Origin: an uncultured Gammaproteobacteria bacterium
Lineage (GTDB): Bacteria; Patescibacteriota; Patescibacteriia; S139-126
DNA: 64,000 nucleotides
Assembly (NCBI GenBank): GCA_964620905.1
Contig: CAZUKA010000001.1
Location: 222,524-286,523 of the forward strand
Direction of reading: 5' to 3'
The notes beneath the pieces were generated by a model that was given only the letters and a program-made list of their open reading frames with translations, was not told where the DNA came from and searched no databases. How positions within the stretch are numbered: position 1 is the stretch's first letter; each line of letters opens with the position of its first letter. Positions 1 through 64,000 of this stretch are shown here, piece by piece. The position numbers and the translations under genes are program-made.

Positions 1-1070
1 CAACTAGTAAATCTACCAATATCACGGAAAGTGACTACTAAAATCAGTAGCAATAAAAACATAAAACCTAAGTTGTGTATAATTGCTTCAATTTTTTGAT
101 TTATTGGTCGGCGCATTATTTTTTCAATTCCTAAAAACAACACTCTTCCTCCATCCAAAGCCGGAAAAGGAAAAATATTTATAATCGCCAAATTGATAGA
201 TAACAGGGCAGCAAACTGCAATATATAAATAAAACCTAAATTGACCACCTGGCCAGTCAAAACCGCAATTCCCACGGGTCCGGCAATGTCAGCTCCCAAA
301 GAACCGGTAGTAAACAAGTTTTTCAGCATATTACCCAATGCTATTAAAATTTGTAGAGTGGTAAAAAATGTAGCTTTAGCACCTTCCCATAAAGACTGGT
401 ACCATGGATAAGAAATAATACCAGTTTTAACCAAAGCCACACCCAAAACCGGTCGTTCCGCTTGGGGGAGCTGTTGAGGGGTAATTTCTTGGTTTAATAT
501 TTGTTCTCCCCTTTGTAAAGTCAGATTAATTGATTGGTTAACTTTGCCACCAATATAGCTTTGTAGTTGTTCTATTTCTGTAAATTTATTTTCGTCCAAA
601 AATAAAATAACATCACCAACCAAAATACCAGCACTAGCTGCAGGAGAATTGGCTTCTATTGAAATTACTTGAATTTTTTGATCACGAACGTATTTGCCAT
701 TTGCATCATCAACAACCTGAGGTAAACCTATACTAAAACCTATGGTAAAAAGTACCCACGCCAAAACAATATTCATTGACACACCAGCAACCAATACAAT
801 CAATCTTTGCCAAGGTTTTTTACTGGCAAAACTATCTTGTTCTTCTCGATGGTCACCGGATTCGCCTTTGATCTTCACAAAACCGCCCAAAGGCAACCAA
901 TTTAGAGTATAAAGTGTCCCCGCTTTAATAAATAATTTTTTTGCTCGTGGCGGGAAACCAAAACCAAACTCCTCAACTTTCATACCAAAACGTTTGGCAG
1001 TGGCAAAATGACCAAGTTCATGAACAAAAACTAAAATTGCTAAAATAATTAAAAAAACAAGTACAGTCAT
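1..1070 (-). CDS. rseP: Site-2 protease RseP-like zinc metalloprotease (partial; C-terminus beyond window start)
   Basis: Minus-strand translation from ATG at 1070 gives MTVLVFLIILAILVFVHELGHFATAKRFGMKVEEFGFGFPP..., with an HExxH zinc motif in the first TM helix and a PDZ-like middle region. No stop codon before position 1. Sits directly downstream of frr, the classic frr-(uppS/cdsA)-rseP neighbourhood. Confidence 0.75.
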   Translation of the reverse strand, partial: MTVLVFLIILAILVFVHELGHFATAKRFGMKVEEFGFGFPPRAKKLFIKAGTLYTLNWLPLGGFVKIKGESGDHREEQDSFASKKPWQRLIVLVAGVSMNIVLAWVLFTIGFSIGLPQVVDDANGKYVRDQKIQVISIEANSPAASAGILVGDVILFLDENKFTEIEQLQSYIGGKVNQSINLTLQRGEQILNQEITPQQLPQAERPVLGVALVKTGIISYPWYQSLWEGAKATFFTTLQILIALGNMLKNLFTTGSLGADIAGPVGIAVLTGQVVNLGFIYILQFAALLSINLAIINIFPFPALDGGRVLFLGIEKIMRRPINQKIEAIIHNLGFMFLLLLILVVTFRDIGRFTS

Positions 1071-1079
1071 AAATTTAAA

Positions 1080-1622
1080 TTAAACCGACATTATTTCTTT
1101 TTCTTTTTGTTCTCCCAATTCTTTGATTTGTTCATTATAACTATCAACCTCACTTTGCAATTGTTTTTGCTGTTTAAAAAATTCATCCTCACCAATCTCA
1201 CCTTTTTCTTTGTTGGCTTTTAAAATTTTAATAATTTCTTCCCTGATACGTCTTACGGAAATTCTTGATTCTTCCAATTTTTGATTTAATATTTTAATTA
1301 TATCACGTCGCGTTTCTTCAGTGAGAGGTGGGATTTGGATACGAATTACCGCTCCGTCATTGTTGGGAGTTAAATTTATTTGTGCTTCCAAAATCCCCTT
1401 TTCCACATCTTTCAACAACCCCTTATCCCAAGGCTCAATCACTATTAGTCGCGGCTCAGGCGTATGAATACTAGCCAACTGTTTTAGTGGGGTACGGACA
1501 TTATAAGCATTAATTGGTATATTTTCTACCAAAGCTGGAGTAGCGCGACCGCTGCGTAAAGTCTGTAATTCAATTTTCAAATGCTCTAATATTTTAGTAA
1601 ATTGTTCTTTTTTAAGATCCAT
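1080..1622 (-). CDS. frr: Ribosome recycling factor
   Basis: ORF 1080..1685. Real start taken as MDLKKEQFTKILEHLKIELQTLRSGRATPALVENI... (ATG 1622). RRF length and motifs present; the upstream in-frame extension overlaps the neighbouring gene and is not used. Confidence 0.85.
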   Translation of the reverse strand: MDLKKEQFTKILEHLKIELQTLRSGRATPALVENIPINAYNVRTPLKQLASIHTPEPRLIVIEPWDKGLLKDVEKGILEAQINLTPNNDGAVIRIQIPPLTEETRRDIIKILNQKLEESRISVRRIREEIIKILKANKEKGEIGEDEFFKQQKQLQSEVDSYNEQIKELGEQKEKEIMSV

Positions 1623-1641
1623 ATAATATAAATTAGTTTTT

Positions 1642-2712
1642 TTATTTAGCAGGCAACCAACTGCCAATATACAAAGTATTGGCATTTTCTGGATTCAACA
1701 AGCACGTTCTGATTTGTCGACTGGTTGGTGATTTAATTGTAGTCCAATTAGCCCCCCCATCTACAGTCCGATAAATACCCTTATCAGTACAGTAATAGAT
1801 CTCATTGGTATTTTGCTTATTTAAAGCTAAACCTTTGATATTAACAGTATTTGGTTGTTGCAATAAAATATAAGCTTGCCAATCAGCTCCGGAATTTTCA
1901 CTTCGCAACAAGCCATATTTAGAAGCAATTAATAACCCATCTTCAAATTCAGGCAAAAACTCCAAAGCGTAGACTTCGTCTGCGTTTTTTAAATCAAGCT
2001 CAGTAAAACGTGGGGATAAATTTTCCCAAGTTAAACCTTTATCCGGTGAACGTTGAAAGCCGTTTCGTAGAGTTGCATACATAATTCTAGGATTCTTGGG
2101 ATTGATCTTGATTCCAGTGACAGCCGAGTTGAAATTGGGTTTTATCACTTGCCAGCTTTGGCCACTGTCTTGTGATAAAATAATTTCACCACGATTACTT
2201 ACATTTGTACCCATAAAAATTCTAGTTTGATCTTCTGGATCAATATATATTTTGGTAATAGTGGCGTTGTTTCTTTTTTCAAAAAATACTGACTCCCATT
2301 TACGACCACAATCAATTGATTTAAATATTTCTTTAGCTGCTGCGGCATAAATGGTACAGGGTGATTTATAATCTACTGCCAAAGAAATTATATTACCTTT
2401 ATTGGTCAAAACTGGTCGCCAACTGTCACCTCCATCCCAAGTAACAAAGACACCTTGTTCTCTGGTACTAGCATAAATTGTTCGACTATCTGTTGGGTCT
2501 TGATATAACCATAAAACATTTTGATTGGAAAAACTGGTGCTTTCAGCTCCAACTTTCATTAAACTTGATTTTTGTTCCCAAGTAGTAGCACTATCTAAAG
2601 AACGATAGATACCACCATCAGGGGGTGCTTGAGTTTTAACTTTAAAAATACAACCGGTTAAAAACATTGGCAAAACAAAAATTAGTAAAATAAAATGTAA
2701 TTTTTTTTTCAT
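1642..2712 (-). CDS. BNR/Asp-box repeat beta-propeller lipoprotein (Ycf48/sialidase-like fold)
   Basis: Signal peptide plus lipobox (LTGC). Seven S/T-x-D-x-G-x-T/S-W Asp-box repeats (SLDSATTWEQ, TWDGGDSWRPV, SIDCGRKWESV, SQDSGQSWQV, SPDKGLTWEN, SENSGADWQAY, TVDGGANWTT). Confidence 0.6.
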   Translation of the reverse strand: MKKKLHFILLIFVLPMFLTGCIFKVKTQAPPDGGIYRSLDSATTWEQKSSLMKVGAESTSFSNQNVLWLYQDPTDSRTIYASTREQGVFVTWDGGDSWRPVLTNKGNIISLAVDYKSPCTIYAAAAKEIFKSIDCGRKWESVFFEKRNNATITKIYIDPEDQTRIFMGTNVSNRGEIILSQDSGQSWQVIKPNFNSAVTGIKINPKNPRIMYATLRNGFQRSPDKGLTWENLSPRFTELDLKNADEVYALEFLPEFEDGLLIASKYGLLRSENSGADWQAYILLQQPNTVNIKGLALNKQNTNEIYYCTDKGIYRTVDGGANWTTIKSPTSRQIRTCLLNPENANTLYIGSWLPAK

Positions 2713-2716
2713 AAAT

Positions 2717-3724
2717 TTATATAATATTTAAATACAAATTTTCCAAAGCCAACTGGGAATTTAGATTAGCTTGATTCAAATTACGTAAATCATTCATTCT
2801 CTCCAAAACATTTTTTATTTCTTGTGACGTAAAATGTCGGGCAAATTTCTCCAAAGATACTCGCAATTCTTGGTATCTTATTTGTGTTGTTAAACCAATT
2901 TTTATCAATAAAACATCTCTAAAGACTCTAGTCCAAATGTCCAACTCCTTATTGGTTAAAAGACTCCTTTCTGTAAAGAATTTTTTTGTTGTGATTTCTT
3001 TTTTTATAAACGCAAATTTTTTGTCAAGAGTTTGACTATAAAGTAATAACTTACTTTTAACATTTTCATTTTCAGCTAACCAAAAATCTTCATTTTTTAA
3101 ATACTCATCAATCAAACTTGGCAATCCTTGAGTAATTCGATAAATGTTTTCAATTTGCTCAGAATTTAATTTTTTTATTAATAAATAATTTGTCAATTCT
3201 TTTTTACCAATATGAGCAAACTGAACTATTTGACAACGGGAGACAACAGTTGCAGGCAAAAAATCTTTATGTTCGGCAGTCAATATAAAAATCGTATTAC
3301 CAGCTGGTTCTTCTAAACTTTTTAGTAAGGCATTGGCGGCTTCTTCGTTCATTGTTTCTGCCTCATGAACTATCACTACTTTGTGCTGGGCTGACATTGA
3401 CCGTAATGATAACCTTTGAATAAGTTCCCTAATCTGCTCAATTGTTATATTTTTACTATCAGCATTTTTTTTCAAAATATAAAGATCAGGATGAATACCT
3501 AATTTTACTTGACGACAATGTTCACATTGATTGCAAGGTACAATTTCTTTTTTTGAATTTTCACCACAAAAAATTATTTGGCTAAAAAAATCTGCGGTTA
3601 TATTTTTATTTGTCCCCTTTGGCCCAATAAACAAATAAGCATGAACAAAATCACGTCTTTTAGCTAGTCGTATTAAAAAATTTTGTACACTCTGACCTAC
3701 ACAAATTTCAGAAAATATATTCAT
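2717..3724 (-). CDS. holB: DNA polymerase III delta-prime subunit
   Basis: AAA+ clamp-loader fold: Walker A-like GPKGTNK, zinc module CNQCEHC, and SRC motif (TVVSRCQIVQF). Confidence 0.7.
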   Translation of the reverse strand: MNIFSEICVGQSVQNFLIRLAKRRDFVHAYLFIGPKGTNKNITADFFSQIIFCGENSKKEIVPCNQCEHCRQVKLGIHPDLYILKKNADSKNITIEQIRELIQRLSLRSMSAQHKVVIVHEAETMNEEAANALLKSLEEPAGNTIFILTAEHKDFLPATVVSRCQIVQFAHIGKKELTNYLLIKKLNSEQIENIYRITQGLPSLIDEYLKNEDFWLAENENVKSKLLLYSQTLDKKFAFIKKEITTKKFFTERSLLTNKELDIWTRVFRDVLLIKIGLTTQIRYQELRVSLEKFARHFTSQEIKNVLERMNDLRNLNQANLNSQLALENLYLNII

Positions 3725-3807
3725 AATTTAACTATAAAATAACACAAAAATGAGTTTTTGGCAAATTAAAAAAGTTCGATGTTATCAGTTTATTATTTAC
3801 TAAAAGA

Positions 3808-4905
3808 TTAACTAACCAAAAATTTTAAAGTTTTTTCTGCAACTTTTAGCCAATCAAATTGTTCCGCGTGTTTTAGACCCTGATTAACTAATGTTTGACG
3901 CGCGGCGAAATCAACATTTATTCTTTTGAGCAAAGCCACTAATTCAGATTTATTATCTGGCTCAAAATACCAAGCTGCCTGACCCCCTATTTCCGGCAAT
4001 GAGGTTGTATTGGAACAAATCACCGGACAGCCACAAGCCATAGCTTGAATAACAGGTAAACCAAAACCTTCAAACAGAGAAGGAAAAACAAAAGCTCTGG
4101 CCAAATTCAATATAACCGGAACATCTTCCTCGGCAATATATTCTAAATATTTTATTTTATCATTATGGTGGATAGCTTTTAATATATCATCCCCACCAAA
4201 ACCTAAACGACCTGCTAAGACTAAATTAAAGTCAGGATTATGACTTAAAAAAAGTTCAAAAGCAGCAACTAGCAATTTAATATTTTTCTTTTTTTCCAGA
4301 CGACCAATATAAAAGAAAAACGGTTTGTTAAAATTGTATTTTTCTTTTATTTGGGTTAATAGAGATTTATCCTGGATAATTCTATATTTTGATTTATCAA
4401 ATCCCAGCGGCATAACAGCAATTTTATCGGGAGAAACATTAAATCTATTTAAGATATCATTTTTGGTAAACTGTGAAATAGTAATTATTCTTTTAGCAAA
4501 TTTAATCGACCACCAAGCACTAAACCGATGATAAAATCTTGCAAGGGTCTGATATATTTCTGGATTGTGCAGAAAACCCAAATCATGAATAGTAACAACA
4601 CAGCGACTACGGTGAAACAAGGGCACACTATGAGCCGGAACAAATAAAATATCAGGTGGATTAATTAACATTTCCCAGCTCAATCGTAAATGAGTCCAAA
4701 TGTATTTGACTGGCCAGGATAAAATCTTGACGTGGAAATTTGTGGATAAATTTAAGGGCAAATCAAATGCATCTTTTCTGGTATATAGCCAATACTCATT
4801 AGTTTTATCAATTTTAGATAAATATGAAATTAAATGATAAGAATACCATTCTGTTCCAGTTTTATACTTTTTCCCGGCTCGTGAGGCATCAATACCAATA
4901 ATCAT
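3808..4905 (-). CDS. Glycosyltransferase family 4 (GT-B)
   Basis: C-terminal EX7E-type motif region FEGFGLPVIQAMACGCPVI typical of GT4 retaining glycosyltransferases. Confidence 0.65.
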   Translation of the reverse strand: MIIGIDASRAGKKYKTGTEWYSYHLISYLSKIDKTNEYWLYTRKDAFDLPLNLSTNFHVKILSWPVKYIWTHLRLSWEMLINPPDILFVPAHSVPLFHRSRCVVTIHDLGFLHNPEIYQTLARFYHRFSAWWSIKFAKRIITISQFTKNDILNRFNVSPDKIAVMPLGFDKSKYRIIQDKSLLTQIKEKYNFNKPFFFYIGRLEKKKNIKLLVAAFELFLSHNPDFNLVLAGRLGFGGDDILKAIHHNDKIKYLEYIAEEDVPVILNLARAFVFPSLFEGFGLPVIQAMACGCPVICSNTTSLPEIGGQAAWYFEPDNKSELVALLKRINVDFAARQTLVNQGLKHAEQFDWLKVAEKTLKFLVS

Positions 4906-4907
4906 AA

Positions 4908-5921
4908 CTATTTGGTGGCTAAAATACTTCGTTTATAGCTCTCTAAATTATCCAAAGCTATACCAGTACCTTTGACCACACATAACATCGGTTCATCAGC
5001 CACGTAAGCTGGTACACCTGTTGCTTGGGAAATCAAAGTATCTAATTTTCGCAAACTAGAAGTACCACCGGTAAACACAATACCTTTGTCTATGATATCG
5101 GCTGATAGTTCAGGTGGAGTTTTTTGCAAAACAGATTTAATGGCATTGATAATAGCTTCCAATTCATCCTGAATGGCTTCAGTTATATCATCAGAGGTTA
5201 AAGTAATAGTACGTGGTAAACCGGTAACCATATCACGACCACGAACTTCTTTACTCAAAACATCCTTGGAATCAAAAAAAAGAGCCGAACCAATATCTCT
5301 TTTGGCCTCTTCGGCTGTTTGTTCCCCGATGGCTAGATTGTACTTTCGACGGGTATAATCTTGAATTGCTGCGTCAAGTTTATTCCCCCCAACTCGAATT
5401 GAATTTGAAGCCACAATACCACCCAAAGAAATAACAGCTATTTCAGCAGTTCCACCACCAATATCAACTACCATATGACCAGAGGCAGAACCAATGGGAA
5501 TATTGGCCCCAATAGCTGCAGCAATCGGCTCTTTGATTATATAGGCTGCTTTGGCTCCCGCTGCCAAAGTAGCATCAATCACTGCTCGACGTTCTGTTGA
5601 AGTTATACCAGCTGGCACTGAAACCATGACCTCTGGTCGAAAAAATTTCACTCCACCCAATGACTTATTGATAAAATAACGTAACATCGCCTCAGTGGTT
5701 TTATAATCAGCAATTACACCATCTTTCAAAGGGCGTGAGGCAACAATCGTATCAGGTGTCCGACCTAACATTTCTTTGGCTTCCAATCCAACTGCTAAAA
5801 CCTTATTATCTATTTTTGAGACTGCTACAACTGATGGTTCATTGATAACTATTCCTCTTTTTGGTAGATGAACCAATGAATAAGTTGTCCCCAAATCAAT
5901 ACCAATTTTTTTAACAAACAT
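4908..5921 (-). CDS. mreB: Rod-shape determining actin homologue MreB
   Basis: MFVKKIGIDLGTTYSLVHLPKRGIVINEPSVVAV... with actin-fold phosphate motifs (DLGT, DIGGGTAEIAV, FTGGTS). Start chosen at the internal Met (5921), not the hydrophobic ORF extension. Confidence 0.8.
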   Translation of the reverse strand: MFVKKIGIDLGTTYSLVHLPKRGIVINEPSVVAVSKIDNKVLAVGLEAKEMLGRTPDTIVASRPLKDGVIADYKTTEAMLRYFINKSLGGVKFFRPEVMVSVPAGITSTERRAVIDATLAAGAKAAYIIKEPIAAAIGANIPIGSASGHMVVDIGGGTAEIAVISLGGIVASNSIRVGGNKLDAAIQDYTRRKYNLAIGEQTAEEAKRDIGSALFFDSKDVLSKEVRGRDMVTGLPRTITLTSDDITEAIQDELEAIINAIKSVLQKTPPELSADIIDKGIVFTGGTSSLRKLDTLISQATGVPAYVADEPMLCVVKGTGIALDNLESYKRSILATK

Positions 5922-6028
5922 AAAAATAAAATCAAAAGTCAAAATGAAAAAAATCAAAACTGATTAATATTTATACCAATTTTACTCTTTTATTTTAAAA
6001 TTGTCAATTTTTAGCTAAAATTAGATAA

Positions 6029-6811
6029 TTATCTTCTTGATTTAAATTTCCAAAAATACTTAAACCAAGACATTAGATGAATAAAGTTCAAACGAGAAAA
6101 AAATTTTTCTGCTGATTCTCGCATGTGATAATGGACCATTTTAGCATCTGATAAATAAACGATGCGCCAATTTTTTTGCCAAAAACGACGACACCAATCA
6201 GTATCTTCAACATACAAAAAATACCTTTCATCCAAAAGACCTACATCATTCAAAGCTTGTCTTTTTATCAATAAACATGCCCCCAAGGCCCAGTCAACTT
6301 CCCGGTTTGACTGATGATCCCAGTCACGATATAAATACCAATCTAACCATTTCTTAGCCCAGGAAATATCACCTAGCTTGGTCCGACGTAACAATGGTAA
6401 CCACCACTTAGGAAAATGCATCACCGAATACTGAATGCTACGATCGGGATTTAATAATTGTGGAACTACCATACCCACATCTTTATGTGATTGTAAGTAA
6501 TTATTCATTCTCTCAATTGCCTGCGGCAAAACAGCAATATCTGGATTCAAAATTAGAATTTGTTCTCCTTTAGCTTGCCTGATTCCAGCATTATTTCCTG
6601 CTGCAAAACCTTTGTTTTTTGGTAAATTAATAAACTTCACATCAGAAAAAAGTATTGGCAAATTATCCAATCCTTGTTTGGAGGCATTATCAACAACTAT
6701 GATTTCATATTCCAAACCAGTTAGGTTATTTATTATTCCTCTAAGACATTGCCTAACTAGACCTGCTGATTGATAATTTAATATTATAATGGAAAGTTCT
6801 GTTTTAACCAT
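6029..6811 (-). CDS. Glycosyltransferase family 2
   Basis: N-terminal GT-A signature LSIIILNYQSAG...IIVVDNASKQG and DxD region. Confidence 0.65.
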   Translation of the reverse strand: MVKTELSIIILNYQSAGLVRQCLRGIINNLTGLEYEIIVVDNASKQGLDNLPILFSDVKFINLPKNKGFAAGNNAGIRQAKGEQILILNPDIAVLPQAIERMNNYLQSHKDVGMVVPQLLNPDRSIQYSVMHFPKWWLPLLRRTKLGDISWAKKWLDWYLYRDWDHQSNREVDWALGACLLIKRQALNDVGLLDERYFLYVEDTDWCRRFWQKNWRIVYLSDAKMVHYHMRESAEKFFSRLNFIHLMSWFKYFWKFKSRR

Positions 6812-7830
6812 AAAGCAATACCTGCTGATTTAATTTTCTTAGTTTTAAATATATAACGACGTTTTTCTTTGATAATTTTAAAATTTTTAAATATATCAAA
6901 CCATGACTTAAATAAAATTTGAGGCTGAAAAATCATTAAATAAATAATCTTTTTGCTTTCATAAACTAATAAATAAAAAAAATTGGGTAAAAATAAACGC
7001 AGACTAAGGTTTTTTATCAAGGTAATCAGATGATTACGATAGGAATAATAATTTATATAATATGGTTTGGTTTGATAACTGTTTTTCTTTTCCCATAAGG
7101 ATAGATCACCTTTTTGACGAGTCGCTGTACGTTTATGAAAAACAACTGCTTCAGGTAAATTGACAATATCCCAATTCCGCCACCGTAGTCGCCATGACAA
7201 ATCAATATCTTCTTTGTAAGAAATAAATAATTCATCAAAAAACTCTCGATCATAAGCTACATCATACAAAGCACTACGACGTAAAGCTACGGCCGTACCT
7301 GTAAATCCAAAAACTGGTTTTATTTCTTTTTGTTTATTTATTTCTACTTCACCTTCACCTAAATTTATAAACCGAAATTTTTTGTCAAAACCTAAACCCA
7401 TACTATCAATCACCTTAGTTGTATGATTATCCAACCATTTATAAATCAATGGATTTACTGCAGCAACTTTTGGATAGGTGTCTAAAAAAATCGTTAAATG
7501 AGAAAATAAATCCGGAGCCAAATAAACATCCTGGTTTAGCAATAATACATACCTTCCGCTAGTCCAATGAATTCCCTGGTTGTAAGCTTTAGCAAAACCA
7601 ACGTTCTGTTTATTTTTTACAATTGTTAAATTATTACCATATTTTTCAGCAATTATTTGCACGGTTTTATCTACTGAGTTATTATCAATAATTAAAATAT
7701 CAAAAAATTCATTAACCCGCTTTTGATAGTCAGGTGGCAAAATCTGGTTAAAAATTGAATCAAGACATTTTTCAATATAGGCTTGTCCATTCCAAGTCAC
7801 AATAATTATTGATATTTTAGGTTGTTTCAT
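6784..7830 (-). CDS. Glycosyltransferase family 2
   Basis: ISIIIVTWNGQAYIEKCLDSIFNQ ... ILIIDNNSVDKT, GT-A fold signature. Confidence 0.65.
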   Translation of the reverse strand: MKQPKISIIIVTWNGQAYIEKCLDSIFNQILPPDYQKRVNEFFDILIIDNNSVDKTVQIIAEKYGNNLTIVKNKQNVGFAKAYNQGIHWTSGRYVLLLNQDVYLAPDLFSHLTIFLDTYPKVAAVNPLIYKWLDNHTTKVIDSMGLGFDKKFRFINLGEGEVEINKQKEIKPVFGFTGTAVALRRSALYDVAYDREFFDELFISYKEDIDLSWRLRWRNWDIVNLPEAVVFHKRTATRQKGDLSLWEKKNSYQTKPYYINYYSYRNHLITLIKNLSLRLFLPNFFYLLVYESKKIIYLMIFQPQILFKSWFDIFKNFKIIKEKRRYIFKTKKIKSAGIALWLKQNFPL

Positions 7831-9301
7831 AAATTTTTTTTTCCGATTTATTGACCACTGCGACCAACCAAAACAAAATTCCCAAGCCTAAAGGGTGATT
7901 TAGGTAAGGTGTAGTTAGATTGGTAATTAATATTGCCACAAAAGCAAGCAAAAAAGCAACCGACAAATCTGTTTTTGCTAGCCAGGCTCGACTTAAAAGC
8001 AAATAGATAAAATATAAATAGACAAAAGTACCAACTAATCCAAATTTCAAAAAAATATCAAGGTAGCCCCATTCAAAAGCGTAAGTTGAATAATTATCGG
8101 CATATTCTTGTCCTAAGGATAAAATTCTAGGATCTCTACTTTGATAACTGACAACCGAGCCAAAACCTGAACCAAAAAATAGATTATTCTTAATAGCCAA
8201 TAATAAAGGTTCTAGCTGTTGTAAACGAGTGTTACTAGCTGGTTCAGAAGAAAAATTTTGTAAGCGACCTATAAACAAATCGTTACTAGTAACTGTTACC
8301 GCTGGCCAGGGGAATCTAATAACAAAAAAAACTAAAAAAGCTGATAAGAAAATAATGCTAAATAAAATCAATTTATATTTTAAAAATTGCCATAAACTGT
8401 TTTTTTGGAAAAAAATATAAACTAATAATACTACTAAACCGCTGATTAAACCAAGCCAAAAAGACCTTGAATAACTCATCAAAACAACAGATAAACCAAA
8501 TATTGCCAGCAAACCTAATTGATAAAAAGATAAAATTTCTATTTTCTTTTGATAAGTACGCCACCATAAATAGATAATCACCAAAAGTAAAAACAATGCC
8601 ATAATCTGACTTTGCATAAAAACACGCCAAAAATTACCTGCGACAAAAGTAATTTCTCCTAGTCTAAAATCTCTTGTCCAAAGATACAACTCATTCGCTA
8701 AGACTAAAAAATTATGAGAAAAAATATATAACAATACAACAGTTTTAATCCATAACCAAATTATTCCTGATAACCATATATGCCATAAATCCGACAGATA
8801 TTTTTTATCAAAAAACAACCAAGGGATAAACAGTAATAAATAAAGCCAAGCATTGCCGTCAAAAATAACATCTACTAAATTATTTTTAAAAAAACCATTT
8901 ATAAAAACAAACAATAAATAAACCATTAAACCTAAATAAACAAAAAATATTTTTTTTTCAATCAGATTAAATTTCGTCAAACTGATTCGGTTTAAAAAAA
9001 AATATTTAACAGATGAAATGATTACAATTAACCAAATGAACATACGTAGTGACAATGTTTGACCAAATATATCAACAGAAAATATATAACCAAAAGATCC
9101 TACCAATAATTCACCACTGGCAATCAGCAGACCATAATTTAAATTTCGCCAAGTTAACCAGCCAATTATTGCCGCGACAAAAAAATATACCAACTCCCGG
9201 GTTACCGGTTGTTGCCAGGTAATAAATGACAGGACTTCTATCAACAGTATAATAAAAAAGTAAGTCAATATCTTTTCTCTTTTTATTTTTAAAAAATTCA
9301 T
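7817..9301 (-). CDS. Polytopic membrane protein, O-antigen polymerase/ligase (Wzy/WaaL)-like
   Basis: 494 aa with at least 10 predicted TM helices and one larger extracytoplasmic loop near the C-terminus. Embedded in the GT2/GT4/flippase cluster. Assignment by context and topology only. Confidence 0.4.
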   Translation of the reverse strand: MNFLKIKREKILTYFFIILLIEVLSFITWQQPVTRELVYFFVAAIIGWLTWRNLNYGLLIASGELLVGSFGYIFSVDIFGQTLSLRMFIWLIVIISSVKYFFLNRISLTKFNLIEKKIFFVYLGLMVYLLFVFINGFFKNNLVDVIFDGNAWLYLLLFIPWLFFDKKYLSDLWHIWLSGIIWLWIKTVVLLYIFSHNFLVLANELYLWTRDFRLGEITFVAGNFWRVFMQSQIMALFLLLVIIYLWWRTYQKKIEILSFYQLGLLAIFGLSVVLMSYSRSFWLGLISGLVVLLVYIFFQKNSLWQFLKYKLILFSIIFLSAFLVFFVIRFPWPAVTVTSNDLFIGRLQNFSSEPASNTRLQQLEPLLLAIKNNLFFGSGFGSVVSYQSRDPRILSLGQEYADNYSTYAFEWGYLDIFLKFGLVGTFVYLYFIYLLLSRAWLAKTDLSVAFLLAFVAILITNLTTPYLNHPLGLGILFWLVAVVNKSEKKIYETT

Positions 9302-10167
9302 TTTTTTCTATTTATTTTTTCCCAAGCTTGGACTAAAGCTGCTAAAATAATACTAAGAGGGTTAAATAGCTTTAAGAAATAATAAGCTAAACGGGAATGG
9401 TGTTTTGAAACATAATAAAATAAACTATTATTAAAAAGTCTTTGTTCGGAAATAGCAGCTAACTGTTTAAAACTAGCACCACGAAAATGAATAATTCTAA
9501 CAGCTGGTTCAAAATATATTTCAAAACCAGCTAGTCTTGCCCGTTTACAAAAATCTACTTCTTCAAACCAAATAAAAAAATTTTTGTCAAAACCATTTAA
9601 TTGCTCCCAAACTTCTCGTCGTAAAGCAAACAATGCACCCATCACTTGCTGAACATTAGCTGGCTGATCATAATTAAAATTGGAACATAAATATTTTTTT
9701 AAAACATTTGGAAACAAATGATGTAATTTTAAAAGAATAATCCACAAATCAAATACTCTGGGAAAATTTCTAACTGATGGTTGTATACTAAAATCAGGGT
9801 TTAAAATCTGTCCTCCTAAGACACCTATTTTTTTATTAGCTCTTATAGACTGATAAATAATTTCTAAAGTATCTGGATATAGCTTAATATCGTCATTTAA
9901 AAATAAAAAACACTCTCCCTGAGCAACCGCAACTCCTTGCCAACAAGCAGTGGCAAACCCTAAATTGGTATTATTCACGATCAATTTTACTTGGGAAAAT
10001 TTGTTTTTAACCATCTCTATACTACCGTCAGAAGAGGCATTATCAACCACAATAACTTCCAAAATCAAATTGGGTAAATTTTGGTAAATTGAAACTAGTG
10101 TTTGCTCTAATAAATCACGTACCCGCCAAGAAACAATAATAATTGATAAATTTATTTGTTCAGACAT
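9298..10167 (-). CDS. Glycosyltransferase family 2
   Basis: LSIIIVSWRVRDLLEQTLVSIYQN ... VIVVDNASSDGS. Confidence 0.65.
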   Translation of the reverse strand: MSEQINLSIIIVSWRVRDLLEQTLVSIYQNLPNLILEVIVVDNASSDGSIEMVKNKFSQVKLIVNNTNLGFATACWQGVAVAQGECFLFLNDDIKLYPDTLEIIYQSIRANKKIGVLGGQILNPDFSIQPSVRNFPRVFDLWIILLKLHHLFPNVLKKYLCSNFNYDQPANVQQVMGALFALRREVWEQLNGFDKNFFIWFEEVDFCKRARLAGFEIYFEPAVRIIHFRGASFKQLAAISEQRLFNNSLFYYVSKHHSRLAYYFLKLFNPLSIILAALVQAWEKINRKK

Positions 10168-10210
10168 AGATATATTTTACCTTTTTTTAACAAACAAAAA
10201 AAGTGTAAAA

Positions 10211-10230
10211 AAAGCCCCAATCAGGGCTTT
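10211..10230 (-). terminator. Rho-independent terminator downstream of the GT2 gene at 10401..11096
   Basis: Hairpin aaagcccc-aatca-gggcttt, followed on the minus strand by a T-run (plus-strand aaaaaaa at 10204-10210). Confidence 0.5.
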
Positions 10231-10400
10231 ACCAACCAGGTTTAATTTTATTTTTGTATCGCATCCTGTGGAATAATTCCCTAGGGAAAAATATCCCCAA
10301 ACCAAAGCAAATGAGCAAAAATAAAATCACAAGTAGATTACGTATCATTATCCTCCTTATTTATATGTAGAGATAATAATAAAATATTAAATACATGCAG

Positions 10401-11096
10401 TCAATATAAATTATGTTTTTTTATAATAATTTCTTTTGCATGAAAATATTTTACTATTGAAGCAGGTGTATAACCAACTAAAGGCCAAGGTAAATTATAA
10501 AAAAATTTAGGCCACCAAGTTGACATGTGCCCAGCCGAGGGTTTAATTATTTTATAACAAACTTCAAAAATATTAAAACCTTTTTTTCCCTGTTGCAACA
10601 AAGTCAACCATAAATCCCAATCTTGAAATTTTTCCAAGGATTCATCAAAACCAACAAAATCATCACGACGTAGCAATGAAGTAGTATGGATGTAATTTTC
10701 TTGTTTTAATTTACTAGCAGAAAAAGTTTGACTGAGGATCAATTTCCAGCCAAGCTTATAAGAAGAATAAACATAACTTGCTTGCGGATTAGAAAATAAC
10801 GTCTGTAACATAATTGACAACATATTTGGTTTCATTATTACATCATCATCAACAAAGATAACATACTCGCCTCGTGATAAACTAAAACCTCTATTTCTAG
10901 CTACTGGTGCACCTTGGTGATTTTGTCGATAAAAAATTATTTCAGGAAAATTAATTAATAATTTTTTTACATCATAATCAGAACCATCATCAACCACAAT
11001 AATTTCATAATCTTTATAGGTTTGTTGTCTGATACTTGCCAGGCAACGTGGAAGTAATTGTCTGTGGTTGTAGGTTGGAATTATTATTGAAATCAT
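10401..11096 (-). CDS. Glycosyltransferase family 2
   Basis: ISIIIPTYNHRQLLPRCLASIRQQTYKDYEIIVVDDGSDYD, textbook GT2 N-terminus. Confidence 0.7.
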   Translation of the reverse strand: MISIIIPTYNHRQLLPRCLASIRQQTYKDYEIIVVDDGSDYDVKKLLINFPEIIFYRQNHQGAPVARNRGFSLSRGEYVIFVDDDVIMKPNMLSIMLQTLFSNPQASYVYSSYKLGWKLILSQTFSASKLKQENYIHTTSLLRRDDFVGFDESLEKFQDWDLWLTLLQQGKKGFNIFEVCYKIIKPSAGHMSTWWPKFFYNLPWPLVGYTPASIVKYFHAKEIIIKKHNLY

Positions 11097-11102
11097 AACA
11101 GG

Positions 11103-12203
11103 CTAAGATAATAAATCAGATAAAACTTGGGCTTGTTTTTGCCAACTAAACGTTTCAGCCCAAAGTCTATTATTTTTTCCATAACTTTTTAATAATTCTG
11201 GTTTGATTAAAAGTTTAATTATTTCATTTGCAATCATCTTGCTTGAAGCATTCTCTGATAAAATAATACCGGTCTGCTGATGTAGTACTGCTTCGCTAAC
11301 TCCACCACTATCAGTCGCCAATACTGGCAAATAAAATAAACCCGCTTCCAAATAAACCATACCAAAGCCTTCAACATCTCCTTTTAAATTATGTGGCAAC
11401 ATAATAAATAAATCTTGCTTTTGATACAATTGTGCTAATTGATCATTGTCCAATCTACCAACAAAAAAAATTTTGTCTTCTGCCTTAAGCTTTTTGACTA
11501 ATTTTTCTAAACGCAATTTATCTACACCTTCACCAACAATGGTATAACTCACTTGTGGAAATTTAAACCAAACATCAGGTAGAGCCATTATCACTCGATC
11601 AATCCCTTTACGAGAAACAAGTCTCGCAACTGTTATTAGACTAAAACTTTGATCTTTTTTTTCAATTTGCTTGACTTGGTTTGATAATTTAATCAGTGCT
11701 AACTGTGGACCTGGCTTCACAACTACAATTCTGTTTTTTTTAATAAAATAACTTTCTACTATTTTTTTAGTAAATTCGGAATTGACGATAATAGTATCAG
11801 CTGAATTCATTATTATTTTGGCTAAAAATTTCTTTCTGCCTTGAAGTTGTAAAATGTCAAAACCATGACAAGAAATAAAATAATTTTCAATAAAATCAAA
11901 TTTTTTTAGTAACCATAAAACCGTACCGATCGGGAGAATTTGTCCAGCAATAAAATTGTGAAAAGAATGTTTTGTTTGTAAATTTAAAATTATAAATAAC
12001 AATTTCAACCATCTTGGCCAAATCCAATCAAACAACATTTTTCTTCTAATAACATTTTGATCTTCAAAATTTTCCTTAGCTGTTTTCGGAGCTAAAATAT
12101 AAAAAAAATCTGTAGGTAAAAATTTATTTAGACCTACCCAATAGTTAGCCACTCCACCAGTCTGGGGCAAATAATCTAATGTTATCAGAATAGTCTTTTT
12201 CAT
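11103..12203 (-). CDS. Glycosyltransferase family 4
   Basis: GT4 motif EGFGMVYLEAGLFYLPVLATDSGGVSEAV near the C-terminus. Confidence 0.65.
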   Translation of the reverse strand: MKKTILITLDYLPQTGGVANYWVGLNKFLPTDFFYILAPKTAKENFEDQNVIRRKMLFDWIWPRWLKLLFIILNLQTKHSFHNFIAGQILPIGTVLWLLKKFDFIENYFISCHGFDILQLQGRKKFLAKIIMNSADTIIVNSEFTKKIVESYFIKKNRIVVVKPGPQLALIKLSNQVKQIEKKDQSFSLITVARLVSRKGIDRVIMALPDVWFKFPQVSYTIVGEGVDKLRLEKLVKKLKAEDKIFFVGRLDNDQLAQLYQKQDLFIMLPHNLKGDVEGFGMVYLEAGLFYLPVLATDSGGVSEAVLHQQTGIILSENASSKMIANEIIKLLIKPELLKSYGKNNRLWAETFSWQKQAQVLSDLLS

Positions 12204-12211
12204 CAGGATTT

Positions 12212-13696
12212 TTAATTTTTTCTAATTGAAAATAAGACCTGTTTAATATCCCTAGAAGTAATTGTTTTAATTATAACTTGTAAAATCAAATAAGCTAGAC
12301 CTCCCAATATAGCACTCAACAACCAATTCAAATAACCTAAACTGAAAAAAATGACTATAACCATTAGACAACTAGAAAATAAAGTTTTAAAAGTTACAAT
12401 GAATAAATACTTAATATCAATTTTCAATAGACATCTCACAGCCAAACTATTTAAAATAAATAATATTAAAGTGCTTAAAAATGAAGCAATCGCCGCTCCT
12501 ACGGCTTGATAGTTTGGTATTAAAAATAAATTAAACATAATATTTAAAATCATTGCCAAACCGATATTCAAGGTATTTCGAGCCTGTTTATTGGCGGCGT
12601 TAAGCAAAGAACCTAAAGGAAAGTTTATAAATAAAAACAATAAACTGGTTATTAAAATTTGCAATGGTAGAATCGAACCTATATAGGCAGAGGTGTAAAG
12701 AGTTGAAATAAATTTATCTGCTAAAAATACAACTCCAAAAGTCAAGGGAATGGTCAATATGATTATATAATAAATCGCCCGAGTAAACGATTTATTAAGC
12801 ATTACCTTATCATGAGTAAAATAAGTGCTCATAGCCGGATAAAGCGACGCGACCAAAGCCAAGGGTAAAAATTGCAAAGCAAAAGTAAGTTTATAAGCTA
12901 CGGCATAAAAACCCAAAGCTGCATTGGAAGCTAATTTAGATAACAAAACTTGATCAAAAGCGCCATAAATTTTAGTAAAACCAGCCGCTAAAGCAAAGGG
13001 TAAAATTATAAAAAAAATTTTTTGCCAATAAAAAAAATCAAACGCCAAACTGATATTTAATTTAATTTTCCAATGGAGTAAAACAAAGACATAAATTAAA
13101 TTTATTAGATTAGCACCCAATAAAACTAACAATAAAATTTTTAAATCTGTAGTAAATTGTAAAGTTATAATACCTACCGCGCTCACCAATACTTGTACCC
13201 CAACTGTTCCAAAAGATTCATACTTAAGATTATGCCAGCCACGAATAATTGCATAAGAAGATATAACCAATGATTCAACTAACATCAAAACTGCGGCAAT
13301 CACAATTAAATGCTTGGTCAATTGTTGATACTGCAGTAAATTTATCACTAAAAAAATCAAACTAATTGAAATTATTGCACTAAATACTTTAAAACCTAAA
13401 ATATTACTAAGTAGCTTCTGAGATAGCGAATGATCTTTAGCCACTTCTCTAGTAATAAAATGATTGGTACCAAAATCAACTACAATAGAAAATATAGCTA
13501 CAAACGATAAAGCAAAAACATACTGACCCAAATTTTCTGCTCCCAAAACACGTGCCAAATAGGTGAAATAAACAAAAGATACGATCTTTTGCAAAATTAA
13601 TGCCAAGGTAAACCAGGTGGTGTTGGCGGCTACTTTCGTTTGCTCTTTGTCCATAAAATCATTATACCTTAAAATCTTTTGAAAAATAAACCTCAA
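12212..13696 (-). CDS. Wzx-type polysaccharide flippase (MOP/PST family)
   Basis: About 14 TM helices. N-terminal TWFTLALILQKIVSFVYFTYLARVLGAENLGQY is typical of PST flippases. An alternative start at the Met of MDKEQTK (13654) is possible. Confidence 0.6.
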   Translation of the reverse strand: MRFIFQKILRYNDFMDKEQTKVAANTTWFTLALILQKIVSFVYFTYLARVLGAENLGQYVFALSFVAIFSIVVDFGTNHFITREVAKDHSLSQKLLSNILGFKVFSAIISISLIFLVINLLQYQQLTKHLIVIAAVLMLVESLVISSYAIIRGWHNLKYESFGTVGVQVLVSAVGIITLQFTTDLKILLLVLLGANLINLIYVFVLLHWKIKLNISLAFDFFYWQKIFFIILPFALAAGFTKIYGAFDQVLLSKLASNAALGFYAVAYKLTFALQFLPLALVASLYPAMSTYFTHDKVMLNKSFTRAIYYIIILTIPLTFGVVFLADKFISTLYTSAYIGSILPLQILITSLLFLFINFPLGSLLNAANKQARNTLNIGLAMILNIMFNLFLIPNYQAVGAAIASFLSTLILFILNSLAVRCLLKIDIKYLFIVTFKTLFSSCLMVIVIFFSLGYLNWLLSAILGGLAYLILQVIIKTITSRDIKQVLFSIRKN

Positions 13697-13781
13697 CTTT
13701 TTTTATCAACTTTCCTCTTTACTCTTTAAGACTATGTTAAAAAAAATTTAAAGTTTTAATTAATAATATTTTTTCATAATA

Positions 13782-13805
13782 AAAGCGATACGTCGGTATC
13801 GCTTT
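13782..13805 (-). terminator. Rho-independent terminator after rpsI
   Basis: Hairpin aaagcgatac-gtcg-gtatcgcttt immediately 3' of the rpsI stop (13825), flanked by T/A runs on both sides. Confidence 0.55.
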
Positions 13806-13824
13806 TTAAATTTCCCAAAATTGA

Positions 13825-14262
13825 TTATCTTTTTTGCCACTGAGGTGCTCGACGAGCTTTCTTTAAACCTGGTTTTTTTCTTTCTTTTTTCCTTGAATCT
13901 CTGGTCAATAATAAAGATTTTTTTAGAACTGGTCGTAAGTCTCTATCCATTCCTACTAATGCCCGGGCAATACCCAATCTAATAGCATCAGTTTGTCCCT
14001 TATAACCTCCCCCACTAACTTTCACCACCAAATCATAACTCTCACTTTTTGCTGTTAAACTTAATGGTTTTTTCACATTGATTAACAATTCTTGTCTAGG
14101 AAAGTATTGTTCAACAGACTTATCATTAACAATAAACCTACCTTTACCTTTGGGATAAAATCTGACTTTGGCTACAGCGTTTTTTCTTTTACCAATGGCA
14201 GCAAAATATTTTCCTTTGAATTCACCAACATCAGTAGAGACTTTTTTTTCTTTTATAGCCAT
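13825..14262 (-). CDS. rpsI: 30S ribosomal protein S9
   Basis: GGGYKGQTDAIRLGIARAL ... RDSRKKERKKPGLKKARRAPQWQKR, the conserved S9 C-terminus. Confidence 0.9.
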   Translation of the reverse strand: MAIKEKKVSTDVGEFKGKYFAAIGKRKNAVAKVRFYPKGKGRFIVNDKSVEQYFPRQELLINVKKPLSLTAKSESYDLVVKVSGGGYKGQTDAIRLGIARALVGMDRDLRPVLKKSLLLTRDSRKKERKKPGLKKARRAPQWQKR

Positions 14263-14265
14263 AAA

Positions 14266-14622
14266 TTATTTAAAAGTTAATCTTTTAATCATCTGCTCAC
14301 GTAATTTATTTTTCGGTAACATATTATAAACTGCTTGTTTGATAACCTGTTTAGGATCATTATTTAAAATTTCTGCCAATTGCTTTCTTTTTAGACCCCC
14401 GGGATAACCACTATAGTGAAAATACTCCTTTTGTTGTAATTTATCACCGGTTAATTTTATTTTATCTGGATTTAATATAACCACCTTATCACCTTGATCA
14501 AAATAATAAGTGAAATTTACTTTATGTTTGCCACGTAAAATCGTCGCGACTTTTGTGGCTAAACGACCTAAAACAACCCCGGTCGCATCAATTTCATGAA
14601 TATGTCTTTTAACTTGTTTCAT
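14266..14622 (-). CDS. rplM: 50S ribosomal protein L13
   Basis: MKQVKRHIHEIDATGVVLGRLATKVATILRGKHK, L13 N-terminal signature. Gene order L13-S9. Confidence 0.9.
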   Translation of the reverse strand: MKQVKRHIHEIDATGVVLGRLATKVATILRGKHKVNFTYYFDQGDKVVILNPDKIKLTGDKLQQKEYFHYSGYPGGLKRKQLAEILNNDPKQVIKQAVYNMLPKNKLREQMIKRLTFK

Positions 14623-14626
14623 AAAA

Positions 14627-14980
14627 TTATTTTACCAATTCAATATAAACTTGTTCCGCACCATCACCGCGCCGCGGAGACACTTTATAAATCCTACTGT
14701 ACCCACCTTGTTTATCAAGATATCTTGGACCCAATACTTCAAAAAGTTTTTTTCTGGCATTTTCAGTCAAAACTCTCGACCGCACAATTCGTCGGTTATG
14801 CAAATTATCAACCTTGGCACGGGTAATCAAGGGTTCTAATTTAGTTCTTATAACTTTTGCTTTGGTAGGGGTCGTCTTTATTTTTTCATACAATATCAAA
14901 CTATCCACCAAGTTTTTCAACATTAAATTTCGTGGCCCTACTTTTCTTTTAAAAATTTTTCCTTTATGTAAATGCCGCAT
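14627..14980 (-). CDS. rplQ: 50S ribosomal protein L17
   Basis: MRHLHKGKIFKRKVGPRNLMLKNLVDSLILYEKIKTTPTKAK. Follows rpoA as in the alpha operon. Confidence 0.9.
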   Translation of the reverse strand: MRHLHKGKIFKRKVGPRNLMLKNLVDSLILYEKIKTTPTKAKVIRTKLEPLITRAKVDNLHNRRIVRSRVLTENARKKLFEVLGPRYLDKQGGYSRIYKVSPRRGDGAEQVYIELVK

Positions 14981-14985
14981 AATTA

Positions 14986-15741
14986 CTATTCTTTGGTTGC
15001 TTTCTTTTTGGACTTTTCTTTCACTTTTCCCGGTTCATCGTTTTTCTCCACTTGGGTATGCTCTCTCAATAATTGAAAATGTTCTAATAATATAGATAGG
15101 GCATAATCCATAGCGTTGGGTGGCAAAATTGTTCCGTCAGTCTGTATATTCATAGTTAAACGATCATAATTTATATCTTGACCCACGCGAGCTGGTGTTA
15201 CTTCAAAACCAACATTTCTAACCGGTGAAAAAAAGGCATCTAAATAAATCACTCCAACCTCTTTGGCTTCATTTTTTCTGTCCTCTACTGGTAAATAACC
15301 AAAACCTTTTTCTATTGTCATCTCGATATCTAAATCGGCTTTTTTATCAGTGATATTGGCAATGATAAAATCTTGGTCAATTATTTCAACATCTGAGTTT
15401 TTTTCTAAATCACTAGCTTTAATTGGTCCTATTTTTCCTTTAACTTTAAGATGAATTTTTACCGGCTCAGCACTTAAACAACGCAAACGTAAATTTTTCA
15501 AATTGAGCATAATTTGAACAACATCTTCTTTTACACCTACAATGGTTGAAAACTCATGATCAACTTTTTTGATTTTTATTTTGGTAATAGCCGCCCCTGG
15601 CAAAGAAGAAAGAAGAACTCGACGTAAGGCATTGCCCAAAGTAGTACCATAGCCGGCGCTACAAGGCTCAACAATAAATCTTGACTCGTGGTTGCCTAAA
15701 TCCTCCCAGGTAATCTTGTTTGGCAATGGTATGATAGACAT
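14986..15741 (-). CDS. rpoA: DNA-directed RNA polymerase alpha subunit, N-terminal domain only (no alpha-CTD)
   Basis: ITWEDLGNHESRFIVEPCSAGYGTTLGNALRRVLLSSLPGAAIT matches the alpha NTD. The protein ends after 251 aa with a Lys-rich tail (EKNDEPGKVKEKSKKKATKE) in place of the ~80-aa alpha-CTD. Confidence 0.85.
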   Translation of the reverse strand: MSIIPLPNKITWEDLGNHESRFIVEPCSAGYGTTLGNALRRVLLSSLPGAAITKIKIKKVDHEFSTIVGVKEDVVQIMLNLKNLRLRCLSAEPVKIHLKVKGKIGPIKASDLEKNSDVEIIDQDFIIANITDKKADLDIEMTIEKGFGYLPVEDRKNEAKEVGVIYLDAFFSPVRNVGFEVTPARVGQDINYDRLTMNIQTDGTILPPNAMDYALSILLEHFQLLREHTQVEKNDEPGKVKEKSKKKATKE

Positions 15742-15755
15742 AAAATAAAATTAAA

Positions 15756-16370
15756 TTATTTAGAATAAAATTCAATTATCGCCCGCGTATCAAAAAGTAA
15801 TGACTGTAAATCTAGGGCGGGACTGGTCACCAACTTGACTGACAAACTCTTCTGATCGTTTGCTAACCAAGTTGCTGTCTCTGTCTTTGTTGGCCACTTT
15901 TTAACTAAATCTTTAATCAATGATTTATTTTTTTTGTTCTCCTTAATACTAATAACATCGCCAATACGGCAAGCATAAGAGGGTATATCAACTTTTTTAC
16001 CATTAACCAAAATAAAACCATGAGTTACAAGTTGTCTAGCTTGTGCTCTGCTATCAGCAAAACCTGATCGAAAAATTACATTATCTAAACGTGATTCAAG
16101 TAATTGAACTAATATTTCACCGGTATTACCTTTACGTTGCAATGCTTTTTTATAATAATTTACAAACTGTTTTTCCATTAAACCATAAATTCTTTTGGCT
16201 TTTTGCTTTTCTCGCAGTTGTTGACCATAAGTTGACAACCGGACTCTTTGGGAAGGTCCGTGTAAACCCGGCGGGTAATTTCTTTTTTGCAAAGGATTTT
16301 TTACTTTACCAAATAAATTAACTCCTTCGCGCCTAGAAAGCTTATCTTTTGGTCCTAAATATCTGCCCAT
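15756..16370 (-). CDS. rpsD: 30S ribosomal protein S4
   Basis: [23 protein letters not shown]4 N-terminus. Alpha-operon position. Confidence 0.9.
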
Positions 16371-16388
16371 GTGACTATATAATAAATA

Positions 16389-16838
16389 TTAGACTCTTCT
16401 TGGTTTCTTTGGACGACAACCATTGTGCGGCAATGGCGTCACATCGCGAATCGAAACTACCTCAATATTGTTCGCTTGTAAAGCTCTAACCGCACCTTCT
16501 CGACCACCACCCACACCCTTAACCATCACAGCCACTTCTTTTACTCCATAATCACGAATCTTTTCAGCGGCAGTTCTTACAATAATACCAGCAGCATATG
16601 GAGTCGCCTTTTTGGGACCTTTAAAACCACATTGTCCAGCACTAACAGTTATTAAAACATTTCCGTTCATATCAGCAAAACTTACAACAGTATTGTTGTA
16701 GGTAGCCTGAATATAAACATTCCCTCTGCGGACTAATCTTTTTTTTCGGTTCTTTTTCACTTTTTTGATTCCAACCTCTTCACCACTTACCTGTTCAGTG
16801 GAAATATTATTGTTATTGGTTTTTATTGTTTCTACCAT
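16389..16838 (-). CDS. rpsK: 30S ribosomal protein S11
   Basis: KKRLVRRGNVYIQATYNNTVVSFADMNGNVL ... core S11 sequence. Confidence 0.9.
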   Translation of the reverse strand: MVETIKTNNNNISTEQVSGEEVGIKKVKKNRKKRLVRRGNVYIQATYNNTVVSFADMNGNVLITVSAGQCGFKGPKKATPYAAGIIVRTAAEKIRDYGVKEVAVMVKGVGGGREGAVRALQANNIEVVSIRDVTPLPHNGCRPKKPRRV

Positions 16839-16848
16839 TTATATTGTT

Positions 16849-17238
16849 TTAAGTCTTTTGGGCGGCCTTGGCACGACCAGATCCCATAGTTTTACGTACA
16901 TTCCCTCGTACTGTACGACTATTAGTTTTAGTTCTTTGTCCACGCACTGGTAAATTGCGGGCATGCCGACTACCGCGATAAGTACTAATTTCTTTTAACC
17001 TTTTAATATTTGTTAAAATTTCTCTTTTTAAATCCCCTTCAATTTTAAAATTCTTATCAATAAAATTCTTGATGTCATTTAATTGTTTCTCCGTTACGTC
17101 CTTAACTTTCATGTTTTTATCTATCTCCAATTCACGCAAAATTAAATTTGCTCTGGCTTTGCCAACACCATAAATATATGTCAGGGCAATTTCCATTCTT
17201 TTTTTATCAGGGATATTAATACCGGCAATACGAGCCAT
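16849..17238 (-). CDS. rpsM: 30S ribosomal protein S13
   Basis: MARIAGINIPDKKRMEIALTYIYGVG, S13 N-terminus. Confidence 0.9.
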   Translation of the reverse strand: MARIAGINIPDKKRMEIALTYIYGVGKARANLILRELEIDKNMKVKDVTEKQLNDIKNFIDKNFKIEGDLKREILTNIKRLKEISTYRGSRHARNLPVRGQRTKTNSRTVRGNVRKTMGSGRAKAAQKT

Positions 17239-17253
17239 AAATTTAAAATTAAA

Positions 17254-17367
17254 TTAACCTTGTCTTTGTTTATGTCGAGTATTTTTGCATATTACCCAAA
17301 CGCGTCCTTCTCGACGAATAACGCGACAATCTTTACACATTTTTTTTACTGATGCTCTAACTTTCAT
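17254..17367 (-). CDS. rpmJ: 50S ribosomal protein L36
   Basis: Not in the ORF track because it is under 60 aa. Minus-strand ATG at 17367 gives [37 protein letters not shown] (37 aa) with the C-x2-C-x12-C-x4-H zinc ribbon of L36, between infA and rpsM as expected. Confidence 0.85.
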
Positions 17368-17372
17368 ATATA

Positions 17373-17654
17373 TTATAATCTTCTAGTTATTCGGCCCTTT
17401 GTCAAATCATACGGACTCAGCTCAAGTTTTACTCTATCTCCCATCACCAACCTAATTTTAAACATTCTCATCTTACCTGATAAATGCGCCAAAATTTCAT
17501 GTCCGTTATCCAACAAAACTTTAAAACTTCCGGCAGGTAATAATTCTATTACCTCACCTTCCAATTCAATAAAACCTTTGTGGTTTTGACTAATGTTTGA
17601 TCCGAGAGTTGTTTTTTCTGGCTCGTCGGTTTGCTCTTTGTTTAATTGTGTCAT
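17373..17654 (-). CDS. infA: Translation initiation factor IF-1 (with ~20-aa N-terminal extension)
   Basis: S1-like OB fold: [68 protein letters not shown]. First gene of the alpha operon. Confidence 0.85.
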
Positions 17655-17674
17655 GAAAAATAAGCAAAATAAAA

Positions 17675-17699
17675 TTCTTAGTAAAGTACTTTACTAGAA
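17675..17699 (-). promoter_or_regulatory. Near-perfect 25-bp palindrome in the infA 5' leader (possible operator or leader hairpin)
   Basis: TTCTTAGTAAAGTACTTTACTAGAA, centred on GTAC, lies 21-45 nt upstream of the infA ATG and downstream of the predicted promoter. Confidence 0.35.
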
Positions 17700-17754
17700 T
17701 TTTGTTGACTTAGGTGTTTTTTTATTTATACACACTATCTAGTCTGTAATAAAT

Positions 17755-17782
17755 ATTATAACAGAAAAGGAAAACGTGTCAA
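17755..17782 (-). promoter_or_regulatory. Sigma70-type promoter for the infA-rpmJ-rpsM-rpsK-rpsD-rpoA-rplQ(-rplM-rpsI) operon
   Basis: Minus strand reads TTGACA (plus 17777-17782), a 16-nt spacer, then TATAAT (plus 17755-17760). Confidence 0.5.
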
Positions 17783-17835
17783 GGAAAAAAATAAAACAAC
17801 GAAATATTTTAAAGATTCTGCTAATTTTAGCCAAA

Positions 17836-18642
17836 TTATTCAAATAAGACTAAACCAATTTTTTTACCTATTGGTCCATTATCTGTCCAATCAGCAATCG
17901 CCTCCAACAGAACTTCAGTTTTATACAAGTAGTCTTGGCCATTTTTTGTACCCGGATCATTAGTTATAAAAAAACCATTATTATAACCTTTTATCACTAA
18001 CATGTGATAAAGTGGTCCTGGGGAACGAAAATTTGGGTTGTTTAAATTTCTACCTGCAGCCGGTACAATTATTGGGTTACCCATTCGCAATTCATTTATT
18101 ATTTTTTCTTCATCTATATTTTCAATCAACCGAAAATTAAATTGGTAATATTTATTTGCCAACTGTGCAGTTTCTGTAATAGTTAAATCTTTATGTGTAC
18201 CAAAAACATCTGATTGAAGTTGAAAATTTACCAAATTATCAATTTGTAGTTTTATTTCACTAACTGAAAAAGAATTTTTATTTTGTAAGTATCCCACCAC
18301 CATCAAAAGAGAAGCTTCTTCACAAGCTTCTTTGTAAGGCATTTCCCAATTAGCCCCAGGTGCTTGTACAACAAAAGGTACTAATAAATTGACATTTTTA
18401 TCCTCTTCTAAAAATTCTTGATTAGATGTTTTTATGGCTGCAGATTCAACAAAACTAACTTTGTCCGGACCATTGTCACTTACTTGTAAATTATTATTTA
18501 TTAAAAAATCTTGACGACTTACTGGTACTGGCAGGGTATTTTTTTCTTTAGGTCTAAAAAAATCGAATTTAAAAAAAGTATATAAAATCAAACCAAAAAA
18601 AAATCCGACTGTTAAATGCAGTTTATATTTTCCAAAATTCAT
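17836..18642 (-). CDS. Membrane-anchored papain-like (peptidase C39-like) domain protein
   Basis: N-terminal TM helix. Candidate catalytic Cys in KEACEEASLLMVVGYL and His in GPLYHMLVIKGYNNGFFITNDPG, resembling the C39_2 family arrangement (Cys ... His-x-V-V-x-GY ... DP). Confidence 0.4.
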   Translation of the reverse strand: MNFGKYKLHLTVGFFFGLILYTFFKFDFFRPKEKNTLPVPVSRQDFLINNNLQVSDNGPDKVSFVESAAIKTSNQEFLEEDKNVNLLVPFVVQAPGANWEMPYKEACEEASLLMVVGYLQNKNSFSVSEIKLQIDNLVNFQLQSDVFGTHKDLTITETAQLANKYYQFNFRLIENIDEEKIINELRMGNPIIVPAAGRNLNNPNFRSPGPLYHMLVIKGYNNGFFITNDPGTKNGQDYLYKTEVLLEAIADWTDNGPIGKKIGLVLFE

Positions 18643-18648
18643 AAAAAA

Positions 18649-18873
18649 TTAACTCTTTTTTTTCTTTTTCTTCAAAAGTAGCGCCCCTGCTGCAAAAGTG
18701 GTCAGCAATCCAACTCCCACAGCCAACTTTTTTTTGGTTTCATTGTCCAAAGATTGATAACGCTGATTAGCAGACTTGGAAAACTTTTTAATCTCTGCTA
18801 ATACTTTATCAACCTGCTTGGACAAATCGCTACTTTTTGGCTTAGTTTGCGTTTTATTTGTATTTTTTGACAT
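18649..18873 (-). CDS. Small tail-anchored membrane protein (hypothetical)
   Basis: 74 aa. Charged N-terminal region, single C-terminal TM (LAVGVGLLTTFAAGALLL) and KKKKKKS tail. Confidence 0.35.
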   Translation of the reverse strand: MSKNTNKTQTKPKSSDLSKQVDKVLAEIKKFSKSANQRYQSLDNETKKKLAVGVGLLTTFAAGALLLKKKKKKS

Positions 18874-18945
18874 AGACCTTTACAAATAATAATTATTCTA
18901 TTTTAATAATAGCAAACATTAACAAATTAATTAAGGAGACCTGTA

Positions 18946-19503
18946 ATGAAAGCATTATTTGCCACTTGGTTGTTTATTTATTTACTGATCAACGGTTGCA
19001 CTATACGTTATACAGCTTCCCAACCACTTACCAATGAAGAACTTTCTAAATTAGTTCGCCACACAATCGTTGATATCTTATCTGACCACAATAAAAAATC
19101 AAACTCTGGGGGTTATGTCCATGACAAATCTGGTTTATTGTTTTTCTACCAGGCTGACCTAGATACAATTTTATTTGAATTTAGTGGTTTTATTAAAAAC
19201 AATGAGGTAAACCAAATTGATAGCGGGTATTTTAAAATGACAGTTTATGGTAAAAATTTTTATTTTTATATTATGGATAAAAATTTTTCCAGCCAAGACA
19301 TCAGTGCAATATATCAATATATAAATATCCAAGGTGACACCATAAGTTTACATTTCAACAACCAGCAAAGATCATTGTTAAAAAATAAATATTTTATTTT
19401 GGAAACTTATGCTTTTTATCTACTGGCTTTAAAAGAATTTTACAATCTTTCAGTACTTAAAATATATCTAACAAAAACCCCCAAAAATTTGGGGGTTTTA
19501 TAA
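18946..19503 (+). CDS. Hypothetical lipoprotein
   Basis: Signal peptide with lipobox (LINGC). 185 aa with no recognisable domain. Stop codon lies inside a terminator hairpin. Confidence 0.4.
   Translation: MKALFATWLFIYLLINGCTIRYTASQPLTNEELSKLVRHTIVDILSDHNKKSNSGGYVHDKSGLLFFYQADLDTILFEFSGFIKNNEVNQIDSGYFKMTVYGKNFYFYIMDKNFSSQDISAIYQYINIQGDTISLHFNNQQRSLLKNKYFILETYAFYLLALKEFYNLSVLKIYLTKTPKNLGVL
19474..19499. terminator. Bidirectional rho-independent terminator (lipoprotein gene on plus, alaS on minus)
   Basis: aaaaccccc-aaaaattt-gggggtttt, a G/C stem flanked by A-run and T-run, sitting between convergent genes. Confidence 0.6.
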
Positions 19504-19517
19504 TATAGTAATTTTAT

Positions 19518-21278
19518 TTAATTTCCCAATATAGCTTTAATTCTTCTCACCCCAGCTGAAGAAGCTTCTTCTTTACTAATTTTAAAGCTTACTAATTCAG
19601 CTGTATTATCTACGTGCGGTCCGCCACATAATTCGCGACTAAACCAATTATCTTCATCACCAACGGTGTAAACTTTTACTTTGGCACCATACTTTTGGGT
19701 AAATAACCCCAGTGCCCCTTTTTGTTTAGCTTCTTCCACAGTCATTTCGGTCCACCAAACCTTTAGTTTTTTATTAATCTGATCATTAACAATATCTTCC
19801 ACTTGTTTGATTTGTTCTGGTGTCATTTTTTCAGGATGAGAAAAATCAAAACGCAAACGATCTTTGGTAATATTTGAACCTTTTTGGGCAACATGTTCAC
19901 CTAATACTTTTCTCAACGCTGCCTGTAATAGATGAGTGGCTGTATGCAAACGTTTTACTTCATCACTATGATCGGCAAGGCCTCCAGCAAATTTTTGTTC
20001 TCCTCCAGCTCGGGAGAGCTCTTGGTGTACTTTAATTTTTTCATAAAATGAATCCAAATCAACCTCCACACCTAAACGCTTAATCTCATCAATGGGATAA
20101 CCATAGGTAGTATAAAGTTGGAAAGCTTCTTCACCAGTCAATTTACCATCACTGATAAATTGCTGGACTTTTTTTTCTCCTTCATTTAAAACTTTACTGA
20201 ATTTTTCTTCTTCAATAGAAATTTCAGATATTATTTTTTGTTGATTTCTTGAAAGTTCCTGATAAATATCTTTCATTGTTTCAATAACCACTTTACCTAT
20301 ATTTTGTAAAAAATTATTTTCAATTCCCAATTCCCTGCCCTGTCTAATAGCTGTCCTAAGTAAGCGTCTGACCACATAACCTTGATCAACGTTTGACGGT
20401 ACTACGCCCTGATCATCACCCATAATCATTACCGCTGCCCTGACGTGGTCAGTTATGATTCTAATAGCACGAGTATTGGTTTTATCTCTGGCTAATGATT
20501 CAATTTTATTATAAATTGGTCGCAAAGTATCAACCTCATAAACATTTTTATAACCATTAAGTACTGCCACTGTCCGTTCCAAACCCATTCCAGTATCAAC
20601 ATTTTTTTGCTGAGCGGGAAGGTATTTACCTGTCTCATCTTTGTAATACTGCATGAACACGTCGTTCCAAATCTCTACCCAATTTGCTTCATCATTACCT
20701 GGATTTGATTCAAGTGGCGGTAAACCTTCACCTACCCAATAAAACATTTCGGTATCAGGACCACAGGGGCCAGTTTTGCCAGCTGGTCCCCACCAATTAT
20801 TTTTCTTCGGCAGATAAGCAATTTTGTGTTCGGGTACACCCAATGCTAACCACTTAGCAGCTGATTCCTCATCTTTTGGTGCATCTTCATCACCAATAAA
20901 TACTGAAACGGCTAATTTAACTTTATCAAGTCCAAGCCAATCAGCTGATGTTAAAAATTCCCATGAATACTCAATAGCTTCATTTTTAAAATACTCACCT
21001 AGTGACCAATTGCCAAGCATTTCAAAAAAAGTAAGATGGGTATCATCTCCCACTTCATCAATATCACCGGTACGGATACATTTTTGATAATTTACCAATT
21101 TATTACCACTAGGGTGTTTTTCACCCATTAAATAAGGAACTAACGGGTGCATCCCCGCGGTAGTAAAAAGTACAGTTGGATCATTTTCTGGCAATAAAGA
21201 GGCGCCATCAATAATAACGTGATTTTTACTCACAAAAAAATCCAGATATTTTTGTCGTAGTTCTTTGGTAGTTATCAT
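19518..21278 (-). CDS. alaS: Alanyl-tRNA synthetase, short form (catalytic + editing domains, no C-Ala domain)
   Basis: Class II motifs in MITTKELRQKYLDFFVSKNHVIIDGASLLPENDPTVLFTTAGMHPLVPY. Editing-domain zinc ligands present (HTATHLL ... CGGPHV). Only 586 aa versus ~870 in canonical AlaRS. Confidence 0.8.
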   Translation of the reverse strand: MITTKELRQKYLDFFVSKNHVIIDGASLLPENDPTVLFTTAGMHPLVPYLMGEKHPSGNKLVNYQKCIRTGDIDEVGDDTHLTFFEMLGNWSLGEYFKNEAIEYSWEFLTSADWLGLDKVKLAVSVFIGDEDAPKDEESAAKWLALGVPEHKIAYLPKKNNWWGPAGKTGPCGPDTEMFYWVGEGLPPLESNPGNDEANWVEIWNDVFMQYYKDETGKYLPAQQKNVDTGMGLERTVAVLNGYKNVYEVDTLRPIYNKIESLARDKTNTRAIRIITDHVRAAVMIMGDDQGVVPSNVDQGYVVRRLLRTAIRQGRELGIENNFLQNIGKVVIETMKDIYQELSRNQQKIISEISIEEEKFSKVLNEGEKKVQQFISDGKLTGEEAFQLYTTYGYPIDEIKRLGVEVDLDSFYEKIKVHQELSRAGGEQKFAGGLADHSDEVKRLHTATHLLQAALRKVLGEHVAQKGSNITKDRLRFDFSHPEKMTPEQIKQVEDIVNDQINKKLKVWWTEMTVEEAKQKGALGLFTQKYGAKVKVYTVGDEDNWFSRELCGGPHVDNTAELVSFKISKEEASSAGVRRIKAILGN

Positions 21279-21333
21279 TTTTCTATTATATCAGTAATTG
21301 TGATTATAAAGTTAAATTAAACGATTGGCAAAT

Positions 21334-22413
21334 TTATTTTATAATCCCTCCCCCCAAACAGACCTCACCTTGATAAAACACCACGCTTTGTCCACTAGTT
21401 ACTGCCCGTTGCGGTTGTTTAAAATTGACTACTAATTTATCTTTTTTATTATTTTTATAATCAATTTCTGCCTCTTGATCAGATTGGCGATAACGGATTT
21501 TTGCACTCAAAATCATTGGCAAATCTGGTTTAGGGATTAACCAATTTATCTGTTCAGCGATTAATGATTGTTTATAAAGTTTAGGATGATGAGCACCTTT
21601 GACCACATAAAGAATATTTTTTTTTATATCTTTAGCAACTACATACAAAGGCAGTCCAGTGCCACCAACTTTTATACCCCGTCTTTGCCCAATTGTGTAC
21701 CAAGAGAGTCCCTCGTGACGGCCAATAATCTTATTATTCTCCGCATCAATAATATTACCAGGTACAGCTTTTATATACTGGGACAAAAATAAACGTAAAT
21801 CAACCTCGCCAATAAAACATATACCTTGCGAATCTGGTTTATCTTTGGTTGGCAATTTCATCTTTTTAGCCATGGCTCTCACTTCGGGTTTATTATAATC
21901 TCCGACAGGAAATAATACCTTTTGTAAAACTTCTGGATTTATACCATACAAAAAATATGATTGATCTTTATTTTGATCTATACCTTTTAAAAGCTGAGTA
22001 GTTGATTTAATTATTTTTGTCCTGGCATAATGTCCGGTGGCAATAAAATCTGCACCTAAACTAATTGCTTGATCAAAAAATAATTTAAATTTTATTTCTG
22101 AGTTACATAAAATATCAGGGTTTGGTGTCCTGCCAGATTTGTATTCAGTAAAAAAATAATCAATCACCCGACGTTTATACTGTTGTTCAAAATTAAAAAC
22201 CTCCAAAGGAATAGATAATCTTTTAGCTACACTTTGAGCATCTTTAAAATCTTGTTGCCACGGACAGTCATCAAGCACTGCAAAACTGTCAGACCAATTC
22301 TTCATAAATACCCCGATTACTTCATAACCTTGTTTTTTTAGGAGTGCCGCAGCTACTGATGAATCAACACCACCTGACATTCCCACTACTACTTTTCCTT
22401 TTTTTCGGACCAT
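21334..22413 (-). CDS. mnmA: tRNA-specific 2-thiouridylase
   Basis: PP-loop SGGVDSS in KVVVGMSGGVDSSVAAALLKKQGYEVIGVFMKNW. Length and C-terminal features fit MnmA. Confidence 0.8.
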   Translation of the reverse strand: MVRKKGKVVVGMSGGVDSSVAAALLKKQGYEVIGVFMKNWSDSFAVLDDCPWQQDFKDAQSVAKRLSIPLEVFNFEQQYKRRVIDYFFTEYKSGRTPNPDILCNSEIKFKLFFDQAISLGADFIATGHYARTKIIKSTTQLLKGIDQNKDQSYFLYGINPEVLQKVLFPVGDYNKPEVRAMAKKMKLPTKDKPDSQGICFIGEVDLRLFLSQYIKAVPGNIIDAENNKIIGRHEGLSWYTIGQRRGIKVGGTGLPLYVVAKDIKKNILYVVKGAHHPKLYKQSLIAEQINWLIPKPDLPMILSAKIRYRQSDQEAEIDYKNNKKDKLVVNFKQPQRAVTSGQSVVFYQGEVCLGGGIIK

Positions 22414-22420
22414 ATGTACC

Positions 22421-23224
22421 CTACTTTAGCAAATAAACAAAAACCAAAAGTATAGTCCCCAATGCCAATCGGTACCAAACAAATATCTTTAAATTTCTAG
22501 TTGTTAAAATTTTCAACAACCAAAAAATTGCTAAATAACCGGATAAAAAACTAAAAATAAAACCAACAATAAGATTACTTATAATAATTTTTTCTGGCTG
22601 ATTGATCAATTCAAATAAATTTAAAAAACCGGCTGCGGCAATCAAGGGAATGCTCATAATAAAACTAAATCTAGCTGCCAATGATCTAGATAATGATTGA
22701 AATAAACCAGCAGTAATAGTGATACCACTCCGTGAAGTCCCGGGTAGTAAGCTTAGTACTTGGAAAAAACCAATTATTAAACCTTGACGCCAATTTAACT
22801 CAGTTAATTGTTCTATTTTTTTTGGCTGCTTTTCTATATAAATATCCGACCACCACATAACTAGTGCCCAAAATATTAAATTAAAAAGTACTAAACCTGG
22901 TAATCTTAAATCTTCACTAACAAAATCTTTAATTAAAAAACCAATCAGGCCAGCCGGAATTATGCTAATTAGAACAATTAGCATAAACTTCTTACTAATT
23001 TTATCTTGGGGGTTGAACACGCCTTTAATTAAAGAGTAAATATCCTGCCGAAAATAAATTAAAACCGCTAGTAATGTACCCAAATGTAAAAATGCATCAA
23101 AAGCCAGGCCAAAATCAGGGATTTGAGTAAATTTTTGTAAAAGCAATAAATGACCAGATGATGAAATTGGTAAAAATTCAGTCACACCCTGAACTATTCC
23201 CAAAATTATTGTTTGCCACCACAT
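22421..23224 (-). CDS. uppP: Undecaprenyl-diphosphate phosphatase
   Basis: MWWQTIILGIVQGVTEFLPISSSGHLLLL (BacA/UppP signature), 8 TM helices, second motif PGTSRSGITITAG. Confidence 0.85.
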   Translation of the reverse strand: MWWQTIILGIVQGVTEFLPISSSGHLLLLQKFTQIPDFGLAFDAFLHLGTLLAVLIYFRQDIYSLIKGVFNPQDKISKKFMLIVLISIIPAGLIGFLIKDFVSEDLRLPGLVLFNLIFWALVMWWSDIYIEKQPKKIEQLTELNWRQGLIIGFFQVLSLLPGTSRSGITITAGLFQSLSRSLAARFSFIMSIPLIAAAGFLNLFELINQPEKIIISNLIVGFIFSFLSGYLAIFWLLKILTTRNLKIFVWYRLALGTILLVFVYLLK

Positions 23225-23320
23225 ATATAAAAATTTTCAAATTATATAATTTTAAATTTTTTCCAAAAAGTAACTCCTCTACCTGTTATTATTAATAAAT
23301 AAACTTAAATAAGATAAAAT

Positions 23321-24817
23321 TTATTTAATTTCAACAATCACATTTTTCTCCAATGCTTTAAGAGCGAGTTTAATCCGATCCTGACTTTGTGCATAAAAAG
23401 TAAACAATTTATCTTTTACTCTCACTTTATCCTGATAATGAACATGCATATGAATTCCTGCGATTTTATCACTAGGTGCACCTAAATTTACACAAATTTC
23501 ATTGATAGCTTTGTTATTTATAAATACTACCCGACCATTTTTCTTGGCATGAATTTCATAATTCAGTGCCCCCAGTGCCACTTCATCGGAATCAATATCG
23601 GCATTACCTCCTTGAGCAGCAATAATCTTTTTCATTTGCCTATTAGCTTCACCACTAATTAATTGACGTTGAGCAATCTTTTCTCCTTGACCCAACTTAC
23701 AGAATCCAGCTAACTCTAGTAAATAGCCAGATAGCCTAACTGCTTTCTTTTCAAGATCTACTGGTCGTAATTCTTTTTGTTGTAATACTCTTAGTACATC
23801 TCTTGCTTCCAAAGCTGGTCCAATACCTCGACCGACTGGTTCAAATGATGGAGTTCTAACAACTTTCACCTTCATACCAAACTTTTTTGCTAAATACAAA
23901 AACTTTTTTTCAATTTCATCAGCAAATTTATTTTTTGGTATTTTGGTAGTTGGTCCGATTGGTAAATCAAGAACTAAATAATCAACCCCCATAGCCACCT
24001 TTTTGGCCATAATAGAGACTATCATTTTGTCATACGGTTCAATACCCAGTGGTCTAGTTATCCGTACGATTTTATCATCGGCTGGAGCTAAATTTACCCC
24101 ACCCCCCCAAACCATACAAGCATTGACCCGTTTTACAATCTTTTTTATTTCCGTCATAGAAAATGTTACTGGAGCTAAAACTTCCATTGTATCAGCTGTT
24201 CCTGATGGAGAAGTAATCGCCCGGCTGGAAGTTTTGGGAATGTACAATCCAAGCGATGAAACAATTGGTACCACGACCATTGTAGTTCGGTTCCCTGGCA
24301 GCCCTCCAACTGAATGTTTATCAACTGCTGGTACGTTCAAATTTAGCATTTCACCTGTTTCGGCAACTGCTTTTGAAGTATAGTAAAGTTCGTCTAAGGT
24401 ATAATCACGTAAATAACTGGAAGCTACATAATAAGTTGTCTCTATTTCTGAAAATCTATCATCAACAATATCTTTAATTATTGAATAGATTTCGTCGTAA
24501 TTTAATTTTTTACCAAAAATTTTTTTTCTAATTGCCTGAATGGATGGTGGCCGCGAAACAATCTCCACTTCGACTATTTCACTATCCAGAGAAGATTTTT
24601 TATTCCATAACTCTTTAAATAAACCAACTTCACCTGGTTTTACTTTGCTGGTAGTAGTTCTAATTTCAGCAATTCTTTTTAAACGATTATTCCAGGTTAA
24701 CTGAATTCTATCACCAGCCATTACTCCATAATACTCTGCTTCCTCCTCATTTATCACTACTACTGGTTCGTTGCCAGTAGAAAAATCCAATTTTTTTGAT
24801 TTTAAGAAAAAGGACAT
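23321..24817 (-). CDS. deoA: AMP phosphorylase (archaeal-type thymidine-phosphorylase family, DeoA-like)
   Basis: About 500 aa with an N-terminal extension preceding the glycosyl-transferase family-3 fold (HSVGGLPGNRTTMVVVPIV ... GIEPYDKMI). Immediately downstream of RuBisCO in the same operon. Confidence 0.7.
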   Translation of the reverse strand: MSFFLKSKKLDFSTGNEPVVVINEEEAEYYGVMAGDRIQLTWNNRLKRIAEIRTTTSKVKPGEVGLFKELWNKKSSLDSEIVEVEIVSRPPSIQAIRKKIFGKKLNYDEIYSIIKDIVDDRFSEIETTYYVASSYLRDYTLDELYYTSKAVAETGEMLNLNVPAVDKHSVGGLPGNRTTMVVVPIVSSLGLYIPKTSSRAITSPSGTADTMEVLAPVTFSMTEIKKIVKRVNACMVWGGGVNLAPADDKIVRITRPLGIEPYDKMIVSIMAKKVAMGVDYLVLDLPIGPTTKIPKNKFADEIEKKFLYLAKKFGMKVKVVRTPSFEPVGRGIGPALEARDVLRVLQQKELRPVDLEKKAVRLSGYLLELAGFCKLGQGEKIAQRQLISGEANRQMKKIIAAQGGNADIDSDEVALGALNYEIHAKKNGRVVFINNKAINEICVNLGAPSDKIAGIHMHVHYQDKVRVKDKLFTFYAQSQDRIKLALKALEKNVIVEIK

Positions 24818-24866
24818 GTCTACAAATTATAAATTATAAATTTTAAATTATTAATAAAATAATTTA

Positions 24867-26159
24867 TTAATTTTTCACATTTTGCCAATATTCAAGAGCA
24901 GTTTTGAGTTCTGGTCTGTTTTTGGCATAAGAATGTAAGTTTGCTCCCAAAGAAGCTGCTTCAACTGCATCTCTGGCAGCTACTGCCCCTGCAAAAGAAC
25001 CATCCGGATGACCATGAATACCACCGCCAAAATTGATAATTAAATTACGGCCTAAAATTTTAATAAGTTCTGATGCTAATCCAGGATGCAAACCCCCAGA
25101 AGCGATTGGCATCACCGGTTTTATTTTTGACCAATTTTCTCGCAAGTAATCTATCTCGCCGGCATCTTCTCTTAAAAAATCATTTAGGGTATCTACTTCA
25201 TGTGCGGTTCCTTCCATTTTACCCACCACCGTTCCTGTATGTAATTGATCAATACCAGCCAATCTTGATAATTTTGCTAAAACCAACATGCTCATTCCCT
25301 GGGTTGGATCTTTGGTAAACATACTATGACCCGCTCGGTGTCCATGTAAAATCAAACCTAAATTTTGTTTTCTTATTGATTGAATAGCTGACCATCCCAT
25401 TGCCACAATATCAACCATCACTACCCGTCCGCTTCTTTTTTTAACATATTTTGCTCTTTGTAAAGCAATGTCATAAGGACCAGTGATATTGAAAACAAAA
25501 ACTTTTCTTTCACCTGTCTCTTTTTCTACTTTTTTTCTGACCGCAATCAATTTATCAACTCTTTCATAAAAATTGTTAAACGTCAGCGAAGTAAGATTTT
25601 CATCATCTTTTATTATATCCACGCCCCCCCGCCAAGTTTCATAAGCTACCGCAGCAGTTTCTGCAACATCCAAACCAACTTTTGGTTTTATAATACTTCC
25701 TACTAATGCACGATTATAAACTTTCATAATTTTTCTTATCCCCCCAATCCCATGAAATGGACCTAAACAAAAGTTAATATATTTTTTTGGAAAAGCTATA
25801 TCTTCCAGCCGCAAACGTTCCACAATTTTCATACTAAATATATTGCCACCCAAAAAAGACAATAATTGTGGTAAATTACCAATTTCCGACAGCGCCAAAG
25901 GATATGCAACTTTTATAAAACCACGCCGCTTATCGACTTCATAAACATGAGGAGTCAATTTTATTTTAGTAGCTTCAGACAATGTTTCTAAGTGCGTCCA
26001 GGTACCAATCGATGATTCTCCCGCAATCGCTTCTGCTACTGTAGTAAAGGTCTGCCCTTTAGCGGGTAAAATATGATAAGTAACTAAAAACTCCTTGTCT
26101 AAATTTGGTTTATAATGTTGATCAATAAATCCTTGGTAAGAAGTGGTAAATTTTTTCAT
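24867..26159 (-). CDS. rbcL: Ribulose-1,5-bisphosphate carboxylase large subunit, form II/III-like
   Basis: Active-site motifs: KPKVGL (carbamylated Lys), GGVDIIKDDE, HGHRAGH, GGGIHGHPDG. About 430 aa, as for form III and II/III enzymes. Confidence 0.85.
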   Translation of the reverse strand: MKKFTTSYQGFIDQHYKPNLDKEFLVTYHILPAKGQTFTTVAEAIAGESSIGTWTHLETLSEATKIKLTPHVYEVDKRRGFIKVAYPLALSEIGNLPQLLSFLGGNIFSMKIVERLRLEDIAFPKKYINFCLGPFHGIGGIRKIMKVYNRALVGSIIKPKVGLDVAETAAVAYETWRGGVDIIKDDENLTSLTFNNFYERVDKLIAVRKKVEKETGERKVFVFNITGPYDIALQRAKYVKKRSGRVVMVDIVAMGWSAIQSIRKQNLGLILHGHRAGHSMFTKDPTQGMSMLVLAKLSRLAGIDQLHTGTVVGKMEGTAHEVDTLNDFLREDAGEIDYLRENWSKIKPVMPIASGGLHPGLASELIKILGRNLIINFGGGIHGHPDGSFAGAVAARDAVEAASLGANLHSYAKNRPELKTALEYWQNVKN

Positions 26160-26767
26160 AATTTATCAATTAATTGTTTTAAATTGCTTATAACCAAATC
26201 TGCTGATATTGGTTTAATATTTGTATTATCTCGATTATACCAACAGGTTTTAAAATTTATTTTCTTGGCGGCTCTGATATTTTCTATTTTATCATCAATA
26301 AACAAAGTTCGGGAGGGATTTAGTTTATATTTTTTTATCAGTTCCCGATAAATTTTTAGATCTGGTTTTTTGACATAATATTGCCAAGAATAAACTTTGC
26401 CTAAAAAATATTTTTGGAATTTAAATCTTTTTTCTAGATACTTTGACCATTCGCGAGGAATATTTGACAAAATAAAAAGGTTTTTATTTTGTTTACGAAA
26501 TAATCTTACTACTCTATGAAAATCTTTATCTAAATAATGTCTTAGATAAAATTTTTTCTCCAAAACAGTAAATTTTTTACCAACCCCCATCAACTTCCAA
26601 AATTTTTTTTGATTAATTTTACTAAGTGCATAATCATGATAAATTTTTCGGCAATATGAATGCTGCTTGTGTTGCGGTAAAATGGGGAAAAGTATATTTC
26701 TAATATTTTGTCCTTCGGAAATAATTACTCCATAAATATCAAACACAATATTTTCTATTTCAACCAT
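26156..26767 (-). CDS. HAD-superfamily hydrolase-like protein (haloacid-dehalogenase-type DxYG motif I)
   Basis: Motif I IVFDIYGVI (Asp nucleophile, D+2 replaced by Tyr as in L-2-haloacid dehalogenase-type members), motif II FILSN, motif III K in VKKPD, motif IV LFIDDKIEN. Overlaps rbcL by 4 bp and e2b2 by 13 bp. Confidence 0.45.
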   Translation of the reverse strand: MVEIENIVFDIYGVIISEGQNIRNILFPILPQHKQHSYCRKIYHDYALSKINQKKFWKLMGVGKKFTVLEKKFYLRHYLDKDFHRVVRLFRKQNKNLFILSNIPREWSKYLEKRFKFQKYFLGKVYSWQYYVKKPDLKIYRELIKKYKLNPSRTLFIDDKIENIRAAKKINFKTCWYNRDNTNIKPISADLVISNLKQLIDKL

Positions 26768-27681
26768 AAATATCTTTTTACAATGCTGGCTACTTGTTTT
26801 GGTTTTATCACGCCAAACTCTGTAATTAGACCACTGATCAACTTTGCTGGTACCCGATCAAAAGCGTAGTTCAATATTCGCACTTGCGCAGGTTTATTTG
26901 GCCAAATTTCTTTGTCTGATCTCATTTCAATTTTTACATTATTATGGTAGTCAAACTTCAATAAGCTGGTGGCAACAAAAAACGGTATTTTATTTAGATA
27001 AGCACTGGCCGCAATATCATAAGTTCCAATTTTATTGATAATACTACCATCTTTTTTTATAGCATCCGCTCCCACCACTATAGCTTGTATCATTAAATCT
27101 TTTCCAGAATATGGTGAGATTAAAAAACCACTCGCGCTATCTGCAAGCTGAGTAACAGGTATGTTTAAACGAATTAGATCTTTAGCAGTCAGTCGACCTT
27201 GGTATAAAGGTCTAGTTTCATCAGCAAAGACATGTAACTTAGGGTTTTTTTTATGTAAACTGGCAAATATTTTAACAACTATTGATGAATGACAATGGGT
27301 CAAAATATTATTGTATTTTTTCAAAGCCAAAACACCAAACTGGATTATGGAATTTTCGTTTTTTTTGATTAAGAGTTCATATTCCCCTAACCATTTTTTC
27401 AACAAAAATTTTAATTTTTTTAAATCAGTATTAGTTGGGATAGTAGAGATTTTTTGATGAAGAAATAGATATAAACTCTGGGCATACAATCCAGTCGGTC
27501 GAGCATAAGCTAAATTTTTAGTTGCTATTAAAAAATCGATTTTGAATGATTTAAAATTTTTATCAGTAGTAGTGTTGAGCAAAGACAATAATGTCTTGAT
27601 GGTTTCTTTAGCAATATTAGTTGCACCCTGAATTTCCAAATTTTTAATTTTTTTGACAACTTTGTTTATATTGATTGACAT
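26755..27681 (-). CDS. e2b2: Ribose-1,5-bisphosphate isomerase (eIF-2B alpha/beta/delta family)
   Basis: eIF2B-like fold (ADETRPLYQGRLTAKDLIRLNIPVTQLADSA ... AIVVGADAIKKDGSIINKIGT). Operon partner of RuBisCO and AMP phosphorylase. Confidence 0.7.
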   Translation of the reverse strand: MSININKVVKKIKNLEIQGATNIAKETIKTLLSLLNTTTDKNFKSFKIDFLIATKNLAYARPTGLYAQSLYLFLHQKISTIPTNTDLKKLKFLLKKWLGEYELLIKKNENSIIQFGVLALKKYNNILTHCHSSIVVKIFASLHKKNPKLHVFADETRPLYQGRLTAKDLIRLNIPVTQLADSASGFLISPYSGKDLMIQAIVVGADAIKKDGSIINKIGTYDIAASAYLNKIPFFVATSLLKFDYHNNVKIEMRSDKEIWPNKPAQVRILNYAFDRVPAKLISGLITEFGVIKPKQVASIVKRYLWLK

Positions 27682-27690
27682 GTTAATAAA

Positions 27691-29478
27691 CTAAAATTTA
27701 ATCTTATCACCGGGTTTTATTTTTTTGTCCAGTTCGGTGGTGGAAACAGGAAGAGTCTTTTTTTCTTTTGCCTTGATTTGCTCTGGTTGATTTTTAACTA
27801 AAATTTCCAATCTTCCCAACGCTTCACTAAGTGAAATTTCGGCTGGAGTTTCTTTGACCACATCTTCTACTAAAATTTTTTGACGTGACGGCTGACTAGA
27901 TTTGATCGGATGGAATGATTTTTTATTTTCTATTTTTGGCCAAGTTATCAATTTTTGCTTATATAACTTTAAGCAATCTGGACAAAATACTGGTCTGATA
28001 CCATCGGGTTGAAATTTAATCTTAACTTCCTTTTGACAATTCGAGCATTGGGCTGTATAAAAATTTTCGTTTGTATTATTTTTAGTTGTTATTATTTTCT
28101 TGGTTTGCAACTTACTGTCATCAGAAAAATTTATTTGCTTATTTTTTGTTTTTACCAACTCTGAACTTTGACTAAGTTCCTCGTTATTAAAACCAGCCCA
28201 TCGCGCAATTTTGTCTTCAATAACCTCTCTTTTGGTGGCATACCTTTCTCTGGTAACTTTGATAATTTTTTCTTCGTTCAGTTGATCTTTTGGTAGTGGA
28301 GGCAAAGTTGTTGCTGAAAAAGGCGTGGAAGCAAGACCATCAATCATTAATTTCAAATAAATATCATATTTCGCCAAATTTACTAAATCTGTCTCATCAA
28401 ACGTAGGGGTAAATTCTTTTGCTAAAAATTCAGCATCATCTGCACCTACTCGAAAAGTTACTAAAGTGCCAACATTACCAAAAACCGCGTCCCGCACGCG
28501 AGTTGAATCAGTGGTTACCAATTGGGCGATATATTGATGGGCAATAATCAAATTCAGACGGTACTTTCTGGCCTCCGACAAAATATCAGCGAAAGAATTG
28601 GTTACAAAATTTTGAAATTCATCAACATACAGATAAAAGTCCTCTCGTTTATTTTCTGGTATATCTACTCTACCCATTGCTGCCATTTGGATCTTAGTTA
28701 TCATCATGGCTCCCAGTAAAGCCGAAGCGTCTTCGCCAATTCTACCCTTTGAAAGATTGAGTAATAATATTTTCTTATTGTCCATAATTTCTCGTAAATC
28801 TATGGTCGATTTAACCTGACCAACAATATTGCGAATTAACGACAAAGATAGAAACTGACCAACTTTATTTTGAATTGGTGAAATAGCTTCCACCTGAAAC
28901 TGTTGGTTATATTTGGGATATTCTTGAGTCCAAAAACTCTTTACCACCGGATCGTTTATTTTATCAACGACTTTTTTTCGATACTCTTTATCAACTAATA
29001 TTCTAGTAACACCCAATAAAGTAGCCCCGGGGTAATCAAGTAATGCCAAGATGGCATTGCGTAATAAATATTCCAGACGCGGCCCCCAGGAGTCAGCCCA
29101 TAATTTTTTAAAAATGCCAATCAATCCAGACGCTACCAGATTTTTTTGATGTGGTTCGTCGACAGATTCTAAAATATTGAAAGCTAATGGATAATCAACG
29201 TCAGATGGATTAAAATAAACTACATCATTTATTCGCTGGGCTGGTATCGCATTTAATAAATCTTCAACCAATTCCCCATGCGGATCCACCACAGCTAAAC
29301 CATTTCCATTGTAAATATCTTGAATGGCCATATTCTTCAATACTTCTGATTTACCCGAGCCAGTTTTACCAATGACATACATATGACGACGACGGTCGTC
29401 TTTTTTTATACCAAATTCGCGCGTTTGATTACGAAAATTTGTTTTAGCAAAATAAGTTATTTCTGGATGGAAATTCAT
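27691..29478 (-). CDS. TraG/VirD4/HerA-superfamily P-loop ATPase with C-terminal zinc ribbon
   Basis: Walker A HMYVIGKTGSGKSEVL, Walker B LYVDEFQNF, C-terminal CSNCQ-x17-CPDC ribbon and Lys-rich tail. No N-terminal TM segments. Confidence 0.55.
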   Translation of the reverse strand: MNFHPEITYFAKTNFRNQTREFGIKKDDRRRHMYVIGKTGSGKSEVLKNMAIQDIYNGNGLAVVDPHGELVEDLLNAIPAQRINDVVYFNPSDVDYPLAFNILESVDEPHQKNLVASGLIGIFKKLWADSWGPRLEYLLRNAILALLDYPGATLLGVTRILVDKEYRKKVVDKINDPVVKSFWTQEYPKYNQQFQVEAISPIQNKVGQFLSLSLIRNIVGQVKSTIDLREIMDNKKILLLNLSKGRIGEDASALLGAMMITKIQMAAMGRVDIPENKREDFYLYVDEFQNFVTNSFADILSEARKYRLNLIIAHQYIAQLVTTDSTRVRDAVFGNVGTLVTFRVGADDAEFLAKEFTPTFDETDLVNLAKYDIYLKLMIDGLASTPFSATTLPPLPKDQLNEEKIIKVTRERYATKREVIEDKIARWAGFNNEELSQSSELVKTKNKQINFSDDSKLQTKKIITTKNNTNENFYTAQCSNCQKEVKIKFQPDGIRPVFCPDCLKLYKQKLITWPKIENKKSFHPIKSSQPSRQKILVEDVVKETPAEISLSEALGRLEILVKNQPEQIKAKEKKTLPVSTTELDKKIKPGDKIKF

Positions 29479-29481
29479 AAT

Positions 29482-31014
29482 TTAAAAAGGTAAATTTTCC
29501 GGCGCTTGTCCGGGAGATGTTGTTTGATCTGCAGATAAGTTTTCTGTTTTCTGTTTTTTATTTCCGTCATACTCAAACTGATTTTTTTCTGTTGGTAAAA
29601 CCACTTCAAAATCAGTTTGATCAGAAGATGAAATCCCATTAAAAATAGGTTTCGATTTAATTTCATTTTTAACCTCGCCAGGGATATTTACTGTTATGGG
29701 CTCTCCACCACGTTTCTGATCTACCGGTAACTGGGCAGGTGGCTCTGATCGTTTGCTTTCAACTTTTTTAACCAAAGGTGCTTTCACGGTTAAAGCAGGA
29801 AAATGATAAATAGTTGCTAACTCTTCAATATTTAAGATAAATGGTTTATTGCCAAAACGTAAATCGCCAATTCTTTTCTTAAAAGCTTTCATGATCTTGG
29901 TTTGCTTTTTAGCTAAACGTTTTTCCACCCGCCAATAATCAGCAGAGGTAGTTGTAGTTTTTACCTTAGCGAAATAGTTCATGTTTAATGTATTAAATTG
30001 GTTTAAACCTCCCATGATCGGAGCTACTCCCCGATTCTTATCAAAAATTTCACGTCGGGCTAAATAAATAAATCTACCTTTGACAAAAAAACCAATTTTC
30101 GACATTTTTTCTTCAATCGCTTGTAAAACATCTTTTTGACCACTAGTTAAATATAACATTTTATTTGGTTCATCACCTTTGCTTTTTTCATCAGCTGTAC
30201 CTTCAGCTTTAACAACAAAAGTATCTCCCAAAAATTTCATAAAAGACAAAAAAGGAATGGTTAAATAATAACCTAAATCTTTCTGCTGAGTTTGCTTTTC
30301 ACCAATAATTTTTTTTACTTCCTTTTCGCACTCTTTTTTCCAACTATCTCCCGTGGGTGTAATTATCCATTGCAAACAAGCAAATTCGCCTCCTTTTAAA
30401 TGTGACATCACCTCCAATAAAGATGAGATTGGATCTTTTATTTCTTGTGATAAAGTATGTTCAAAACGCGGATAGGTTCTAATAGGATAAGGGTTCTTAT
30501 TCCCCAATTTTATATCAGTGCCCCAAAGCTCATAGGTATCATTAGGAAATTCATCGGGAAAATTTTGGGCATAATCACTAAATGGCATAATTTCAGCGTC
30601 CGGATACTGGGCAAAAAAAGCCGCTTCTACCACGTCTTTATATTTTTCTGGAAAATGAACTAAATATTGGATATAACCTTCCAGACTGACCAATTCTAAA
30701 CTAAAAGGTAACTGATGCTGACCCAACCAATATTTTTCATATAAATTAGGTCCACTAAGAGTCCCGGCTAAAGTTGCGAAAACTTGTTCTACTGCTTTTG
30801 GTGATTGCTCGTTGTTTTTGGGAATATCAACCGCCAACAACATAAATTTGGTCGCACGTAAAAATTTTTCCCGACGCGCTGGTAACCAGAACCATTTAAT
30901 AAAAAAACTTAAAATAAAAAAAAGAAAAAATATTGAAAAAATTCCCAATAAAATTGGTCCGGCAACTGAGATAATTTTAGGATCTACATTTAGTGGTGAC
31001 AAATCGATGGTCAT
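29482..31014 (-). CDS. Hypothetical single-pass membrane protein (operon partner of the ATPase)
   Basis: 510 aa. One N-terminal TM (ISVAGPILLGIFSIFFLFFILSFFIKWFWL), then a large domain with no recognisable motif. 4-bp gaps to both neighbours. Confidence 0.4.
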   Translation of the reverse strand: MTIDLSPLNVDPKIISVAGPILLGIFSIFFLFFILSFFIKWFWLPARREKFLRATKFMLLAVDIPKNNEQSPKAVEQVFATLAGTLSGPNLYEKYWLGQHQLPFSLELVSLEGYIQYLVHFPEKYKDVVEAAFFAQYPDAEIMPFSDYAQNFPDEFPNDTYELWGTDIKLGNKNPYPIRTYPRFEHTLSQEIKDPISSLLEVMSHLKGGEFACLQWIITPTGDSWKKECEKEVKKIIGEKQTQQKDLGYYLTIPFLSFMKFLGDTFVVKAEGTADEKSKGDEPNKMLYLTSGQKDVLQAIEEKMSKIGFFVKGRFIYLARREIFDKNRGVAPIMGGLNQFNTLNMNYFAKVKTTTTSADYWRVEKRLAKKQTKIMKAFKKRIGDLRFGNKPFILNIEELATIYHFPALTVKAPLVKKVESKRSEPPAQLPVDQKRGGEPITVNIPGEVKNEIKSKPIFNGISSSDQTDFEVVLPTEKNQFEYDGNKKQKTENLSADQTTSPGQAPENLPF

Positions 31015-31018
31015 GGTT

Positions 31019-32137
31019 TTAAGAGGCAGCTAATTTATATGTGCCATCGGCGTTTTTAGTAAATCTTTTTTTATTCATTAGAGCCAAGGCAATAGTACTT
31101 TCCTTAACCAAGCGCTTCTGTAAAACTTCTTTTATTATTTCCTGCTTAGTCAATGGTTCAATGGAATTCTGAATAATTTCTTTTATCACCTCGGCTACAA
31201 CTCCTGGTTTATAACCCCATTCTTTCAAAGCATAAATTCCGCGACCAATCAACACATATCTACTATTATCTAAAATTAGTTCATTGTGGATAGTGGCCGC
31301 ATGCGCTTTCTTGCCGTCAAAATTTGCTTCGTTTATTTTTGTTGCTATTTCACGAAAATGCATTGGTTGACCGCCATGTTTGAGGACTAAATAAATTTTA
31401 TCATTCATCCGACGCGGTGAAATTAAAGGCCAATTATAAAAACCCCAATCGCCAAATGGATTGACTTTCAATTTTTTAGATAATTTGATGTAAGACAAAA
31501 AAATATCAAGATTTATTTTTTCTTGCCATTTCATACCAATCTCATCTTTTTTAAATTGTTGCCACAATTCTTCTGTAGTAAATAAACGATTGGCTCGTTT
31601 TATCATTTCTTCGGTTGCCAATATTACTTCGGATAAAATTTGCGAATTAAAATCCGGCAGTTGCCAACCAGCTTTGAAATTTTTATTTTCTCTTATAGGT
31701 AAAAACTGATCTTTGGCCAGTTCTAAAAAGAAAACAACAAAATTATCGTCTATTTTTTCATTAACCAATTCCTTTACTTTTCTAATTAATTCATTAGCTT
31801 CAATTACTCCACCTAAATCACGAATTATCTGTTCAACCACAATCAATGAATGGTTTAATTCTGTATTATCACGCAAAAATTTTTTTAGTTGTTTAATGCT
31901 TACTACTTCAATCTGTCGCACCCTCTCTCTAGTGATATTATAAACCTTGCCAATATCCTCCAAAGTATAACGTTTAGCTTCAATATTTAATCCATGACGT
32001 AAAGCAATCACATCTTTTTCCCTTGTTGGTAGTAGAGACAAGATTTCGTTGATAATAATTTTCGGATTAAATAAAGCTGCTTCTTCTTTAATTTGAGTAG
32101 CAATTACTTTTTCTAAAATTGAATCATTATTTGTCAT
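31019..32137 (-). CDS. Sigma-70 region-4 domain protein with C-terminal HARE-HTH-like domain
   Basis: N-terminus TREKDVIALRHGLNIEAKRYTLEDIGKVYNITRERVRQIEVVSIKQLKKF is a region 4.2 HTH. C-terminus PMHFREIATKINE ... YVLIGRGIYALKEWGY resembles the HARE-HTH of the RNAP delta subunit. Confidence 0.55.
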   Translation of the reverse strand: MTNNDSILEKVIATQIKEEAALFNPKIIINEILSLLPTREKDVIALRHGLNIEAKRYTLEDIGKVYNITRERVRQIEVVSIKQLKKFLRDNTELNHSLIVVEQIIRDLGGVIEANELIRKVKELVNEKIDDNFVVFFLELAKDQFLPIRENKNFKAGWQLPDFNSQILSEVILATEEMIKRANRLFTTEELWQQFKKDEIGMKWQEKINLDIFLSYIKLSKKLKVNPFGDWGFYNWPLISPRRMNDKIYLVLKHGGQPMHFREIATKINEANFDGKKAHAATIHNELILDNSRYVLIGRGIYALKEWGYKPGVVAEVIKEIIQNSIEPLTKQEIIKEVLQKRLVKESTIALALMNKKRFTKNADGTYKLAAS

Positions 32138-32168
32138 ACTATTACATTAATAATACCCTAATATTATT

Positions 32169-32197
32169 AGTATACCAAATTTTTGCCAATCTGTCAA
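32169..32197 (-). promoter_or_regulatory. Sigma70-type promoter with extended -10 for the 32137..27691 operon
   Basis: Minus strand reads TTGACA (plus 32192-32197), a 17-nt spacer, then TGgTATACT (plus 32169-32174 is the -10). About 30 nt upstream of the ATG at 32137. Confidence 0.5.
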
Positions 32198-32232
32198 ATA
32201 TATGTTTGTATTAAGTTTCACAAAAATTAAAT

Positions 32233-32252
32233 TCCACGGCTATACGGCCGTG
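32233..32252 (-). terminator. Hairpin downstream of the EamA-like gene (probable terminator/insulator)
   Basis: ccacggct-atac-ggccgtgg, an 8-bp GC-rich stem followed on the minus strand by a T-rich tract. Confidence 0.4.
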
Positions 32253-32345
32253 GTATCTATAAAACTAGTATTGACTAAAATATACTATCTAAAAGAAAAA
32301 TTCCCTGATTAATTATAAATTAAATATTTAATCTATCTAGTTGGT

Positions 32346-32768
32346 TTATTTTAAGCTTATTAAAATCGCACCACCAGCCATCATAATACTACCAAGAATT
32401 CCCTTCCAACCAAAGCCTTCACTTAAAAATATACCGGCGAGTAACACAACAAAAACGATACTCAATCTATCAATAGCAGCTACTTTGCTGGCTACACCGA
32501 CTTTGAGGGCATAAAAATAAAATAACCATGACAAAGCCCCAGCAACACCAGCTAAAACAATCAACCACCAATCTTTACTGGACAAAGTTTGTATAGTGAA
32601 ACCTCGCCATTTTCCAAAAATTAAACTAACTAAAACTAAAAACAAGGCCATAATTACTGACCTGATAGCTGTAGCCAGAGTTGAATCAATATTTTTTAAA
32701 CCCAACTTGCCAAAAATCGCCACCAACGCTGCGCTGATAGCAGCTAAAAATGCATAAAATTGCCACAT
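32346..32768 (-). CDS. Single-domain EamA/DMT-family small membrane transporter
   Basis: 140 aa with 4-5 TM helices, equivalent to one half of a drug/metabolite transporter. Confidence 0.5.
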   Translation of the reverse strand: MWQFYAFLAAISAALVAIFGKLGLKNIDSTLATAIRSVIMALFLVLVSLIFGKWRGFTIQTLSSKDWWLIVLAGVAGALSWLFYFYALKVGVASKVAAIDRLSIVFVVLLAGIFLSEGFGWKGILGSIMMAGGAILISLK

Positions 32769-32771
32769 AAA

Positions 32772-33749
32772 TTAATTTGTTATTCTTTTTTTAAATTCCT
32801 CCACCATTGGCACTTGTTCTTCCTCGTGACCATAGTATCTGGCAATAGAAACAGCTGTCCAATCAGCCAACAGTAAAGAATTAAAATATTTTAACCATTT
32901 TGTTTCACCCTCTAAATATATATTTCTAACTGGTAAACGTCTCTCATGATAAAGTTGAAATAAAACCTCTAGCCTTTTTTTATTTCGCGGATTATCTGTA
33001 GAATCAAGTAAAAATAAGATATAAAAACGATCAGTCAAATATTTACTTTTGTCGTTTAAATCAAAACCAGTCATCTCGTTGTGGTTGAGTTCTGGGACTA
33101 CATTATAAAAAGCCGGGATTTTACCTGTTTCATTTAATTTAATTTTCCAATTATATCCCAAACTTTTATTTTTTTGACTAGTATAAATCAGAGGAACAAA
33201 ACCCGATATTTCAGAGGCTATTTCTTGACCTTGGCTTTTCATTTTTTCAACTTCTAGTTCGGTAGTTAATTTTTTTAAAGTCAACAAAATATCCTTTTTG
33301 GCAAGTAAGGTAGCAAGAGCTATCAAGCTAAATCCCAAAGCACTGCGTGGTTGAATACCGGTTTGAGGAAGTTTTATATATGGCACGCCATCTTTTTGAG
33401 CCAAAGCTAACAATTGCCCACCTACCGCAATCACGGCTGATGATAATTTTTTAGACCGGGCCTGCAGATAACCATCAATAGTTTCTTCGGTATTACCAGA
33501 GTAAGAACTAAAAATAAATAAAGTGTTTTTTGACCTCTCAGTAGTCAGTGCAACTTCAGGTAAACCATAATCTGAATGAATTTGTAAATCAATTTCTGGT
33601 TCTAAATTTTGCAATATATCAGCCGATAAGTGCGATCCTCCCATACCACAAACCACAAAACTTTTATAGGTAGTGAGCTGGGAAGCAAATTCAACTTTAG
33701 GTGAAAATTCAAACTGCTTAGGGAAATTCAAAATAGCCTCGGTCATCAT
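32772..33749 (-). CDS. Bifunctional phosphoglucose/phosphomannose isomerase (archaeal-type SIS-domain PGI/PMI)
   Basis: FVVCGMGGSHLSADIL SIS motif. About 325 aa, as for the PGI/PMI family and unlike the 450-550 aa canonical PGI. Confidence 0.65.
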   Translation of the reverse strand: MMTEAILNFPKQFEFSPKVEFASQLTTYKSFVVCGMGGSHLSADILQNLEPEIDLQIHSDYGLPEVALTTERSKNTLFIFSSYSGNTEETIDGYLQARSKKLSSAVIAVGGQLLALAQKDGVPYIKLPQTGIQPRSALGFSLIALATLLAKKDILLTLKKLTTELEVEKMKSQGQEIASEISGFVPLIYTSQKNKSLGYNWKIKLNETGKIPAFYNVVPELNHNEMTGFDLNDKSKYLTDRFYILFLLDSTDNPRNKKRLEVLFQLYHERRLPVRNIYLEGETKWLKYFNSLLLADWTAVSIARYYGHEEEQVPMVEEFKKRITN

Positions 33750-33753
33750 AGAT

Positions 33754-34482
33754 TTATTGCTTAGTTAGATTTATCAATTCCACCCAAGAATCATAAGGCA
33801 CTACTCCAGATATTTTTTCACCGTTGATAAAAAAAGTAGGTGTTGCTTCTACACTTAAATCAAAACCATCACTCTGGTCTTGAGCAACTTCATTTTTATA
33901 TTTTTCTGTCTCCAAACATTCTTTAAAAACATTCATATCCAATTGCAATCTTTCGGCATAAACAAATAAATACCCCAAGTCTAACTTTGATTGATTTTGG
34001 AAAAGTAGATCATGGTATTCCCAAAATTTTTCTTGGTCATAAGCACACTGTGCAGCTAAAGCTGCTGTTCTAGCTTGAGGATGAATATCATCCAACGGAA
34101 AGTCTCGATAAATATAAAAAACATCATTAGGATAATTGCGCAATAAATCCCTGACAATGGTATGTGCTTGCGAACAATAAGGACATTGAAAGTCAGAAAA
34201 TTCTACTATCCGTAAAGGAGCATTTGGGTTGCCTAAATGTGGATCAGTAGTTGTGTAAATTTTTTCCAAATAACTTTGTCCATCAATATTTTGGGTTGTA
34301 TTTATATTTAAACCACTTGGCGATTTTGAAGCGAGAAATGCTAGTAGAATTGAGATACTTACCCAAATTATGACTATAGCCAAAATAAACAAAATAAACC
34401 AAAAACGCCAACGATAAATTAATTTTTTTTTCTGCTGTTTTTCCTGAGCTTGTGTAGTATTGGTATCTGTTTCAACTGGCAT
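33754..34482 (-). CDS. Membrane-anchored DsbA-like thiol:disulfide oxidoreductase
   Basis: N-terminal TM, thioredoxin-fold CPYC active site (FSDFQCPYCSQ). Confidence 0.65.
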   Translation of the reverse strand: MPVETDTNTTQAQEKQQKKKLIYRWRFWFILFILAIVIIWVSISILLAFLASKSPSGLNINTTQNIDGQSYLEKIYTTTDPHLGNPNAPLRIVEFSDFQCPYCSQAHTIVRDLLRNYPNDVFYIYRDFPLDDIHPQARTAALAAQCAYDQEKFWEYHDLLFQNQSKLDLGYLFVYAERLQLDMNVFKECLETEKYKNEVAQDQSDGFDLSVEATPTFFINGEKISGVVPYDSWVELINLTKQ

Positions 34483-34581
34483 ATTATTTTTATAATTTTA
34501 CTTTAAATTTATTATACCAAATTACCTGTAAACCAACAAAAACCCCGACGTTAGTCGGGGTTTCGTTATTATCTTATTTTG

Positions 34582-35334
34582 TTACTGTAATAGTGGATCA
34601 ATAATTGATTTAACATTAGCAATAGGTAAGGCACCACTAATTGGCACTCTTTGTCCATCACGGGTTAATACTACTGAATAAGGCGTGCCTTGTCCGCCGC
34701 TATTGATGGCGTCTTGATATTGGTTTTGGACTTTGTCTTTGAAAGTGTTAGCTTTGACACAATCGTTAAATTTAGTTTCATCCACACCAACATTTTTAGC
34801 AAAGGCAACTAAATCATCAACTTCTTGTTCATAAAGCAGGTCTAAATATTGCCAAAATACATCATTACCACCCAATGAACCAACGCATTCTGCCGCTTCG
34901 GCTTTTGCTCTAGCTTGAGGGTGAAGTGAATCAAGAGGGAAATGACGATATACCCAAGCAACTTTACCAGCATAATCACCTAGCACCTGTTTCATAGTCG
35001 GATGGAAACGAGAACAGAAAGGACAATCAATATCTGAAAATTCAACGATTACCACTTGTGCGCTATCAATGTCACCTCGAATATAATCTTCACTACTAAC
35101 CGGTTGAATATTTATCTGACCTGAGGGAGCCGCTTGGTTGTCGTCATTCGCTGCAGGTTGGGTGGGTTGATTAAATGCAGCTAATGATTTATCGTTTTTA
35201 GCTGTATTACCTTGACCATTAAATAACAACCAAAAAAAACCAATACTAAAAATTACTAAAAAAGTGGCAATTATACCTAAAACAAAAGATTTGCCAGGAC
35301 CTAAAAATTCAAATAAACTCGGTTTTTTATCCAT
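34582..35334 (-). CDS. Membrane-anchored DsbA-like thiol:disulfide oxidoreductase (paralogue)
   Basis: Start taken at MDKKPSLFEF (ATG 35334). TM anchor, CPFC active site (FSDIDCPFCSRFHP). Tandem paralogue of the preceding gene. Confidence 0.65.
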   Translation of the reverse strand: MDKKPSLFEFLGPGKSFVLGIIATFLVIFSIGFFWLLFNGQGNTAKNDKSLAAFNQPTQPAANDDNQAAPSGQINIQPVSSEDYIRGDIDSAQVVIVEFSDIDCPFCSRFHPTMKQVLGDYAGKVAWVYRHFPLDSLHPQARAKAEAAECVGSLGGNDVFWQYLDLLYEQEVDDLVAFAKNVGVDETKFNDCVKANTFKDKVQNQYQDAINSGGQGTPYSVVLTRDGQRVPISGALPIANVKSIIDPLLQ

Positions 35335-35547
35335 ATATGAATTTAAATTAATTTTTATAATTAAACTATTTGATAGTATAACAAATATTTTATTTTGGTG
35401 CAATTATGTGTGGATAAAAAATCAATTGTTTAAAATTATTAAAAATTCTTGGTTCAATATTCCAGTATATTAATAATTTCTCCAACTATACATTGACAAA
35501 AGAAATGAGTTATTTTATATTTAAATCCTATCAAACAGGAGGGCTCG

Positions 35548-35697
35548 ATGATAGACCAAATTAAAGTAATATTTAATCGTTCATTTTATTTAATTCCCTT
35601 CTGTCTTGGTACAAAGCGTACTACATGTACGCACCTAAAAAACCCGATTCAAATGAAACTGCTTGGTCACTATGATCTTTTGATAGAACCTGGCTAG
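35548..35697 (+). CDS. Candidate small ORF (49 aa) with strong Shine-Dalgarno
   Basis: AGGAGGG sits 5 nt upstream of the ATG (aaacAGGAGGGctcgATG). Encodes MIDQIKVIFNRSFYLIPFCLGTKRTTCTHLKNPIQMKLLGHYDLLIEPG. Followed by a terminator at 35727-35750. Confidence 0.3.
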   Translation: MIDQIKVIFNRSFYLIPFCLGTKRTTCTHLKNPIQMKLLGHYDLLIEPG

Positions 35698-35726
35698 GTG
35701 CCAAAAATCGTTTTGTACTTGGACAT

Positions 35727-35750
35727 AAGCGACTCTTTATTGAGTCGCTT
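35727..35750 (+). terminator. Rho-independent terminator
   Basis: aagcgactc-tttattg-agtcgctt followed by TTTTTT on the plus strand. Confidence 0.55.
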
Positions 35751-35800
35751 TTTTAACTGTTTCAATTTTATAAAAATTCTTATACTATAAATAGGACTAT

Positions 35801-35875
35801 GGCCCGTTCGTCTAGTGGCTAGGACGCATGGTTCTCATCCATGTAACAGGGGTTCAATTCCCCTACGGGCTACCA
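35801..35875 (+). tRNA. tRNA-Glu (anticodon CTC), CCA encoded
   Basis: Manual fold: acceptor GGCCCGT/ACGGGCT, D-arm GTCT-AGTGGCTA-GGAC, anticodon stem CATGG/CCATG with loop TTCTCAT (CTC), T-arm AGGGG-TTCAATT-CCCCT, 3' CCA. Closely resembles bacterial tRNA-Glu. Confidence 0.8.
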
Positions 35876-35903
35876 TTTATTTTTTATTATTGACCAATTA
35901 TCA

Positions 35904-36194
35904 ATGACCAATTATCAAGAAGAAAAAGATCTTATTCAAGATTTTTTTATGCCAATTTTACTGGGAAAATTGAGAGCTAACCGTTTTAAAAAACATTGGG
36001 GTGATGAAAGTATCGAAAATTTAATAAAAAGAGTTGACCAAGAAGTAATTGAATTAAAAGAATATATTAAAATGAATCATCGGAGTAAAATCGCTTTAGA
36101 AGCGGCTGATGTTGCTTTATTCTGTGCAATGATAGCCTATCTCTCAACTTTACCTGAATCAACAAAAACTAAACCCACGGTTTCTCCTGTCTAA
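35904..36194 (+). CDS. MazG-like nucleoside triphosphate pyrophosphohydrolase (single EE-xx-E/D domain)
   Basis: 96 aa all-alpha protein with VDQEVIELKEYIKMNHRSKIALEAADVALFCAMIAY, typical of small MazG/HisE-like NTP-PPases. Confidence 0.55.
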   Translation: MTNYQEEKDLIQDFFMPILLGKLRANRFKKHWGDESIENLIKRVDQEVIELKEYIKMNHRSKIALEAADVALFCAMIAYLSTLPESTKTKPTVSPV

Positions 36195-37482
36195 CTAAAA
36201 GTAATTTTGCATTCTCTGGCTGAGCCATAACTTCTTTAACTACTAGCTCCATGCGGGCTCCTTGTGAACCCTTAATCAATATTAGATCGTTTTTTTTAAT
36301 TAGCTGTTGCAAAAACTCACCTGTCTTTTGATTGTCAGAAAAAAAATAAACCCGTTCCTCGCCCATACCTGCTTCTTTAGCACCCCGACCAATATCTCTA
36401 GCTTTCTCTCCGACACAAAGTAAAAAATCTATATTTAACTCAGCCGCTCGGTGTCCAACCTCACGATGCCCTTGTTCGGTGTATGAACCAAGCTCCAACA
36501 TATCGCCAAAAACCGCTATTCGCCTACCTTGACCTGGTAAATAAATTTCAGCTAACACCTCGAGTCCAGCTTTAGCCGCGGCGGGAGAAGAATTATAAGT
36601 ATCATCAATAACAATTGTATCTTTTATTCCCAAAATTAAATTCATCCTGCCTTTGGGAGACTGAAATCTTTGCAGAGCATCAGCGATTTCAACTAAATTA
36701 AAATTACAAGCTATACCTACCGCAGCTGCTGACAAAGCTGCATAAACTTGATGTCTCCCTAATACTCCTGGTAAAAAAATAGGCACACTACTGCCACCAT
36801 AGACTAACTTGAAAGATAAACCTTTTACCACTTCCTCAGCACCCCAATTACCGGCAGATAAGTTTATTTCTACAGCTCGCACAATATTGTCAGGCTCCAG
36901 TCCATATGTAATAACTTGTGACCTAGCTTTCAAGCTGGTTTGTTTTACCAACCAATCATCACCATTTAAGATGGCGGTTCCTTCTCTTTTAACAGTTTCA
37001 ATAATTATTTGTTTTTCTCTTAAAATATTTTCAATTTTTTTAAAAAATTCCAAATGCACCGAAGTCACAGCCGTCAAAACACTAATATCAGGCTGAATAA
37101 AGGAAGTTAAATAACGAATATCACCTGGTCGATCAGCTCCCATTTCTAAAACTAAAACTTGCGGATACTGCTGTTTAACAATAAGTAAAATTATAGCCTG
37201 ATAAAAAACCATCAGCCAACCAAATAAATTTTTACCAGGGCTTCTAAAACCTAAAACCGTCAAAGGTACACCAATCTCGTTATTGAAATTTCCGGTACTG
37301 CGACGGACGGAAAAATGTTTTTGTAAAACCGAATAAATCGCCTCTTTGGCAGAAGTTTTTCCTACCGATCCGGTGATGGCAACTATCTTAGGCTGATATT
37401 TCTTGATCACCAATTGAGAAAATATTTTCAACCACCATATTACTATTTTTTTCATATAATTTAATTGTAAATCATTTGCCAA
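36169..37482 (-). CDS. murF: UDP-N-acetylmuramoyl-tripeptide--D-alanyl-D-alanine ligase
   Basis: Mur ligase P-loop VAITGSVGKTSAKEAI, central and C-terminal Mur ligase domains. Last gene of the mraZ-rsmH-ftsL-ftsI-murF block. Confidence 0.8.
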   Translation of the reverse strand: MANDLQLNYMKKIVIWWLKIFSQLVIKKYQPKIVAITGSVGKTSAKEAIYSVLQKHFSVRRSTGNFNNEIGVPLTVLGFRSPGKNLFGWLMVFYQAIILLIVKQQYPQVLVLEMGADRPGDIRYLTSFIQPDISVLTAVTSVHLEFFKKIENILREKQIIIETVKREGTAILNGDDWLVKQTSLKARSQVITYGLEPDNIVRAVEINLSAGNWGAEEVVKGLSFKLVYGGSSVPIFLPGVLGRHQVYAALSAAAVGIACNFNLVEIADALQRFQSPKGRMNLILGIKDTIVIDDTYNSSPAAAKAGLEVLAEIYLPGQGRRIAVFGDMLELGSYTEQGHREVGHRAAELNIDFLLCVGEKARDIGRGAKEAGMGEERVYFFSDNQKTGEFLQQLIKKNDLILIKGSQGARMELVVKEVMAQPENAKLLLVRQEKPWV

Positions 37483-37491
37483 TTAAAACAA

Positions 37492-39243
37492 TCAGCGCTT
37501 GGGAGTAACTTGATAATATTGCAAAATAAATTTAGCTATTTCACCAAATAAGGGAGCTGCTGATGATTCGGCAAACCGGGTACTGGGATGATCAAGTTTC
37601 GTGAGCATGACAAATTTTGGATCATCAATAGGACCAAAACCTACAAATGACTGAATAGTTTCCTCTGCATACCCACCTTGCGGTGACGGAACTTGTGCCG
37701 TGCCGGTTTTACCAGCTAAATAATAACCCGGTACACTTGCTCGCCAACCATGGCCTTCTTCCACTGCCGAAACCAACATACCAGAAAGTAATACTGATAC
37801 CTCGGGAGAAATTACCTGGCGAATAATCTTTTTTTCAAACTTTTCTATCTGACCATCGGGTTTTCTTATTTCTGCTACCAAATAAGGTTTTAATAATTCT
37901 CCGCCATTGGCAATGGCAACATAAGCCATCAACATTTGTAAGGGAGTAACAGTAATACCCTGACCAAAAGATGCTGTATAAGCATAAATTGGACGTACAC
38001 CAACATTATCGATGTTACCTTTAGCTTCACCAGGTAAAGTGATATTGGTTAATTCACCAAAGCCAAAACCTTCTAAATATTTTTTAAAAATATTTTCTCC
38101 AATCTGGTCTACAACGTACATAACACCAGTATTTAAAGAATTCACTAAAACATCAGTCATTGATACCAATCCGTGACCTTGGGGATTTATACTAATATCA
38201 GAATTACATATTGGCTTAGACCAACCGCTAATTTGGCGACAACCATCATCTCGATAAGTAGAACGTGGTGTAATTTTTTTCAAATCCAATGCTGCAGCCA
38301 TCGTGATTGGCTTAAAAATAGAACCTGGTTCATACAGATCAGAAACAGCAGGATTTTTAAACTCTTCAATATTTTTTACTTCAAAATATTTATTGGGGTC
38401 AAATTCCGGATATGAACACATAGCCAAAATTGCCCCTGTATTTGGCTCGATTACAATCACTTCACCACCAATCGCACCAAACTTTTCAACATATTCATTC
38501 AAAGTCTTACAACTGACATATTCGATACTTGGATCAATGGTTAAAACAAAATCAGATCCATCAATTGCACTTTCCAAACTACTGGCACCAACTGTTATCA
38601 TTCTACCTGCTGCATCGCGTTCTGAATTTATTTTTCCTCGACTACCAGCTAATTCATCATCAAAATACCCCTCCAAACCATATTGTCCTTTGGCTTGGTC
38701 TGATTTAAAACTATAAAAACCAACTAAATTTGATCCAATTTTTTGATTGGGATAATAGCGCGATTCTTCATTTAAAAAATGTAAGCCTTCGATTTGCCAA
38801 TCTTCAATAGTTTTCTTTTCATTTTCATCAATACCTTTTTTTATTTGTTCAAAAGGATCATCAGTCTGGGACAATCGTTGAACAAAATAATCTGTGGTAG
38901 TAGCATCCCATTGAAATTGTTCTTGTAATTTGTTTACTATCCCTTGTCTGTCAGCTACCAAATTTTTTGGAACAGCATAGAGCGTATACAAGGTTCGATT
39001 TTGTGCTAAAGGTTGCCATTCTCCTTCTTTATCACGCATAAAAATTTCACCTCTGATTGGCACTAATTCACGTAGTATTTCGTGTTGCCCTGATGCTAAT
39101 TTTTTATAATAATCTCGATCAATCACCTGCAATTTTAACAAACGCCATGACACCAATAAAAAAAATAAAAACATAAAAACAACAAAAAAAGTTAGCCGCC
39201 AATCAACCAACTTTATTTGATTTTTTTTCGCCTTGAACATCAA
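37492..39243 (-). CDS. ftsI: Penicillin-binding protein 2/3 family transpeptidase (FtsI-like)
   Basis: N-terminal TM anchor and dimerisation domain. Transpeptidase motifs SIFKP (SxxK), SLNTG (SxN), KTGTA. Confidence 0.8.
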   Translation of the reverse strand: MMFKAKKNQIKLVDWRLTFFVVFMFLFFLLVSWRLLKLQVIDRDYYKKLASGQHEILRELVPIRGEIFMRDKEGEWQPLAQNRTLYTLYAVPKNLVADRQGIVNKLQEQFQWDATTTDYFVQRLSQTDDPFEQIKKGIDENEKKTIEDWQIEGLHFLNEESRYYPNQKIGSNLVGFYSFKSDQAKGQYGLEGYFDDELAGSRGKINSERDAAGRMITVGASSLESAIDGSDFVLTIDPSIEYVSCKTLNEYVEKFGAIGGEVIVIEPNTGAILAMCSYPEFDPNKYFEVKNIEEFKNPAVSDLYEPGSIFKPITMAAALDLKKITPRSTYRDDGCRQISGWSKPICNSDISINPQGHGLVSMTDVLVNSLNTGVMYVVDQIGENIFKKYLEGFGFGELTNITLPGEAKGNIDNVGVRPIYAYTASFGQGITVTPLQMLMAYVAIANGGELLKPYLVAEIRKPDGQIEKFEKKIIRQVISPEVSVLLSGMLVSAVEEGHGWRASVPGYYLAGKTGTAQVPSPQGGYAEETIQSFVGFGPIDDPKFVMLTKLDHPSTRFAESSAAPLFGEIAKFILQYYQVTPKR

Positions 39244-39252
39244 GGGATAAGA

Positions 39253-39576
39253 TTATTTATTACGCGCCACCACCTCTAAACCCGATGTTAAATAAATCAC
39301 TTCGTCATTTTTTACTAAACCCAATCTTTTTGTTTCACTATCAATTCGACTGAGCGCTGTGAGTTCGGCGGCGGTAAAACTCAATTTTTCATTTTGTTGC
39401 TGCAATAAACTTATTTTTCTTTCTAGTTCTTTAAGATAATATCCTTGAGTGGAAACTTGGCTAATGTGCCAAACATAAGACAAACCAACGAGAATCAAAC
39501 AAGCCAAAGACAAAACGCGCCAGGTAAAAGAAATACTTTTTATTTTTTTATTTTTGTTATGAGCTCGACAAAGCAT
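39253..39576 (-). CDS. ftsL: Cell-division protein FtsL-like (small bitopic coiled-coil protein)
   Basis: 107 aa with a single TM (VLSLACLILVGLSYVWHI) followed by a coiled coil, in the conserved position between rsmH and ftsI. Confidence 0.6.
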   Translation of the reverse strand: MLCRAHNKNKKIKSISFTWRVLSLACLILVGLSYVWHISQVSTQGYYLKELERKISLLQQQNEKLSFTAAELTALSRIDSETKRLGLVKNDEVIYLTSGLEVVARNK

Positions 39577-39608
39577 GGGTTTTATTAATTAATTTTATTA
39601 GTGAAAAT

Positions 39609-40541
39609 TTAAATTTTTTCTACCACCCGCAATTTAGCTGACCGTGATCGATAATTTTTTTCTACCTCACTTGCGCTTGGTCTAATCGGTTTGGTAGTCA
39701 ATATTTTTAAACTGGCCTGATGCTGACAAATACATACAGCTGCTTCTTTCGGACAAATACAATCACGGGCTGAAATTTTAAAAAAATTTTTAATAATTTT
39801 ATCCTCGCCAGAATGAAAACTAACTATCGCCAACTTTGCTCCCTTGGGCATGATTTCAACGGCTGCTGGTAAAAATTTTTTTAAATTCTCAAATTCATTA
39901 TTAACTGCAATTCTTAATGCCTGCCAAGTCCGGGTAGAGGGATGTACTCGAGAATATTTCGACCAACGTCTGGCATATAAATCAGTAACAATCTTTTTCA
40001 ATAGTTTCGCAGTTATCTTACTTTTCTTTCTGAAATAAACAATTTGCCTAGCGATTGATCTGGACAAAGGCTCTTCACCAAAATTTTTTAAAATATCTGC
40101 TAATCTTTTTTCTGACCAATGATGCAAAATTTCATCAGCTGTTAGTGCTGTTTGTGGACTAAAACGGAGGTCCAGTTTTCCCTCGCTATCGAAACTAAAA
40201 CCACGTGTTTGATCTTCAACTTGTAAAGAGGAATAACCCAGGTCGCATACCACACCACTAATTTTATTAAATTTATATTCATTTATTTTTGTTTTTATTT
40301 TGTCAAAATTATCATTAATATAAATTATCCGATCTTTATAACTATGTAATCTTTTTTGGGCGTGTGAAATCGCTTCCGGATCAAGATCAAAACTCATCAC
40401 AATTCCTCTGGGACCGTTTTTTTTTAGTAAACCAAGGGTATAACCACCACCACCCAAAGTCGCATCAACAAAATCTTGATTTGATCGTGGTTCAATAAAA
40501 CGTATGACTTCTTCCAATAATACCGGTATATGGTCCGGCAT
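39609..40541 (-). CDS. rsmH: 16S rRNA (cytosine1402-N4)-methyltransferase
   Basis: MPDHIPVLLEEVIRFIEPRSNQDFVDATLGGGGYT, the MraW/RsmH N-terminus with SAM-binding motif. Confidence 0.85.
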   Translation of the reverse strand: MPDHIPVLLEEVIRFIEPRSNQDFVDATLGGGGYTLGLLKKNGPRGIVMSFDLDPEAISHAQKRLHSYKDRIIYINDNFDKIKTKINEYKFNKISGVVCDLGYSSLQVEDQTRGFSFDSEGKLDLRFSPQTALTADEILHHWSEKRLADILKNFGEEPLSRSIARQIVYFRKKSKITAKLLKKIVTDLYARRWSKYSRVHPSTRTWQALRIAVNNEFENLKKFLPAAVEIMPKGAKLAIVSFHSGEDKIIKNFFKISARDCICPKEAAVCICQHQASLKILTTKPIRPSASEVEKNYRSRSAKLRVVEKI

Positions 40542-40545
40542 AAAA

Positions 40546-40977
40546 CTAGACTCCTAATTCCCCTAACGCTTCGGCAATATCATTGCTGGAACTTTCTGTT
40601 TGTAACTTATATTTTTCCCATTCTTCTTCTGACCATAATTCCACTCGATTATAAAGACCAGCCACCACTGCTTTCTTTTTCAAAAATGCATAATTTCTCA
40701 AATAATCAGGTAAGACTATTCTACCCTGTTTATCCAAGGATAGATCCATAGCACCAGCTAACATCAATCTAGCAAAGGCTCGGGATTTACTTTGAGATAT
40801 TGGCAAACTGGATAATTTTTCTGCCAATTTTTTCCACTCGGAATTGGTATATAAAAATAATGATTTATCTAGACCCTTAGTAACTACTGCCCCACTCTTA
40901 AAAGCATTGCGAAACTTAACCGGTATTGCTAACCTGCCTTTTTCATCAATACTATGGTGAAATTCGCCGATAAACAT
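40546..40977 (-). CDS. mraZ: Transcriptional regulator MraZ
   Basis: MFIGEFHHSIDEKGRLAIPVKFR, with duplicated SpoVT/AbrB-like halves (second DKQGRIVLP). Confidence 0.85.
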   Translation of the reverse strand: MFIGEFHHSIDEKGRLAIPVKFRNAFKSGAVVTKGLDKSLFLYTNSEWKKLAEKLSSLPISQSKSRAFARLMLAGAMDLSLDKQGRIVLPDYLRNYAFLKKKAVVAGLYNRVELWSEEEWEKYKLQTESSSNDIAEALGELGV

Positions 40978-41012
40978 TTAATTTATAGATATTTTTATCT
41001 TTGGGATATTAG

Positions 41013-41062
41013 TTATCCACTTTTAACCTGACTTATCCCCACTTTTATCCACTTTTCACCCT
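41013..41062 (-). promoter_or_regulatory. Candidate MraZ operator: three direct GTGG(G) repeats in the mraZ leader
   Basis: Minus strand reads aaaaGTGGataaaaGTGGGgataagtcaggttaaaaGTGGataa, located between the predicted -10 and the mraZ ATG. Confidence 0.5.
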
Positions 41063-41070
41063 CTATAAAC

Positions 41071-41099
41071 ATTATACCCCACTAAACCAAAAAAATCAA
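41071..41099 (-). promoter_or_regulatory. Sigma70-type promoter of the mraZ (dcw) operon
   Basis: Minus strand reads TTGATT (plus 41094-41099), a 17-nt spacer, then TATAAT (plus 41071-41076). Confidence 0.55.
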
Positions 41100-41157
41100 C
41101 CACTCCTCTCCCCTAAAATTAAATAAAAAAATAAATAAATCTTAGTAAAAATAAAAA

Positions 41158-41176
41158 ACACCGCTTTAAGCGGTGT
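41158..41176 (-). terminator. Rho-independent terminator after the HD-domain gene, insulating the mraZ promoter
   Basis: acaccgc-tttaa-gcggtgt, followed on the minus strand by TTTTTTATTTT. Confidence 0.55.
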
Positions 41177-41194
41177 ATAAGGTGTGGAAAAATT

Positions 41195-42007
41195 TTATTC
41201 GATAACTGAATTATCATTTTTTATTTTATTTTCCTGATAAATAATATCTGCGGCAATTTTTAAAGCATCAGGAATGTCTTTATTTGTTTCCAAAAAACTT
41301 TTAATGATATTATAATCATCGTCAGAATAAAAATAAGAAAAACCTTTTATTTCAAGGGCATATCGGTGTAATTCCTCAACATGTTGACGTAATGGCAACA
41401 ATAATACCGGCAATGCTTTAACTGGATCAGTCAGATATTCCTGGTAAGTAAAAATTACATAACCCAACCTTTCTATGGCAGTAAAAATTTTAGCCTCAAG
41501 TTCTTTATTATAAAACAATAATTCAGTCCAATCAGTATAACCCAATTTGTTGAGCAATCTTTCTCCTTCATTTGGTTCTGCACCATACTGCATAAGATAA
41601 TAAGGGAAAAGGTCAGCTTTTATCAGTTCTGATTTTTTAAAAATATTTAATAATTTATCAAATACTTTAAATTCACCTTCGCGATGATTGTTGTTGTTTT
41701 CTTTTCGATCAAAGGAAATATCACCCGGACTAGTATCATCAAAAATTATTTCACCAAAGTCATGTAGAAAAGCGCCTTTTAAAAGAATATATTTATCCAA
41801 ATTGGGATAAAAATTTTCTAAATAGTCTGACACAATAATAGTCAGCCAGGTTATATCCACAGTATGGTCAAAAGATGTTTGCCATCGACACATTTTAGCC
41901 TTAGGCAGTATATCCCAACGAAAAGTTCCTTTCATGCCTCTTTCTTGAACAGTTAAAAACTTGGCTAATTGATCAATTAGCCCTAATTTAATCTGAGTTT
42001 GTTTCAC
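41195..42007 (-). CDS. HD-domain phosphohydrolase-like protein
   Basis: H ... HD spacing (FDHTVDI ... GAFLHDFGEI) with later conserved His/Asp candidates. No further family assignment possible. Confidence 0.4.
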   Translation of the reverse strand: MKQTQIKLGLIDQLAKFLTVQERGMKGTFRWDILPKAKMCRWQTSFDHTVDITWLTIIVSDYLENFYPNLDKYILLKGAFLHDFGEIIFDDTSPGDISFDRKENNNNHREGEFKVFDKLLNIFKKSELIKADLFPYYLMQYGAEPNEGERLLNKLGYTDWTELLFYNKELEAKIFTAIERLGYVIFTYQEYLTDPVKALPVLLLPLRQHVEELHRYALEIKGFSYFYSDDDYNIIKSFLETNKDIPDALKIAADIIYQENKIKNDNSVIE

Positions 42008-42087
42008 TTCATCCTCCTATGATTTATTTATTTTTTAAGATTCAATTTTACTATCTTATTATATTATTCAAAAAAAGCAAATAAAAT

Positions 42088-42624
42088 TCATAAATCTGTT
42101 TTCAATAGTGAATACCATAAAATATCCTGCCAACTACCAAAACGATAAAATGACTGACGCTGTTTGCCTTCTAAAACAAATTTATTTTTTTTCAATACCC
42201 GTTGTGAACCAATATTAGCAGCGAAACAAAAAGCATAGATCCGGTGTAGTTTCATTTTTTTAAAACCATACTTAACTACCAATTTAACCGCTTCCGTAGT
42301 CAAACCTACCCCCCATTTGTCTGGATGCAACCAATAACCCAGTTCGGCTTTTTTGTTCTCTTTACTTATATGATGTAAACCAATACCACCAATAATCAAA
42401 CCAGAATCTTTTTCAGTTATAAACCAAAACTGATCAGTGCCTTTTTTCAGTTTGTTGGCTTGTTCACGAATAAATTTTTTGGCATCAGTCAAACGATATG
42501 GATAAGGAATATGTGTTGTCCATTGCCCTATTTTTTTGTGATTTATTTGTCGCGCCAATTCAACAGCATCTTTAGGTGAAGCTGATCTTAAAATCAGACG
42601 CTTACCAATTACTTTTGATTTCAT
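42088..42624 (-). CDS. GNAT family N-acetyltransferase (RimJ/RimL-like)
   Basis: Acetyl-CoA binding region LHRIYAFCFAANIGSQRVLKKNKFVLEG and overall ~180-aa GNAT layout. Confidence 0.6.
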   Translation of the reverse strand: MKSKVIGKRLILRSASPKDAVELARQINHKKIGQWTTHIPYPYRLTDAKKFIREQANKLKKGTDQFWFITEKDSGLIIGGIGLHHISKENKKAELGYWLHPDKWGVGLTTEAVKLVVKYGFKKMKLHRIYAFCFAANIGSQRVLKKNKFVLEGKQRQSFYRFGSWQDILWYSLLKTDL

Positions 42625-43037
42625 CAGATTTTATTTTTAATATTTATTTTTGGTGCCTGATTATAAAAAGGCAAAACTAAAGAAAACTTACTTCGCCGAC
42701 TCAAATATTTCTTACCCAACTTATATAGCTCTTCAACCGAACCAAACAATTCTTTACTTATTCCAACAATAGGTATATTTAGCTGCCAAGCAATAGTATT
42801 AGCCACAGCTAAACCAATTCGCAAAGCAGAAAAACTACCCGGTCCAGATACTACTATTAAACCAGTCAATTTAGTCAATTTTATCTTTTTTAATCTTAAA
42901 AGTTTATCGATTGTGTTCAATAATTTTTCTTCGTGGGCGAATTTTGCTTTGACAACAACTTTAATAACAATTTTATTCTGATCAGCCAAAGCGACCAGCA
43001 AACCCTCCAGCTCACTACTGTTGATAATTAAAATCAT
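42624..43037 (-). CDS. tsaB: tRNA threonylcarbamoyladenosine biosynthesis protein TsaB-like (short form)
   Basis: MILIINSSELEGLLVALADQNK ... LTGLIVVSGPGSFSALRIGLAVANTIAWQLNIPIVGIS, the YeaZ/TsaB N-terminal ASKHA half only (137 aa). Confidence 0.5.
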   Translation of the reverse strand: MILIINSSELEGLLVALADQNKIVIKVVVKAKFAHEEKLLNTIDKLLRLKKIKLTKLTGLIVVSGPGSFSALRIGLAVANTIAWQLNIPIVGISKELFGSVEELYKLGKKYLSRRSKFSLVLPFYNQAPKINIKNKI

Positions 43038-43720
43038 ATGAAATACTTTTTTATATCTTTAAAACTAAGTTTTAAATATTTACCGACCGGTAAATCACGC
43101 AAAATAAATCTACCCAGTCGTACCCGACATAGTTGTAAAACCTGATAGCCAAAAAAGCCAAACATTAAACGTATTTGTCGGTTATAACCTTGGTGTAAAA
43201 TAACCTGATAAGTAAAATCATCCTTTTCAACAATTTCATCAAATTTCATTATTTTACCAGATAAATCAATACCCTTAAGCATCACTTGGCTATCAGTTGC
43301 AGATATTTTTTTATCACAAACTACTAAATATTCTTTTTCAGTTTGATGCTTGGGATGAGATATGATTTGTGCCAATTCTCCATCATTTGTTAAAACAATC
43401 AAACCGGTTGTATTTTTATCCAAACGACCAACCGGGAAAACTGGGACATCACTCGGTACTAAATCAGTGACAAGCAAATCTGCCTGCTCTCTGTTGGCAG
43501 TACAAACATAACCCAAAGGTTTATGTAAAACATAATAAACTAGTTTAAGAGGCTTAATAACTTTCCCATGCAATTTTACAATATCAGTATAATTTACTTT
43601 GGTGGCTAAATCACTAACCAGATGGCCATTGATACTAATATCACCGCGCCTGATAAATGATTCGGCCTGACGACGAGAAAAATTTGTGGCGGAAGCTATA
43701 TAACGATTCAAACGAATCAT
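43034..43720 (-). CDS. Pseudouridine synthase, RsuA/RluB family
   Basis: N-terminal S4 domain (MIRLNRYIASATNFSRRQAESFIRRGDISINGHLV) and catalytic-Asp motif VGRLDKNTTGLIVLTNDGE. Confidence 0.75.
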   Translation of the reverse strand: MIRLNRYIASATNFSRRQAESFIRRGDISINGHLVSDLATKVNYTDIVKLHGKVIKPLKLVYYVLHKPLGYVCTANREQADLLVTDLVPSDVPVFPVGRLDKNTTGLIVLTNDGELAQIISHPKHQTEKEYLVVCDKKISATDSQVMLKGIDLSGKIMKFDEIVEKDDFTYQVILHQGYNRQIRLMFGFFGYQVLQLCRVRLGRFILRDLPVGKYLKLSFKDIKKYFI

Positions 43721-44289
43721 TTTTTTACCCGGAAAATTTTATCAACAACAACAATTTTTTGTCCGTTGAGAATATTGTAAATAAAACGATCTGTCATTTG
43801 ACTTCGAGCTTGAAATTCATGGGGTGAAAGTATAGTATAATTTATTTCCTGATCAAAATTTTTTTCCAATAATTTCAAAATGTTTTTTAATTTATCCACT
43901 GGTATCTTATCGCCCACTACCAAAATATCTGTCAAAGTATCAACCCGACGAACAAACTTTCCAGTCAGTAAACAATATTTTATTTGTTTGATATTTCTTA
44001 TTCTTTCTAAAATACGATCCTCTATCAAACCTTGTGATTTTATAATCAAAGCTTCAATCTCCGGATACAACAAAAAATCTTTATTGACTTGGTAATATTT
44101 TTTTTGTTCTTGATTAAAAGTTATTAAAAAACCAATACTTACAAGATTCTCCAATTCGCGTCTAACAGAATTTATTCGCTCATCAATTTCTCTAGTAAGC
44201 TCTCGAACAAAAAATTTACTTTCCGGATTTAGTAAGAATTTTTTTAATAATTTGACTCTAGTTCTTGAACTAAATAGTTGTTCAAGCAT
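43717..44289 (-). CDS. Hypothetical protein with N-terminal winged-helix-like region
   Basis: 190 aa (MLEQLFSSRTRVKLLKKFLLNPESKFFVRELTREIDERINSVRRELENLVSIGFL). 4-bp overlap with the downstream pseudouridine synthase gene. Confidence 0.35.
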   Translation of the reverse strand: MLEQLFSSRTRVKLLKKFLLNPESKFFVRELTREIDERINSVRRELENLVSIGFLITFNQEQKKYYQVNKDFLLYPEIEALIIKSQGLIEDRILERIRNIKQIKYCLLTGKFVRRVDTLTDILVVGDKIPVDKLKNILKLLEKNFDQEINYTILSPHEFQARSQMTDRFIYNILNGQKIVVVDKIFRVKK

Positions 44290-44422
44290 ATTGAAAAAAG
44301 TAAAAATAATCAGTATAATTTTTTATATTTTCATACTAACTCACTATCTAGCGACTGTCAATATTACCAAAAATAAAATATACTATCAATAGGCCCAATC
44401 GCTTTAAATAATTTGCTATTTT

Positions 44423-46558
44423 ATGAGTCTGCTGAGTCAAAATATATTTCTTCCCGCTGATAAACCGATCAATAACGCAACTTTCTTTTATACTCATTTA
44501 CCTGAAATTAATGAGTTGGGTTATTTAATCTTTGGAGTTGATACCTATCTTCCACTTTCTCAACACCATACTATTATAAACCTACTAAACTCATTGAGTG
44601 ACAACTATTTTTTACGACAAGATATCGCTGATCCACTGGGTTGCTTGGAAAAAGTCATCAATCAATTTAATTTGGAATTCTTACAAAATTTTTTAGAACA
44701 AATTAGTTGGTCAAGAAAAATAAATATCACATTAGCTTTATTAGTTGATCAAAAACTCCACTTTGCCAATTATGGTAATAATCACCTACTGCTGCTAAAA
44801 CAAAAAAATTATATTGATATTATTAGACAGGTATCAGCCAACCTTCACTTATCTTCTAAAAAAATATTTGACCAAATTTATTCAGGTGATATAAATCAAT
44901 TCAATCGTTTAGCTCTATGCAACCAAGCGGTTTTAGATTATATTTCATCTGAAAAAATTAAAAATATTTTCAATATTTTACCTATACAAAATATTCCCGA
45001 ACAATTAATACAACTTACCAAACAAACTTTTCGTAATCAAAATATGTCGGGTATTATTATCTTGAATCCCGAATTTAAAACAATCAACAATGATTTGGGC
45101 GAAAAAAAGGTTTTTTTAACTGATGACACAATAAAAAATTTACAAATCAAAACTGCTGAAACGCAAAAATATCTTCACCCCAAATACCTGCCCGATATAG
45201 AACAAATCAAACAAAAATTTTTAAAATTATTACCTAAAACAAAAAATCAACTTGTCTATCAAAAAGAGAATAAAAATATATCGGGCTTTAAAAACTATTT
45301 AAATAAGTTTAGAGGGTTGCCTGCTAATGTTTCTTTTTTAAATCGTAAATATAAACACCAAATTTTAGATTTAGGTCAATTTTTAAAAAATGTGCCGGTT
45401 GATTTATTATTTTCTTTAAAACAGTTACATCTAAAAATAAAATCTTTGTCAAAGTTAAGCAAATTTTTATTAGCGGCATCGTTAATATTGATATTTTCCT
45501 TATTATTTAATCTGTCAGTACTGGGTATTAAAAAAAATACCAATATTAGTACCGAATATTTCAACCAAACTGTAAATCAAATTCAAGCCTTACAAAGCGA
45601 AGCTCAAGCGGCTATTATCTATGGTGACAATCAAAAAGCCAAACAAGTGTTAAACCAAGCACTAAACTTGACCTTCAACTTACCAAAAAACAATAGTGAA
45701 AGAGAAAAAATAAATTTTGATTTATTACAAAAAAATGAGCAATTATTAAATGAGGCTAACCGATTAATTGTTCTTTCTTCACTTTCACCTTTGATTAGTA
45801 TTGATAGTATCACCAACGAAAATCCAATAAAAAATAGCCTCTATATCAATGGAAATAATTTATTTTTTTTAACAAACAATTCATTGTTTAAAATAAATTT
45901 AAATGACCGAGCTATTACCAAATTAGACTTGCCCGACCAAAAACCTGAATTATTGATTACGGAAAAAGAAAATTTGTTTGTCTTTTTTTCTGAAAATAAA
46001 ACTCTCTACCGTTTAGACGTTGATTCCAATGAATGGCAAAACACCCTACTCCCTTGGACAGAAAATAAACCCCCCAGTAGCGGCGGTATTTATAACAATA
46101 ATATTTATTTGAGTACAGCAGATGATAATAAAATATTAAGATACAACAATATCGGCAATAGTTTTACCGGACCACAAATTTGGCTTGGACCAAATAAAAT
46201 AAGCGAGGTTTCCAGTCTAAGCATTGATGGATCAATTTACACATTGCAAACAAATGGTCAAATATACAAATTTACTCGGGGTGAACAACAAATTTTTTCA
46301 GTAGAGCCAATAGAACCAAATATAAAATCCGGAGGTCAAATAATCACCAACAACGATCTTACGGTTATTTATATACTAGATCCGTCCAATAAACGACTAG
46401 TCATTATTAATAAAGAAGGTAAACTTGTTCAACAGTATAAATCTGATGTTTTTAGCAACCTTGAAGCTGTGGCAGTCAGTCAGAAAAAGGAAAACAATAA
46501 ACGAATCATTTATTTGTTCGCTGAAAAAAATATCTATGAATTGTTAGTAGCTGAATAA
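44423..46558 (+). CDS. Large bitopic protein: N-terminal degenerate PP2C-like domain, central TM, C-terminal extracytoplasmic repeat domain
   Basis: ITLALLVDQKLHFANYGNNHLLLL aligns with the PP2C motif around VANVGDSRAVL, with the metal-binding D/S replaced by N/N. Single TM (LAASLILIFSLLFNLSVLGI) at ~aa 350, then ~340 aa of repetitive beta-rich sequence. Confidence 0.45.
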   Translation: MSLLSQNIFLPADKPINNATFFYTHLPEINELGYLIFGVDTYLPLSQHHTIINLLNSLSDNYFLRQDIADPLGCLEKVINQFNLEFLQNFLEQISWSRKINITLALLVDQKLHFANYGNNHLLLLKQKNYIDIIRQVSANLHLSSKKIFDQIYSGDINQFNRLALCNQAVLDYISSEKIKNIFNILPIQNIPEQLIQLTKQTFRNQNMSGIIILNPEFKTINNDLGEKKVFLTDDTIKNLQIKTAETQKYLHPKYLPDIEQIKQKFLKLLPKTKNQLVYQKENKNISGFKNYLNKFRGLPANVSFLNRKYKHQILDLGQFLKNVPVDLLFSLKQLHLKIKSLSKLSKFLLAASLILIFSLLFNLSVLGIKKNTNISTEYFNQTVNQIQALQSEAQAAIIYGDNQKAKQVLNQALNLTFNLPKNNSEREKINFDLLQKNEQLLNEANRLIVLSSLSPLISIDSITNENPIKNSLYINGNNLFFLTNNSLFKINLNDRAITKLDLPDQKPELLITEKENLFVFFSENKTLYRLDVDSNEWQNTLLPWTENKPPSSGGIYNNNIYLSTADDNKILRYNNIGNSFTGPQIWLGPNKISEVSSLSIDGSIYTLQTNGQIYKFTRGEQQIFSVEPIEPNIKSGGQIITNNDLTVIYILDPSNKRLVIINKEGKLVQQYKSDVFSNLEAVAVSQKKENNKRIIYLFAEKNIYELLVAE

Positions 46559-46576
46559 ACATGATCAAAGCAAAAA

Positions 46577-46606
46577 AAACCGTCCCGAACAAATCGGGAC
46601 GGTTTT
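46577..46606. terminator. Bidirectional terminator between the 711-aa gene (+) and rplL (-)
   Basis: aaaaccgtcccg-aacaaat-cgggacggtttt, a 12-bp stem flanked by an A-run and a T-run. Confidence 0.6.
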
Positions 46607-46616
46607 AATATAATTG

Positions 46617-47018
46617 TTATTTCAAATTTACCGTAGCTCCTGCTTCTTCCAATTTTTTCTTCATTTCATCTGCTTCCTCTTTTTTCAAACCTTCTTTCAA
46701 TACTTTTGGTGCACCATCAACTATGTCTTTTGCCTCTTTCAAACCCAATTGAGTTACTTCGCGTACTACTTTGATAACACCAATCTTATTCTCTCCAGCA
46801 GAAGCTAATTCCAAAGTAAACTCTGATTTTTCTTCTGCCGCGACTGCTCCAGCGCCGGCAGTAGACGCTGCCATGGCGACCGGAGCTGCTGCTGATACAC
46901 CAAATTTATCTTCCAAGACTTTCACCAATTCAGATAAGTCAAGGACAGACATTTTTTCAATTTCTTCAACTAATTTTTTAAATTTTTCCGGTACGGAAAC
47001 TTTTTTTTCTTCACTCAT
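46617..47018 (-). CDS. rplL: 50S ribosomal protein L7/L12
   Basis: [46 protein letters not shown] ... Ala-rich hinge, then C-terminal domain [42 protein letters not shown]. Confidence 0.9.
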
Positions 47019-47027
47019 AAATATAAA

Positions 47028-47552
47028 TTAATTTTTAGATAATTTAATTGCCTGCAAAGCGTAAAGTAAACTGCGCAAACTACCGGCAAACACATTTACT
47101 AAACCTGATACTGGGGCATTGATAGAACCAACAAATTTTGCCAATAATTCTTCCCTACTAGGTAAACTGGCCAGAGCTTTAACCCGAGAATCGTCGATAA
47201 AATTATTTTCCAATAGACCTCCAAATATTTTCATATTACCGTTGGTTTGACCAAACTTGGCAACCACCCGGGCAGGAGCAACTTCATCCTGATAACCAAA
47301 AGCAACCGTCACATTACCTAAAAAATCATCAACAATTGTATCAGATATTTCCTTTTGTTGTAGAGCAATCTTCAATAAATTTTTTTTGGCCATCTTCAAC
47401 TCTCCACCAGATTGACGTAATGCCTTGCGTAATTCTTCGGTCTGACTGACTGTCAAACCTTGATAAGAAGCAAATACAACTGCTTTGGCTTGAGCCAATT
47501 TATCAGTCAAATCTTTTACTTCTTGATCCTTTTGTTGTTTAGTTTTAGCCAT
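47028..47552 (-). CDS. rplJ: 50S ribosomal protein L10
   Basis: Start at MAKTKQQKDQEVKDLTDKLAQAKAVVFASYQGLTVSQTEELRKALRQSG. Immediately precedes rplL. Confidence 0.85.
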   Translation of the reverse strand: MAKTKQQKDQEVKDLTDKLAQAKAVVFASYQGLTVSQTEELRKALRQSGGELKMAKKNLLKIALQQKEISDTIVDDFLGNVTVAFGYQDEVAPARVVAKFGQTNGNMKIFGGLLENNFIDDSRVKALASLPSREELLAKFVGSINAPVSGLVNVFAGSLRSLLYALQAIKLSKN

Positions 47553-47732
47553 AAAATATAACAAAAAAACTGCGTAAAACGCAGACTATTTGTTGGTATT
47601 CGACCAAAAATCCAATAATTGGACTTTCTACCTCGATAGGCGATCATGTTCATTAACCCTAGTTTTTGGGACCTATTGTCTGCGGTGTATATAAATATTA
47701 TAGTAAAATATTAATTCGGTCAAGGATAAAAT

Positions 47733-47758
47733 AAAAACCCCGAAAATCGGGGTTATTT
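47733..47758 (-). terminator. Rho-independent terminator downstream of the 47892..48104 ORF and upstream of the rplJ leader
   Basis: aaaaccccg-aaaat-cggggtt with T-runs on both strands. Confidence 0.5.
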
Positions 47759-47891
47759 TACAAAATAGGGTTTTTTTTCACTTTTTTTGTTATAATAACT
47801 TTTTTGGAAAATAAATTTTCCTTAAATTGTTTTTCAATGTAATTGGCCAAAAAATTATTATTGGCTTTTTGTCTTTTTTTGGTTTTTCTAT

Positions 47892-48104
47892 TCATAATGC
47901 ACCAGCTTCAATACCGGCAGTAAATTCTTCTCTACTTAAAAAAGACGTAAAAGGAAAATTCATTTCCGTAAAACCATGGTATTCCAAGAATTTTTGATAT
48001 TCTTTTTTTAAATGGTCTTGTGTTAATAACAAGAATTTTTTAGTTGGTTGGTCAGTTAATACAGCTTGTGGTACTGTGGCCTTCTCTAAATTATCTGAAT
48101 GCAT
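47892..48104 (-). CDS. Hypothetical small protein (70 aa)
   Basis: ORF with no recognisable motif. Followed by a terminator, preceded by the terminator at 48162-48179. Could be non-coding. Confidence 0.25.
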   Translation of the reverse strand: MHSDNLEKATVPQAVLTDQPTKKFLLLTQDHLKKEYQKFLEYHGFTEMNFPFTSFLSREEFTAGIEAGAL

Positions 48105-48161
48105 AGGAACCTCCTATAAATTGTTGAATAAATGATTTGTTAAAGGACTAAAATAAAAAAA

Positions 48162-48179
48162 CTGGCTTTTTGTAGCCAG
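48162..48179 (-). terminator. Rho-independent terminator
   Basis: ctggc-tttttgt-agccag, followed on the minus strand by TTTTTTTATTT. Confidence 0.45.
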
Positions 48180-48344
48180 CTAATAAATATGCAAAAGATG
48201 CTGACTACACCGCCAGAATAATGATAATAATAACAAACAAAGAAGTTATAATCTCTGAAAACATTTTAATTTTTGACCGGTTGGTAGTCATATCAAGATT
48301 TTAACAAATTAATAGACTAAAACAAGATCATACTTGTGGATAAA

Positions 48345-49352
48345 TCAGCGCAAATATTGACGATTGATTGTATGTTCAGTAAAGGTCTTGGCATAATAAG
48401 TTGTGCCATCAGGTGAAGTCAAAAAGAACAAAAAGTCATTTTTTTCTGGATAAACTGCGGCTCTGATAGCTTTTAAACCGGGATTGGAAATTGGTGTAGG
48501 CGGTAAGCCATAATATTTATAAGAATTATAAGGGCTATCAATCGCTAATTCTGCCGCTGATAGACTAGAATTTTTACCTCCAGTTGCATAATTCAAAGTA
48601 CTATCAGCTTGTAAAAGCATACCTTGCTGTAAACGACGTAAGAAAATATCAGCTACTAAACTCATATCTTTTTCCGTTTTTACTTCTTTTTCTAACATTG
48701 ATGCTAATTTAATAACGTCATAAATGCTGCGGTTCTGGGAGACCACTGCCTGTTGTAATTCTTCGCTGAATTTTTGTGAAAAATTAAACAATAACTTATC
48801 AACTATTTGATTTGGGGTGACTTGCGGCAAGAAATGATAAGTATCCGGAAATAAATAACCTTCCAAGGTATTGTCAGGATCTAAATCTTTTAAAAAGTCA
48901 TATTGCTGCTGCCACTGACTAACTTTAATAACATCCAAAAAATCTTGTTCATCAGTTATTACATTTAAATCCAATAGATAAGCGGCCATATCACTACTAG
49001 TCCAGCCCTCAATAAATCGGATAGTCAACTGACTATCAGCTTGAAAAGAGGTTAAAATACCAACCAGATCAATATTATTTTTATTGGCAGGTATAACAAA
49101 ACTGCCAGCAATAAATTTTTTTTCCAAATCTTTATACCAAATATAAGTTTCAAATACAAAACGACTGCGGATAAGATTTTGCTGATATAAACGCTGACTG
49201 ATTTGATGTACCCCATCCCCGGGTTGGACAATAAAAGATTGAGCGGTATTATTGGCCAAGGGCATTTTCAAACAATAAAAAAAAATCGCTATGGCTATCA
49301 CTGGAATTAAAAATAAAACTAAAACAAAATAATATATAAATTTTATATTCAT
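48345..49352 (-). CDS. mltG: Endolytic murein transglycosylase MltG (YceG-like)
   Basis: N-terminal TM anchor, YceG-like domain with LQADSTLNYATGG ... YNSYKYYGLPPTPISNPG. Confidence 0.75.
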   Translation of the reverse strand: MNIKFIYYFVLVLFLIPVIAIAIFFYCLKMPLANNTAQSFIVQPGDGVHQISQRLYQQNLIRSRFVFETYIWYKDLEKKFIAGSFVIPANKNNIDLVGILTSFQADSQLTIRFIEGWTSSDMAAYLLDLNVITDEQDFLDVIKVSQWQQQYDFLKDLDPDNTLEGYLFPDTYHFLPQVTPNQIVDKLLFNFSQKFSEELQQAVVSQNRSIYDVIKLASMLEKEVKTEKDMSLVADIFLRRLQQGMLLQADSTLNYATGGKNSSLSAAELAIDSPYNSYKYYGLPPTPISNPGLKAIRAAVYPEKNDFLFFLTSPDGTTYYAKTFTEHTINRQYLR

Positions 49353-49354
49353 AG

Positions 49355-50416
49355 CTATAAATACTCGTTTAATTTTTTTTGTTTTAACATATTGACAATT
49401 TCTCGTACTGATTGTGTTTTATTTATATCAGCTACCAGAATTGATCGATCAGTAGTCACAATCACGCAATTTTTTAAACCAATGGTTGTCACCAACTTTC
49501 CTGGTGAGGCAAAAACCACATTCTGCTGACTGGCAACGGACAAATAATTACCCGCAACCCAATTATTTCCTTGTTTATTAAAAAGCTGACTAATCGACTG
49601 CCAACTGCCGATATCACTCCAACCAAAACTGGCTGGCATAACCAATAAATCTTGGTGGGCTTTTTCTAATATCCCATAATCTATGGAAATGCTTTCTAAC
49701 TTTTGGAATATTTTTTTGACTGATGTTTGATCTAATCTTTTCTCAACAATTTTTTGCAAGGTGAAATAATGAATCGGTAAATATTTCCTGTAAAGTTCCA
49801 ACATCTTTTGAATAGAAAAAACAAAAATTGCTGGATTCCATAAATATTTTTTATTACGATGATAAACTCGGGCTTTTTTAATATTTGGTTTCTCCACAAA
49901 ACAGTCCACTTGATAAATATTAGATTTTGCCATGGTTAATACTTTGCGACCCAACTTTATATAGCCGTAACCAGTTTCTGGATATTCAGTCGGCACTCCG
50001 ATTAATAAAATTTTGTCTGGTTGTCTAGTAACTATTCTTTCGGCTAACTTTAAAATACGACCATACTCGCGAGAATCTTTAATAAAATGATCAGAGTTGA
50101 TTGTGGCAACTATGCTTTTTTTATCAGTCAAAAAAATATTATGCAAAGCTAAGCCAATTGCAGCTGCTGTATTGCGAGCCAGCGGCTCAAGAGAATAATT
50201 TTTTATTTCCGGTACATCGCGACGACAAAGGGATTGATGTTGAGTAGCGGTTGCCATCCAAATATCTTTATTCTTAAAAATGCCATCTAACCTTTCGTAA
50301 GTATGACGCAACAATGACTTTTGTTGATAAATTTTTACAAACTGTTTTGGTACCTGGGCACGCGACAACGGCCATAATCTAGTGCCACTACCACCGGCCA
50401 AAATAAGTGCTTTCAT
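49355..50416 (-). CDS. Mannose-1-phosphate guanylyltransferase (GDP-mannose pyrophosphorylase)
   Basis: Nucleotidyltransferase N-terminus MKALILAGGSGTRLWPLSRAQVPKQF, followed by the left-handed beta-helix region typical of ManC/GMP enzymes. Confidence 0.7.
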   Translation of the reverse strand: MKALILAGGSGTRLWPLSRAQVPKQFVKIYQQKSLLRHTYERLDGIFKNKDIWMATATQHQSLCRRDVPEIKNYSLEPLARNTAAAIGLALHNIFLTDKKSIVATINSDHFIKDSREYGRILKLAERIVTRQPDKILLIGVPTEYPETGYGYIKLGRKVLTMAKSNIYQVDCFVEKPNIKKARVYHRNKKYLWNPAIFVFSIQKMLELYRKYLPIHYFTLQKIVEKRLDQTSVKKIFQKLESISIDYGILEKAHQDLLVMPASFGWSDIGSWQSISQLFNKQGNNWVAGNYLSVASQQNVVFASPGKLVTTIGLKNCVIVTTDRSILVADINKTQSVREIVNMLKQKKLNEYL

Positions 50417-50425
50417 AAAAATGAT

Positions 50426-51055
50426 TTAGTTATCTATCAAGGGCACAAAAATAAAACCTGGAAATTCCTGATATTTAAAATTTTTTTCGCTTTCCCTTTT
50501 GATCAAAAAAATACTTTGCCGATCTTCACCAATTGGCATAACCAAACGACCGCCAACTTTTAACTGACTAAGAATTTTTTTTGGTAAACTCGGAGCGGCT
50601 GCCGCAGCTATAATAGCATCATAAGGTTCAAATGGCGAATAACCATTATAACCATTTGCCCTAATTAATTCCACATTGTCCAAATTATATTTATCCAAAT
50701 TTTGTCGACAAAAATCGACAAGTTCAGGAACTCTTTCCACTGCGATGATTTGTCCATTTTGCCCAACTAACTTTGCCAGTAAGGCAGTTTGCCAACCTGA
50801 TCCAGCTCCGATATCCAATATTTTTTCTCCAACTTTAGGTTGTAATAATTCAAGCATAAAAGCTACCGTGGCTGGCTGAGAAATAGTCTGTCCATAACCA
50901 ATAAGTAAAGGAAAATTGTAATGTGCTTCGTCTTCCAAACCGCGCATAACAAAATCTTTTCTTTTAATGTGTCGAAAAGACGCAATAATTTCTGGCGTTT
51001 TCAAAAAGTCTTCTTTTACCAACTGATCAATTAATGATTGATAGGTATGACTCAT
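50426..51055 (-). CDS. pcm: Protein-L-isoaspartate O-methyltransferase
   Basis: SAM motif I ILDIGAGSGWQTALLAKL, PIMT-type pre-motif (GYGQTISQP) and length ~210 aa. Confidence 0.75.
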   Translation of the reverse strand: MSHTYQSLIDQLVKEDFLKTPEIIASFRHIKRKDFVMRGLEDEAHYNFPLLIGYGQTISQPATVAFMLELLQPKVGEKILDIGAGSGWQTALLAKLVGQNGQIIAVERVPELVDFCRQNLDKYNLDNVELIRANGYNGYSPFEPYDAIIAAAAAPSLPKKILSQLKVGGRLVMPIGEDRQSIFLIKRESEKNFKYQEFPGFIFVPLIDN

Positions 51056-51168
51056 AGTTTTATTTTAGCAAATTTAACAACTTTTCAAAACTGCCGTCTT
51101 GATTTTTTCATATAAATATGCTATAATGTATATAGTGGTAAAAATAACCACTTAAAATAAAAACAAAA

Positions 51169-51774
51169 ATGACAGATTTAAAACAAAATATTTCTACATT
51201 TTGGGGTGAAAAAATCACTCTGCAAACAAAAAAATATCTAGTGACTTATTTAGTCGCCAATATATTTTTAGTATTACTATTACAAGTATTCTTCATGGGA
51301 ATGCTTTTTTTTATTCCTGCCAGTGCCCAAATATCTCCTCTATCTCCACTACCCGAATCTGAAAGCCAATTTGTAAATCCAGATAAAATATTAAATTTGG
51401 TAAATAATGTCAGAACCAAATATAATTTACCAATACTTAAAATAAATAATGATTTACAAACAGCTGCCAACTCTAAAGCCAATTATCTAATGACGGAACA
51501 AATTTTTTCCCACTCAGGATTAGTAGGTGAGCCATTTTCCAGTTGGGTAAAATATACGGGTTATGACTATTTACGTGTGGGGGAAAATTTGGCCATATTT
51601 TTTACCAAGGAAGAAAAAATTGTAGCTGCTTGGTTAGCTTCAGAAACACATCGTCAAAATATTTTAAACCCCTATTATACCGAAACTGGCCTTGCTTCGA
51701 TAGCAGGAATATATCATAATCAAGATGCACAAATTGTGGTACAAATTTTTGGCCAACCAAAATATCAAGATTAA
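51169..51774 (+). CDS. CAP (SCP/PR-1-like) domain protein with N-terminal TM
   Basis: CAP signatures NxxR ... (VNNVRTKYNLPIL), HSGLVGE, and YTETGLAS (CAP3/4-like). Confidence 0.55.
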   Translation: MTDLKQNISTFWGEKITLQTKKYLVTYLVANIFLVLLLQVFFMGMLFFIPASAQISPLSPLPESESQFVNPDKILNLVNNVRTKYNLPILKINNDLQTAANSKANYLMTEQIFSHSGLVGEPFSSWVKYTGYDYLRVGENLAIFFTKEEKIVAAWLASETHRQNILNPYYTETGLASIAGIYHNQDAQIVVQIFGQPKYQD

Positions 51775-51783
51775 AACAAAATC

Positions 51784-52212
51784 ATGTCATATAAAATTTT
51801 TATAATCCCTCTCTTGGTTGTTGTTATCGTACAGTTAATCAAAACTTTTTACGATTTAAAAAAGAAAGAATTAAGTTGGAATGTTTTTCTTAATTACGGC
51901 GGTATGCCTTCCGGACACACTGCCCTGGTAGTTTCCACTGCCACCACCATCGGCTTGTTTGATGGGTTCAATTCCCCTATTTTTTTACTTAGTTTAATTT
52001 TGGCAATCCTTACAGTAAGAGATGCGCTAGGATTTAGAATGCAACTATCAGAACATGGAAAAATTATCAATAAGTTAATCAAAGAACTGCCTGACCAAAA
52101 AGAATATGACTATCCCTACTCGCCAGAAAGACTTGGACATACTTTTAATCAAGTTATGGTCGGAGGAATTTTGGGTCTAGTTATAACTTTCATTTTATAT
52201 TATCTAATCTAA
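51784..52212 (+). CDS. Divergent PAP2 / acid-phosphatase-vanadium-haloperoxidase-related membrane protein (DUF212-like)
   Basis: GGMPSGHTALVVSTATTIG motif and four TM helices in a 142-aa protein. Confidence 0.6.
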   Translation: MSYKIFIIPLLVVVIVQLIKTFYDLKKKELSWNVFLNYGGMPSGHTALVVSTATTIGLFDGFNSPIFLLSLILAILTVRDALGFRMQLSEHGKIINKLIKELPDQKEYDYPYSPERLGHTFNQVMVGGILGLVITFILYYLI

Positions 52213-52246
52213 AAATTATTTAAAAAATACCCTGGCAGGATATTTT

Positions 52247-53818
52247 TTAAATTAGAGACTTTCCGGTCATGTCCGAAGGTATGGGTAAATTTAATAAAGT
52301 AAGTATAGTTGGCGCGACATCAGCTAGTACTCCTACTGGGGTGCTCAAATGCAATTCATTTTTGTTGTTTAGTCTACCCTGACCTAACCAGGGTTTACCC
52401 AACAAAATAAATGGAACTGGTGAGGAAGAATGTTCTTTATCTATTTCCCCACTCCTTAATTTTATTAACTCCTCAGCATTGCCATGATCAGCAGTTATCA
52501 GAAGTGCTCCCGCACGAGTTAATACCGCTTCAGAAATTTTACCCAGACATTCATCTACTACCTCAATAGCTGTGATAGTGGCTTTTAAATTGCCAGAGTG
52601 AGCTACCATGTCGGGTGGGGCAAAATTTACTAAAATAAACATATAACCACCTTGATTAATGGCCTCAATCACTTTTTTTGTTACTTCATAAGCTGACATC
52701 TCGGGTTTTTTATCATAACTGGAAATTTTTGGCGAAGGAACCATAATATGTTCTTCGCCATCAAAAGGTTTTTCTATACCACCATTAAAAAAAAATGTAA
52801 CATGAGCATATTTTTCTGTTTCAGCAATATGAATTTGTCGACCGCCATTTTCGGAAATAACTTTTGCCAAGGGCATCGAAACTACTTCTGGAGGAAAAGC
52901 AATCGCAACTGGTAAATCTTTTTCATACTCGGTCATAGTAGTAAAAAATATATTTTGACACACTTTAGACCTAGTAAATCCAGTAAAATCAGTTTGGACA
53001 AAAGCTTTGGTCATTTCTCGAGCCCGATCGCTACGAAAATTAAAATAAATTATCGCATCGTTATTAGAAATCAAAACTGGTTGATTTTTTTGATCTAATA
53101 TAACAGTCGGTTCAAATTCTTCATCAAAAACGCCTCGCTGATATGATTCCTCTACTGCCCGTAGCGGATCAGAAGAACTATATTTTGCCTCGCCCAGCAC
53201 CATTGCCCGATAAGTAAGTTCAATCCGCTCCCAACGATTATCGCGATCCATAGCATAAAACCTTCCCGAAATTGTAGCGATTCTGCCTAAATTAATATTT
53301 TGCAATACTTTTTGCAACGCTGAAATATAAGATAAACCACTATTTTTTGCTGTATCTCGACCATCAAGAAAAGCATGTACATAAACCTGTTTGACCTTAT
53401 ATAATTTAGCCGTTTCCAATAAAGCAAATAGATGTTCAATATAACTATGAACTCCGCCATCAGATACTAAGCCCATGATATGCAAATTTGAATCATGCTT
53501 TTTGGTATGGTTAAAAGCATCTAAGAATGCTTGATTTTTTATAAAACTACCATCCGAAATTGATCTGGTGATGCGAGGTAAATTTTGATATAAAATCTTT
53601 CCCGAACCCAATGATAGATGTCCTACTTCCGAGTTACCCATTTCACCCCAAGGTAAACCAACCGATTCGCCTGAAGCTTGTAAATTAAAAGTGGGATAAT
53701 TTACCAAAAAATTATCATAGTTTGGAGTTTTGGCTAGTGAAATAGCATTACCAATTGACGGCGGAGCAACTCCCCAACCATCCAAAACAACTAAAACTAC
53801 GGGACTAATTTTATTCAT
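52247..53818 (-). CDS. gpmI: 2,3-bisphosphoglycerate-independent phosphoglycerate mutase
   Basis: VVLVVLDGWGVAPPS ... catalytic Ser in MGNSEVGHLSLG ... ITADHGNAE. Full-length iPGM. Confidence 0.8.
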   Translation of the reverse strand: MNKISPVVLVVLDGWGVAPPSIGNAISLAKTPNYDNFLVNYPTFNLQASGESVGLPWGEMGNSEVGHLSLGSGKILYQNLPRITRSISDGSFIKNQAFLDAFNHTKKHDSNLHIMGLVSDGGVHSYIEHLFALLETAKLYKVKQVYVHAFLDGRDTAKNSGLSYISALQKVLQNINLGRIATISGRFYAMDRDNRWERIELTYRAMVLGEAKYSSSDPLRAVEESYQRGVFDEEFEPTVILDQKNQPVLISNNDAIIYFNFRSDRAREMTKAFVQTDFTGFTRSKVCQNIFFTTMTEYEKDLPVAIAFPPEVVSMPLAKVISENGGRQIHIAETEKYAHVTFFFNGGIEKPFDGEEHIMVPSPKISSYDKKPEMSAYEVTKKVIEAINQGGYMFILVNFAPPDMVAHSGNLKATITAIEVVDECLGKISEAVLTRAGALLITADHGNAEELIKLRSGEIDKEHSSSPVPFILLGKPWLGQGRLNNKNELHLSTPVGVLADVAPTILTLLNLPIPSDMTGKSLI

Positions 53819-55403
53819 GGTTATTGATATTTAATAAATTTCGACCAGTCATTTCTCTGGTTTTTGGAACATTCATAACCGATAAAATAGTCGGGGCAAC
53901 ATCAGCTAAACGACCGGTGGGTAATTTATGTATCTGAGATAATACTTGTTCTGAAATAATATAAAAAGGTACTGGGTTGCTTGAGTGTTCCGTATCAATT
54001 TCTCCTGTTTCAACATTTATTATTTCTTCCACATTACCATGATCAGCTGTAATGAATACAGTACCATTTTTAGCTAAAACTTCTTTGACAATTAAACCGA
54101 TATTCTTATCAACACATTCAATTGCTTTGACCGCTGCTCCCAAATTACCGGTATGGCCAATCATATCAGGGTTGGCAAAATTTATTCCGTAAAAATCATA
54201 TTTATCGTTTTTTATATTTTCTAAAACAATTGTTGTGATTTCATCGGCTGACATTTCGGGTACCTGATCATAACGATCGACGTTTGGTGAAGGAACAAAA
54301 ACACGATCCTCACCACCCACTGGATGATCGTGACCACCATTAAAAAAATAAGTGATATGAGCATACTTCTCTCCCTCGGCAATATAAAGCTGTTTTAGCT
54401 GCCGCAGAGCAAAAGGTAAAGAGCCATCAATATTTGCTGAGGGATAAGCTGTTAGAACATGGTCAAGATCTGGACCAAAATCGGTCATTGCCACAAAAAC
54501 AATATTTTTCAAAAATTTTTTTCTCAAAAAAGATCCAGGATTTTTTTTCTCAAAATCTTTTTGTACAAAAGGCTTAGTAAGTTGTCGGGCTCGGTCAGAA
54601 CGTAAATTATAAAAAATAACCGCATCATTATCTTTAATACGTCCATAAAACGGATCGTTGTTTAAACTAATAATTGTTGGGCTAATAAATTCATCCGTCT
54701 CACCGTTGGAATAAGCCTCCTTAATTGCTTTTTCAGGTTTAATAACCATTTTACCTTTACCTAAAACCAAACTGTCATAAGCAGTCATGGTTTTGTCCCA
54801 ATTTTTTTTCCGGTCCAAATAAACTCTGCCCATGATAGTAACGATTCTTTGATTGGGTTGAAGTGATTCTTCCAAATTGCGTAAAAAACCAAGACCAGCA
54901 TGTTTAGGTGTGTCACGTCCATCAGTAAATAAATGTAAATATACTTCTTGTCTTAAATTTTGCCGACGAATTATTTCCAATAAAGCCTGCAAGTGTGTGG
55001 GATTTACATGACCGGAATTTCTATCTGACAACAGACCTAATAAATGCAAATTACCACCGGTTTTTTGTACATGCGAAATAGCTGCAATAAAAGCTGAATT
55101 TTTAAAAAAAGTACCATCGTGGATGCTGTGATTAATTATTGAAACATCCTGACCAACCACCCGACCGGCACCTATATTCATGTGTCCGGCCTCACTATTT
55201 CCATCTTGATTGGGCATCAATCCCACATCTTCACCAGCAGCCGAAAGTGAAGTATAATAATACTTTTCGCGTAAACTACTCAAAATGGGAGTAGCGGCCA
55301 TTTCGACTGGATTATCAGGTTGATCATTGGCGATACCTAAACCATCTATCACAATCAAAACATAAGGTGTTTTTGTTTTTTTACCGTTAGCTAACTGATT
55401 CAT
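53811..55403 (-). CDS. iPGM-family phosphoglycerate mutase paralogue
   Basis: YVLIVIDGLGIANDQ ... DGNSEAGHMNIGAG ... ITADHGNVE. Same domain layout as the downstream gpmI but highly diverged. 8-bp overlap. Confidence 0.7.
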   Translation of the reverse strand: MNQLANGKKTKTPYVLIVIDGLGIANDQPDNPVEMAATPILSSLREKYYYTSLSAAGEDVGLMPNQDGNSEAGHMNIGAGRVVGQDVSIINHSIHDGTFFKNSAFIAAISHVQKTGGNLHLLGLLSDRNSGHVNPTHLQALLEIIRRQNLRQEVYLHLFTDGRDTPKHAGLGFLRNLEESLQPNQRIVTIMGRVYLDRKKNWDKTMTAYDSLVLGKGKMVIKPEKAIKEAYSNGETDEFISPTIISLNNDPFYGRIKDNDAVIFYNLRSDRARQLTKPFVQKDFEKKNPGSFLRKKFLKNIVFVAMTDFGPDLDHVLTAYPSANIDGSLPFALRQLKQLYIAEGEKYAHITYFFNGGHDHPVGGEDRVFVPSPNVDRYDQVPEMSADEITTIVLENIKNDKYDFYGINFANPDMIGHTGNLGAAVKAIECVDKNIGLIVKEVLAKNGTVFITADHGNVEEIINVETGEIDTEHSSNPVPFYIISEQVLSQIHKLPTGRLADVAPTILSVMNVPKTREMTGRNLLNINNHE

Positions 55404-55485
55404 AATATTTGAAAAAGGAGCCTAATTTTACTCCTTGGAATTATTAAATATATTTTAACACATTTTAACAGTATGGTAATAAACC

Positions 55486-56724
55486 TCATTTTACTTGTTC
55501 TATTTTCAGTAAACGATTATATTTTGCCAATCTTTCAAAACGAGCCGGGGCACCACTTTTTATATATTCAGCTCCGACCGCTACTGCCAAATCAGCTATA
55601 AAATCATCAGCGGTTTCACCGCTCCGGTGAGAGACAACTATTTGGTATTTATTCTTTTGTGCAGTAATAATAGTTTGCATCGTTTCTGATACCGTGCCAA
55701 TTTGATTTGGTTTAATCAAAATAGTATTGGCAACTCCCAGTTCAATACCACGTTGTAATCGCTCTTGATTGGTGACAAAAAGATCATCTCCAACCAACAA
55801 AAGTCTTTGACCTAATCGTTTAGTCAAAATTTGCCAATTGGACCAATCATCTTCAGCTAATCCATCTTCCACCAAAAGCAATTGATATTTTTTTATCCAG
55901 CTTTGATAAAGCTTTATTAATTTTTCAGCATCTATATTTTTACCTTCAAATTCATATTTTTCACCATTGAAAAATTCCGAAGCGGCAACATCTATAGCTA
56001 ATTTTACTTCGTGACCAAAATCATAACCCGCCCGCTTAATTGCTTCAACCAACAACTGCAAAGCGACTTCACTGTTTTTCAATTTTGGGGCAAAACCACC
56101 TTCATCCCCCAAACCAGTTGAAAGATTTTTCTGACGTAATATTTTTTTTAACTCATGATAAATCTCCGAACCAGCCTGTAAACGTTTAGTAAAAGTTGAT
56201 AACTGGGGTACAATCATAAACTCCTGGATAGCTAGACCATTATCAGCGTGCCGCCCACCGTTTAAAACATTGAACATTGGATAGGGTAAGCGTGTTGATT
56301 TTTTAAAACCGTAAATCCGACGTAAGTATTCATACAAAGGTAATTTAAAATAAAAAGCACAAGCTCTGATATAAGCCAACGACACTGCTAAAATAGCATT
56401 GGCTCCGAGGAATTTTTTTGCTATGGTACCATCCAAAGCACAAAGATTATAGTCCAGATCAATAGGATCAGAAAAAGCTTTATTAATTAATTCCGATGCA
56501 ATAATCTTGTCAATATTAGCAACTGCTCTTTTTACACCTAAACCCTGATATCTTTTTCCGCCATCGCGTAACTCATGAGCTTCATGACGACCGGTAGAAG
56601 CACCGGATGGCACCAAGGCGGTTGCTTTAATACCAGAATTTAGTTCGATCAAAGCAGCCACAGTGGGATTGCCCCGTGAATCAAGTATCTCCAGTCCGCG
56701 TAATTTTTTTATTTTTGGTGTCAT
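55486..56724 (-). CDS. eno: Enolase
   Basis: ILDSRGNPTVAALIEL N-terminus, metal and substrate motifs (SHRSGETAD, IKPNQIGTVSE). Confidence 0.9.
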   Translation of the reverse strand: MTPKIKKLRGLEILDSRGNPTVAALIELNSGIKATALVPSGASTGRHEAHELRDGGKRYQGLGVKRAVANIDKIIASELINKAFSDPIDLDYNLCALDGTIAKKFLGANAILAVSLAYIRACAFYFKLPLYEYLRRIYGFKKSTRLPYPMFNVLNGGRHADNGLAIQEFMIVPQLSTFTKRLQAGSEIYHELKKILRQKNLSTGLGDEGGFAPKLKNSEVALQLLVEAIKRAGYDFGHEVKLAIDVAASEFFNGEKYEFEGKNIDAEKLIKLYQSWIKKYQLLLVEDGLAEDDWSNWQILTKRLGQRLLLVGDDLFVTNQERLQRGIELGVANTILIKPNQIGTVSETMQTIITAQKNKYQIVVSHRSGETADDFIADLAVAVGAEYIKSGAPARFERLAKYNRLLKIEQVK

Positions 56725-57230
56725 CTTAATACTTTTATAATATCATCGGTATTATATTGATTTGGGCCTACACCGTCAGGGCCAAATGATCCAATCACCG
56801 CCACTACTTGGCAACTGCTACCGCCAGCACAAGGTTCATCATCTTCATTAATATAATAATCAGTATCAAAAAAATAATCATTTCCCCAGGCATCTGTTGG
56901 TATGCTGACTAAATATGGTCCTTGCCAGCCAAAATAATTGCCATCGGTGGCAACCAAACCAGCAGCTGGGGTAGATAAATCCCAAATTTCATTACCATTG
57001 CCTTGATTTATCTCTTCAGCGGTCTGATGCCCTGGCCATTCTCCAGTATCAATCATCAACTGACTAAAGGTTTTATATAAAGTATCAATTTCACTTTGCG
57101 CTTTGGCAATTTTAGCTTTTTCTCTGGCTGATTTAACTGACGCCACGGTGATGGTTGCTAAAGTACCAATAATAGCAATGACGACTAAAACTTCTATTAG
57201 AGTAAAGCCTTTTTTATTTATTTTTCTCAT
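56721..57230 (-). CDS. Type IV pilin / pseudopilin (prepilin-type N-terminal cleavage-methylation domain)
   Basis: KKGFTLIEVLVVIAIIGTLATI class-III signal peptide (G^FTLIE). 169 aa. Start and stop each overlap pgk and eno by 4 bp. Confidence 0.75.
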   Translation of the reverse strand: MRKINKKGFTLIEVLVVIAIIGTLATITVASVKSAREKAKIAKAQSEIDTLYKTFSQLMIDTGEWPGHQTAEEINQGNGNEIWDLSTPAAGLVATDGNYFGWQGPYLVSIPTDAWGNDYFFDTDYYINEDDEPCAGGSSCQVVAVIGSFGPDGVGPNQYNTDDIIKVLR

Positions 57231-58420
57231 CTAATTACTAAAGGTTTAATACCTGGCAAATTTTCACTCTCAAGAAATTTAATCATCGCTCCACCGCCAG
57301 TTGAAACATAATCAAAATTTTCAAAAATATTCATATCTTGCAATAACCAAACCGTTTCTCCCCCACCAACCACGCTAAAACATTTACTTTTTGATCGCGC
57401 GGCAATTAATTCGGCTAAAGCGCGGCTGGCATGACTGGCGGTTCTATTTTCCACTATTCCCAATGTGCCATTCCAGACTATTGTTTTAGCTTGTTTGATA
57501 ACTGCTGACCATTGCCTTACTGTATTAGTTCCAATATCAATAATTTTTTCTCCTGCTAGTACAGCTGAAACATCTTTTTGCCAAGTCTCCAATTTTTTTG
57601 TTCTGACATTGTCAACGGTTACATCAACTGGAACCAATAATTTCTTGTGGTAACGTTTTAAAATTTTTCGACAAACCGGTAAATAATCCTTTTCCACAAT
57701 TGATTTGCCTATTTGGTTGCCTTGGGCTAACAAAAAATTATTTGCTAATCCCCCACCCAGCAACACCCAATCGGAAATTTTTAAAAATTTTTCCACCAAT
57801 TCAATTTTAGTACTGATTTTAGATCCACCTAAAATAGTCAAAAGCGGCCGCTGAGGTTTGGTCATAAGTTTCTCCAGGGCTTTAACTTCTGCCGCCAACA
57901 ACCAACCGGCATAAGCAGGTAAAAATTTTGTAATACCAACCATTGAGGCGGTTTCGCGGTGGCTGGAAGCAAAAGCATCATTAACATATATATCAGCCAA
58001 CGAGGCTAAATATTTGGCAAATGTTTTATCATTTCTATCTTCTCCCGGAAAAAAACGTAAATTTTCCAATACTACTATTTGGCTGTTTTTTAAATTGTTG
58101 ATTTTTTTTTCTAATTTTCTAAAATCTTTTTCATACCATAATGGCAAAGGCCGTCCAAGTAAAGAAATTAGACGTTTGACTACCGGTTGCAAAGACAAAT
58201 TTTTAACATATTTCCCCTGGGGTCTACCTAAATGAGAAAGTAAAATAATAATTGCTCCCTGGTCAGATAAATATTTAATAGTTGGTAAAATCCTCTGCAA
58301 TTTAAAATCCTCTTTACAATCTACTAAATTGTCAGAACCAATTTTGACATTCATGTCGACCCGGAGTAATACTTTTTTTCCTTTCCAGGTTTTATTTTTA
58401 TCAATGGTTTTCAGGTGCAT
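57227..58420 (-). CDS. pgk: Phosphoglycerate kinase
   Basis: KKVLLRVDMNV N-terminal motif, C-terminal GGGA nucleotide-binding motif (STGGGAMIKFLE). Confidence 0.85.
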   Translation of the reverse strand: MHLKTIDKNKTWKGKKVLLRVDMNVKIGSDNLVDCKEDFKLQRILPTIKYLSDQGAIIILLSHLGRPQGKYVKNLSLQPVVKRLISLLGRPLPLWYEKDFRKLEKKINNLKNSQIVVLENLRFFPGEDRNDKTFAKYLASLADIYVNDAFASSHRETASMVGITKFLPAYAGWLLAAEVKALEKLMTKPQRPLLTILGGSKISTKIELVEKFLKISDWVLLGGGLANNFLLAQGNQIGKSIVEKDYLPVCRKILKRYHKKLLVPVDVTVDNVRTKKLETWQKDVSAVLAGEKIIDIGTNTVRQWSAVIKQAKTIVWNGTLGIVENRTASHASRALAELIAARSKSKCFSVVGGGETVWLLQDMNIFENFDYVSTGGGAMIKFLESENLPGIKPLVIR

Positions 58421-58466
58421 AAACTTATCTGCATTTTAACATATTTATTTGATTTTTTCTATATTT

Positions 58467-58985
58467 TTAAAAATGATAAATAAAAATTGGCAAATGGTTA
58501 TTATCCGGTTTATCAATTTGTGTTGGTTGGAGATCGTGAAATTTAAACGCTTGAGATATAAGAATTGTCCCAGGAACAACTTCCTGCCTGATTTTAGTGG
58601 CTAAACGATTTTTTATGCTACGCGGATAACCATAAACAAAAATTACATCAAAATCATGCAAATTTAGCTTAAATAGATCCTGATAATACAATTTAATATT
58701 TGTTAAACCGGTCAGTTTTATTCGGCACCAAGCAAAAATAAACAAAGGTAGAGCAATTTCTACACCAATAAATTGACCAGTTGGATTTTTTCTAGCCAGA
58801 TAAATTAATAAGCCAGCTGTGCCACAACCTAAATCAATAAATTTCTTGTTTTGAATATTAATCAAGCCATTGATCCGTTGATAATCTTTGGTGCTGGTTG
58901 GCACCCAAGGCGCCAATGAAGTCGCTCCCCGTACAAATCCGTAAACTACAGCTATTAATATCAATAAATATATTATTTCCCACAT
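58467..58985 (-). CDS. Class I SAM-dependent methyltransferase
   Basis: Motif I FIDLGCGTAGLLIYLAR. About 170-aa Rossmann-fold MTase. Substrate unknown. Confidence 0.55.
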   Translation of the reverse strand: MWEIIYLLILIAVVYGFVRGATSLAPWVPTSTKDYQRINGLINIQNKKFIDLGCGTAGLLIYLARKNPTGQFIGVEIALPLFIFAWCRIKLTGLTNIKLYYQDLFKLNLHDFDVIFVYGYPRSIKNRLATKIRQEVVPGTILISQAFKFHDLQPTQIDKPDNNHLPIFIYHF

Positions 58986-59026
58986 ATAACTTTATTAATC
59001 ATATCCTGATTTAACAAATAAAAAAA

Positions 59027-59043
59027 GGGCACGGATTGTGCCC
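59027..59043 (-). terminator. Rho-independent terminator after the 59050..59397 gene
   Basis: gggcac-ggatt-gtgccc, followed on the minus strand by TTTTTTTATTTG. Confidence 0.5.
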
Positions 59044-59049
59044 TAATAT

Positions 59050-59397
59050 TTACTTCAACCAGGGGTTTTTATTGATCGTAATAGTAAAATATTTTTCATG
59101 GTTTATCCTTTCAAGGTAAATTTCTTCTTCATTATAATTGTTCACAAAATAATTTTTTTGTGTCAAAGCTAATTTTATTAGATAAACCATGTGTGCCAAT
59201 GAGAAAATTTTCTCCAATCTGGCTAAATCATACTTATTTTGATCTCCTTTTGCTATTCCGGGAAGAAGAACTTGTTCGTGGGGATAATAAAAAAGGCAGC
59301 CATAACCTTTATTTTCTATTTCTTTTAAAAAATCTTCAATAAATTTTTTGAAGTGTTCAGGTAAAACTACTAGGTCATAATATTTGGAGTTTAGCAT
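59050..59397 (-). CDS. Hypothetical protein (115 aa)
   Basis: ORF with flanking terminator. No recognisable motif. Confidence 0.35.
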   Translation of the reverse strand: MLNSKYYDLVVLPEHFKKFIEDFLKEIENKGYGCLFYYPHEQVLLPGIAKGDQNKYDLARLEKIFSLAHMVYLIKLALTQKNYFVNNYNEEEIYLERINHEKYFTITINKNPWLK

Positions 59398-59486
59398 TGC
59401 TATTCCTCATTTTTATTTATGAATTGTTAATTAAATAATAAAAAATTATAGCATAATTGTATTTTTTGTCAATCCTCAAAAAATAA

Positions 59487-59506
59487 CCCCGGTTTATAAC
59501 CGGGGG
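59487..59506 (-). terminator. Rho-independent terminator after the acidic-peptide ORF (end of the 64.0..59.5 kb operon)
   Basis: ccccggtt-tata-aaccgggg. On the minus strand the stem is followed by TTATTTTTTGAGG. Confidence 0.55.
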
Positions 59507-59512
59507 TATATT

Positions 59513-59629
59513 TTACATATCTTCATCCTCATCGTCTATATCCTCATCCATATCTTCCTCATCCATATCTTCCTCATCAGTACCTTCTTCTTCCATATCA
59601 TCACCTGTCAAAAAATCTTCATTTGACAT
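59513..59629 (-). CDS. Candidate 37-aa hyper-acidic peptide
   Basis: Manual minus-strand translation gives MSNEDFLTGDDMEEEGTDEEDMDEEDMDEDIDDEDEDM*. No clear Shine-Dalgarno. Sits 85 bp after the histidine-kinase stop, same strand, with a terminator immediately 3'. Confidence 0.35.
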   Translation of the reverse strand: MSNEDFLTGDDMEEEGTDEEDMDEEDMDEDIDDEDEDM

Positions 59630-59720
59630 ATTGGTTATTTAATTATTAAAAAGGAACAAATATTGTAAACATTATAACAAAAAAAACAAACTTTCCGAAC
59701 AAAAGATATCCACAGAAAAT

Positions 59721-61340
59721 CTACTCTAAAGGTAAAGTAAATTTAAAAGTTGTACCTTTATTTTCGCCCTCGCTCTCGGCCCAAATATTACCACCGTGTC
59801 CTTCAATAATTTTTTTGGCAATATAAAGCCCTAACCCCACACCGGATGTATCAACGCGGTTAATATCTTTGCCCCGACGAAATTTTTGAAACAGTTGATC
59901 AAGTTCATCATAAGAAATTCCTTTACCGTTGTCTTGAACTTTAACTAAAATATATTTATCCATATTTTTTACCGAAACACTGACCCAACCGCCAATTGGT
60001 GTATATTTAATTGCATTATCCACTAAATTCATGATGACATCGGTCATTTTATCACTATCAAATTGGAATAAAGGTATGTCGTTTTCTTTAAATTCAACCT
60101 TAATATGTTTAGTAGCAGCTTCAATGGCTAGGGATTTAACAATATCCCTGACCAGCTGATTTATATCAGTTAAACTCTTATTTATTTTTAGACGACCTGA
60201 TTCAATCCGAGAAATATTTAGAAAAATATTTATTAATCGAATTAGCCGTTCAGAATTGCGTAACAACACCCCAACTATGTCGGCTTGTTTTTTGGATAAT
60301 TTTCCAAAATCACCCTCTTGTAACATTGATAAATAACCCTTAATAGCTGACAAGGGGGTACGTAATTGGTGAGAAGTAATTGATAAAAATTCGGTCTTAG
60401 CTTCATCTAATTGTTTAAGACGTTCATTGGCTGCTTGTAAATCGGCGGTCAATTTTTCCAATTTTTCTCGTTGTTCAACTTCTTTTCTCACACTTTTGAT
60501 CAGAAAAAAACCAACAAACAATAAGGCATTAAAAATAATTAAACGTAAAACTATGACATTAATATTGTTGGTAAAGAAAACTTCGGCTAATGAACTAAAT
60601 GCAAGGACGAAAACCAATATTTCAGTAGCAACAACTTTAATATTTAATAAATGATGTTTTAAAATTGCATAAGCAGTGAAAACAATAAAAGGAAAAAAGA
60701 ATACCGCGCCTAAGGCAGTATAAGTAGGATTATTCAAAAAAGCCGGAAAAATAAAATTAAAAATAATTATCAAACTAAAAGTTAATACCGTTCCGGTCAG
60801 AATTAAACGCAATGGTAAAATTTCTTTGGTTTTCAATTTTTTAATTTTTTTTATCAAAATATAAATCGCACTAGCTACCAAGCCAATATTCAACAGCCCA
60901 AAAAAAATAATACCCGGTCCATTGGTTACCGAAGTTGCTCCACCAGTTATTAGCACTCCGTTGATTTCTTTGAGTATAAAAGGTGTTAAAGTTAGAACTG
61001 AAACTAAGCTAACAACGGGAAATAACAAAAATTTATAATATTTTGAAAAATCAATCCGATAATTTGGATAAACGTAAAAAAATTGAAAGATAAAAAAAGC
61101 TTGCCAAACAGCAAAAAATAGCACCAGACGAAGTAGCCATAAAATAATTTGAGGATTAATAATACTGTAACTTAAATAATTTACTCCACCCCAAACTACA
61201 GTAACTAAAACAAATAAAGCAAAGGAAATATTGGTAATACTACGAATATTTCTAATATATACAATTATCCCCAAAATTACTGAGATTACTGTGACCAAGC
61301 CAACCGTAAACAAGTTTAAATTAAAAACAATACTATCCAT
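59721..61340 (-). CDS. Sensor histidine kinase with polytopic N-terminal membrane domain
   Basis: About 7 TM helices in the first ~290 aa, then coiled coil, HisKA (ITSHQLRTPLSAIKGY) and HATPase_c (N, G1 DNGKGI, G2 GVGLGLYIAKKI boxes). No response regulator gene is adjacent. Confidence 0.75.
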   Translation of the reverse strand: MDSIVFNLNLFTVGLVTVISVILGIIVYIRNIRSITNISFALFVLVTVVWGGVNYLSYSIINPQIILWLLRLVLFFAVWQAFFIFQFFYVYPNYRIDFSKYYKFLLFPVVSLVSVLTLTPFILKEINGVLITGGATSVTNGPGIIFFGLLNIGLVASAIYILIKKIKKLKTKEILPLRLILTGTVLTFSLIIIFNFIFPAFLNNPTYTALGAVFFFPFIVFTAYAILKHHLLNIKVVATEILVFVLAFSSLAEVFFTNNINVIVLRLIIFNALLFVGFFLIKSVRKEVEQREKLEKLTADLQAANERLKQLDEAKTEFLSITSHQLRTPLSAIKGYLSMLQEGDFGKLSKKQADIVGVLLRNSERLIRLINIFLNISRIESGRLKINKSLTDINQLVRDIVKSLAIEAATKHIKVEFKENDIPLFQFDSDKMTDVIMNLVDNAIKYTPIGGWVSVSVKNMDKYILVKVQDNGKGISYDELDQLFQKFRRGKDINRVDTSGVGLGLYIAKKIIEGHGGNIWAESEGENKGTTFKFTLPLE

Positions 61341-61341
61341 A

Positions 61342-62424
61342 TTAATTTATAAATTCAATATTTGGTACACATTTCAAAGCTAAGGCTCTAACTCGAGGTG
61401 CTAAACCAAGACGAAATGACATAGCAATAAGACCATCTTGAACATTAAATGAGTCGCTTAAAATTTTATAGTTAGTAATAATATTTTTGGTTTGTTCAGA
61501 ATTAAAGGCATTTCCCCCACCAGCCACTATTCGCAAACGAGCAAAACTAAGAGCGCTAACTGGGTGAAAAGCCAGACCGAGACCGTTGGCCTGTAACCAA
61601 ACTCTTTCCATAATTCTACCTGCCGTAACAAAATTTTCTTGGGTATCCTCAGGAATAATAATTGCTCCAACTGCTGCGCCAGTTGAATATAATTTTGCAT
61701 CTTCCTTAGCAACCATTTTAGCTAAACCTAATTTATTTAACCACACTGCTCTTGACCAATTACTGGCCAAAAAAAAGACAAATTTTTGTATGGGATTAAA
61801 TTCCATTGTACCAATATAAAACCCTTTTTTTAATTTAGCAAATTCTGCCGACGACCAAATTATATCTTTAAACAATAAAGCATGTAAATCTGGATGTTTT
61901 AAAATAATTTCTTCAATTGAACTCATGGCCCTGCCGACTATTTTTTTCTGCTCTAACTTTTCAAGCAAAACCAATTTTATTTTATTAGTTGGATCAATTT
62001 TAGATGAAGTTGAAGTTAAAGCTATTTTTTGTTCTGAAGTCAACAAATCATTTCTATACTTTCGTCGGTTTGTATGTCGTTGAGATAAATATGGCAACAA
62101 CGGATCAGGTAAAATATCACCGATATCTAGTGTTACTATGGCTACTAAATCGACTTGTTGTAAATCAGGAAATAAAACAATTTTAACATAAAACTTATGT
62201 TGAGAAGCTGCAATACAAATATTTTCAAGTAAAGCACCGTGGCCAATATAAGAGCCTCTTTGGTTGATGTTTAAAATCGGATTGTCTGACTTAGGTAAAT
62301 TGTAAATAAAAATTTGATTGTTTTTCACCTCAAACCGCCAAGGTTGAGAATTATCACCCGAAGGCGCATTTACTGCGGACGATAAAATTTTTTGTATAAT
62401 TTCTTTCATATTTTTATAAACCAA
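61342..62424 (-). CDS. Nitroreductase-superfamily protein with tandem (degenerate + canonical) lobes, SagB/ThcOx-like layout
   Basis: VNAPSGDNSQPWRFEV (APS-x2-N-x-QPW nitroreductase motif) at aa ~20-35. A second-lobe FMN motif LSQRHTNRRKY sits at aa ~108. 360 aa total. Confidence 0.5.
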   Translation of the reverse strand: MVYKNMKEIIQKILSSAVNAPSGDNSQPWRFEVKNNQIFIYNLPKSDNPILNINQRGSYIGHGALLENICIAASQHKFYVKIVLFPDLQQVDLVAIVTLDIGDILPDPLLPYLSQRHTNRRKYRNDLLTSEQKIALTSTSSKIDPTNKIKLVLLEKLEQKKIVGRAMSSIEEIILKHPDLHALLFKDIIWSSAEFAKLKKGFYIGTMEFNPIQKFVFFLASNWSRAVWLNKLGLAKMVAKEDAKLYSTGAAVGAIIIPEDTQENFVTAGRIMERVWLQANGLGLAFHPVSALSFARLRIVAGGGNAFNSEQTKNIITNYKILSDSFNVQDGLIAMSFRLGLAPRVRALALKCVPNIEFIN

Positions 62425-63508
62425 TAATATTTAAAAAATTATCCAATTCTTTTTTTCTGTATCTGATTTTGTTTGGCTGGTGAAAGGTTGGATCAAAAAT
62501 TTCATCAAAATTAATCTCATATTGGCCTGATTTTAAGGGTTGGTGGTTTGCCAACCTTCTAACTAAATAAGCAATCGACACACCCGATAACATCGCTGCA
62601 TCACCCAATTGTGGCCAAGAATAAATTGTTTTTCCAACCCGCAATAACGACCGCTGCATTCGTGGTGCAACTTTATCTTGACCAGCTATTTTTGTAGACA
62701 AACGCGGCAGCTCACTGGGCTTTATTTTTTTAAAATCACTGAGGGTGAAATTACCAATCCGACCATTAAATATTTTTAAATTTCTATTTTGATCATATCT
62801 TTCTACATCAACCAAAATATTATCAGCATTGTCAGTTGCCATAATCACCGGTATTCCCAGTTTACGCGCTGCCAATCTAATTTTAATTTTCATCTCCAAA
62901 TTATCCATTTCTTCAATTAGGACATCCAATTTGGGCGGACCGGCTAAAAAATTATACAAATTCTTATCTGTTATCCCCTGAGAAAAAATTTTAATATTGG
63001 CATAGGGATTTATTTGATAAATTTGTTGACTAGCTAAAGTACATTTACTCTTCCCGATATCAAATAAGGTATATCTGACACGATTCAAATTGGATGGTGA
63101 TAAAATATCCAAATCAGCCAATTTCATAAATTTACTACCCCCCATCACGGCTATGGAAATAGCAGCATGACTACCAACACTTAAACCAGCTACTCCAACC
63201 TTGCAATCATAAAATTTTTTTTGTTCTACTTGGGTTATAATTTCTCTGTTTCTCCCAGTTCTGACAGTCAAAAAATCTTTTTCTGGCAAAACGTGTACAT
63301 ATTTATCTAACCATGGAAAATAGAGCCAATTACCTTTTCTTGCTCGACGAATAAATTCAGCCAATGGCTGATGATAATTTTTATTAAATCGACACTGCGG
63401 ATTTTGCAATAAAAATAAATCAACTAATTGGTCATAATAAGTGTCAACCAATTTAGACTGACTTATAGATTTAATATTTTTTACAATTATTGGTTTTTCT
63501 TTATCCAT
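62414..63508 (-). CDS. E1-like (ThiF/MoeB/MccB-type) adenylyltransferase with ~100-aa N-terminal extension
   Basis: TGRNREIITQVEQKKFYDCKVGVAGLSVGSHAA (Rossmann GxGxxG) ... KLADLDILSPSNLNRV (Mg/ATP Asp and Arg finger). The N-terminal ~100 aa has no E1 homology, i.e. MccB/PaaA-like peptide-clamp/RRE position. Confidence 0.6.
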   Translation of the reverse strand: MDKEKPIIVKNIKSISQSKLVDTYYDQLVDLFLLQNPQCRFNKNYHQPLAEFIRRARKGNWLYFPWLDKYVHVLPEKDFLTVRTGRNREIITQVEQKKFYDCKVGVAGLSVGSHAAISIAVMGGSKFMKLADLDILSPSNLNRVRYTLFDIGKSKCTLASQQIYQINPYANIKIFSQGITDKNLYNFLAGPPKLDVLIEEMDNLEMKIKIRLAARKLGIPVIMATDNADNILVDVERYDQNRNLKIFNGRIGNFTLSDFKKIKPSELPRLSTKIAGQDKVAPRMQRSLLRVGKTIYSWPQLGDAAMLSGVSIAYLVRRLANHQPLKSGQYEINFDEIFDPTFHQPNKIRYRKKELDNFLNIIGL

Positions 63509-64000
63509 TTTTGTTTTGTACCTGGTTTAAAATATTTTTCGTGTTCATACGGCCAAAAAATTATTTTGGGAATTGTTCGGTTAGGATATTCTTCAGCTGT
63601 CCGTCGATACGATGAGTTATCAATTTTTAGTTGTTCAACTACTACATGCTTAATCCTACTGACTAATTTACTACTGCTTTTAACCTGGGGTAATAATTCA
63701 ATATTTAGTTCTAAATATTGATCAACATTTTTATCATACCTAATCATCATGGTGAATTTTCCCGTGATACTTTTCAACAAATCTTTTTGCCACAGCGCTT
63801 TTCTAATTGTTTCCGGATAGATCTGAAAGCCAAAAAAGCTTACTGAAAAATCTTGCCGTTCAAACACATAAACAAATGGTAAATTCCATAAGGTATCACC
63901 TAAATGATATTTTTTTATATAACTATTCAAATTTATCCCCTGTTCAGTCAATTTTTTATCAGCAGTTGCTAATGTAAAAACACCACCGTAGTCATGTAAA
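63487..64000 (-). CDS. Hypothetical protein, 3' part only (gene continues beyond window end)
   Basis: The minus-strand frame stays open to position 64000 (... LHDYGGVFTLATADKK-LTEQGINLN ...). The track's TTG start at 63951 is probably internal. 22-bp overlap with the E1-like gene implies the same operon. Confidence 0.4.
   Translation of the reverse strand, partial: LHDYGGVFTLATADKKLTEQGINLNSYIKKYHLGDTLWNLPFVYVFERQDFSVSFFGFQIYPETIRKALWQKDLLKSITGKFTMMIRYDKNVDQYLELNIELLPQVKSSSKLVSRIKHVVVEQLKIDNSSYRRTAEEYPNRTIPKIIFWPYEHEKYFKPGTKQKWIKKNQ

Follow-up and report, generated by a model that had tools for sequence, protein, structure and literature searches.

A block of four co-directional genes on the minus strand of a 64-kb stretch of DNA (hereafter, the window) very probably encodes a nucleotide-salvage route with CO2 incorporation, the AMP or pentose bisphosphate pathway, in a CPR bacterium. 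The host belongs to the Minisyncoccota/Paceibacter lineage. The four ORFs that the first-pass annotation had placed between positions 23321 and 27681 are present at exactly these limits and code, in this order, for an e2b2-family isomerase, a HAD-family protein, the RuBisCO large subunit and an AMP phosphorylase (Table 1). Their family matches are all well above chance, with E-values of 3.8e-54 for IF-2B, 2.8e-13 for HAD, 3.1e-85 for RuBisCO_large, 1.3e-35 for RuBisCO_large_N, 6e-152 for TIGR03326 (rubisco_III) and 4e-163 for the archaeal-type phosphorylase. DeoA would phosphorolyse AMP, and probably other NMPs, to a free base and ribose-1,5-bisphosphate (R15P), which the e2b2 protein would isomerise to ribulose-1,5-bisphosphate (RuBP). 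The form III RuBisCO would then add CO2 and water to RuBP, and the two resulting 3-phosphoglycerates (3-PGA) would pass into lower glycolysis via gpmI and eno, 26 kb away. This sequence of steps in CPR bacteria, already proposed in the first pass, is supported by family scores, residue checks and conserved synteny. No assay of any enzyme of this operon or of a form III-c RuBisCO was found in the searchable literature, and we infer the activities and the flux from enzyme identity, residue-level intactness and synteny.

Table 1. Predicted features of the salvage block, its upstream neighbour and the lower-glycolysis cluster (positions in the window)
Feature	Position	Strand	Remarks
e2b2-family ribose-1,5-bisphosphate isomerase (R15Pi)	26755..27681	-	308 aa; first gene of the block; PF01008
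Atypical phosphohydrolase-like protein of the HAD-IA group (type A, with cap)	26156..26767	-	203 aa; PF00702/PF13419, TIGR01509
rbcL, RuBisCO large subunit form III	24867..26159	-	430 aa; TIGR03326
rbcL-deoA spacer, AT-rich, 49 nt	24818..24866	-	contains promoter-like site
deoA/AMPpase, AMP (NMP) phosphorylase	23321..24817	-	498 aa; TIGR02645, archaeal N-terminal domain
VirD4/TraD-like ATPase with C-terminal zinc finger	27691..29478	-	context gene, family match
pgk	57227..58420	-	Pfam PGK 1e-120
Pilin-like gene	56721..57230	-	between pgk and eno
eno	55486..56724	-	Enolase_C 4.5e-101
gpmI	53811..55403	-	iPGM_N (4e-83 and 1e-58 for the two paralogs)
gpmI, second tandem paralog	52247..53818	-	iPGM_N

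The translation of rbcL contains the four motifs by which it had been recognised, KPKVGL, GGVDIIKDDE, HGHRAGH and GGGIHGHPDG. The active-site residues are intact at all 21 positions examined, among them the KPK motif, the carbamylated Lys184 and Asp186/Glu187, so that the catalytic residues are retained, as in the CPR form III-c cluster. A form IV control sequence fails at 9 of the active-site positions, the window protein at none of the 21. Since every position is compatible with carboxylase activity and the form III model TIGR03326 is passed (506.3 bits; cutoff 497.45), a form IV RuBisCO-like protein is ruled out. The assignment to form II/III made in the first pass did not hold: the enzyme is form III, its best PDB match being the form III enzyme of P. 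horikoshii (2cwx) with 399 bits, versus 242 bits over a partial alignment for the M. burtonii enzyme 5mac, which we take as the form II/III representative although the PDB entry itself says type III. The nearest named relatives are called 'RuBisCO long chain, Form III-c', and identity amounts to 56-58% with sequences deposited as form III-c and to about 50% with archaeal form III-b. In a neighbour-joining (NJ) tree, the window protein forms a subclade with those of L013 (Ca. Paceibacter sp.) and L002 (bootstrap 99-100%), nested in an all-CPR clade that holds five sequences named form III-c. This subclade is distinct and well supported, and its link to the named III-c sequences has a bootstrap of only 26%. 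The phylogenetic placement upholds form III, in a group with named form III-c sequences, and not form II/III. These comparisons place the RuBisCO in form III, where the CPR 'form III-c' sequences of Jaffe et al. (2019) are its nearest group.

It is highly improbable that this RuBisCO serves in a CBB-like cycle fed by a phosphoribulokinase (PRK), instead of or besides nucleotide salvage. PRK homologs do accompany form III-c, III-like or II/III RuBisCO in some CPR genomes, but Gottesmanbacteria and Peregrinibacteria are the groups for which they are reported, and this lineage is not among them (PMC6389311). Moreover, the genes flanking rbcL are e2b2 and deoA instead of cbb genes, and no PRK was found in the window: the ORFs of at least 200 aa that were screened gave no PF00485 match. 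The window makes up 64 kb of the genome, whose size is at least 717 kb. The presence of a PRK would not in itself be a clean argument against the salvage reading (cf. Jaffe et al.).

The identification of the e2b2 protein as an R15P isomerase is borne out by structure matches and by catalytic and 5-phosphate ligand residues. Its top matches among solved structures are the characterised R15P isomerases 3a11 of T. kodakarensis (the best, 121 bits) and 5yfj of P. horikoshii, with the MtnA structure 1t9k lower (90 bits). The catalytic Cys130 and Asp206, the 5-phosphate ligands Ser132 and Lys242 and the sugar ligands Asn216 and Lys217 are all kept; in genuine MtnA, the two positions where e2b2 has the Ser and Lys that bind the 5-phosphate are occupied by Ala and Thr. 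Of 38 further RuBisCO-linked e2b2 proteins examined, every one has Ser137 and 37 have Lys240, the exception being L014 with Arg (cf. PMC5789824). Judged by its residues, the protein bears the R15P isomerase ligand signature, not that of MtnA. CPR e2b2 proteins, that of the window included, lack the AMP-activator site that archaeal isomerases such as the T. kodakarensis enzyme possess (R124, R190, K194, D290), and a 7-residue insertion is found instead; regulation would therefore be different. In addition, the protein scores below the TIGR00511 R15Pi equivalog cutoff (165 vs 314), and the NCBIfam eIF-2B_rel/MtnA subfamily model is slightly above the R15Pi model (185 vs 165). This last result, a weak match of the HAD protein to enolase-phosphatase (1.9e-5) and the fact that the methionine-salvage route of B. 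subtilis also uses the e2b2, RuBisCO and HAD superfamilies would fit a methionine-salvage-like module made of an MtnA isomerase, an RLP/MtnW enolase and an MtnX-type HAD phosphatase. The chance of this is negligible: the module is effectively refuted by the e2b2 ligands, by an RbcL that has all carboxylase residues, passes the form III cutoff and scores 164-212 bits with MtnW models whose cutoffs are 409-514, and by a fourth gene coding for an AMP phosphorylase, and the window yielded no MtnK, MtnB or MtnD.

DeoA reaches 536.6 bits with TIGR02645 (cutoff 434.6) and 529.8 with TIGR03327, AMP_phos (cutoff 535), being 5 bits short of the latter cutoff. It aligns with the T. kodakarensis AMP phosphorylase (Tk-AMPpase, 4ga5) at 360 bits from residue 8 to 487, and at about 120 bits with bacterial pyrimidine nucleoside phosphorylases. 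The 4ga5 alignment takes in the N-terminal domain, in agreement with the first-pass view of an AMP phosphorylase with the archaeal N-terminal extension. Thus, the block has homologs of the three enzymes of the T. kodakarensis AMP pathway (AMPpase, R15P isomerase and RuBisCO), with conserved catalytic and substrate-binding residues, and its best structure matches are Thermococcus/Pyrococcus enzymes. It differs in having a bacterial host, in a RuBisCO affiliated with III-c instead of the form III-b of T. kodakarensis, and in being an operon, whereas the three pathway genes of T. kodakarensis are presumably not clustered.

The block, described in the first pass as co-directional and overlapping, is indeed co-directional, but it overlaps at two junctions only, by 13 nt between e2b2 and the HAD gene and by 4 nt (ATGA) between the latter and rbcL; a spacer separates rbcL from deoA. 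Within this spacer, the promoter-like site TTAATA-17-TATAAT (24854..24826) is a consensus match only, and the region as a whole shows no excess of promoter-like sites over shuffled sequence. The upstream edge of the block is not clean, since the VirD4-like gene ends 9 nt before the start codon of e2b2, with which it is possibly co-transcribed. e2b2 is directly preceded by this gene also in L002, L004, L008, L011, L012, L013, L091 and L093. Of 20 CPR-type loci taken from species-representative genomes, 15 have the order e2b2-rbcL-deoA, and this synteny has been published for form III-c (PMC6389311); the core finding is therefore known biology. The window resembles the described form III-c clusters in gene order, tight packing and a genome of Parcubacteria type (PMC6389311, PMC5113843), and differs by the extra HAD gene that its lineage has between e2b2 and rbcL.

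Regarding the outlet, the 3-PGA had been proposed to feed a pgk-eno-gpmI operon at 52-58 kb. Entry through gpmI and eno stands, but not through pgk, which acts upstream of 3-PGA. The named genes are there, and the cluster also contains a pilin-like gene and a second gpmI, the two tandem iPGM paralogs being 45.9% identical.

The HAD gene, small, unusual and lineage-specific, is the only part of the block not already described. The first-pass annotation had correctly listed a HAD-like gene but passed over it, though it is the sole non-standard component. The word 'hydrolase' is absent from PMC6389311 and PMC5113843, and 'had' in Jaffe et al. is apparently the ordinary verb. Motif I of the protein reads FDIYGV, with a Tyr where the Asp+2 general acid is expected. 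The phosphatase core (nucleophile Asp10, Ser101, Lys134, Asp158-Asp159) is kept in all orthologs, which are 51-62% identical, conserve motifs I to IV and share 67 invariant alignment columns. The cap has an invariant basic and aromatic cluster of its own (H33, K34, H36, Y38, R40), and the AF2 model has a mean pLDDT of 90.9. The fold search does not discriminate among HAD-IA enzymes. No equivalog cutoff is passed (37 bits vs 295 for YihX; 29 vs 225 for phosphoglycolate phosphatase), and NCBIfam gives, besides enolase-phosphatase, a weak match to phosphoglycolate phosphatase (5e-7). The top Foldseek matches are L-2-haloacid dehalogenases (L-DEX YL), which share the D-x-Y-G start of motif I; a dehalogenase was rejected, five of the nine essential residues being replaced (T14V, R41L, S175D, N177K, D180N), and motif IV is here an acidic DD pair, as in Mg2+-dependent phosphohydrolases. 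Among free-standing proteins, the closest sequence relatives are of the D-x-G type. With E. coli YihX (HAD4) and D-x-G HAD-IA proteins such as 4jb3, the window protein has in common the C1-capped fold, the DD motif IV and the lack of Asp at D+2. The D-x-G state is seen directly in 4jb3 and P0135-P0142, and YihX presumably also has Gly at D+2, unlike the window protein and its operon-embedded orthologs with their Tyr.

All copies of the Tyr variant that were found are embedded in a RuBisCO operon, whereas none of 61 free-standing Gly-variant relatives adjoins a RuBisCO gene. The slot between e2b2 and rbcL is repeated together with the overlaps in L091 and L093, and alone in L013 and L098. In other lineages (L006, L095, L097), the same slot is occupied by a HAD that lacks the cap and has Tyr or Phe at D+2, and in two DPANN archaea (L061, L056) a HAD with the canonical DxD immediately precedes rbcL. 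Because it overlaps both e2b2 and rbcL, the HAD gene is probably translationally coupled. It is not essential to the pathway, since it is absent from the next-closest operon, L002, and one metagenomic copy has an in-frame stop at Trp128.

Our tentative guess is that the HAD protein would be a Mg2+-dependent phosphohydrolase whose substrate is an intermediate of the pathway that has a good leaving group. Its most likely target would be the anomeric 1-phosphate of R15P or ribose-1-phosphate, and ribose-5-phosphate would be freed, as a branch or relief valve of the pathway. This substrate is suggested by kinship to YihX-type sugar-1-phosphatases, likewise devoid of Asp+2; YihX, which is among the solved-structure matches, is a relatively specific alpha-glucose-1-phosphate phosphatase (PMC4251788). 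Against the guess, destroying the pathway's own intermediate has no obvious advantage.

Less probably, the protein would limit RuBisCO damage by clearing 2-phosphoglycolate, formed in the oxygenase side reaction, or else xylulose-1,5-bisphosphate or another misfire inhibitor. Parallels would be TK1734 of T. kodakarensis and CbbZ and CbbY, whose genes are located in cbb operons. To our knowledge, the damage-control HADs for these two compounds have a canonical DxD motif I, unlike the window protein. HAD phosphatases for such compounds are tied genetically or functionally to RuBisCO elsewhere (PMC11032457, PMC10212915), and the suggestion of translational coupling in the HAD/rbcL overlap, the DxD HAD upstream of rbcL in DPANN archaea and the weak phosphoglycolate phosphatase match point the same way; the score far below the phosphoglycolate phosphatase cutoff and nearest relatives that are YihX-like, not Gph- or CbbY-like, argue against it. 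We rate as low the idea of an unrelated or decaying passenger, inserted by chance in one lineage, maybe catalytically impaired and with no role in the pathway. The gene is confined to the immediate clade of the window, its GC content is 25.5% against 31-37% in its neighbours, the general acid is lost, one copy carries the stop, and plainly unrelated insertions (a DNA methylase, membrane proteins) occur in other operons. A passenger is nevertheless hard to reconcile with a catalytic core and invariant columns kept down to 51% identity, with the overlaps maintained in two other loci, with the cap-less HAD bearing the same aromatic substitution in the same slot elsewhere, or with a Tyr variant never seen outside the operon.

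More doubtful still is a RuBP phosphatase like that of the haloarchaeal non-carboxylating pentose bisphosphate pathway, composed of R1P kinase, R15P isomerase, HAD RuBP phosphatase and Ru1P aldolase (PMC9700705), which would open a RuBisCO-independent exit from RuBP through ribulose-1-phosphate to DHAP and glycolaldehyde. There, the HAD and the R15P isomerase are encoded in one operon, and in the window their genes overlap; the haloarchaeal HAD acts on a pentose bisphosphate as a strictly RuBP-specific 5-phosphatase (PMC9700705); TK2301, a broad-specificity phosphatase of T. kodakarensis, also prefers RuBP (PMC11032457). However, the haloarchaeal route replaces RuBisCO in species devoid of it and needs a FucA-type aldolase, whereas here rbcL comes next and the screened ORFs of the window include no such aldolase. 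In addition, RuBP carries its phosphates as ordinary alkyl esters, a type of substrate with which losing the Asp+2 general acid, as the window HAD has, should be costly.

The nucleotide-salvage reading of the block as a whole corresponds to a pathway already described, by which CPR bacteria would use an archaeal-type RuBisCO to convert the ribose of scavenged nucleotides, together with CO2, into a glycolytic intermediate.

The four minus-strand ORFs that the first-pass annotation had placed at 23321..27681 were recovered with exactly these limits (see the table), and the four RuBisCO motifs quoted there are all found in the rbcL translation. The Pfam and NCBIfam E-values across the four proteins range from 1e-13 to 1e-163. 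The e2b2 and HAD genes overlap by 13 nt and the HAD gene and rbcL by 4 nt (ATGA), while a 49-nt AT-rich spacer lies between rbcL and deoA. A promoter-like TTAATA-17-TATAAT lies inside this spacer and is among the two top-scoring matches of the scanned region; the density of promoter- and terminator-like sites across the operon region does not exceed that of shuffled sequence, and an Rfam search found no regulatory RNA near the operon. Since the stop codon of a VirD4-like gene lies 9 nt upstream of the e2b2 start codon, the transcription unit may exceed 23321..27681.

Genes of the RuBisCO operon, in order of transcription
Gene product	Length (aa)	Coordinates	Strand	Transcription order
e2b2-family protein	308	26755..27681	-	first
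HAD-family protein	203	26156..26767	-	second
RuBisCO large subunit (rbcL)	430	24867..26159	-	third
archaeal-type nucleotide phosphorylase (deoA)	498	23321..24817	-	fourth

The window has a G+C content of about 33%, with nearly all genes on one strand. Among the homologous loci from other genomes and metagenomes with which it was compared (L001 to L102), the closest named relative by RbcL is that of 'Candidatus Paceibacter sp.' (L013; 88% identity), in which the gene order is the same; Candidatus Paceibacter is a genus of the Minisyncoccota (the former Parcubacteria) in the CPR. The order e2b2-rbcL-deoA on a single strand is found in 15 of 20 CPR-type loci from species-representative genomes. 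The idea of an AMP pathway in CPR was set out by Wrighton et al. 2016 (PMC5113843), who demonstrated activity for a form II/III enzyme, and Jaffe et al. 2019 (PMC6389311) described form III-c genes as tightly clustered, with rbcL sometimes fused to the isomerase gene, an arrangement read as the AMP pathway. The title 'uncultured Gammaproteobacteria bacterium' is carried by the third-party MAG records of L006, L007, L012 and L021, whose rbcL operons are clearly of the CPR type, and these labels look wrong. Plainly unrelated insertions occur in other CPR operons (L003 8315-8983, L005 1457-1885, L012 5518-6078 and 7377-8651); they comprise an N6/N4 DNA methylase in the rbcL-deoA gap, a 23S rRNA intervening-sequence protein downstream of rbcL, and apparent membrane proteins (hydrophobic, no Pfam match) around rbcL.

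Directly upstream of e2b2, in the region 27691..32137, lies the gene for a VirD4/TraD-like coupling ATPase, whose C-terminus holds a CxxC-x17-CxxC zinc finger. A VirD4-like gene stands directly 5' of e2b2 in eight other loci as well (L002, L004, L008, L011, L012, L013, L091, L093), at RbcL identities of only 55-88%. Two further genes, one for a protein of ~500 aa without a Pfam match and one for a Sigma70_r4/HARE-HTH protein, come before it in the window, L091 and L093. A bifunctional-type phosphoglucose/phosphomannose isomerase (bact-PGI_C) is encoded at 32772..33749, 5 kb upstream of the operon, and is syntenic in L093. Elsewhere in the window, two large ORFs have no Pfam match, one of 510 aa (29482..31014, minus strand) and one of 711 aa (44423..46558), the latter being one of the few plus-strand genes; at 61342..63508, overlapping ThiF-family and partial nitroreductase-like genes adjoin a histidine kinase.

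The RuBisCO of this operon had been taken for a form II/III enzyme, a claim that does not stand. The protein has the expected N-terminal and catalytic domains (PF02788, 1.3e-35; PF00016, 3.1e-85) and passes the form III equivalog TIGR03326 (506.3 bits, cutoff 497.45), while it fails the form II equivalog NF010002 (265, cutoff 489). Its best solved structures are the form III enzymes of P. horikoshii (2cwx, 399 bits) and T. kodakarensis (334 bits); the M. burtonii enzyme 5mac, which we take as the form II/III reference and whose PDB entry is labelled type III, reaches only 242 bits over residues 3-346. A form IV, RuBisCO-like protein is equally at odds with the data, the scores against the MtnW (164-212 bits) and OiaX (201 bits) models being far under the cutoffs and the catalytic residues unsubstituted. 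All 21 active-site and RuBP-binding positions checked (spinach numbering) are intact: E60, T65, W66, N123, K175, K177, K201, D203, E204, H294, R295, H298, H327, K334, S379, G380, G381, G403 and G404 are retained, and the two changes, T173 to I and L335 to M, are also present in form II and form III references. A check of the spinach reference placed all 21 numbered residues at their canonical positions. A form IV control (OiaX) differs at 9 of the checked positions, which shows that the residue test discriminates.

Phylogenetic placement pointed to the same form. The alignment (n=127) comprised the window RbcL, those of 80 related loci, database matches, plasmid-borne enzymes (annotated form I, form IV, and one of Cereibacter sphaeroides annotated only as ribulose-bisphosphate carboxylase and presumably form II CbbM), P. 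horikoshii, and spinach for the numbering; the neighbour-joining tree (419 columns, 200 bootstraps) was built without labelled III-a, III-like or II/III references. The window RbcL, L013 and L002 form a subclade with 99-100% bootstrap support, inside an exclusively CPR clade of 55 sequences that includes all five entries named 'RuBisCO long chain, Form III-c'. The node linking this subclade to the named III-c entries has 26% bootstrap support; low support was likewise reported for the branches dividing III-c from III-b (Jaffe et al., PMC6389311). By reference form, identity falls from 56-58% (named III-c sequences) through 49.5% (form III-b), 35-38% (form I) and 33% (the Cereibacter enzyme) to 30% (form IV). 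The window RbcL is thus predicted to be a genuine RuBisCO of form III, with an affiliation to III-c, a form without biochemical characterisation according to Jaffe et al. (PMC6389311).

The identity of the e2b2 product is less directly read from family models. It scores 165 bits against the equivalog for ribose-1,5-bisphosphate isomerase (R15Pi; TIGR00511), below the cutoff of 314, and 185.1 against the eIF-2B-related/MtnA subfamily TIGR00524 (cutoff 185.85); NCBIfam scores alone leave the assignment ambiguous, and the protein appears as a divergent member. Its best solved structures are the two characterised R15P isomerases (3a11, 121 bits; 5yfj, 119 bits), which match it better than the MTR-1-P isomerase MtnA (1t9k, 90 bits). 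The catalytic pair is present as Cys130 and Asp206 (C133/D202 in T. kodakarensis, C135/D204 in P. horikoshii), but both residues also occur in MtnA and by themselves do not discriminate. Contacts to the ligand described for P. horikoshii R15Pi (PMC5789824) were mapped by script and compared with those of a genuine MtnA, encoded in an mtnK-mtnA operon, and of 38 further RuBisCO-linked e2b2 proteins. The side chains that hold the 5-phosphate (S137 and K240 in P. horikoshii) are Ser132 and Lys242 in the window protein and Ala and Thr in B. thuringiensis MtnA, and the catalytic Cys is followed by H-S, as in R15Pi, rather than by the N-A of MtnA. Among the 38 RuBisCO-linked proteins, Ser137 is found in all and Lys240 in 37, L014 having Arg. 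Three of the four 1-phosphate ligands (R22, R65, Q166, K215) are identical in the window protein; the exception is R22, replaced by Q18, and Gln is the majority state at this position in the RuBisCO-linked e2b2 proteins of CPR and archaea alike.

The site for the activator AMP is another matter. The residues that form it in P. horikoshii (R124, R190, K194, N209, R229, W231, D290) are not conserved in the window, where they read A119, G185, L196, D211, K231, P233 and S283; the family alignment puts a Ser at position 194, where the other alignment has L196. In the CPR e2b2 proteins, among those compared from the window and L002-L048, a 7-residue insertion, SPYSGKD in the window, occurs at the activator site, and R124, R190, K194 and D290 are absent across the CPR proteins and kept in many Asgard and other archaeal copies. 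By its ligand residues, the window e2b2 protein is a predicted R15P isomerase, and one that probably works without AMP activation.

DeoA gives 360 bits with the T. kodakarensis AMP phosphorylase 4ga5 (query residues 8-487, chain residues 6-482). Since this alignment begins at residue 8, the archaeal N-terminal domain is included; the alignment with the delta-N construct 4ga4 begins only at residue 90. Structures of bacterial pyrimidine nucleoside phosphorylases reach about 120 bits, and bacterial TP and PyNP models at most 212 bits. The protein falls 5 bits short of the AMP_phos equivalog TIGR03327 (529.8, cutoff 535) and passes TIGR02645 (536.6 vs 434.6) and NF003338 (543.4 vs 434).

In substance, then, the route from AMP through R15P and RuBP to 3-PGA proposed in the first-pass annotation was borne out, with a different form of RuBisCO. 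The alternative that the genes serve methionine salvage (MtnA, MtnW, MtnX) is rejected on the family scores, the RuBisCO active-site residues and the e2b2 5-phosphate ligands. The annotation had also proposed that a phosphoribulokinase (PRK) would speak against the pathway. No PRK (PF00485) was found among the screened window ORFs of at least 200 aa, three genes being covered through the identical L001 copy, yet the argument itself is a poor one, since Jaffe et al. (PMC6389311) found PRK in a number of CPR genomes that have these forms of RuBisCO, where in their view it may simply add RuBP. The lower glycolytic genes of the window are pgk, eno and two gpmI paralogs, and of the earlier suggestion that 3-PGA feeds this group, entry would be at gpmI and eno, while pgk acts upstream of 3-PGA. 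The two iPGM (gpmI) paralogs, tandem and overlapping within 52247..58420, share 45.9% identity, and a type-IV-pilin-like gene (56721..57230) separates pgk from eno. The three-gene e2b2-rbcL-deoA pathway is already established for CPR and DPANN; its occurrence here adds only one more lineage, and confirms that this small genome can convert scavenged nucleotides to glycolytic carbon.

The only non-standard part of the operon is the HAD gene. No mention of an operon HAD was found in Jaffe 2019 (PMC6389311) or Wrighton 2016 (PMC5113843) and, as far as our literature search reached, this operon-embedded atypical HAD is undescribed; it constitutes a testable lead. The protein is assigned by Pfam and NCBIfam to HAD-IA variant 3. 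Its motif I, FDIYGV, contains the nucleophile Asp10, with Tyr12 at Asp+2, two residues further on, where the usual general acid/base stands; Ser101 (motif II), Lys134 (motif III) and the Asp158-Asp159 pair (motif IV) are all intact. At the Asp+2 position, Tyr12 is found in 6 of 6 orthologs of the capped form of ~203 aa present in the window (type A), Tyr or Phe in a cap-less form from other CPR lineages (type B), and Gly in free-standing relatives. None of the NCBIfam equivalog cutoffs is reached (YihX, 37 vs 295; phosphoglycolate phosphatase, 29 vs 225; pyrimidine 5'-nucleotidase, 36 vs 143). The HAD gene has a GC content of 25.5% and a GC3 of 0.19, compared with 31-37% and ~0.25 for its neighbours, and the coding-strand GC skew of the e2b2/HAD stretch is weaker than that of rbcL, deoA, alaS and mnmA. 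The protein diverges at a rate like that of e2b2 (identity to L013 is 62%, while RbcL and DeoA stand at 88-89%).

An AlphaFold model built from 14 sequences (mean pLDDT 90.9) gave L-2-haloacid dehalogenases as top Foldseek matches, followed by drimenol-synthase HAD domains, BT-2542, HDHD4, sEH-N and YihX, all within E-values of 1e-12 to 1e-9, a narrow range; these matches are uninformative on the substrate. To our knowledge, the L-2-haloacid dehalogenases are the only HAD class to have a D-x-Y motif. This motif and the top fold matches prompted a dehalogenase reading, which we reject: of the nine residues essential in L-DEX YL (D10, T14, R41, S118, K151, Y157, S175, N177, D180; PMC4899344), five are replaced (T14V, R41L, S175D, N177K, D180N), and three of the four retained (D10, S118, K151) belong to the universal HAD core. 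The L-DEX sequence used passed a check of the nine-residue numbering. Motif IV of the window protein is the acidic pair typical of Mg2+-dependent phosphohydrolases.

Five further database clusters of type A, 51-98% identical, all have FDIYGV, and every close relative with a readable context is located in the e2b2-rbcL interval; overlaps of 13 nt and 4 nt recur in L091 and L093, and L013 has the gene in the same slot. With type A as the query, a metagenome scan yielded 80 HAD relatives. The closest four (L098, L099, L100, L102) have e2b2 and/or rbcL as neighbours, three of them with FDIYGV and the fourth cut at the N-terminus, and among the relatives with Gly at Asp+2 none of 61 lies next to a RuBisCO gene; the free-standing Gly-type relatives whose contexts were read directly are also unlinked to RuBisCO. 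The next-closest operon, L002 (RbcL 78% identity), is without the HAD gene, which indicates that its insertion is lineage-specific. In the type-A gene of L099 (4501-5100), an in-frame stop replaces the invariant Trp128 (YSWQ to YS*Q), reflecting either a sequencing error or a gene dispensable in some populations.

Type B proteins have 136-141 aa and a motif I that reads FDFYNV or FDFFNV. They occupy the e2b2-rbcL slot in L006 and L095 and occur also in L097, a short contig on which the flanking e2b2 and rbcL are unconfirmed; the gene overlaps its upstream neighbour by 4 nt in L095 and L097. Pairwise scores do not separate a single recruitment followed by cap loss from two recruitments of types A and B. 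A YfiH/LACC1-family (PF02578) gene lies between e2b2 and the type B gene in L006 (5397-6245) and just upstream of the HAD gene in L097 (769-1629). Purine-nucleoside-metabolising activities have been reported for this family, and its presence is a hint that the pathway may have a wider input side. At two DPANN archaeal loci (Pacearchaeota, Nanoarchaeia; L061 6264-6986 and L056 5743-6453), a different HAD of ~237 aa, TIGR02253-like and with the canonical DxD, is encoded directly upstream of rbcL, with no e2b2 or deoA nearby.

We tentatively propose that CPR salvage operons with a form III RuBisCO recurrently include, as a fourth component, an atypical HAD with Tyr or Phe for Asp+2, which would act on a pentose bisphosphate, either at the anomeric phosphate of R15P or on RuBP; we hold this possible at somewhat short of an even chance. 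As to the reaction, we lean, with no greater confidence, towards an R15P/R1P 1-phosphatase yielding R5P. YihX of E. coli is a relatively specific alpha-glucose-1-phosphate phosphatase (PMC4251788); it is among the structure matches of the window protein, and its D-x-G relatives are the nearest free-standing homologs. An anomeric 1-phosphate is favoured as the target because loss of the general acid should be most tolerable with a good leaving group, and the 1-phosphate of R15P resembles that of glucose-1-phosphate.

A role in damage control is unlikely, if not without precedent: CbbY removes xylulose-1,5-bisphosphate (PMC10212915), and T. kodakarensis has a 2-phosphoglycolate phosphatase, TK1734, along with the RuBP-preferring TK2301 (PMC11032457). 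The case of TK1734 indicates that even anaerobes with form III RuBisCO need clean-up phosphatases; the score of the window protein against phosphoglycolate phosphatase is far from the cutoff. We consider it just as improbable that the HAD is a passenger or an impaired gene. CPR rbcL operons do tolerate insertions, and the general-acid position is lost; D10, K134 and D158-D159 never vary among the operon orthologs and distant relatives, and S101 hardly does.

For an RuBP phosphatase the model would be haloarchaea, where a HAD enzyme with this activity is encoded together with R15P isomerase and opens a RuBisCO-free route via ribulose-1-phosphate (PMC9700705); the window HAD is likewise in an operon with an R15Pi gene, which it overlaps, and the precedent shows that a HAD beside R15P isomerase can redirect a whole pathway. 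No FucA-type aldolase (aldolase_II) matched among the screened ORFs of the 64-kb window, and a search of a plasmid collection for an R15Pi-HAD-FucA cluster, with the window e2b2 and then the T. kodakarensis R15Pi as queries, gave bacterial MtnA proteins and no haloarchaeal cluster among the matches listed. We regard this activity as the most doubtful of those considered.

If the proposal of a pentose-bisphosphate phosphatase is true, the HAD would provide a branch point between CO2-dependent salvage (to 3-PGA) and pentose-phosphate salvage (to R5P/PRPP), or a RuBisCO proofreading step. Should types A and B stem from separate recruitments, this unusual change in the active site would have two origins in one genomic slot. 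Such a HAD, crippled at the general-acid position, probably coupled in translation and encountered nowhere but within RuBisCO operons, makes a candidate for a control or bypass step new to the metabolism of pentose bisphosphates. Two further features, the absence of the AMP-activator site from CPR isomerases and the conservation of a VirD4-like ATPase directly upstream, suggest that the CPR pathway is regulated and connected differently from the archaeal one.

Follow-up and report, generated by a model that had tools for sequence, protein, structure and literature searches.

A HAD-IA hydrolase without the Asp+2 general acid/base, encoded between R15P isomerase and form III RuBisCO, as a candidate accessory phosphatase of the pentose-bisphosphate pathway

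The window analysed in this study, a stretch of DNA of 64,000 nucleotides, contains on its minus strand a gene array in the order e2b2-HAD-rbcL-deoA. Its first gene (26755..27681) encodes a homologue of the ribose-1,5-bisphosphate (R15P) isomerase of the IF-2B family (PF01008, 3.8e-54; 165 bits against TIGR00511, below the cut-off of that model). The product of rbcL (24867..26159) is a form III RuBisCO that scores 506.3 bits against the NCBIfam type III model (cut-off 497.45 bits), whose relatives carry the label form III-c and whose catalytic motifs K184-D-D-E and H272-x-H-R are invariant in the alignment. The last gene, deoA (23321..24817), encodes a homologue of AMP/NMP phosphorylase, which passes PRK04350 with 543 bits and reaches 529.8 bits against TIGR03327 (cut-off 535). 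The gene between e2b2 and rbcL (26156..26767) is an ATG-started open reading frame for a protein of 203 residues, whose assignment as a HAD-IA hydrolase with a helical C1 cap is based on matches to Pfam and NCBIfam models, on an AF2 model and on its orthologs. As described in an earlier note on this DNA and confirmed by the coordinates of the reading frames and the minus-strand read, this gene overlaps with both of its neighbours. Its start and the stop of e2b2 share 13 bp (26755..26767), with the ATG located inside the 3' end of e2b2 ('...tat tta tgg ttg aaa tag'), whereas its stop and the start of rbcL form an ATGA overlap of 4 bp (26156..26159), where the TGA and the ATG share bases ('aaattATGAaaaaa'). 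The HAD gene is in this sense a physically integral part of the salvage operon. No Shine-Dalgarno-like sequence was found upstream of the ATGA overlap, and the promoters returned by a promoter and terminator scan were at the level of shuffled background (55 found, 51.7 expected). Short gaps and overlaps between genes are usual in the compact genome of the window, and 9 bp separate the end of a TraG-like gene from e2b2. Since this unrelated gene also abuts e2b2, overlap alone is no proof of a shared function.

The membership of the encoded protein in the HAD superfamily is far above chance, with matches to PF00702 at 2.8e-13 (51.1 bits, cut-off 26.4) and to PF13419 at 7.6e-12 (46.1 bits, cut-off 23.8). 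It also belongs to HAD-IA variant 3 as defined by TIGR01509 (56.5 bits, cut-off 29.4), a model that is matched by all 42 family members tested. The AF2 model, with a pLDDT of 90.9, consists of the core and a helical C1 cap, which extends over approximately residues 15–82 (26522..26725) and, as delineated from model secondary structure and conservation, comprises a beta-hairpin flap and helices; its residues G19, L26, P28, R40, Y43, F56-W57, E70 and F73 are conserved throughout the family. The four HAD motifs that had been recognized in the earlier note are all present. They include motif I (I-V-F-D10-I-Y12-G-V, 26726..26749) with the nucleophile D10 and a tyrosine at the position termed Asp+2, motif II (L-F-I-L-S101-N102, 26462..26479), motif III (K133-K134-P135, 26363..26371) with its invariant K134, and motif IV (F-I-D158-D159-K-I-E-N163, 26279..26302), which is of the DD type and predicted to bind Mg2+. 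The catalytic scaffold composed of D10, S101, K134, D158, D159 and N163 is invariant in orthologs of 48–98% identity.

Motif I had been assigned to the type found in L-2-haloacid dehalogenases, and its DxYG(V) sequence indeed reads so. The window protein and the dehalogenase L-DEX YL (PDB 1jud) have in common the D-x-Y-G stretch, the S-N of motif II, a K-P-D...Y pattern and a TCWxNR strand, and L-2-haloacid dehalogenases were the top hits of the predicted model among the 50 Foldseek matches listed (TM ~0.74), but the specific likeness is confined to motif I and the C-terminal TCWxNR strand. L-DEX YL has no metal site and relies on T14, S175, N177 and D180 for catalysis. In the alignment with 1jud, its residues S175, S176, N177 and D180 are paired with D158, D159, K160 and N163, and T14 with V14. 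Motif IV of the window protein is thus of the form DD-K..N instead of S-S-N..D, with a predicted Mg2+ site that implies phosphoryl transfer, and this motif together with the score of 31.6 bits against the HAD_type_II model TIGR01428 (cut-off 125.4) rules out a dehalogenase identity. An absence of phosphoryl transfer, which would leave the protein either as a dehalogenase-like carbon-centred hydrolase or as a catalytically inactive protein that binds RuBisCO or takes part in its assembly, could draw on motif I, the TCWxNR strand and the structural similarity, but is very remote in light of the described replacements and the invariance of the Mg-binding DD pair and of all phosphatase motifs.

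The canonical DxD general acid/base of HAD phosphatases is absent from motif I, where its position is occupied by Y12. The tyrosine emphasized in the earlier note is thus present, although it constitutes one variant in a family in which an aspartate at this position is missing throughout: the six most frequent residues among 147 family representatives are M (62), G (32), F (14), Y (12), I (8) and W (4). Judged by its sequence, the protein is a member of this large, unannotated 'D-x-hydrophobic-G-V' family, whose clusters carry uninformative names ('HAD-IA family hydrolase' or 'putative hydrolase') and in some cases bear the label Aenigmatarchaeota.

The lack of Asp+2 bears on the earlier proposal of a phosphomutase that might supply a missing entry step for ribose-1-phosphate (R1P), since the chemistry of beta-phosphoglucomutase (beta-PGM) depends on this acid/base. 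A phosphopentomutase-like HAD would interconvert R1P and R5P via R15P, in the same way as beta-PGM proceeds via glucose-1,6-bisphosphate. Such an activity would be compatible with the HAD-IA C1-cap fold, it would use a pathway metabolite, R15P, as expected intermediate or cofactor, and its substrate R1P would be the product of a YfiH-like nucleoside phosphorylase that is encoded nearby in another locus (L016). We nevertheless regard it as highly improbable and have rejected it, since Asp+2 is absent family-wide, the beta-PGM models TIGR01990 and TIGR02009 do not match the window protein at E <= 0.01, and neither a beta-PGM nor a nucleotidase, the two structural relationships that had been considered, appears among the 50 Foldseek matches listed. 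A beta-PGM model is matched by only 4 of the 42 family members, and the scores against pyrimidine 5'-nucleotidase models stay far below their cut-offs (TIGR01993, 35.8 of 142.9 bits; TIGR02254, 33.4 of 159.9; PRK09449, 26 of 183). The notion of a missing step does not hold either, as R1P enters through a kinase, which is already known from archaea (PMC9700705; Aono 2015, as cited in PMC5113843), an activity that cannot be supplied by a HAD protein. A role as phosphomutase or kinase is thus unlikely.

That the protein is probably active as a phosphatase is suggested by analogy to relatives which are catalytically competent without Asp+2. [quoted passage not shown] AsDMS is a proven Mg2+-dependent phosphatase of the HAD-IA type with a four-helix C1 cap, whose motif I (D33-L-G35) also lacks Asp+2 and whose motif IV 'IDDKxEN' is identical to that of the window protein. 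However, the similarity encompasses the core without motif I or the substrate-defining cap, and AsDMS is distinguished by its fusion to a terpene cyclase, its activity on drimenyl diphosphate and its genomic context. The alpha-D-glucose-1-phosphate phosphatase YihX of E. coli (PDB 2b0c, 8pno; profile E 5.5e-19) is a variant-3 member of HAD-IA as well and contains a DDxxxN motif IV. It is a proven Mg-dependent phosphatase in which Asp+2 is replaced (D-L-G-N-V), and the literature searched on its mechanism contained nothing on a compensation for the missing general acid. In contrast to the window protein, YihX belongs to a DxGxV rather than a DxMGV/DxYGV branch and lacks the W57/W107 family signature; the window protein scores 37.3 bits against the YihX model NF006991, whose equivalog cut-off is 295.

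In a survey of 22 species-level e2b2-rbcL loci, a HAD gene occupies the slot between both genes in two and is missing in 20, including L012, whose rbcL is 78% identical and whose flanking synteny is the same. This is the absence from most operons that the earlier note had named as counter-evidence. The gene is thus dispensable, yet it is no incidental one-off insertion. In all eight ortholog clusters (48–98% identity) it is located between e2b2 and rbcL, the 4-bp overlap with rbcL is kept in every ortholog locus for which gene calls were returned, and the overlap with e2b2 measures 13 bp in L001, L005, L009 and L092 and 16 bp in L095. Its divergence follows that of rbcL, with 57–61% identity accompanied by 87–90% in rbcL and 48–52% by 81–83%. 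The linkage recurs in distant lineages. A family member of 38% identity (P0016) is found on an archaeal-type contig in the arrangement rbcL(-)|HAD(+)-e2b2(+), next to an rbcL that is only 46% identical to that of the window, and another of 30% identity (P0047) in the order e2b2-80aa-HAD-rbcL-143aa-deoA, on contigs that also hold a nuclease of the XPG/FEN type and an archaeal-looking set of genes without TFIIS. The association with RuBisCO thus survives rearrangement and deep divergence. In a neighbour-joining tree P0016 is not sister to the CPR clade but groups with P0047 and P0036 in a star-like radiation, from which a single origin of the linkage does not follow.

Most family members examined show no link to RuBisCO (P0017, P0018, P0024, P0025, L102-L106, L111). 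We found no residue signature that would distinguish linked from unlinked members and, by inspection of neighbours, no recurrent gene context around other DxMGV members, while a metagenome scan with the HAD alignment retrieved mostly the YihX-like DxGGV branch, with two orthologs among the matches listed. The protein might be a housekeeping HAD whose substrate lies outside the pathway, for instance a damaged nucleotide, a generic sugar phosphate or the phosphate of a lipid or isoprenoid, and whose gene rides in a compact co-directional array. This explanation would account for the mostly unrelated contexts of the broad family, the absence of the gene from most operons, the proximity of the unrelated TraG-like gene to e2b2, the use of isoprenoid diphosphates (AsDMS, the N-domain of sEH) or glucose-1-phosphate (YihX) by the nearest characterised relatives and the richness of the cap in aromatics (Y12, Y43, F56, W57, F73, W107, W176). 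We consider it possible but doubtful, as it is difficult to reconcile with the position kept in all eight ortholog clusters, with the two further lineages in which family members adjoin rbcL as well as e2b2 in other gene orders, and with an enrichment of HAD genes in the slot upstream of rbcL. The preserved position and the members beside archaeal-type rbcL and e2b2 also uphold that part of the earlier proposal which linked the gene to the pathway, whereas its mutase version has not stood.

The enrichment upstream of form III rbcL extends to HAD proteins of other types. In L016, a cap-less DFYNV HAD is found just upstream of rbcL, following the YfiH-like gene, whereas in the DPANN loci L071 and L066 this position is taken by a canonical DxD HAD, whose best NCBIfam match is the RuBP 5-phosphatase model NF053830 (218 and 256 bits, cut-off 330). 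The slot holds four of the six HAD reading frames that were detected within 6 kb in 80 rbcL loci, an excess for which a rough binomial estimate gives P ~0.001, or ~0.009 if L066 and L071 are counted as one event. A HAD gene directly adjoins rbcL in all four lineages, but e2b2 in only two. As separate observations, the operon in L053 has a MazG-like NTP pyrophosphohydrolase as neighbour, and a relationship to MazG of an 80-residue reading frame in L181 was not confirmed (no Pfam match, pairwise E 0.01).

A different role would be that of a feeder enzyme cleaving an activated anomeric or pyrophosphoryl phosphate, either from PRPP to yield R15P and Pi or from NDP/NTP to yield NMP, or, at a branch-point, converting R15P to R5P that would feed PRPP and nucleotide salvage. 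The loss of the general acid would suit good leaving groups, as YihX hydrolyses an anomeric alpha-1-phosphate and AsDMS cleaves the terminal phosphate off a diphosphate ester, and the YfiH-like nucleoside-processing gene in L016 and the MazG-like gene in L053 are feeder-type neighbours in the operons of other lineages. Moreover, the conversion of PRPP to R15P has until now been viewed as a heat-driven abiotic reaction (Finn & Tabita 2004, as summarised in PMC5113843), which makes it unlikely to proceed in CPR bacteria of cold aquifers. However, the leaving-group argument is weak because AsDMS also cleaves an ordinary alkyl monophosphate, APRT and DeoA already convert PRPP to R15P, and the consistent contact is to rbcL rather than e2b2, which renders a feeder role unlikely. 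Its version as a PRPP 1-beta-phosphatase (PRPP -> ribose-1,5-bisphosphate + Pi), or a close anomeric-phosphate-specific hydrolase, we regard as improbable; the 'D-x-hydrophobic-G-V' family would in this case have dropped its general acid because the leaving group is phosphate or an anomeric oxygen, and the enzyme would, if confirmed, provide an enzymatic entry of PRPP/R5P into R15P, RuBP and 3-PGA for cold-living CPR bacteria and for DPANN-type archaea.

HAD phosphatases whose genes accompany those of RuBisCO or R15P isomerase are known from several systems. CbbY is a HAD-IA phosphatase of xylulose-1,5-bisphosphate (XuBP) that is encoded in cbb operons and acts in metabolite repair (PMC10212915), the haloarchaeal RuBP phosphatase is a HAD hydrolase whose gene shares an operon with that of R15P isomerase in a pentose-bisphosphate pathway (PMC9700705), and TK1734 and TK2301 of Thermococcus provide further precedents for HAD phosphatases linked to this context (PMC11032457). 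All of CbbY, the phosphoglycolate phosphatases and the RuBP phosphatase keep Asp+2, which the window protein lacks. CbbY, as a C1-cap HAD-IA phosphatase encoded with RuBisCO, is our favoured functional model, although it retains DxD, partners a form I/II RuBisCO and activase instead of the form III NMP pathway, and its structures (PDB 4uat/4uar) match at E 0.65–0.69 over 41 residues only. The haloarchaeal RuBP 5-phosphatase, with its canonical DxD, replaces RuBisCO rather than accompanying it; its model NF053830 is weakly matched by 10 of the 42 family members (best 1.3e-10) but not by the window protein at E <= 0.01, and the relatives of that family are instead the DPANN HADs of L066 and L071. 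A comparable trio of an IF-2B-family isomerase, a RuBisCO-family protein and HAD phosphatases is found in methionine salvage with MtnA, the RuBisCO-like MtnW and MtnX/MtnC. There, the phosphatases belong to other HAD subfamilies (TIGR01691, 24.2 for the window protein, cut-off 128), whereas the rbcL of the window encodes a genuine form III carboxylase and its neighbour an NMP phosphorylase. Finally, the protein could clear the RuBisCO oxygenase side product 2-phosphoglycolate in analogy to CbbZ or TK1734, given that HAD-IA phosphoglycolate phosphatases are encoded in cbb operons, that a dedicated enzyme matters even in anaerobic Thermococcus with its form III RuBisCO (PMC11032457), and that the respective models are matched by 25 of the 42 family members, with a weak match of PRK13222 to the window protein (5e-7). 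Such a function is quite unlikely, since the protein reaches 29.4 of the 225 bits set for PRK13222 and also falls short of TIGR01449 (cut-off 180), the known enzymes keep Asp+2, and a cap so rich in aromatics is no obvious fit for a small anion as substrate.

The observation made in the earlier note is thus confirmed and its interpretation partly supported. We propose, with a probability of roughly 40%, that the gene encodes a phosphatase which assists the pentose-bisphosphate (NMP-salvage) pathway as an optional accessory enzyme, with a substrate from the class of pentose or pentulose 1,5-bisphosphates. It would share a transcript with the genes of R15P isomerase and form III RuBisCO, be coupled to them in translation and give rise to a Mg2+-dependent HAD-IA phosphohydrolase with C1 cap that works without the Asp+2 general acid/base. 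We infer both its tie to the pathway and its substrate class from the described context. The enzyme may remove one phosphate from a 1,5-bisphosphate handled by RuBisCO or the isomerase, with the misfire product xylulose-1,5-bisphosphate, surplus RuBP or R15P as candidate substrates, and thus serve as a repair or overflow valve functionally resembling CbbY or the haloarchaeal RuBP phosphatase. A role comparable to that of CbbY, CbbZ or the haloarchaeal enzyme is, by analogy, the best reading of the data.

In CPR bacteria and DPANN archaea, the AMP/NMP-salvage module deoA-e2b2-rbcL has a central place in energy and carbon metabolism as currently modelled. In the literature on CPR/DPANN RuBisCO that we searched, its genes are described as consecutive or fused, with no mention of a HAD or phosphatase partner. 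In several distant lineages, a fourth gene, coding for an Asp+2-less HAD hydrolase of an uncharacterised family, is embedded in this module. Other HAD types occur in the same slot next to rbcL elsewhere. Both findings suggest a tendency of form III RuBisCO pathways to acquire a phosphatase that serves in repair, overflow or feeding, as do the Calvin-cycle operons with CbbY and CbbZ. The protein is small and easily expressed, and its function would either extend the map of the pathway or name a first role in an unannotated family.

The HAD gene (26156–26767, minus strand, ATG start) encodes a protein of 203 residues and is located between e2b2, coding for a homologue of ribose-1,5-bisphosphate isomerase (26755–27681, minus; PF01008, 3.8e-54), and the gene of the RuBisCO large subunit rbcL (24867–26159, minus), which is followed downstream by an AMP-phosphorylase-like deoA (23321–24817, minus). 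This RuBisCO reaches 506.3 bits with the NCBI type III model and thereby passes its cut-off of 497.45; its relatives carry the label form III-c, and the catalytic motifs K-D-D-E and H-x-H-R show no variation when 20 relatives are aligned. When read on the minus strand, the last 13 bp of e2b2, stop codon included, overlap with the beginning of the HAD gene, whose TGA in turn overlaps with the ATG of rbcL as ATGA, in line with the coordinates and overlaps described in an earlier note; no Shine-Dalgarno-like sequence precedes either the HAD or the rbcL start. Three further co-directional genes lead into e2b2 with gaps of 3–9 bp, one encoding a protein with sigma70_r4 and HARE-HTH domains (31019–32137), one a 510-residue protein lacking a Pfam match, whose homologue in the compared locus L011 is a DUF8128 protein (29482–31014), and, next to e2b2 itself, a TraG/VirD4-like ATPase whose C-terminus bears a treble-clef zinc finger (27691–29478). 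Genes are packed tightly and in one direction over the whole region, so that their overlap is by itself weak evidence of a common function. A housekeeping HAD unrelated to the pathway that hitch-hikes in this array is the main rival of the function proposed below, although we consider it unlikely. Many CPR RuBisCO loci keep the TraG-like gene in synteny with e2b2 (57–81% identity; L012, L014, L018, L021–L023). The top promoter-like site of the region (TTGACA-17-TATACT with upstream TG; 32197–32169, minus) is found just downstream of a GC-rich terminator-like hairpin (32253–32234; both within 32160–32260), in light of which the sigma-like gene would be the first of a long transcription unit including the RuBisCO genes, with promoter-like matches in the region being no more frequent than in shuffled sequence.

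The protein matches PF00702 (2.8e-13) and PF13419 (7.6e-12) and passes a single NCBIfam model, the generic HAD-IA variant 3 (TIGR01509; 56.5 vs 29.4 bits), with the specific models for glucose-1-phosphatase, pyrimidine nucleotidases, type II dehalogenase, phosphoglycolate phosphatase and enolase-phosphatase all remaining 3- to 10-fold under their cut-offs. Its four HAD motifs (D10-I-Y12-G-V; S101-N102; K134-P135; D158-D159-K-I-E-N163) are embedded in a predicted Rossmann-like core with a small helical C1 cap at residues ~15–82 (AlphaFold2 from 14 sequences; pLDDT 90.9, pTM 0.89). A Foldseek search of the PDB with this model retrieved the generic HAD-IA C1 group, including L-2-haloacid dehalogenases (TM ~0.74), the HAD domain of drimenol synthase, HDHD4, BT-2542, the N-domain of soluble epoxide hydrolase and YihX, and neither a beta-phosphoglucomutase nor a 5'-nucleotidase is found among the 50 matches listed. 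The reading of motif I as DxYG(V/T), reminiscent of L-2-haloacid dehalogenases, was confirmed, and the protein also shares, per alignment, the C-terminal TCWxNR strand of L-DEX YL (sequence checked against 1jud). The dehalogenase-type motif I carries no mechanistic implication here. The essential residues S175, S176, N177 and D180 of L-DEX YL align with D158, D159, K160 and N163 of our protein, which constitute the Mg2+-binding motif IV of a phosphatase, and this pairing together with a TIGR01428 score far under the cut-off (31.6 vs 125.4) rules out a dehalogenase.

When 1.84 billion cluster representatives were scanned exhaustively with HMMER, 5974 relatives were identified (358 at E <= 1e-10). 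Among 147 single-domain top matches, the position two residues after the nucleophilic aspartate (Asp+2) is occupied by M (62), G (32), F (14), Y (12), I (8) or W (4), and Tyr12 is thus not special to the window protein. The coherent signature G19-H20, L26-x-P28, K/R40, Y43, F56-W57, E70, S-N-x-P-x-x-W107, K-P, D-D-x-x-x-N, T-x-W-x-x-R179 and D190 marks a large family that carries generic names only, such as 'HAD-IA family hydrolase', with some members from Aenigmatarchaeota. Codon 20 (26708–26710) of the window gene encodes Gln in place of the conserved His20, which is found in the 98% identical P0001, in all other orthologs and in the more distant P0016; the Gln is either a natural variant or a sign that His20 is not catalytic.

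The absent Asp+2, the general acid/base of canonical DxD HADs, raises the question of catalytic activity. The best match of solved structure is the N-terminal HAD domain of the drimenol synthase AsDMS (E 1e-15 singly, 3e-23 by family profile), which shares an identical motif IV 'IDDKxEN'. In its crystal structure, DXD 'has diverged to D33-L34-G35', which 'eliminates the general acid', Mg2+ is bound via D33, D186 and the carbonyl of G35, and the domain hydrolyses drimenyl diphosphate stepwise with release of two phosphates (PMC12232559). A second relative, the alpha-D-glucose-1-phosphate phosphatase YihX of E. coli, carries the motif I D-L-G-N-V (profile E 5.5e-19; PMC4251788). Because both enzymes are active without Asp+2 and the catalytic scaffold is invariant among orthologs down to 48% identity, the window protein is best regarded as an active Mg2+-dependent phosphohydrolase. 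We consider it very improbable that it is a pseudoenzyme or carries out non-phosphoryl chemistry. Mutase chemistry of the beta-PGM type depends on the acid/base function of Asp+2, whose absence disfavours the phosphomutase that had also been considered in the earlier note and leaves it hardly credible.

Every placeable ortholog resides between e2b2 and rbcL (eight clusters of 48–98% identity: P0001–P0005, P0014, P0015 and L023, a 'Candidatus Paceibacter sp.' MAG). The overlap with rbcL measures 4 bp in every ortholog locus with gene calls, that with e2b2 measures 13 bp in four loci but 16 bp in L095, and deoA is located downstream wherever the contig reaches far enough. The identities of HAD and rbcL run in parallel (57–61% with 87–90%; 48–52% with 81–83%), in agreement with a single insertion that was then inherited vertically under purifying selection. 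In L011 (7096–8007; MAG GCA_037440425.1), e2b2, just upstream of the HAD, is called at only 73 residues, with tblastn finding 59% identity over the full length, which suggests a frameshift, a pseudogene or an assembly error. One genome per GTDB species was scanned with a RuBisCO alignment, and 22 of the 80 loci examined have a same-strand e2b2 at most 2 kb upstream of rbcL; an intervening HAD ORF occurs in only two of the 22. The spacer of L012, whose rbcL is 78% identical and which shares the synteny TraG-e2b2-rbcL-deoA-BacA, comprises 191 bp without ORF. The gene is thus a conserved and integral part of the salvage operon in this clade but optional across operons, and given its absence from most of them, by which the earlier note had itself proposed to judge, it is not a core step of the pathway.

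A HAD beside rbcL recurs in other lineages, which speaks against an incidental insertion. P0016, the nearest non-orthologous representative (38% identity, motif I D-L-L-G-T), immediately precedes e2b2 on its contig and has a form III rbcL as its divergent neighbour; this rbcL is only 46% identical to the window gene and 64% to DPANN and other archaeal loci. P0047, the closest relative of P0016 (30% identical to the query, D-L-M-G-T), is found on archaeal-type contigs of up to 443 kb in the order e2b2, 80 residues, HAD, rbcL, 143 residues, deoA, ApgM-like mutase and SAM synthetase. The second HAD-bearing species-level locus, L016, contains two extra genes (4397–5710) in the e2b2-rbcL interval of a CPR-type operon that continues with deoA; the first encodes a Cu-oxidase_4/YfiH-type protein (PF02578, 282 residues), the second a cap-less HAD of 141 residues with all four motifs (motif I D-F-Y-N-V). 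Finally, a canonical DxD HAD (FDLDDTL, GDNxxxD) is located just upstream of a form III rbcL (~6001) in L071 (5270–5986, Pacearchaeota MAG) and L066 (4749–5453, Nanoarchaeia MAG), with neither e2b2 nor deoA within 6 kb. Its best NCBIfam match, by a wide margin, is NF053830, ribulose-1,5-bisphosphate (RuBP) 5-phosphatase (218 and 256 bits, cut-off 330); whereas in haloarchaea RuBP phosphatase replaces RuBisCO, here an enzyme resembling it resides beside RuBisCO. The slot immediately upstream of rbcL holds four of the six HAD ORFs detected by the family HMM within 6 kb of 80 rbcL genes, for which a rough binomial with ten slots per locus, conditioned on HMM-detectable HADs and thus only indicative, gives P ~0.001 (~0.009 with L066 and L071 as one event).

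Against this, a link to RuBisCO is lacking for other family members (P0017, P0018, P0024, P0025, L102–L106/L111) and, among the matches listed, for 78 metagenome loci with more distant relatives, most of which belong to the YihX-like DxGGV branch, and we found no residue pattern that separates linked from unlinked members. In one locus of this branch (L152, 1379–5461), a D-L-G-G-V HAD lies between a divergent MtnA-like isomerase and a 768-residue protein, taken on visual inspection for a GH65-type glycoside phosphorylase, after which comes a transporter-like protein. This neighbourhood hints at a role of the branch in sugar-1-phosphate metabolism. The archaeal-type operons also conserve a Cys-rich protein of ~130–146 residues between rbcL and deoA (L181, 6933–7364; L052, 7193–7633; L053, 7279–7665), with an N-terminal hydrophobic helix, the recurring motif CEV.RP.YKC...NC.YWG...C...L..EWY...LC..N.YH...LDCSNLK.ACN and no Pfam match. 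In the archaeal RuBisCO operon of L053, a MazG-like nucleotide pyrophosphohydrolase (7699–8016; PF03819, 37.5 bits) directly upstream of deoA could supply NMPs to the phosphorylase; an 80-residue ORF of L181 (4758–5000) was not confirmed as its relative.

HAD phosphatases encoded with RuBisCO or R15P isomerase have well-established precedents. CbbY in cbb operons hydrolyses the misfire product xylulose-1,5-bisphosphate (PMC10212915), CbbZ and TK1734 remove 2-phosphoglycolate, even in anaerobic Thermococcus with its form III RuBisCO, TK2301 prefers RuBP (PMC11032457), and haloarchaea contain a strictly RuBP-specific HAD phosphatase in an operon with R15P isomerase (PMC9700705). As the HAD immediately adjoins rbcL in all four lineages found, and e2b2 in only two, and as the same slot in DPANN is taken by a RuBP-phosphatase-like HAD, we favour, by context and analogy, an accessory enzyme centred on rbcL, with a probability of about 0.4. 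It would hydrolyse one phosphate off a pentose or pentulose 1,5-bisphosphate, such as xylulose-1,5-bisphosphate, surplus RuBP or R15P, and thereby act as a repair or overflow valve. However, the protein does not qualify by sequence for the families of CbbY, CbbZ/TK1734 or RuBP phosphatase, all of which keep Asp+2. A 2-phosphoglycolate phosphatase appears quite improbable. The second rival is an enzyme that feeds the pathway or sits at a branch of it, with PRPP, R15P, ribose-1-phosphate or NDPs as substrates. It draws on the chemistry of the relatives without Asp+2, whose substrate is an anomeric phosphate in YihX and a diphosphate ester in AsDMS, and is still improbable. Its most interesting form would be the conversion of PRPP to R15P, which has so far been considered abiotic and heat-dependent and hence unlikely in CPR of a 14 °C aquifer (PMC5113843). 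The step that the earlier note had regarded as unresolved, the entry of nucleoside-derived ribose-1-phosphate, is already assigned in archaea to a kinase, which is ATP-dependent in haloarchaea (PMC9700705) and ADP-dependent in Thermococcus (PMC5113843).

Collectively, a phosphatase auxiliary to the pathway, as proposed in that note, is the best reading, with corrections on ribose-1-phosphate entry, mutase activity, motif I and the optional presence of the gene across operons. The searchable literature on CPR/DPANN RuBisCO describes deoA, e2b2 and rbcL as consecutive or fused and does not mention a HAD or phosphatase partner (PMC5113843, PMC6389311). The substrate is directly testable with this small protein in recombinant form. 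While the attachment of HAD phosphatases to RuBisCO pathways is already known, what is new is a different, uncharacterised family without general acid, its place in a form III NMP-salvage module and its recurrence across CPR bacteria and archaeal-type contigs.

Follow-up and report, generated by a model that had tools for sequence, protein, structure and literature searches.

What does an ATPase of the coupling-protein type do among housekeeping genes, next to a membrane protein and a protein carrying a sigma factor domain? The question is raised by three co-directional genes, here called g1, g2 and g3, all on the minus strand in the open reading frame list of the 64-kb stretch of DNA analysed (the window, in whose positions coordinates are given).

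Organization of the locus

The genes, their signals and the co-directional genes that follow are:

32234-32253, minus strand: intrinsic-terminator-like hairpin, CCACGGC-N6-GCCGTGG, then an A/T-rich tail, AATTTAATTT
32169-32197, minus strand: sigma-70-type promoter, TTGACA-17-TGgTATACT
31019-32137, minus strand: g1, 372 aa
29482-31014, minus strand: g2, 510 aa
27691-29478, minus strand: g3, 595 aa
26755-27681, minus strand: ribose-1,5-bisphosphate (R15P) isomerase, IF-2B family
26156-26767, minus strand: HAD hydrolase
24867-26159, minus strand: form II/III RuBisCO
23321-24817, minus strand: AMP phosphorylase
23321-27681, minus strand: the four co-directional genes 3' of g3, taken together
22421-23224, minus strand: bacA/uppP, synteny anchor
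21334-22413, minus strand: mnmA, synteny anchor
19518-21278, minus strand: alaS, synteny anchor
19518-23224, minus strand: the three synteny anchors, taken together

The intergenic gaps measure 4 nt (g1-g2) and 3 nt (g2-g3); the original prediction of 4 bp between each gene holds for the first only. The near-consensus extended -10 sigma70 promoter that it described was confirmed. The -35 TTGACA (32197-32192), a 17-nt spacer and the extended -10 TGgTATACT (32177-32169) score 11/12 with the TG extension, the top-scoring site of the region, and the g1 ATG follows about 30 nt downstream. TG-extended sites reaching at least 11/12 number three in the whole 64-kb window, against 0.23 expected from shuffles.

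On the 5' side, the hairpin at 32253-32234 ends the preceding EamA-family gene and sets the boundary of the g1-g2-g3 unit. On the 3' side, the R15P isomerase gene begins 9 nt past the g3 stop, the next genes overlap or abut, and no intergenic terminator was predicted after g3 among the co-directional genes that follow. This spacing and the lack of a terminator after g3 suggest that the transcription unit runs on downstream, and the isomerase, hydrolase, RuBisCO and AMP phosphorylase genes probably share a transcript with g1-g2-g3. The three-gene operon first proposed is thus probably too short, the unit showing no visible end at 27691.

An ATPase of the coupling-protein type

The elements recognized in g3 are:

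g3 residues 24-430, minus strand: ATPase core
29347-29370, minus strand: Walker A, GKTGSGKS (residues 37-44)
28606-28635, minus strand: Walker B, YLYVDEFQNF (residues 282-291)
27973-28047, minus strand: treble-clef zinc ribbon, CxxC-x17-CxxC (residues 478-502)
27694-27966, minus strand: Lys-rich tail (residues 505-595)

Profile searches with each protein upheld the domain calls made earlier for g1 and g3, and placed g2 in the family DUF8128. g3 matched TrwB_AAD_bind (E 3e-12, residues 24-346), TraG-D_C, T4SS-DNA_transf, DUF87 and zf_Tbcl_2, and TrwB and DotL are its closest solved relatives by sequence. Both Walker motifs are nearly invariant among its homologues, while the C-terminal zinc ribbon and basic tail (93 aa with 19 Lys in the window copy) occur in about two thirds of lineages. 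No TM segment was found in g3, where the maximum 19-residue Kyte-Doolittle hydropathy is 1.39. Motifs and profiles therefore agree with the initial description of a P-loop NTPase with a CxxC...CxxC ribbon, a Lys-rich tail and no N-terminal TM segments. Judged by its sequence, g3 is a VirD4/TrwB-type coupling protein (T4CP) ATPase that lacks a membrane segment.

T4CPs (VirD4/TrwB/TraD/PcfC) are membrane-tethered and usually handle DNA. g3 shares with them a P-loop domain with an all-alpha insertion and intact Walker A and B motifs. Unlike them, it has its membrane anchor on a separate polypeptide, g2, and it adds the zinc ribbon and basic tail; the pair lies away from relaxase and mating-pair-formation genes and is inherited vertically within housekeeping synteny. 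NCBIfam scores also fall far under the family cut-offs, the best being to the VirD4-like CD1115 family (52 bits against 250).

FtsK belongs to the same ATPase superfamily, and the pair could be imagined as an FtsK/SpoIIIE-like translocase segregating chromosomes at the division site. Very strong conservation would fit this, as would a division and cell-wall cluster (mraZ, a Methyltransf_5 gene, a DivIC-family gene, PBP and Mur ligase) located 4-13 kb upstream in the window. However, that cluster is missing from the recurrent neighbours of other loci, the FtsK_SpoIIIE profile reached only E 0.015 on g3, under its cut-off, and the pair has neither a multi-pass N-terminal domain nor a gamma domain. 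Furthermore, the FtsK-fold paralogue SEML1_0142 of Southlakia epibionticum is essential (PMC10633639), whereas the orthologue of the g2-g3 pair is not. g3 is of the coupling-protein type rather than a canonical FtsK/SpoIIIE, and we consider a segregation role very improbable.

g2 as the probable membrane partner of g3

The elements recognized in g2 are:

30883-30966, minus strand: TM helix (residues 17-44), following a short N-terminus
29779-30852, minus strand: cytoplasmic alpha/beta domain (residues 55-412), predicted VirB4-N-terminal-domain-like fold
g2 residues 413-504, minus strand: disordered linker
29485-29505, minus strand: conserved C-terminal motif PP/PE-NLP-F

DUF8128 (PF26449 in Pfam) splits into 3,293 clusters at 50% identity, and g2 is carried by at least 591 species-level genomes. 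The protein has one strong TM helix (hydropathy 2.9). Its AlphaFold model (pLDDT 71) was compared with the PDB, and the best 12 matches were all to TrwK/VirB4 (E 1e-4 to 3e-3, probability 0.99-1.0); the model also matched phage G gp155, annotated as VirB-like (1e-6). The predicted fold of the cytoplasmic domain, which matches only TrwK/VirB4 chains of R388 T4SS structures, thus appears to be VirB4-N-terminal-domain-like. This likeness does not go beyond the fold (TM-score about 0.35 across the full chain), and neither hhalign against two VirB4-like sequences nor a profile search of the PDB with g2 returned a match. The earlier description of a 510-aa membrane-anchored protein of unknown fold therefore stands for the anchor but not for the unknown fold, since g2 has a Pfam family and a model that matches the VirB4 N-terminal domain. 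The arrangement of an N-domain and a P-loop domain in VirB4 resembles g2 plus g3 overall, but g3 is nearer to T4CPs than to VirB4, and Patescibacteria genomes encode a bona fide VirB4 elsewhere, separate from g2-g3.

Several homologues carry both modules on a single chain. In PHROG 5156 (824 positions), g2 matches positions 74-330 and g3 positions 407-813; in gp156 of Bacillus phage G (825 aa), a fused g2+g3 homologue, residues 33-320 align to g2 and 381-804 to g3. PHROG 5156 is also represented in phages JL, CP-51, Shanette, CampHawk and SP82G, and the VirB4-like gp155 gene adjoins gp156 in phage G. Unlike g2/g3, gp156 is phage-encoded and has neither an N-terminal TM helix nor a zinc ribbon. 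The g2 profile likewise matches the N-terminal halves of a 904-aa DUF87 protein from a plasmid of Bacillus sp. BC1-43 (E 2.7e-13), an 812-aa T4CP from an Embleya plasmid (2e-5) and a 1193-aa Haladaptatus protein (9e-3), the C-terminal halves being g3-like; the modules follow each other as in g2-g3. In contrast to g2-g3, these proteins are fused, plasmid-borne and just 27-33% identical to g3, and those of Bacillus and Embleya are flanked by genes for replication-relaxation, PrgI, a VirB4-like ATPase and an NlpC/P60 cell-wall hydrolase.

Inside Patescibacteria, a g2-g3 fusion occurs at one locus of our set (L047), and S. epibionticum probably provides another. Its SEML1_0293 is a single 921-aa protein with a TrwB domain at residues 402-719, apparently g2 and g3 fused; we identified it as their orthologue from the published domain coordinates and from its adjacency to the g1 orthologue SEML1_0294. 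As in the window, a gene with sigma region 4 and HARE-HTH adjoins a gene with a T4CP domain, although the ATPase is one protein and the neighbours are CRISPR-Cas9 and topA. Both genes were flagged as core, Patescibacteria-enriched families, and published Tn-seq scored SEML1_0294 as essential, whereas S. epibionticum still grows as an epibiont without SEML1_0293 (Wang et al. 2023, Cell; PMC10633639).

g3 lies directly 3' of g2 in 50 of 66 loci, with a median gap of 5 nt (56 genomes). Together with the natural fusions, this backs the suggestion that an ATPase devoid of TM segments has g2 as its membrane partner. As far as these alignments go, g2 and g3 together are the equivalent of single-chain proteins of Bacillus phages and of conjugative plasmids (Gram-positive, actinomycete and haloarchaeal), whose genes have relaxase-like and VirB4-like neighbours.

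Conservation and synteny in Patescibacteria

The gene order secD-secF-g1-g2-g3-(bacA)-mnmA-alaS recurs across Patescibacteria classes. In 45 of 80 loci the block directly follows secD-secF; many other Patescibacteria have bacA, mnmA and alaS after the g2-g3 pair, and the same housekeeping genes are found around the pair in hundreds of divergent genomes. Median identity to the window copy in the same loci is 59% for g3, 53% for alaS, 48% for mnmA and 42% for bacA. Linkage of the trio across CPR genomes is thus conserved, and the g1-g2-g3 set is chromosomal and strongly conserved across nearly all ultra-small Patescibacteria.

Orphan T4CP homologues in Patescibacteria were already reported by a 2025 survey, which found T4CP homologues in 2,918 of 3,035 genomes (96%) and VirB4 in 80%, with only 148 of the homologues near virB4 and relaxases rare (PMC12102498). 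That T4CP homologues are commoner than VirB4 argues for a T4SS-independent role of some copies at least. What appears to be new is the split architecture, together with the DUF8128 identity and the synteny.

Homologues carried by conjugative plasmids and Bacillus phages, and partial PADLOC matches (g3 to mad8, HerA and PDC-M14A; g1 to MzaA), could point to a mobile conjugative element, a prophage or an anti-phage defence island. This explanation is largely refuted, and we give it next to no chance. Among the annotated ORFs of the 64-kb window, which are housekeeping genes, none encodes a relaxase, a VirB4 or an integrase, and none is of phage type. The defence-model matches are confined to the P-loop or region-4 domain. 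Moreover, the housekeeping synteny recurs in hundreds of divergent genomes and g3 is better conserved than the tRNA-synthetase and tRNA-modification genes of the same loci (alaS, mnmA); we conclude that the locus is not a mobile element and is no defence island either. The original prediction was right that no such genes lie nearby and that this is not an obvious conjugative element, and the locus is embedded in no integrative-conjugative element or prophage; its suggestion of a defence module was not supported, the locus being in conserved housekeeping synteny across Patescibacteria.

Proposed function of the g2-g3 pair

We propose, with a probability of roughly 0.6 for the reading as a whole, that g2 and g3 are a split T4CP acting as a membrane-tethered nucleic-acid motor. 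That they are a T4CP homologue, split and domesticated, is very probable; the motor mechanism is tentative, at somewhat less than even odds. One T4CP machine of the VirD4/TrwB lineage would have been domesticated, vertically inherited and divided in two. g2 would provide the sole membrane helix and the cytoplasmic VirB4-N-terminal-domain-like module, and g3 the motor, a P-loop domain carrying the all-alpha insertion, and, in the lineages that have them, the zinc ribbon and basic tail. Translation of the two would be coupled, and their most likely assembly would be a ring ATPase of 1:1 stoichiometry, tethered to the membrane, that binds nucleic acid on its cytoplasmic side and moves it. The motor may be directed to the chromosomal relaxase-less T4SS encoded elsewhere, or to another envelope channel.

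T4CPs are able to carry proteins too, which makes nucleic acid less than certain as the substrate. The T4SS of Patescibacteria has no relaxases and is regarded as repurposed, and secD-secF often precedes the block; g2/g3 might accordingly be a receptor recruiting effector or envelope proteins to that T4SS or to a Sec-associated route. We see a slim chance of this. The zinc ribbon and Lys-rich tail suggest nucleic acid, conserved gene order accounts equally for the secDF adjacency, and in S. epibionticum T4SS genes are essential while SEML1_0293 is dispensable; the essential T4SS function can therefore do without this ATPase, a point that counts against the proposed motor as well.

Meanwhile, the salvage genes 9 nt past g3, with no terminator between, would suit a motor that pulls host-derived DNA or RNA inward, the nucleotides being burned by AMP phosphorylase, R15P isomerase and RuBisCO. 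To our knowledge, Patescibacteria lack de novo nucleotide synthesis, and the zinc ribbon and basic tail would fit such a substrate. AMP phosphorylase or R15P isomerase lies directly 3' of g3 in 8 other divergent loci; in six such loci compared, the g3 copies are 56-83% identical mutually and 53-57% identical to the window copy, a divergence like that of the whole set. However, salvage genes are absent beside g3 in most loci, and where present their adjacency may be inherited gene order. The T4CPs characterised to date are exporters, and we know of no importer. Transformation of S. epibionticum depends on ComEC, and the comEC mutant is viable (PMC12857230). We regard an import motor as distinctly unlikely.

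g1, a conserved neighbour with sigma region 4

The elements recognized in g1 are:

31880-32041, minus strand: sigma region 4 (residues 33-86), with the 4.2 helix-turn-helix TLEDIGKVYNITRERVRQIE
g1 residues 92-233, minus strand: winged-helix array
31217-31396, minus strand: HARE-HTH (residues 248-307)
g1 residues 314-369, minus strand: C-terminal winged helix

The predicted fusion of a sigma-70 region 4.2 helix-turn-helix to a HARE-HTH-like domain was borne out by matches to Sigma70_r4 (E 6.7e-13) and HARE-HTH (E 2e-11). Region 4 of g1 is 36-44% identical to that of sigma-A, lies within about 1-2.7 Å rmsd of isolated region-4 structures and contains an invariant TRERVRQIE motif. Its 4.2 recognition helix is almost identical to that of primary sigma-70 factors, but g1 differs from them in its array of extra winged helices and in the absence of sigma regions 1-3, and therefore cannot serve as a sigma factor. 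HARE-HTH is common to g1 and the RNA polymerase delta subunit (36 bits to the low-GC delta-subunit model, cut-off 42), although g1 has no acidic delta-type tail.

With several DNA-binding-type domains, g1 might load DNA onto the g2/g3 motor or control it, much as relaxosome accessory proteins serve plasmid T4CPs, the three forming one dedicated unit. g1 lies immediately 5' of g2 in 34 of the 61 loci having sequence on both sides, g2 and g3 adjoined it in 3/3 reverse look-ups starting from g1 homologues, the g1-g2 gap is just 4 nt in the window, and the adjacency is kept in S. epibionticum. Yet adjacency by itself is weak evidence within a stretch of housekeeping synteny that is conserved as a whole. 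Upstream g1 is absent from 14 of 45 g2-g3 pairs, no g1-like protein adjoins the fused homologues examined in plasmids and phages, and in other genomes g1 and g2 lie a median of 104 nt apart, space sufficient for a separate promoter. In addition, S. epibionticum requires the g1 orthologue but not the ATPase orthologue; g1 is thus unlikely to be a mere adaptor of the ATPase, and this difference and the 104-nt gap indicate that its function extends beyond serving it. Both observations weaken the original view of g1 as the module's own DNA-binding factor, and we hold a dedicated unit to be unlikely. g1, which keeps the primary-sigma -35-recognition helix, would instead be essential in its own right, with promoter DNA or RNA polymerase as its probable target, and would be a conserved neighbour, co-transcribed in the window, rather than a dedicated ATPase subunit.

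Organisation of the locus

The locus consists of three minus-strand genes, here called g1 (encoding a protein with a sigma region 4 and a HARE-HTH domain), g2 (a membrane protein) and g3 (an ATPase of the type IV coupling protein, or T4CP, type). The features of the region are as follows.

32253-32234: terminator hairpin, ending the gene that precedes g1
32197..32169, minus strand: promoter TTGACA-17-TGgTATACT, some 30 nt before the g1 start
31019-32137, minus strand: g1, ORF of 372 aa
29482-31014, minus strand: g2, ORF of 510 aa
27691-29478, minus strand: g3, ORF of 595 aa
23321-27681, minus strand: complete AMP-salvage set (AMP phosphorylase, form II/III RuBisCO, HAD hydrolase, ribose-1,5-bisphosphate isomerase), the first gene 9 nt past the g3 stop, with no terminator

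As proposed in the original prediction, g1 is preceded by a near-consensus extended -10 promoter, which matches the consensus at 11/12 positions with the TG extension and is the top promoter-like site of the region. Three TG-extended sites of at least 11/12 occur in the 64-kb window, against 0.23 expected from shuffles. The other two, at 59472 (minus strand) and 17782 (minus strand), are perfect 12/12 sigma-70-type promoters, which points to the use of near-consensus extended -10 promoters by this organism. When checked against the ORF list, the sites at 59472 and 32197 were each found upstream of minus-strand genes. The spacing of 4 bp predicted throughout holds for the g1-g2 junction (TAA-AACC-ATG, 4 nt); the g2-g3 junction is TAA-ATT-ATG, with 3 nt. 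The proposed end of the unit at g3 was not supported: the next gene begins 9 nt past the g3 stop, later genes overlap or abut, and no intergenic terminator was predicted between g3 and alaS. No paralogues of g1, g2 or g3 were found elsewhere in the window.

An ATPase of the coupling protein lineage

The g3 product shares with T4CPs (VirD4/TrwB) a P-loop NTPase domain of the FtsK-HerA superfamily with intact Walker motifs. Walker A (GKTGSGKS, residues 37-44) and Walker B (YLYVDEFQNF, residues 282-291) are almost invariant over 56 homologues. In Pfam, g3 matched TrwB_AAD_bind (46.4 bits, cut-off 20.5), with residues 24-346, all-alpha-domain region included, covering profile positions 9-312 of 387. 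The three profiles put forward in the original prediction, TraG-D_C (30 bits, cut-off 22), T4SS-DNA_transf (27.8 bits, cut-off 20.1) and DUF87, all matched above their Pfam cut-offs, the last over residues 30-92 (the P-loop) only. The top NCBIfam match was a VirD4-like conjugal transfer family, equivalog-level NCBIfam models scored far under their cut-offs, and the nearest solved relatives are TrwB and DotL. Two further predicted traits were confirmed. The zinc ribbon matches the treble-clef zinc finger zf_Tbcl_2 and is present in 38/56 homologues, and N-terminal transmembrane segments are absent, as g3 contains no hydrophobic segment (maximum 19-residue Kyte-Doolittle hydropathy of 1.39). T4CPs carry their transmembrane anchor on the same polypeptide, whereas here the transmembrane helix sits on g2.

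Other members of the superfamily were rejected. For an FtsK/SpoIIIE translocase, the FtsK_SpoIIIE profile did match, but only at E 0.015 and 15.2 bits (cut-off 24) and over the P-loop only; these translocases have a multi-pass N-terminal domain and a gamma (KOPS-reading) domain, whereas g2 has a single transmembrane helix and no gamma domain was found. A HerA helicase or defence protein is suggested by the DUF87 match and by PADLOC HerA models, but the former covers the P-loop only and the latter about 40 residues. HerA systems comprise a HAS barrel and a NurA, Sir2 or DUF4297 partner, and no such partner gene lies beside g3.

A membrane protein with a predicted VirB4-like fold

Searches of g2 against local Pfam, NCBIfam and PADLOC gave no usable match. 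Most of its close homologues carry precomputed PF26449 (DUF8128) annotations, and genes beside g1 homologues are labelled PF26449:DUF8128; through these homologues g2 is assigned to Pfam DUF8128. It has a single strong transmembrane helix (residues 17-44, 19-residue Kyte-Doolittle hydropathy of 2.9), right after which come Arg/Lys residues; under the positive-inside rule this would place most of the protein in the cytoplasm. A folded alpha/beta domain extends to approximately residue 412; beyond it lie a disordered linker and, at the C-terminus, a conserved PxNLPF motif.

The protein had been described as having an unknown fold, and its predicted structure changes this. In the PDB, the 12 top matches to the model were all TrwK/VirB4 chains of the R388 type IV secretion system (T4SS), with E-values from 1e-4 to 3e-3, a top probability of 1.0 and a TM-score of approximately 0.35, and no other PDB structure came near them as a match. 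In a viral structure library the model matched phage G gp156 (1e-18), phage JL (3e-15) and the VirB-like gp155 (1e-6). At the sequence level, a profile of the g2 alignment retrieved nothing relevant from PDB sequences, hhalign of this alignment against two VirB4-like proteins (an 847-aa Bacillus plasmid protein and phage G gp155) gave no signal, and the CagE_TrbE_VirB profile gave no match. Because these sequence-level tests failed, the link to the VirB4 N-terminal domain comes from predicted structure, and we treat it as a fold-level resemblance. VirB4 comprises N-terminal and P-loop domains, which would here be split over g2 and g3. The phage link of g2 derives from PHROGs, profile search and Foldseek; tblastn of g2 against the phage collection returned no match.

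Two genes corresponding to one protein

Elsewhere, g2 and g3 correspond to the two halves of single proteins. In PHROG 5156 (824 positions), positions 74-330 match g2 and 407-813 match g3; likewise, residues 33-320 of its member phage G gp156 (825 aa) align to g2 and residues 381-804 to g3. The g2-homologue profile also matched the N-terminal 300-400 residues of plasmid proteins from Bacillus (904 aa, E 2.7e-13), Embleya (812 aa, E 2e-5) and Haladaptatus (1193 aa, E 9e-3), the C-terminal half being g3-like in each. In Bacillus and Embleya, the gene occupies the coupling-protein position of a conjugative cluster, and its neighbours encode replication-relaxation family proteins, PrgI, a cell-wall hydrolase and a second ATPase, which is VirB4-like. 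A frameshifted fused copy occurs in Priestia megaterium, and within Patescibacteria a fused ORF was found at one of the fetched loci (L047). The fused type of protein was also observed in the large Bacillus phages G, JL, CP-51, Shanette, CampHawk and SP82G; in phage G (L083:2196-6338), the VirB4-like gp155 lies directly upstream of fused gp156. The best g3 relative from outside Patescibacteria (CPR), a 395-aa stand-alone Sulfitobacter plasmid protein with 39% identity, was uninformative, as it lies among transposases and has no g2-like partner.

The suggestion that g2 is the membrane partner of g3 thus gained support from the fusions, from a median g2-g3 gap of 5 nt, and from the adjacency of the two genes in other genomes. 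In the window the two genes share a frame, separated by TAA-ATT. Programmed readthrough or a recent fission would be compatible with this arrangement, but the frame relation over 56 loci is 17:18:21, with no enrichment of the in-frame state; the relation is random, and we therefore reject both.

Distribution, synteny and conservation

Relatives of g2 were found in at least 591 genomes in a scan of one genome per species. Most of these are labelled Patescibacteria/CPR and many others uncultured Gammaproteobacteria or other taxa; the genomes not labelled CPR are taken to be mislabelled MAGs. At 50% identity, an exhaustive g2 profile search yielded 3,293 clusters; the top 150 are all of the length expected for the split form.

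Of the 80 loci fetched, 66 have sufficient downstream sequence, and in 50 of these g3 comes directly after g2; the complete trio occurs in 31/61. The gene linkage is conserved. The median g1-g2 gap is 104 nt, which makes the 4-nt spacing of the window an exception. Neighbour clustering revealed the recurrent block (secA)-secD-secF-g1-g2-g3-(bacA)-mnmA-alaS. The window keeps the block order of bacA, mnmA and alaS, which come after the inserted AMP-salvage cluster, and in Magasanikbacteria g2 alone follows secDF. Homologues of g3 have a median identity of 59% (range 51-71%) to the window protein, against 40% for g1 and 39% for g2; at the same loci the medians are 48% for mnmA, 53% for alaS and 42% for bacA.

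Relaxase and mating-pair-formation genes (VirB4 etc.) were found neither among the annotated window ORFs, which have housekeeping functions only, nor among the recurrent neighbours of the 80 loci, in agreement with the predicted lack of conjugative genes nearby. A defence module, one option of the original prediction, draws on a match of g3 to mad8 of the anti-phage MADS system (E 3.6e-14), on the partial HerA matches, and on a match of g1 to MzaA of the MZA system. No other MADS gene is present, the MzaA match is limited to region 4 (model positions 601-661 of 683), and the neighbours are housekeeping genes. Distribution, synteny, conservation (above all of g3) and housekeeping neighbours therefore rule out both a mobile element and a defence island. 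The g1-g2-g3 locus proves genuine and is strongly conserved; its function is out of the ordinary.

Some variation around the block was also observed. The secD-secF pair lies directly upstream in 45/80 loci. The periplasmic P1 region of SecD is interrupted by an inserted PpiC-type peptidyl-prolyl isomerase (Rotamase) domain at L003:2144-3808, L050:2532-4577, L089:4282-5943, L090:4187-5869 and L091:4255-5943. Between g3 and mnmA, L089:11322-14787 contains LiaF-like membrane proteins, a dual-specificity phosphatase and an OLD-family (AAA_15 + TOPRIM) nuclease, and looks like a small variable or defence insertion in the conserved block.

A sigma-region-4/winged-helix factor

Pfam confirmed the predicted domains of g1, namely Sigma70_r4 (residues 33-86) and HARE-HTH (residues 248-307). 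In its AlphaFold model (pLDDT 82), the N-terminal part superimposes on sigma-A region 4 structures at approximately 1-2.7 A rmsd with 36-44% identity, and the remainder resembles winged-helix arrays. The 4.2 helix-turn-helix TLEDIGKVYNITRERVRQIE is nearly the same as that of primary sigma factors, and TRERVRQIE is unchanged across 17 homologues. Sigma-70 family proteins share this region, but in Pfam searches g1 displayed Sigma70_r4 alone, with no region 2 (core binding and -10 recognition), and its NCBIfam sigma-factor matches were all confined to region 4 and far under the cut-offs. As regions 1-3 are absent, g1 is not a sigma factor. The RNA polymerase delta subunit (RpoE of low-GC Gram-positives) was also rejected: g1 scores 36.2 bits on TIGR04567 (cut-off 42), and the delta subunit has an N-terminal HARE-HTH and an acidic C-terminal tail, whereas g1 has its HARE-HTH at residues 248-307 and a C-terminal winged helix. 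Literature searches on DUF8128, HARE-HTH plus sigma, and Patescibacteria plus HARE retrieved nothing on a g1-g2-g3 module.

Published genetic data separate g1 from its neighbours. In Southlakia epibionticum, SEML1_0294 is the g1 orthologue (Sigma70_r4 at residues 27-72, HARE-HTH at 225-283) and belongs to a core, Patescibacteria-enriched family (PMC10633639 supplementary tables); it is essential at all three time points (PMC10633639). The adjacent SEML1_0293 (921 aa) is likewise core and enriched and carries TrwB_AAD_bind at residues 402-719, but is non-essential, with 87-120 insertions (PMC10633639). The position of this domain and the adjacency to the g1 orthologue indicate that SEML1_0293 is apparently g2 and g3 fused. 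The idea that g1 serves as the DNA-binding factor of the ATPase is not favoured by this difference in essentiality, nor by the median g1-g2 gap, and g1 is better regarded as an essential sigma-region-4/winged-helix factor in its own right, conserved as a neighbour of the ATPase genes.

A proposed domesticated motor of Patescibacteria

Much of bacterial diversity belongs to the Patescibacteria (CPR), and for most of their conserved, lineage-enriched proteins no function is known. The main component of the locus has already been catalogued: VirD4-type T4CP homologues occur in 2,918 of 3,035 Patescibacteria genomes (96%; 5,713 copies), of which only 148 copies lie near virB4, and it was proposed that they may be exapted (Quinonero-Coronel et al. 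2025, PMC12102498). They are more widespread than VirB4, which is present in 2,417 genomes, and relaxases are rare (PMC12102498). The essential T4SS of S. epibionticum has no recognisable coupling protein or relaxase (Wang et al. 2023, PMC10633639); in the same species a second T4CP-like paralogue, SEML1_0142, has an FtsK-like fold and is essential (PMC10633639 Table S1). Given the inferred orthology of SEML1_0293, g2/g3 is not needed for essential T4SS function in this species.

The best-supported reading is that g2 and g3 form a domesticated, vertically inherited motor of the coupling protein type, split into an anchor/N-domain subunit and an ATPase subunit. They would probably act as a membrane-tethered ring handling nucleic acid, a substrate suggested by the zinc ribbon, the basic tail and the T4CP ancestry. 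What is new here is the two-gene architecture, the DUF8128 identity, the plasmid and phage ancestry, the synteny and the decoupling of g1. The orphan Patescibacteria T4CP thereby gains an anatomy, as a two-gene machine in which DUF8128 is recognised as the detached membrane-anchored N-domain. Its ancestry leads back to coupling proteins of monoderm conjugative plasmids, and it has become fixed in housekeeping synteny under a constraint stronger than that of a tRNA synthetase. Separately, g1 emerges as a core factor with no assigned function, essential in the sole genetically tractable Patescibacterium.

A bolder proposal, to which we give roughly one chance in eight, is that the split T4CP is a lineage-defining motor with a new job and not a conjugation remnant. 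It might import host-derived nucleic acid for the downstream AMP-phosphorylase/RuBisCO salvage, or join the essential sigma-region-4/HARE-HTH protein as a membrane-to-RNA-polymerase or membrane-to-nucleoid link. If true, either role would be a function known for no coupling protein. AMP phosphorylase or ribose-1,5-bisphosphate isomerase directly follows g3 in the window and at eight other loci (L005, L008, L021, L031, L032, L047, L090 and L091). A comparison of six of these eight showed that their g3 copies differ among themselves as much as the whole set does. A link of g2/g3 to nucleotide salvage is speculative.

Other features of the window

Upstream of the locus, 33754-35403 (minus strand) encodes tandem membrane-anchored DsbA/thioredoxin-like proteins of 242 and 273 aa, followed by a tRNA-Glu(CTC) at 35801-35875 (plus strand). 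Two tandem cofactor-independent phosphoglycerate mutase paralogues (523 and 530 aa) at 52247-55403 (minus strand) adjoin genes for enolase (55486-56724) and phosphoglycerate kinase (57227-58420). At 59721-63508 (minus strand), the gene for a 7TM-type histidine kinase (59721-61340) is grouped with two others, one nitroreductase-like (61342-62424) and one of the ThiF family (62414-63508). The window is largely minus-strand, and its few plus-strand genes include ORFs of 711 aa (44423-46558) and 185 aa (18946-19503), both with no Pfam match.
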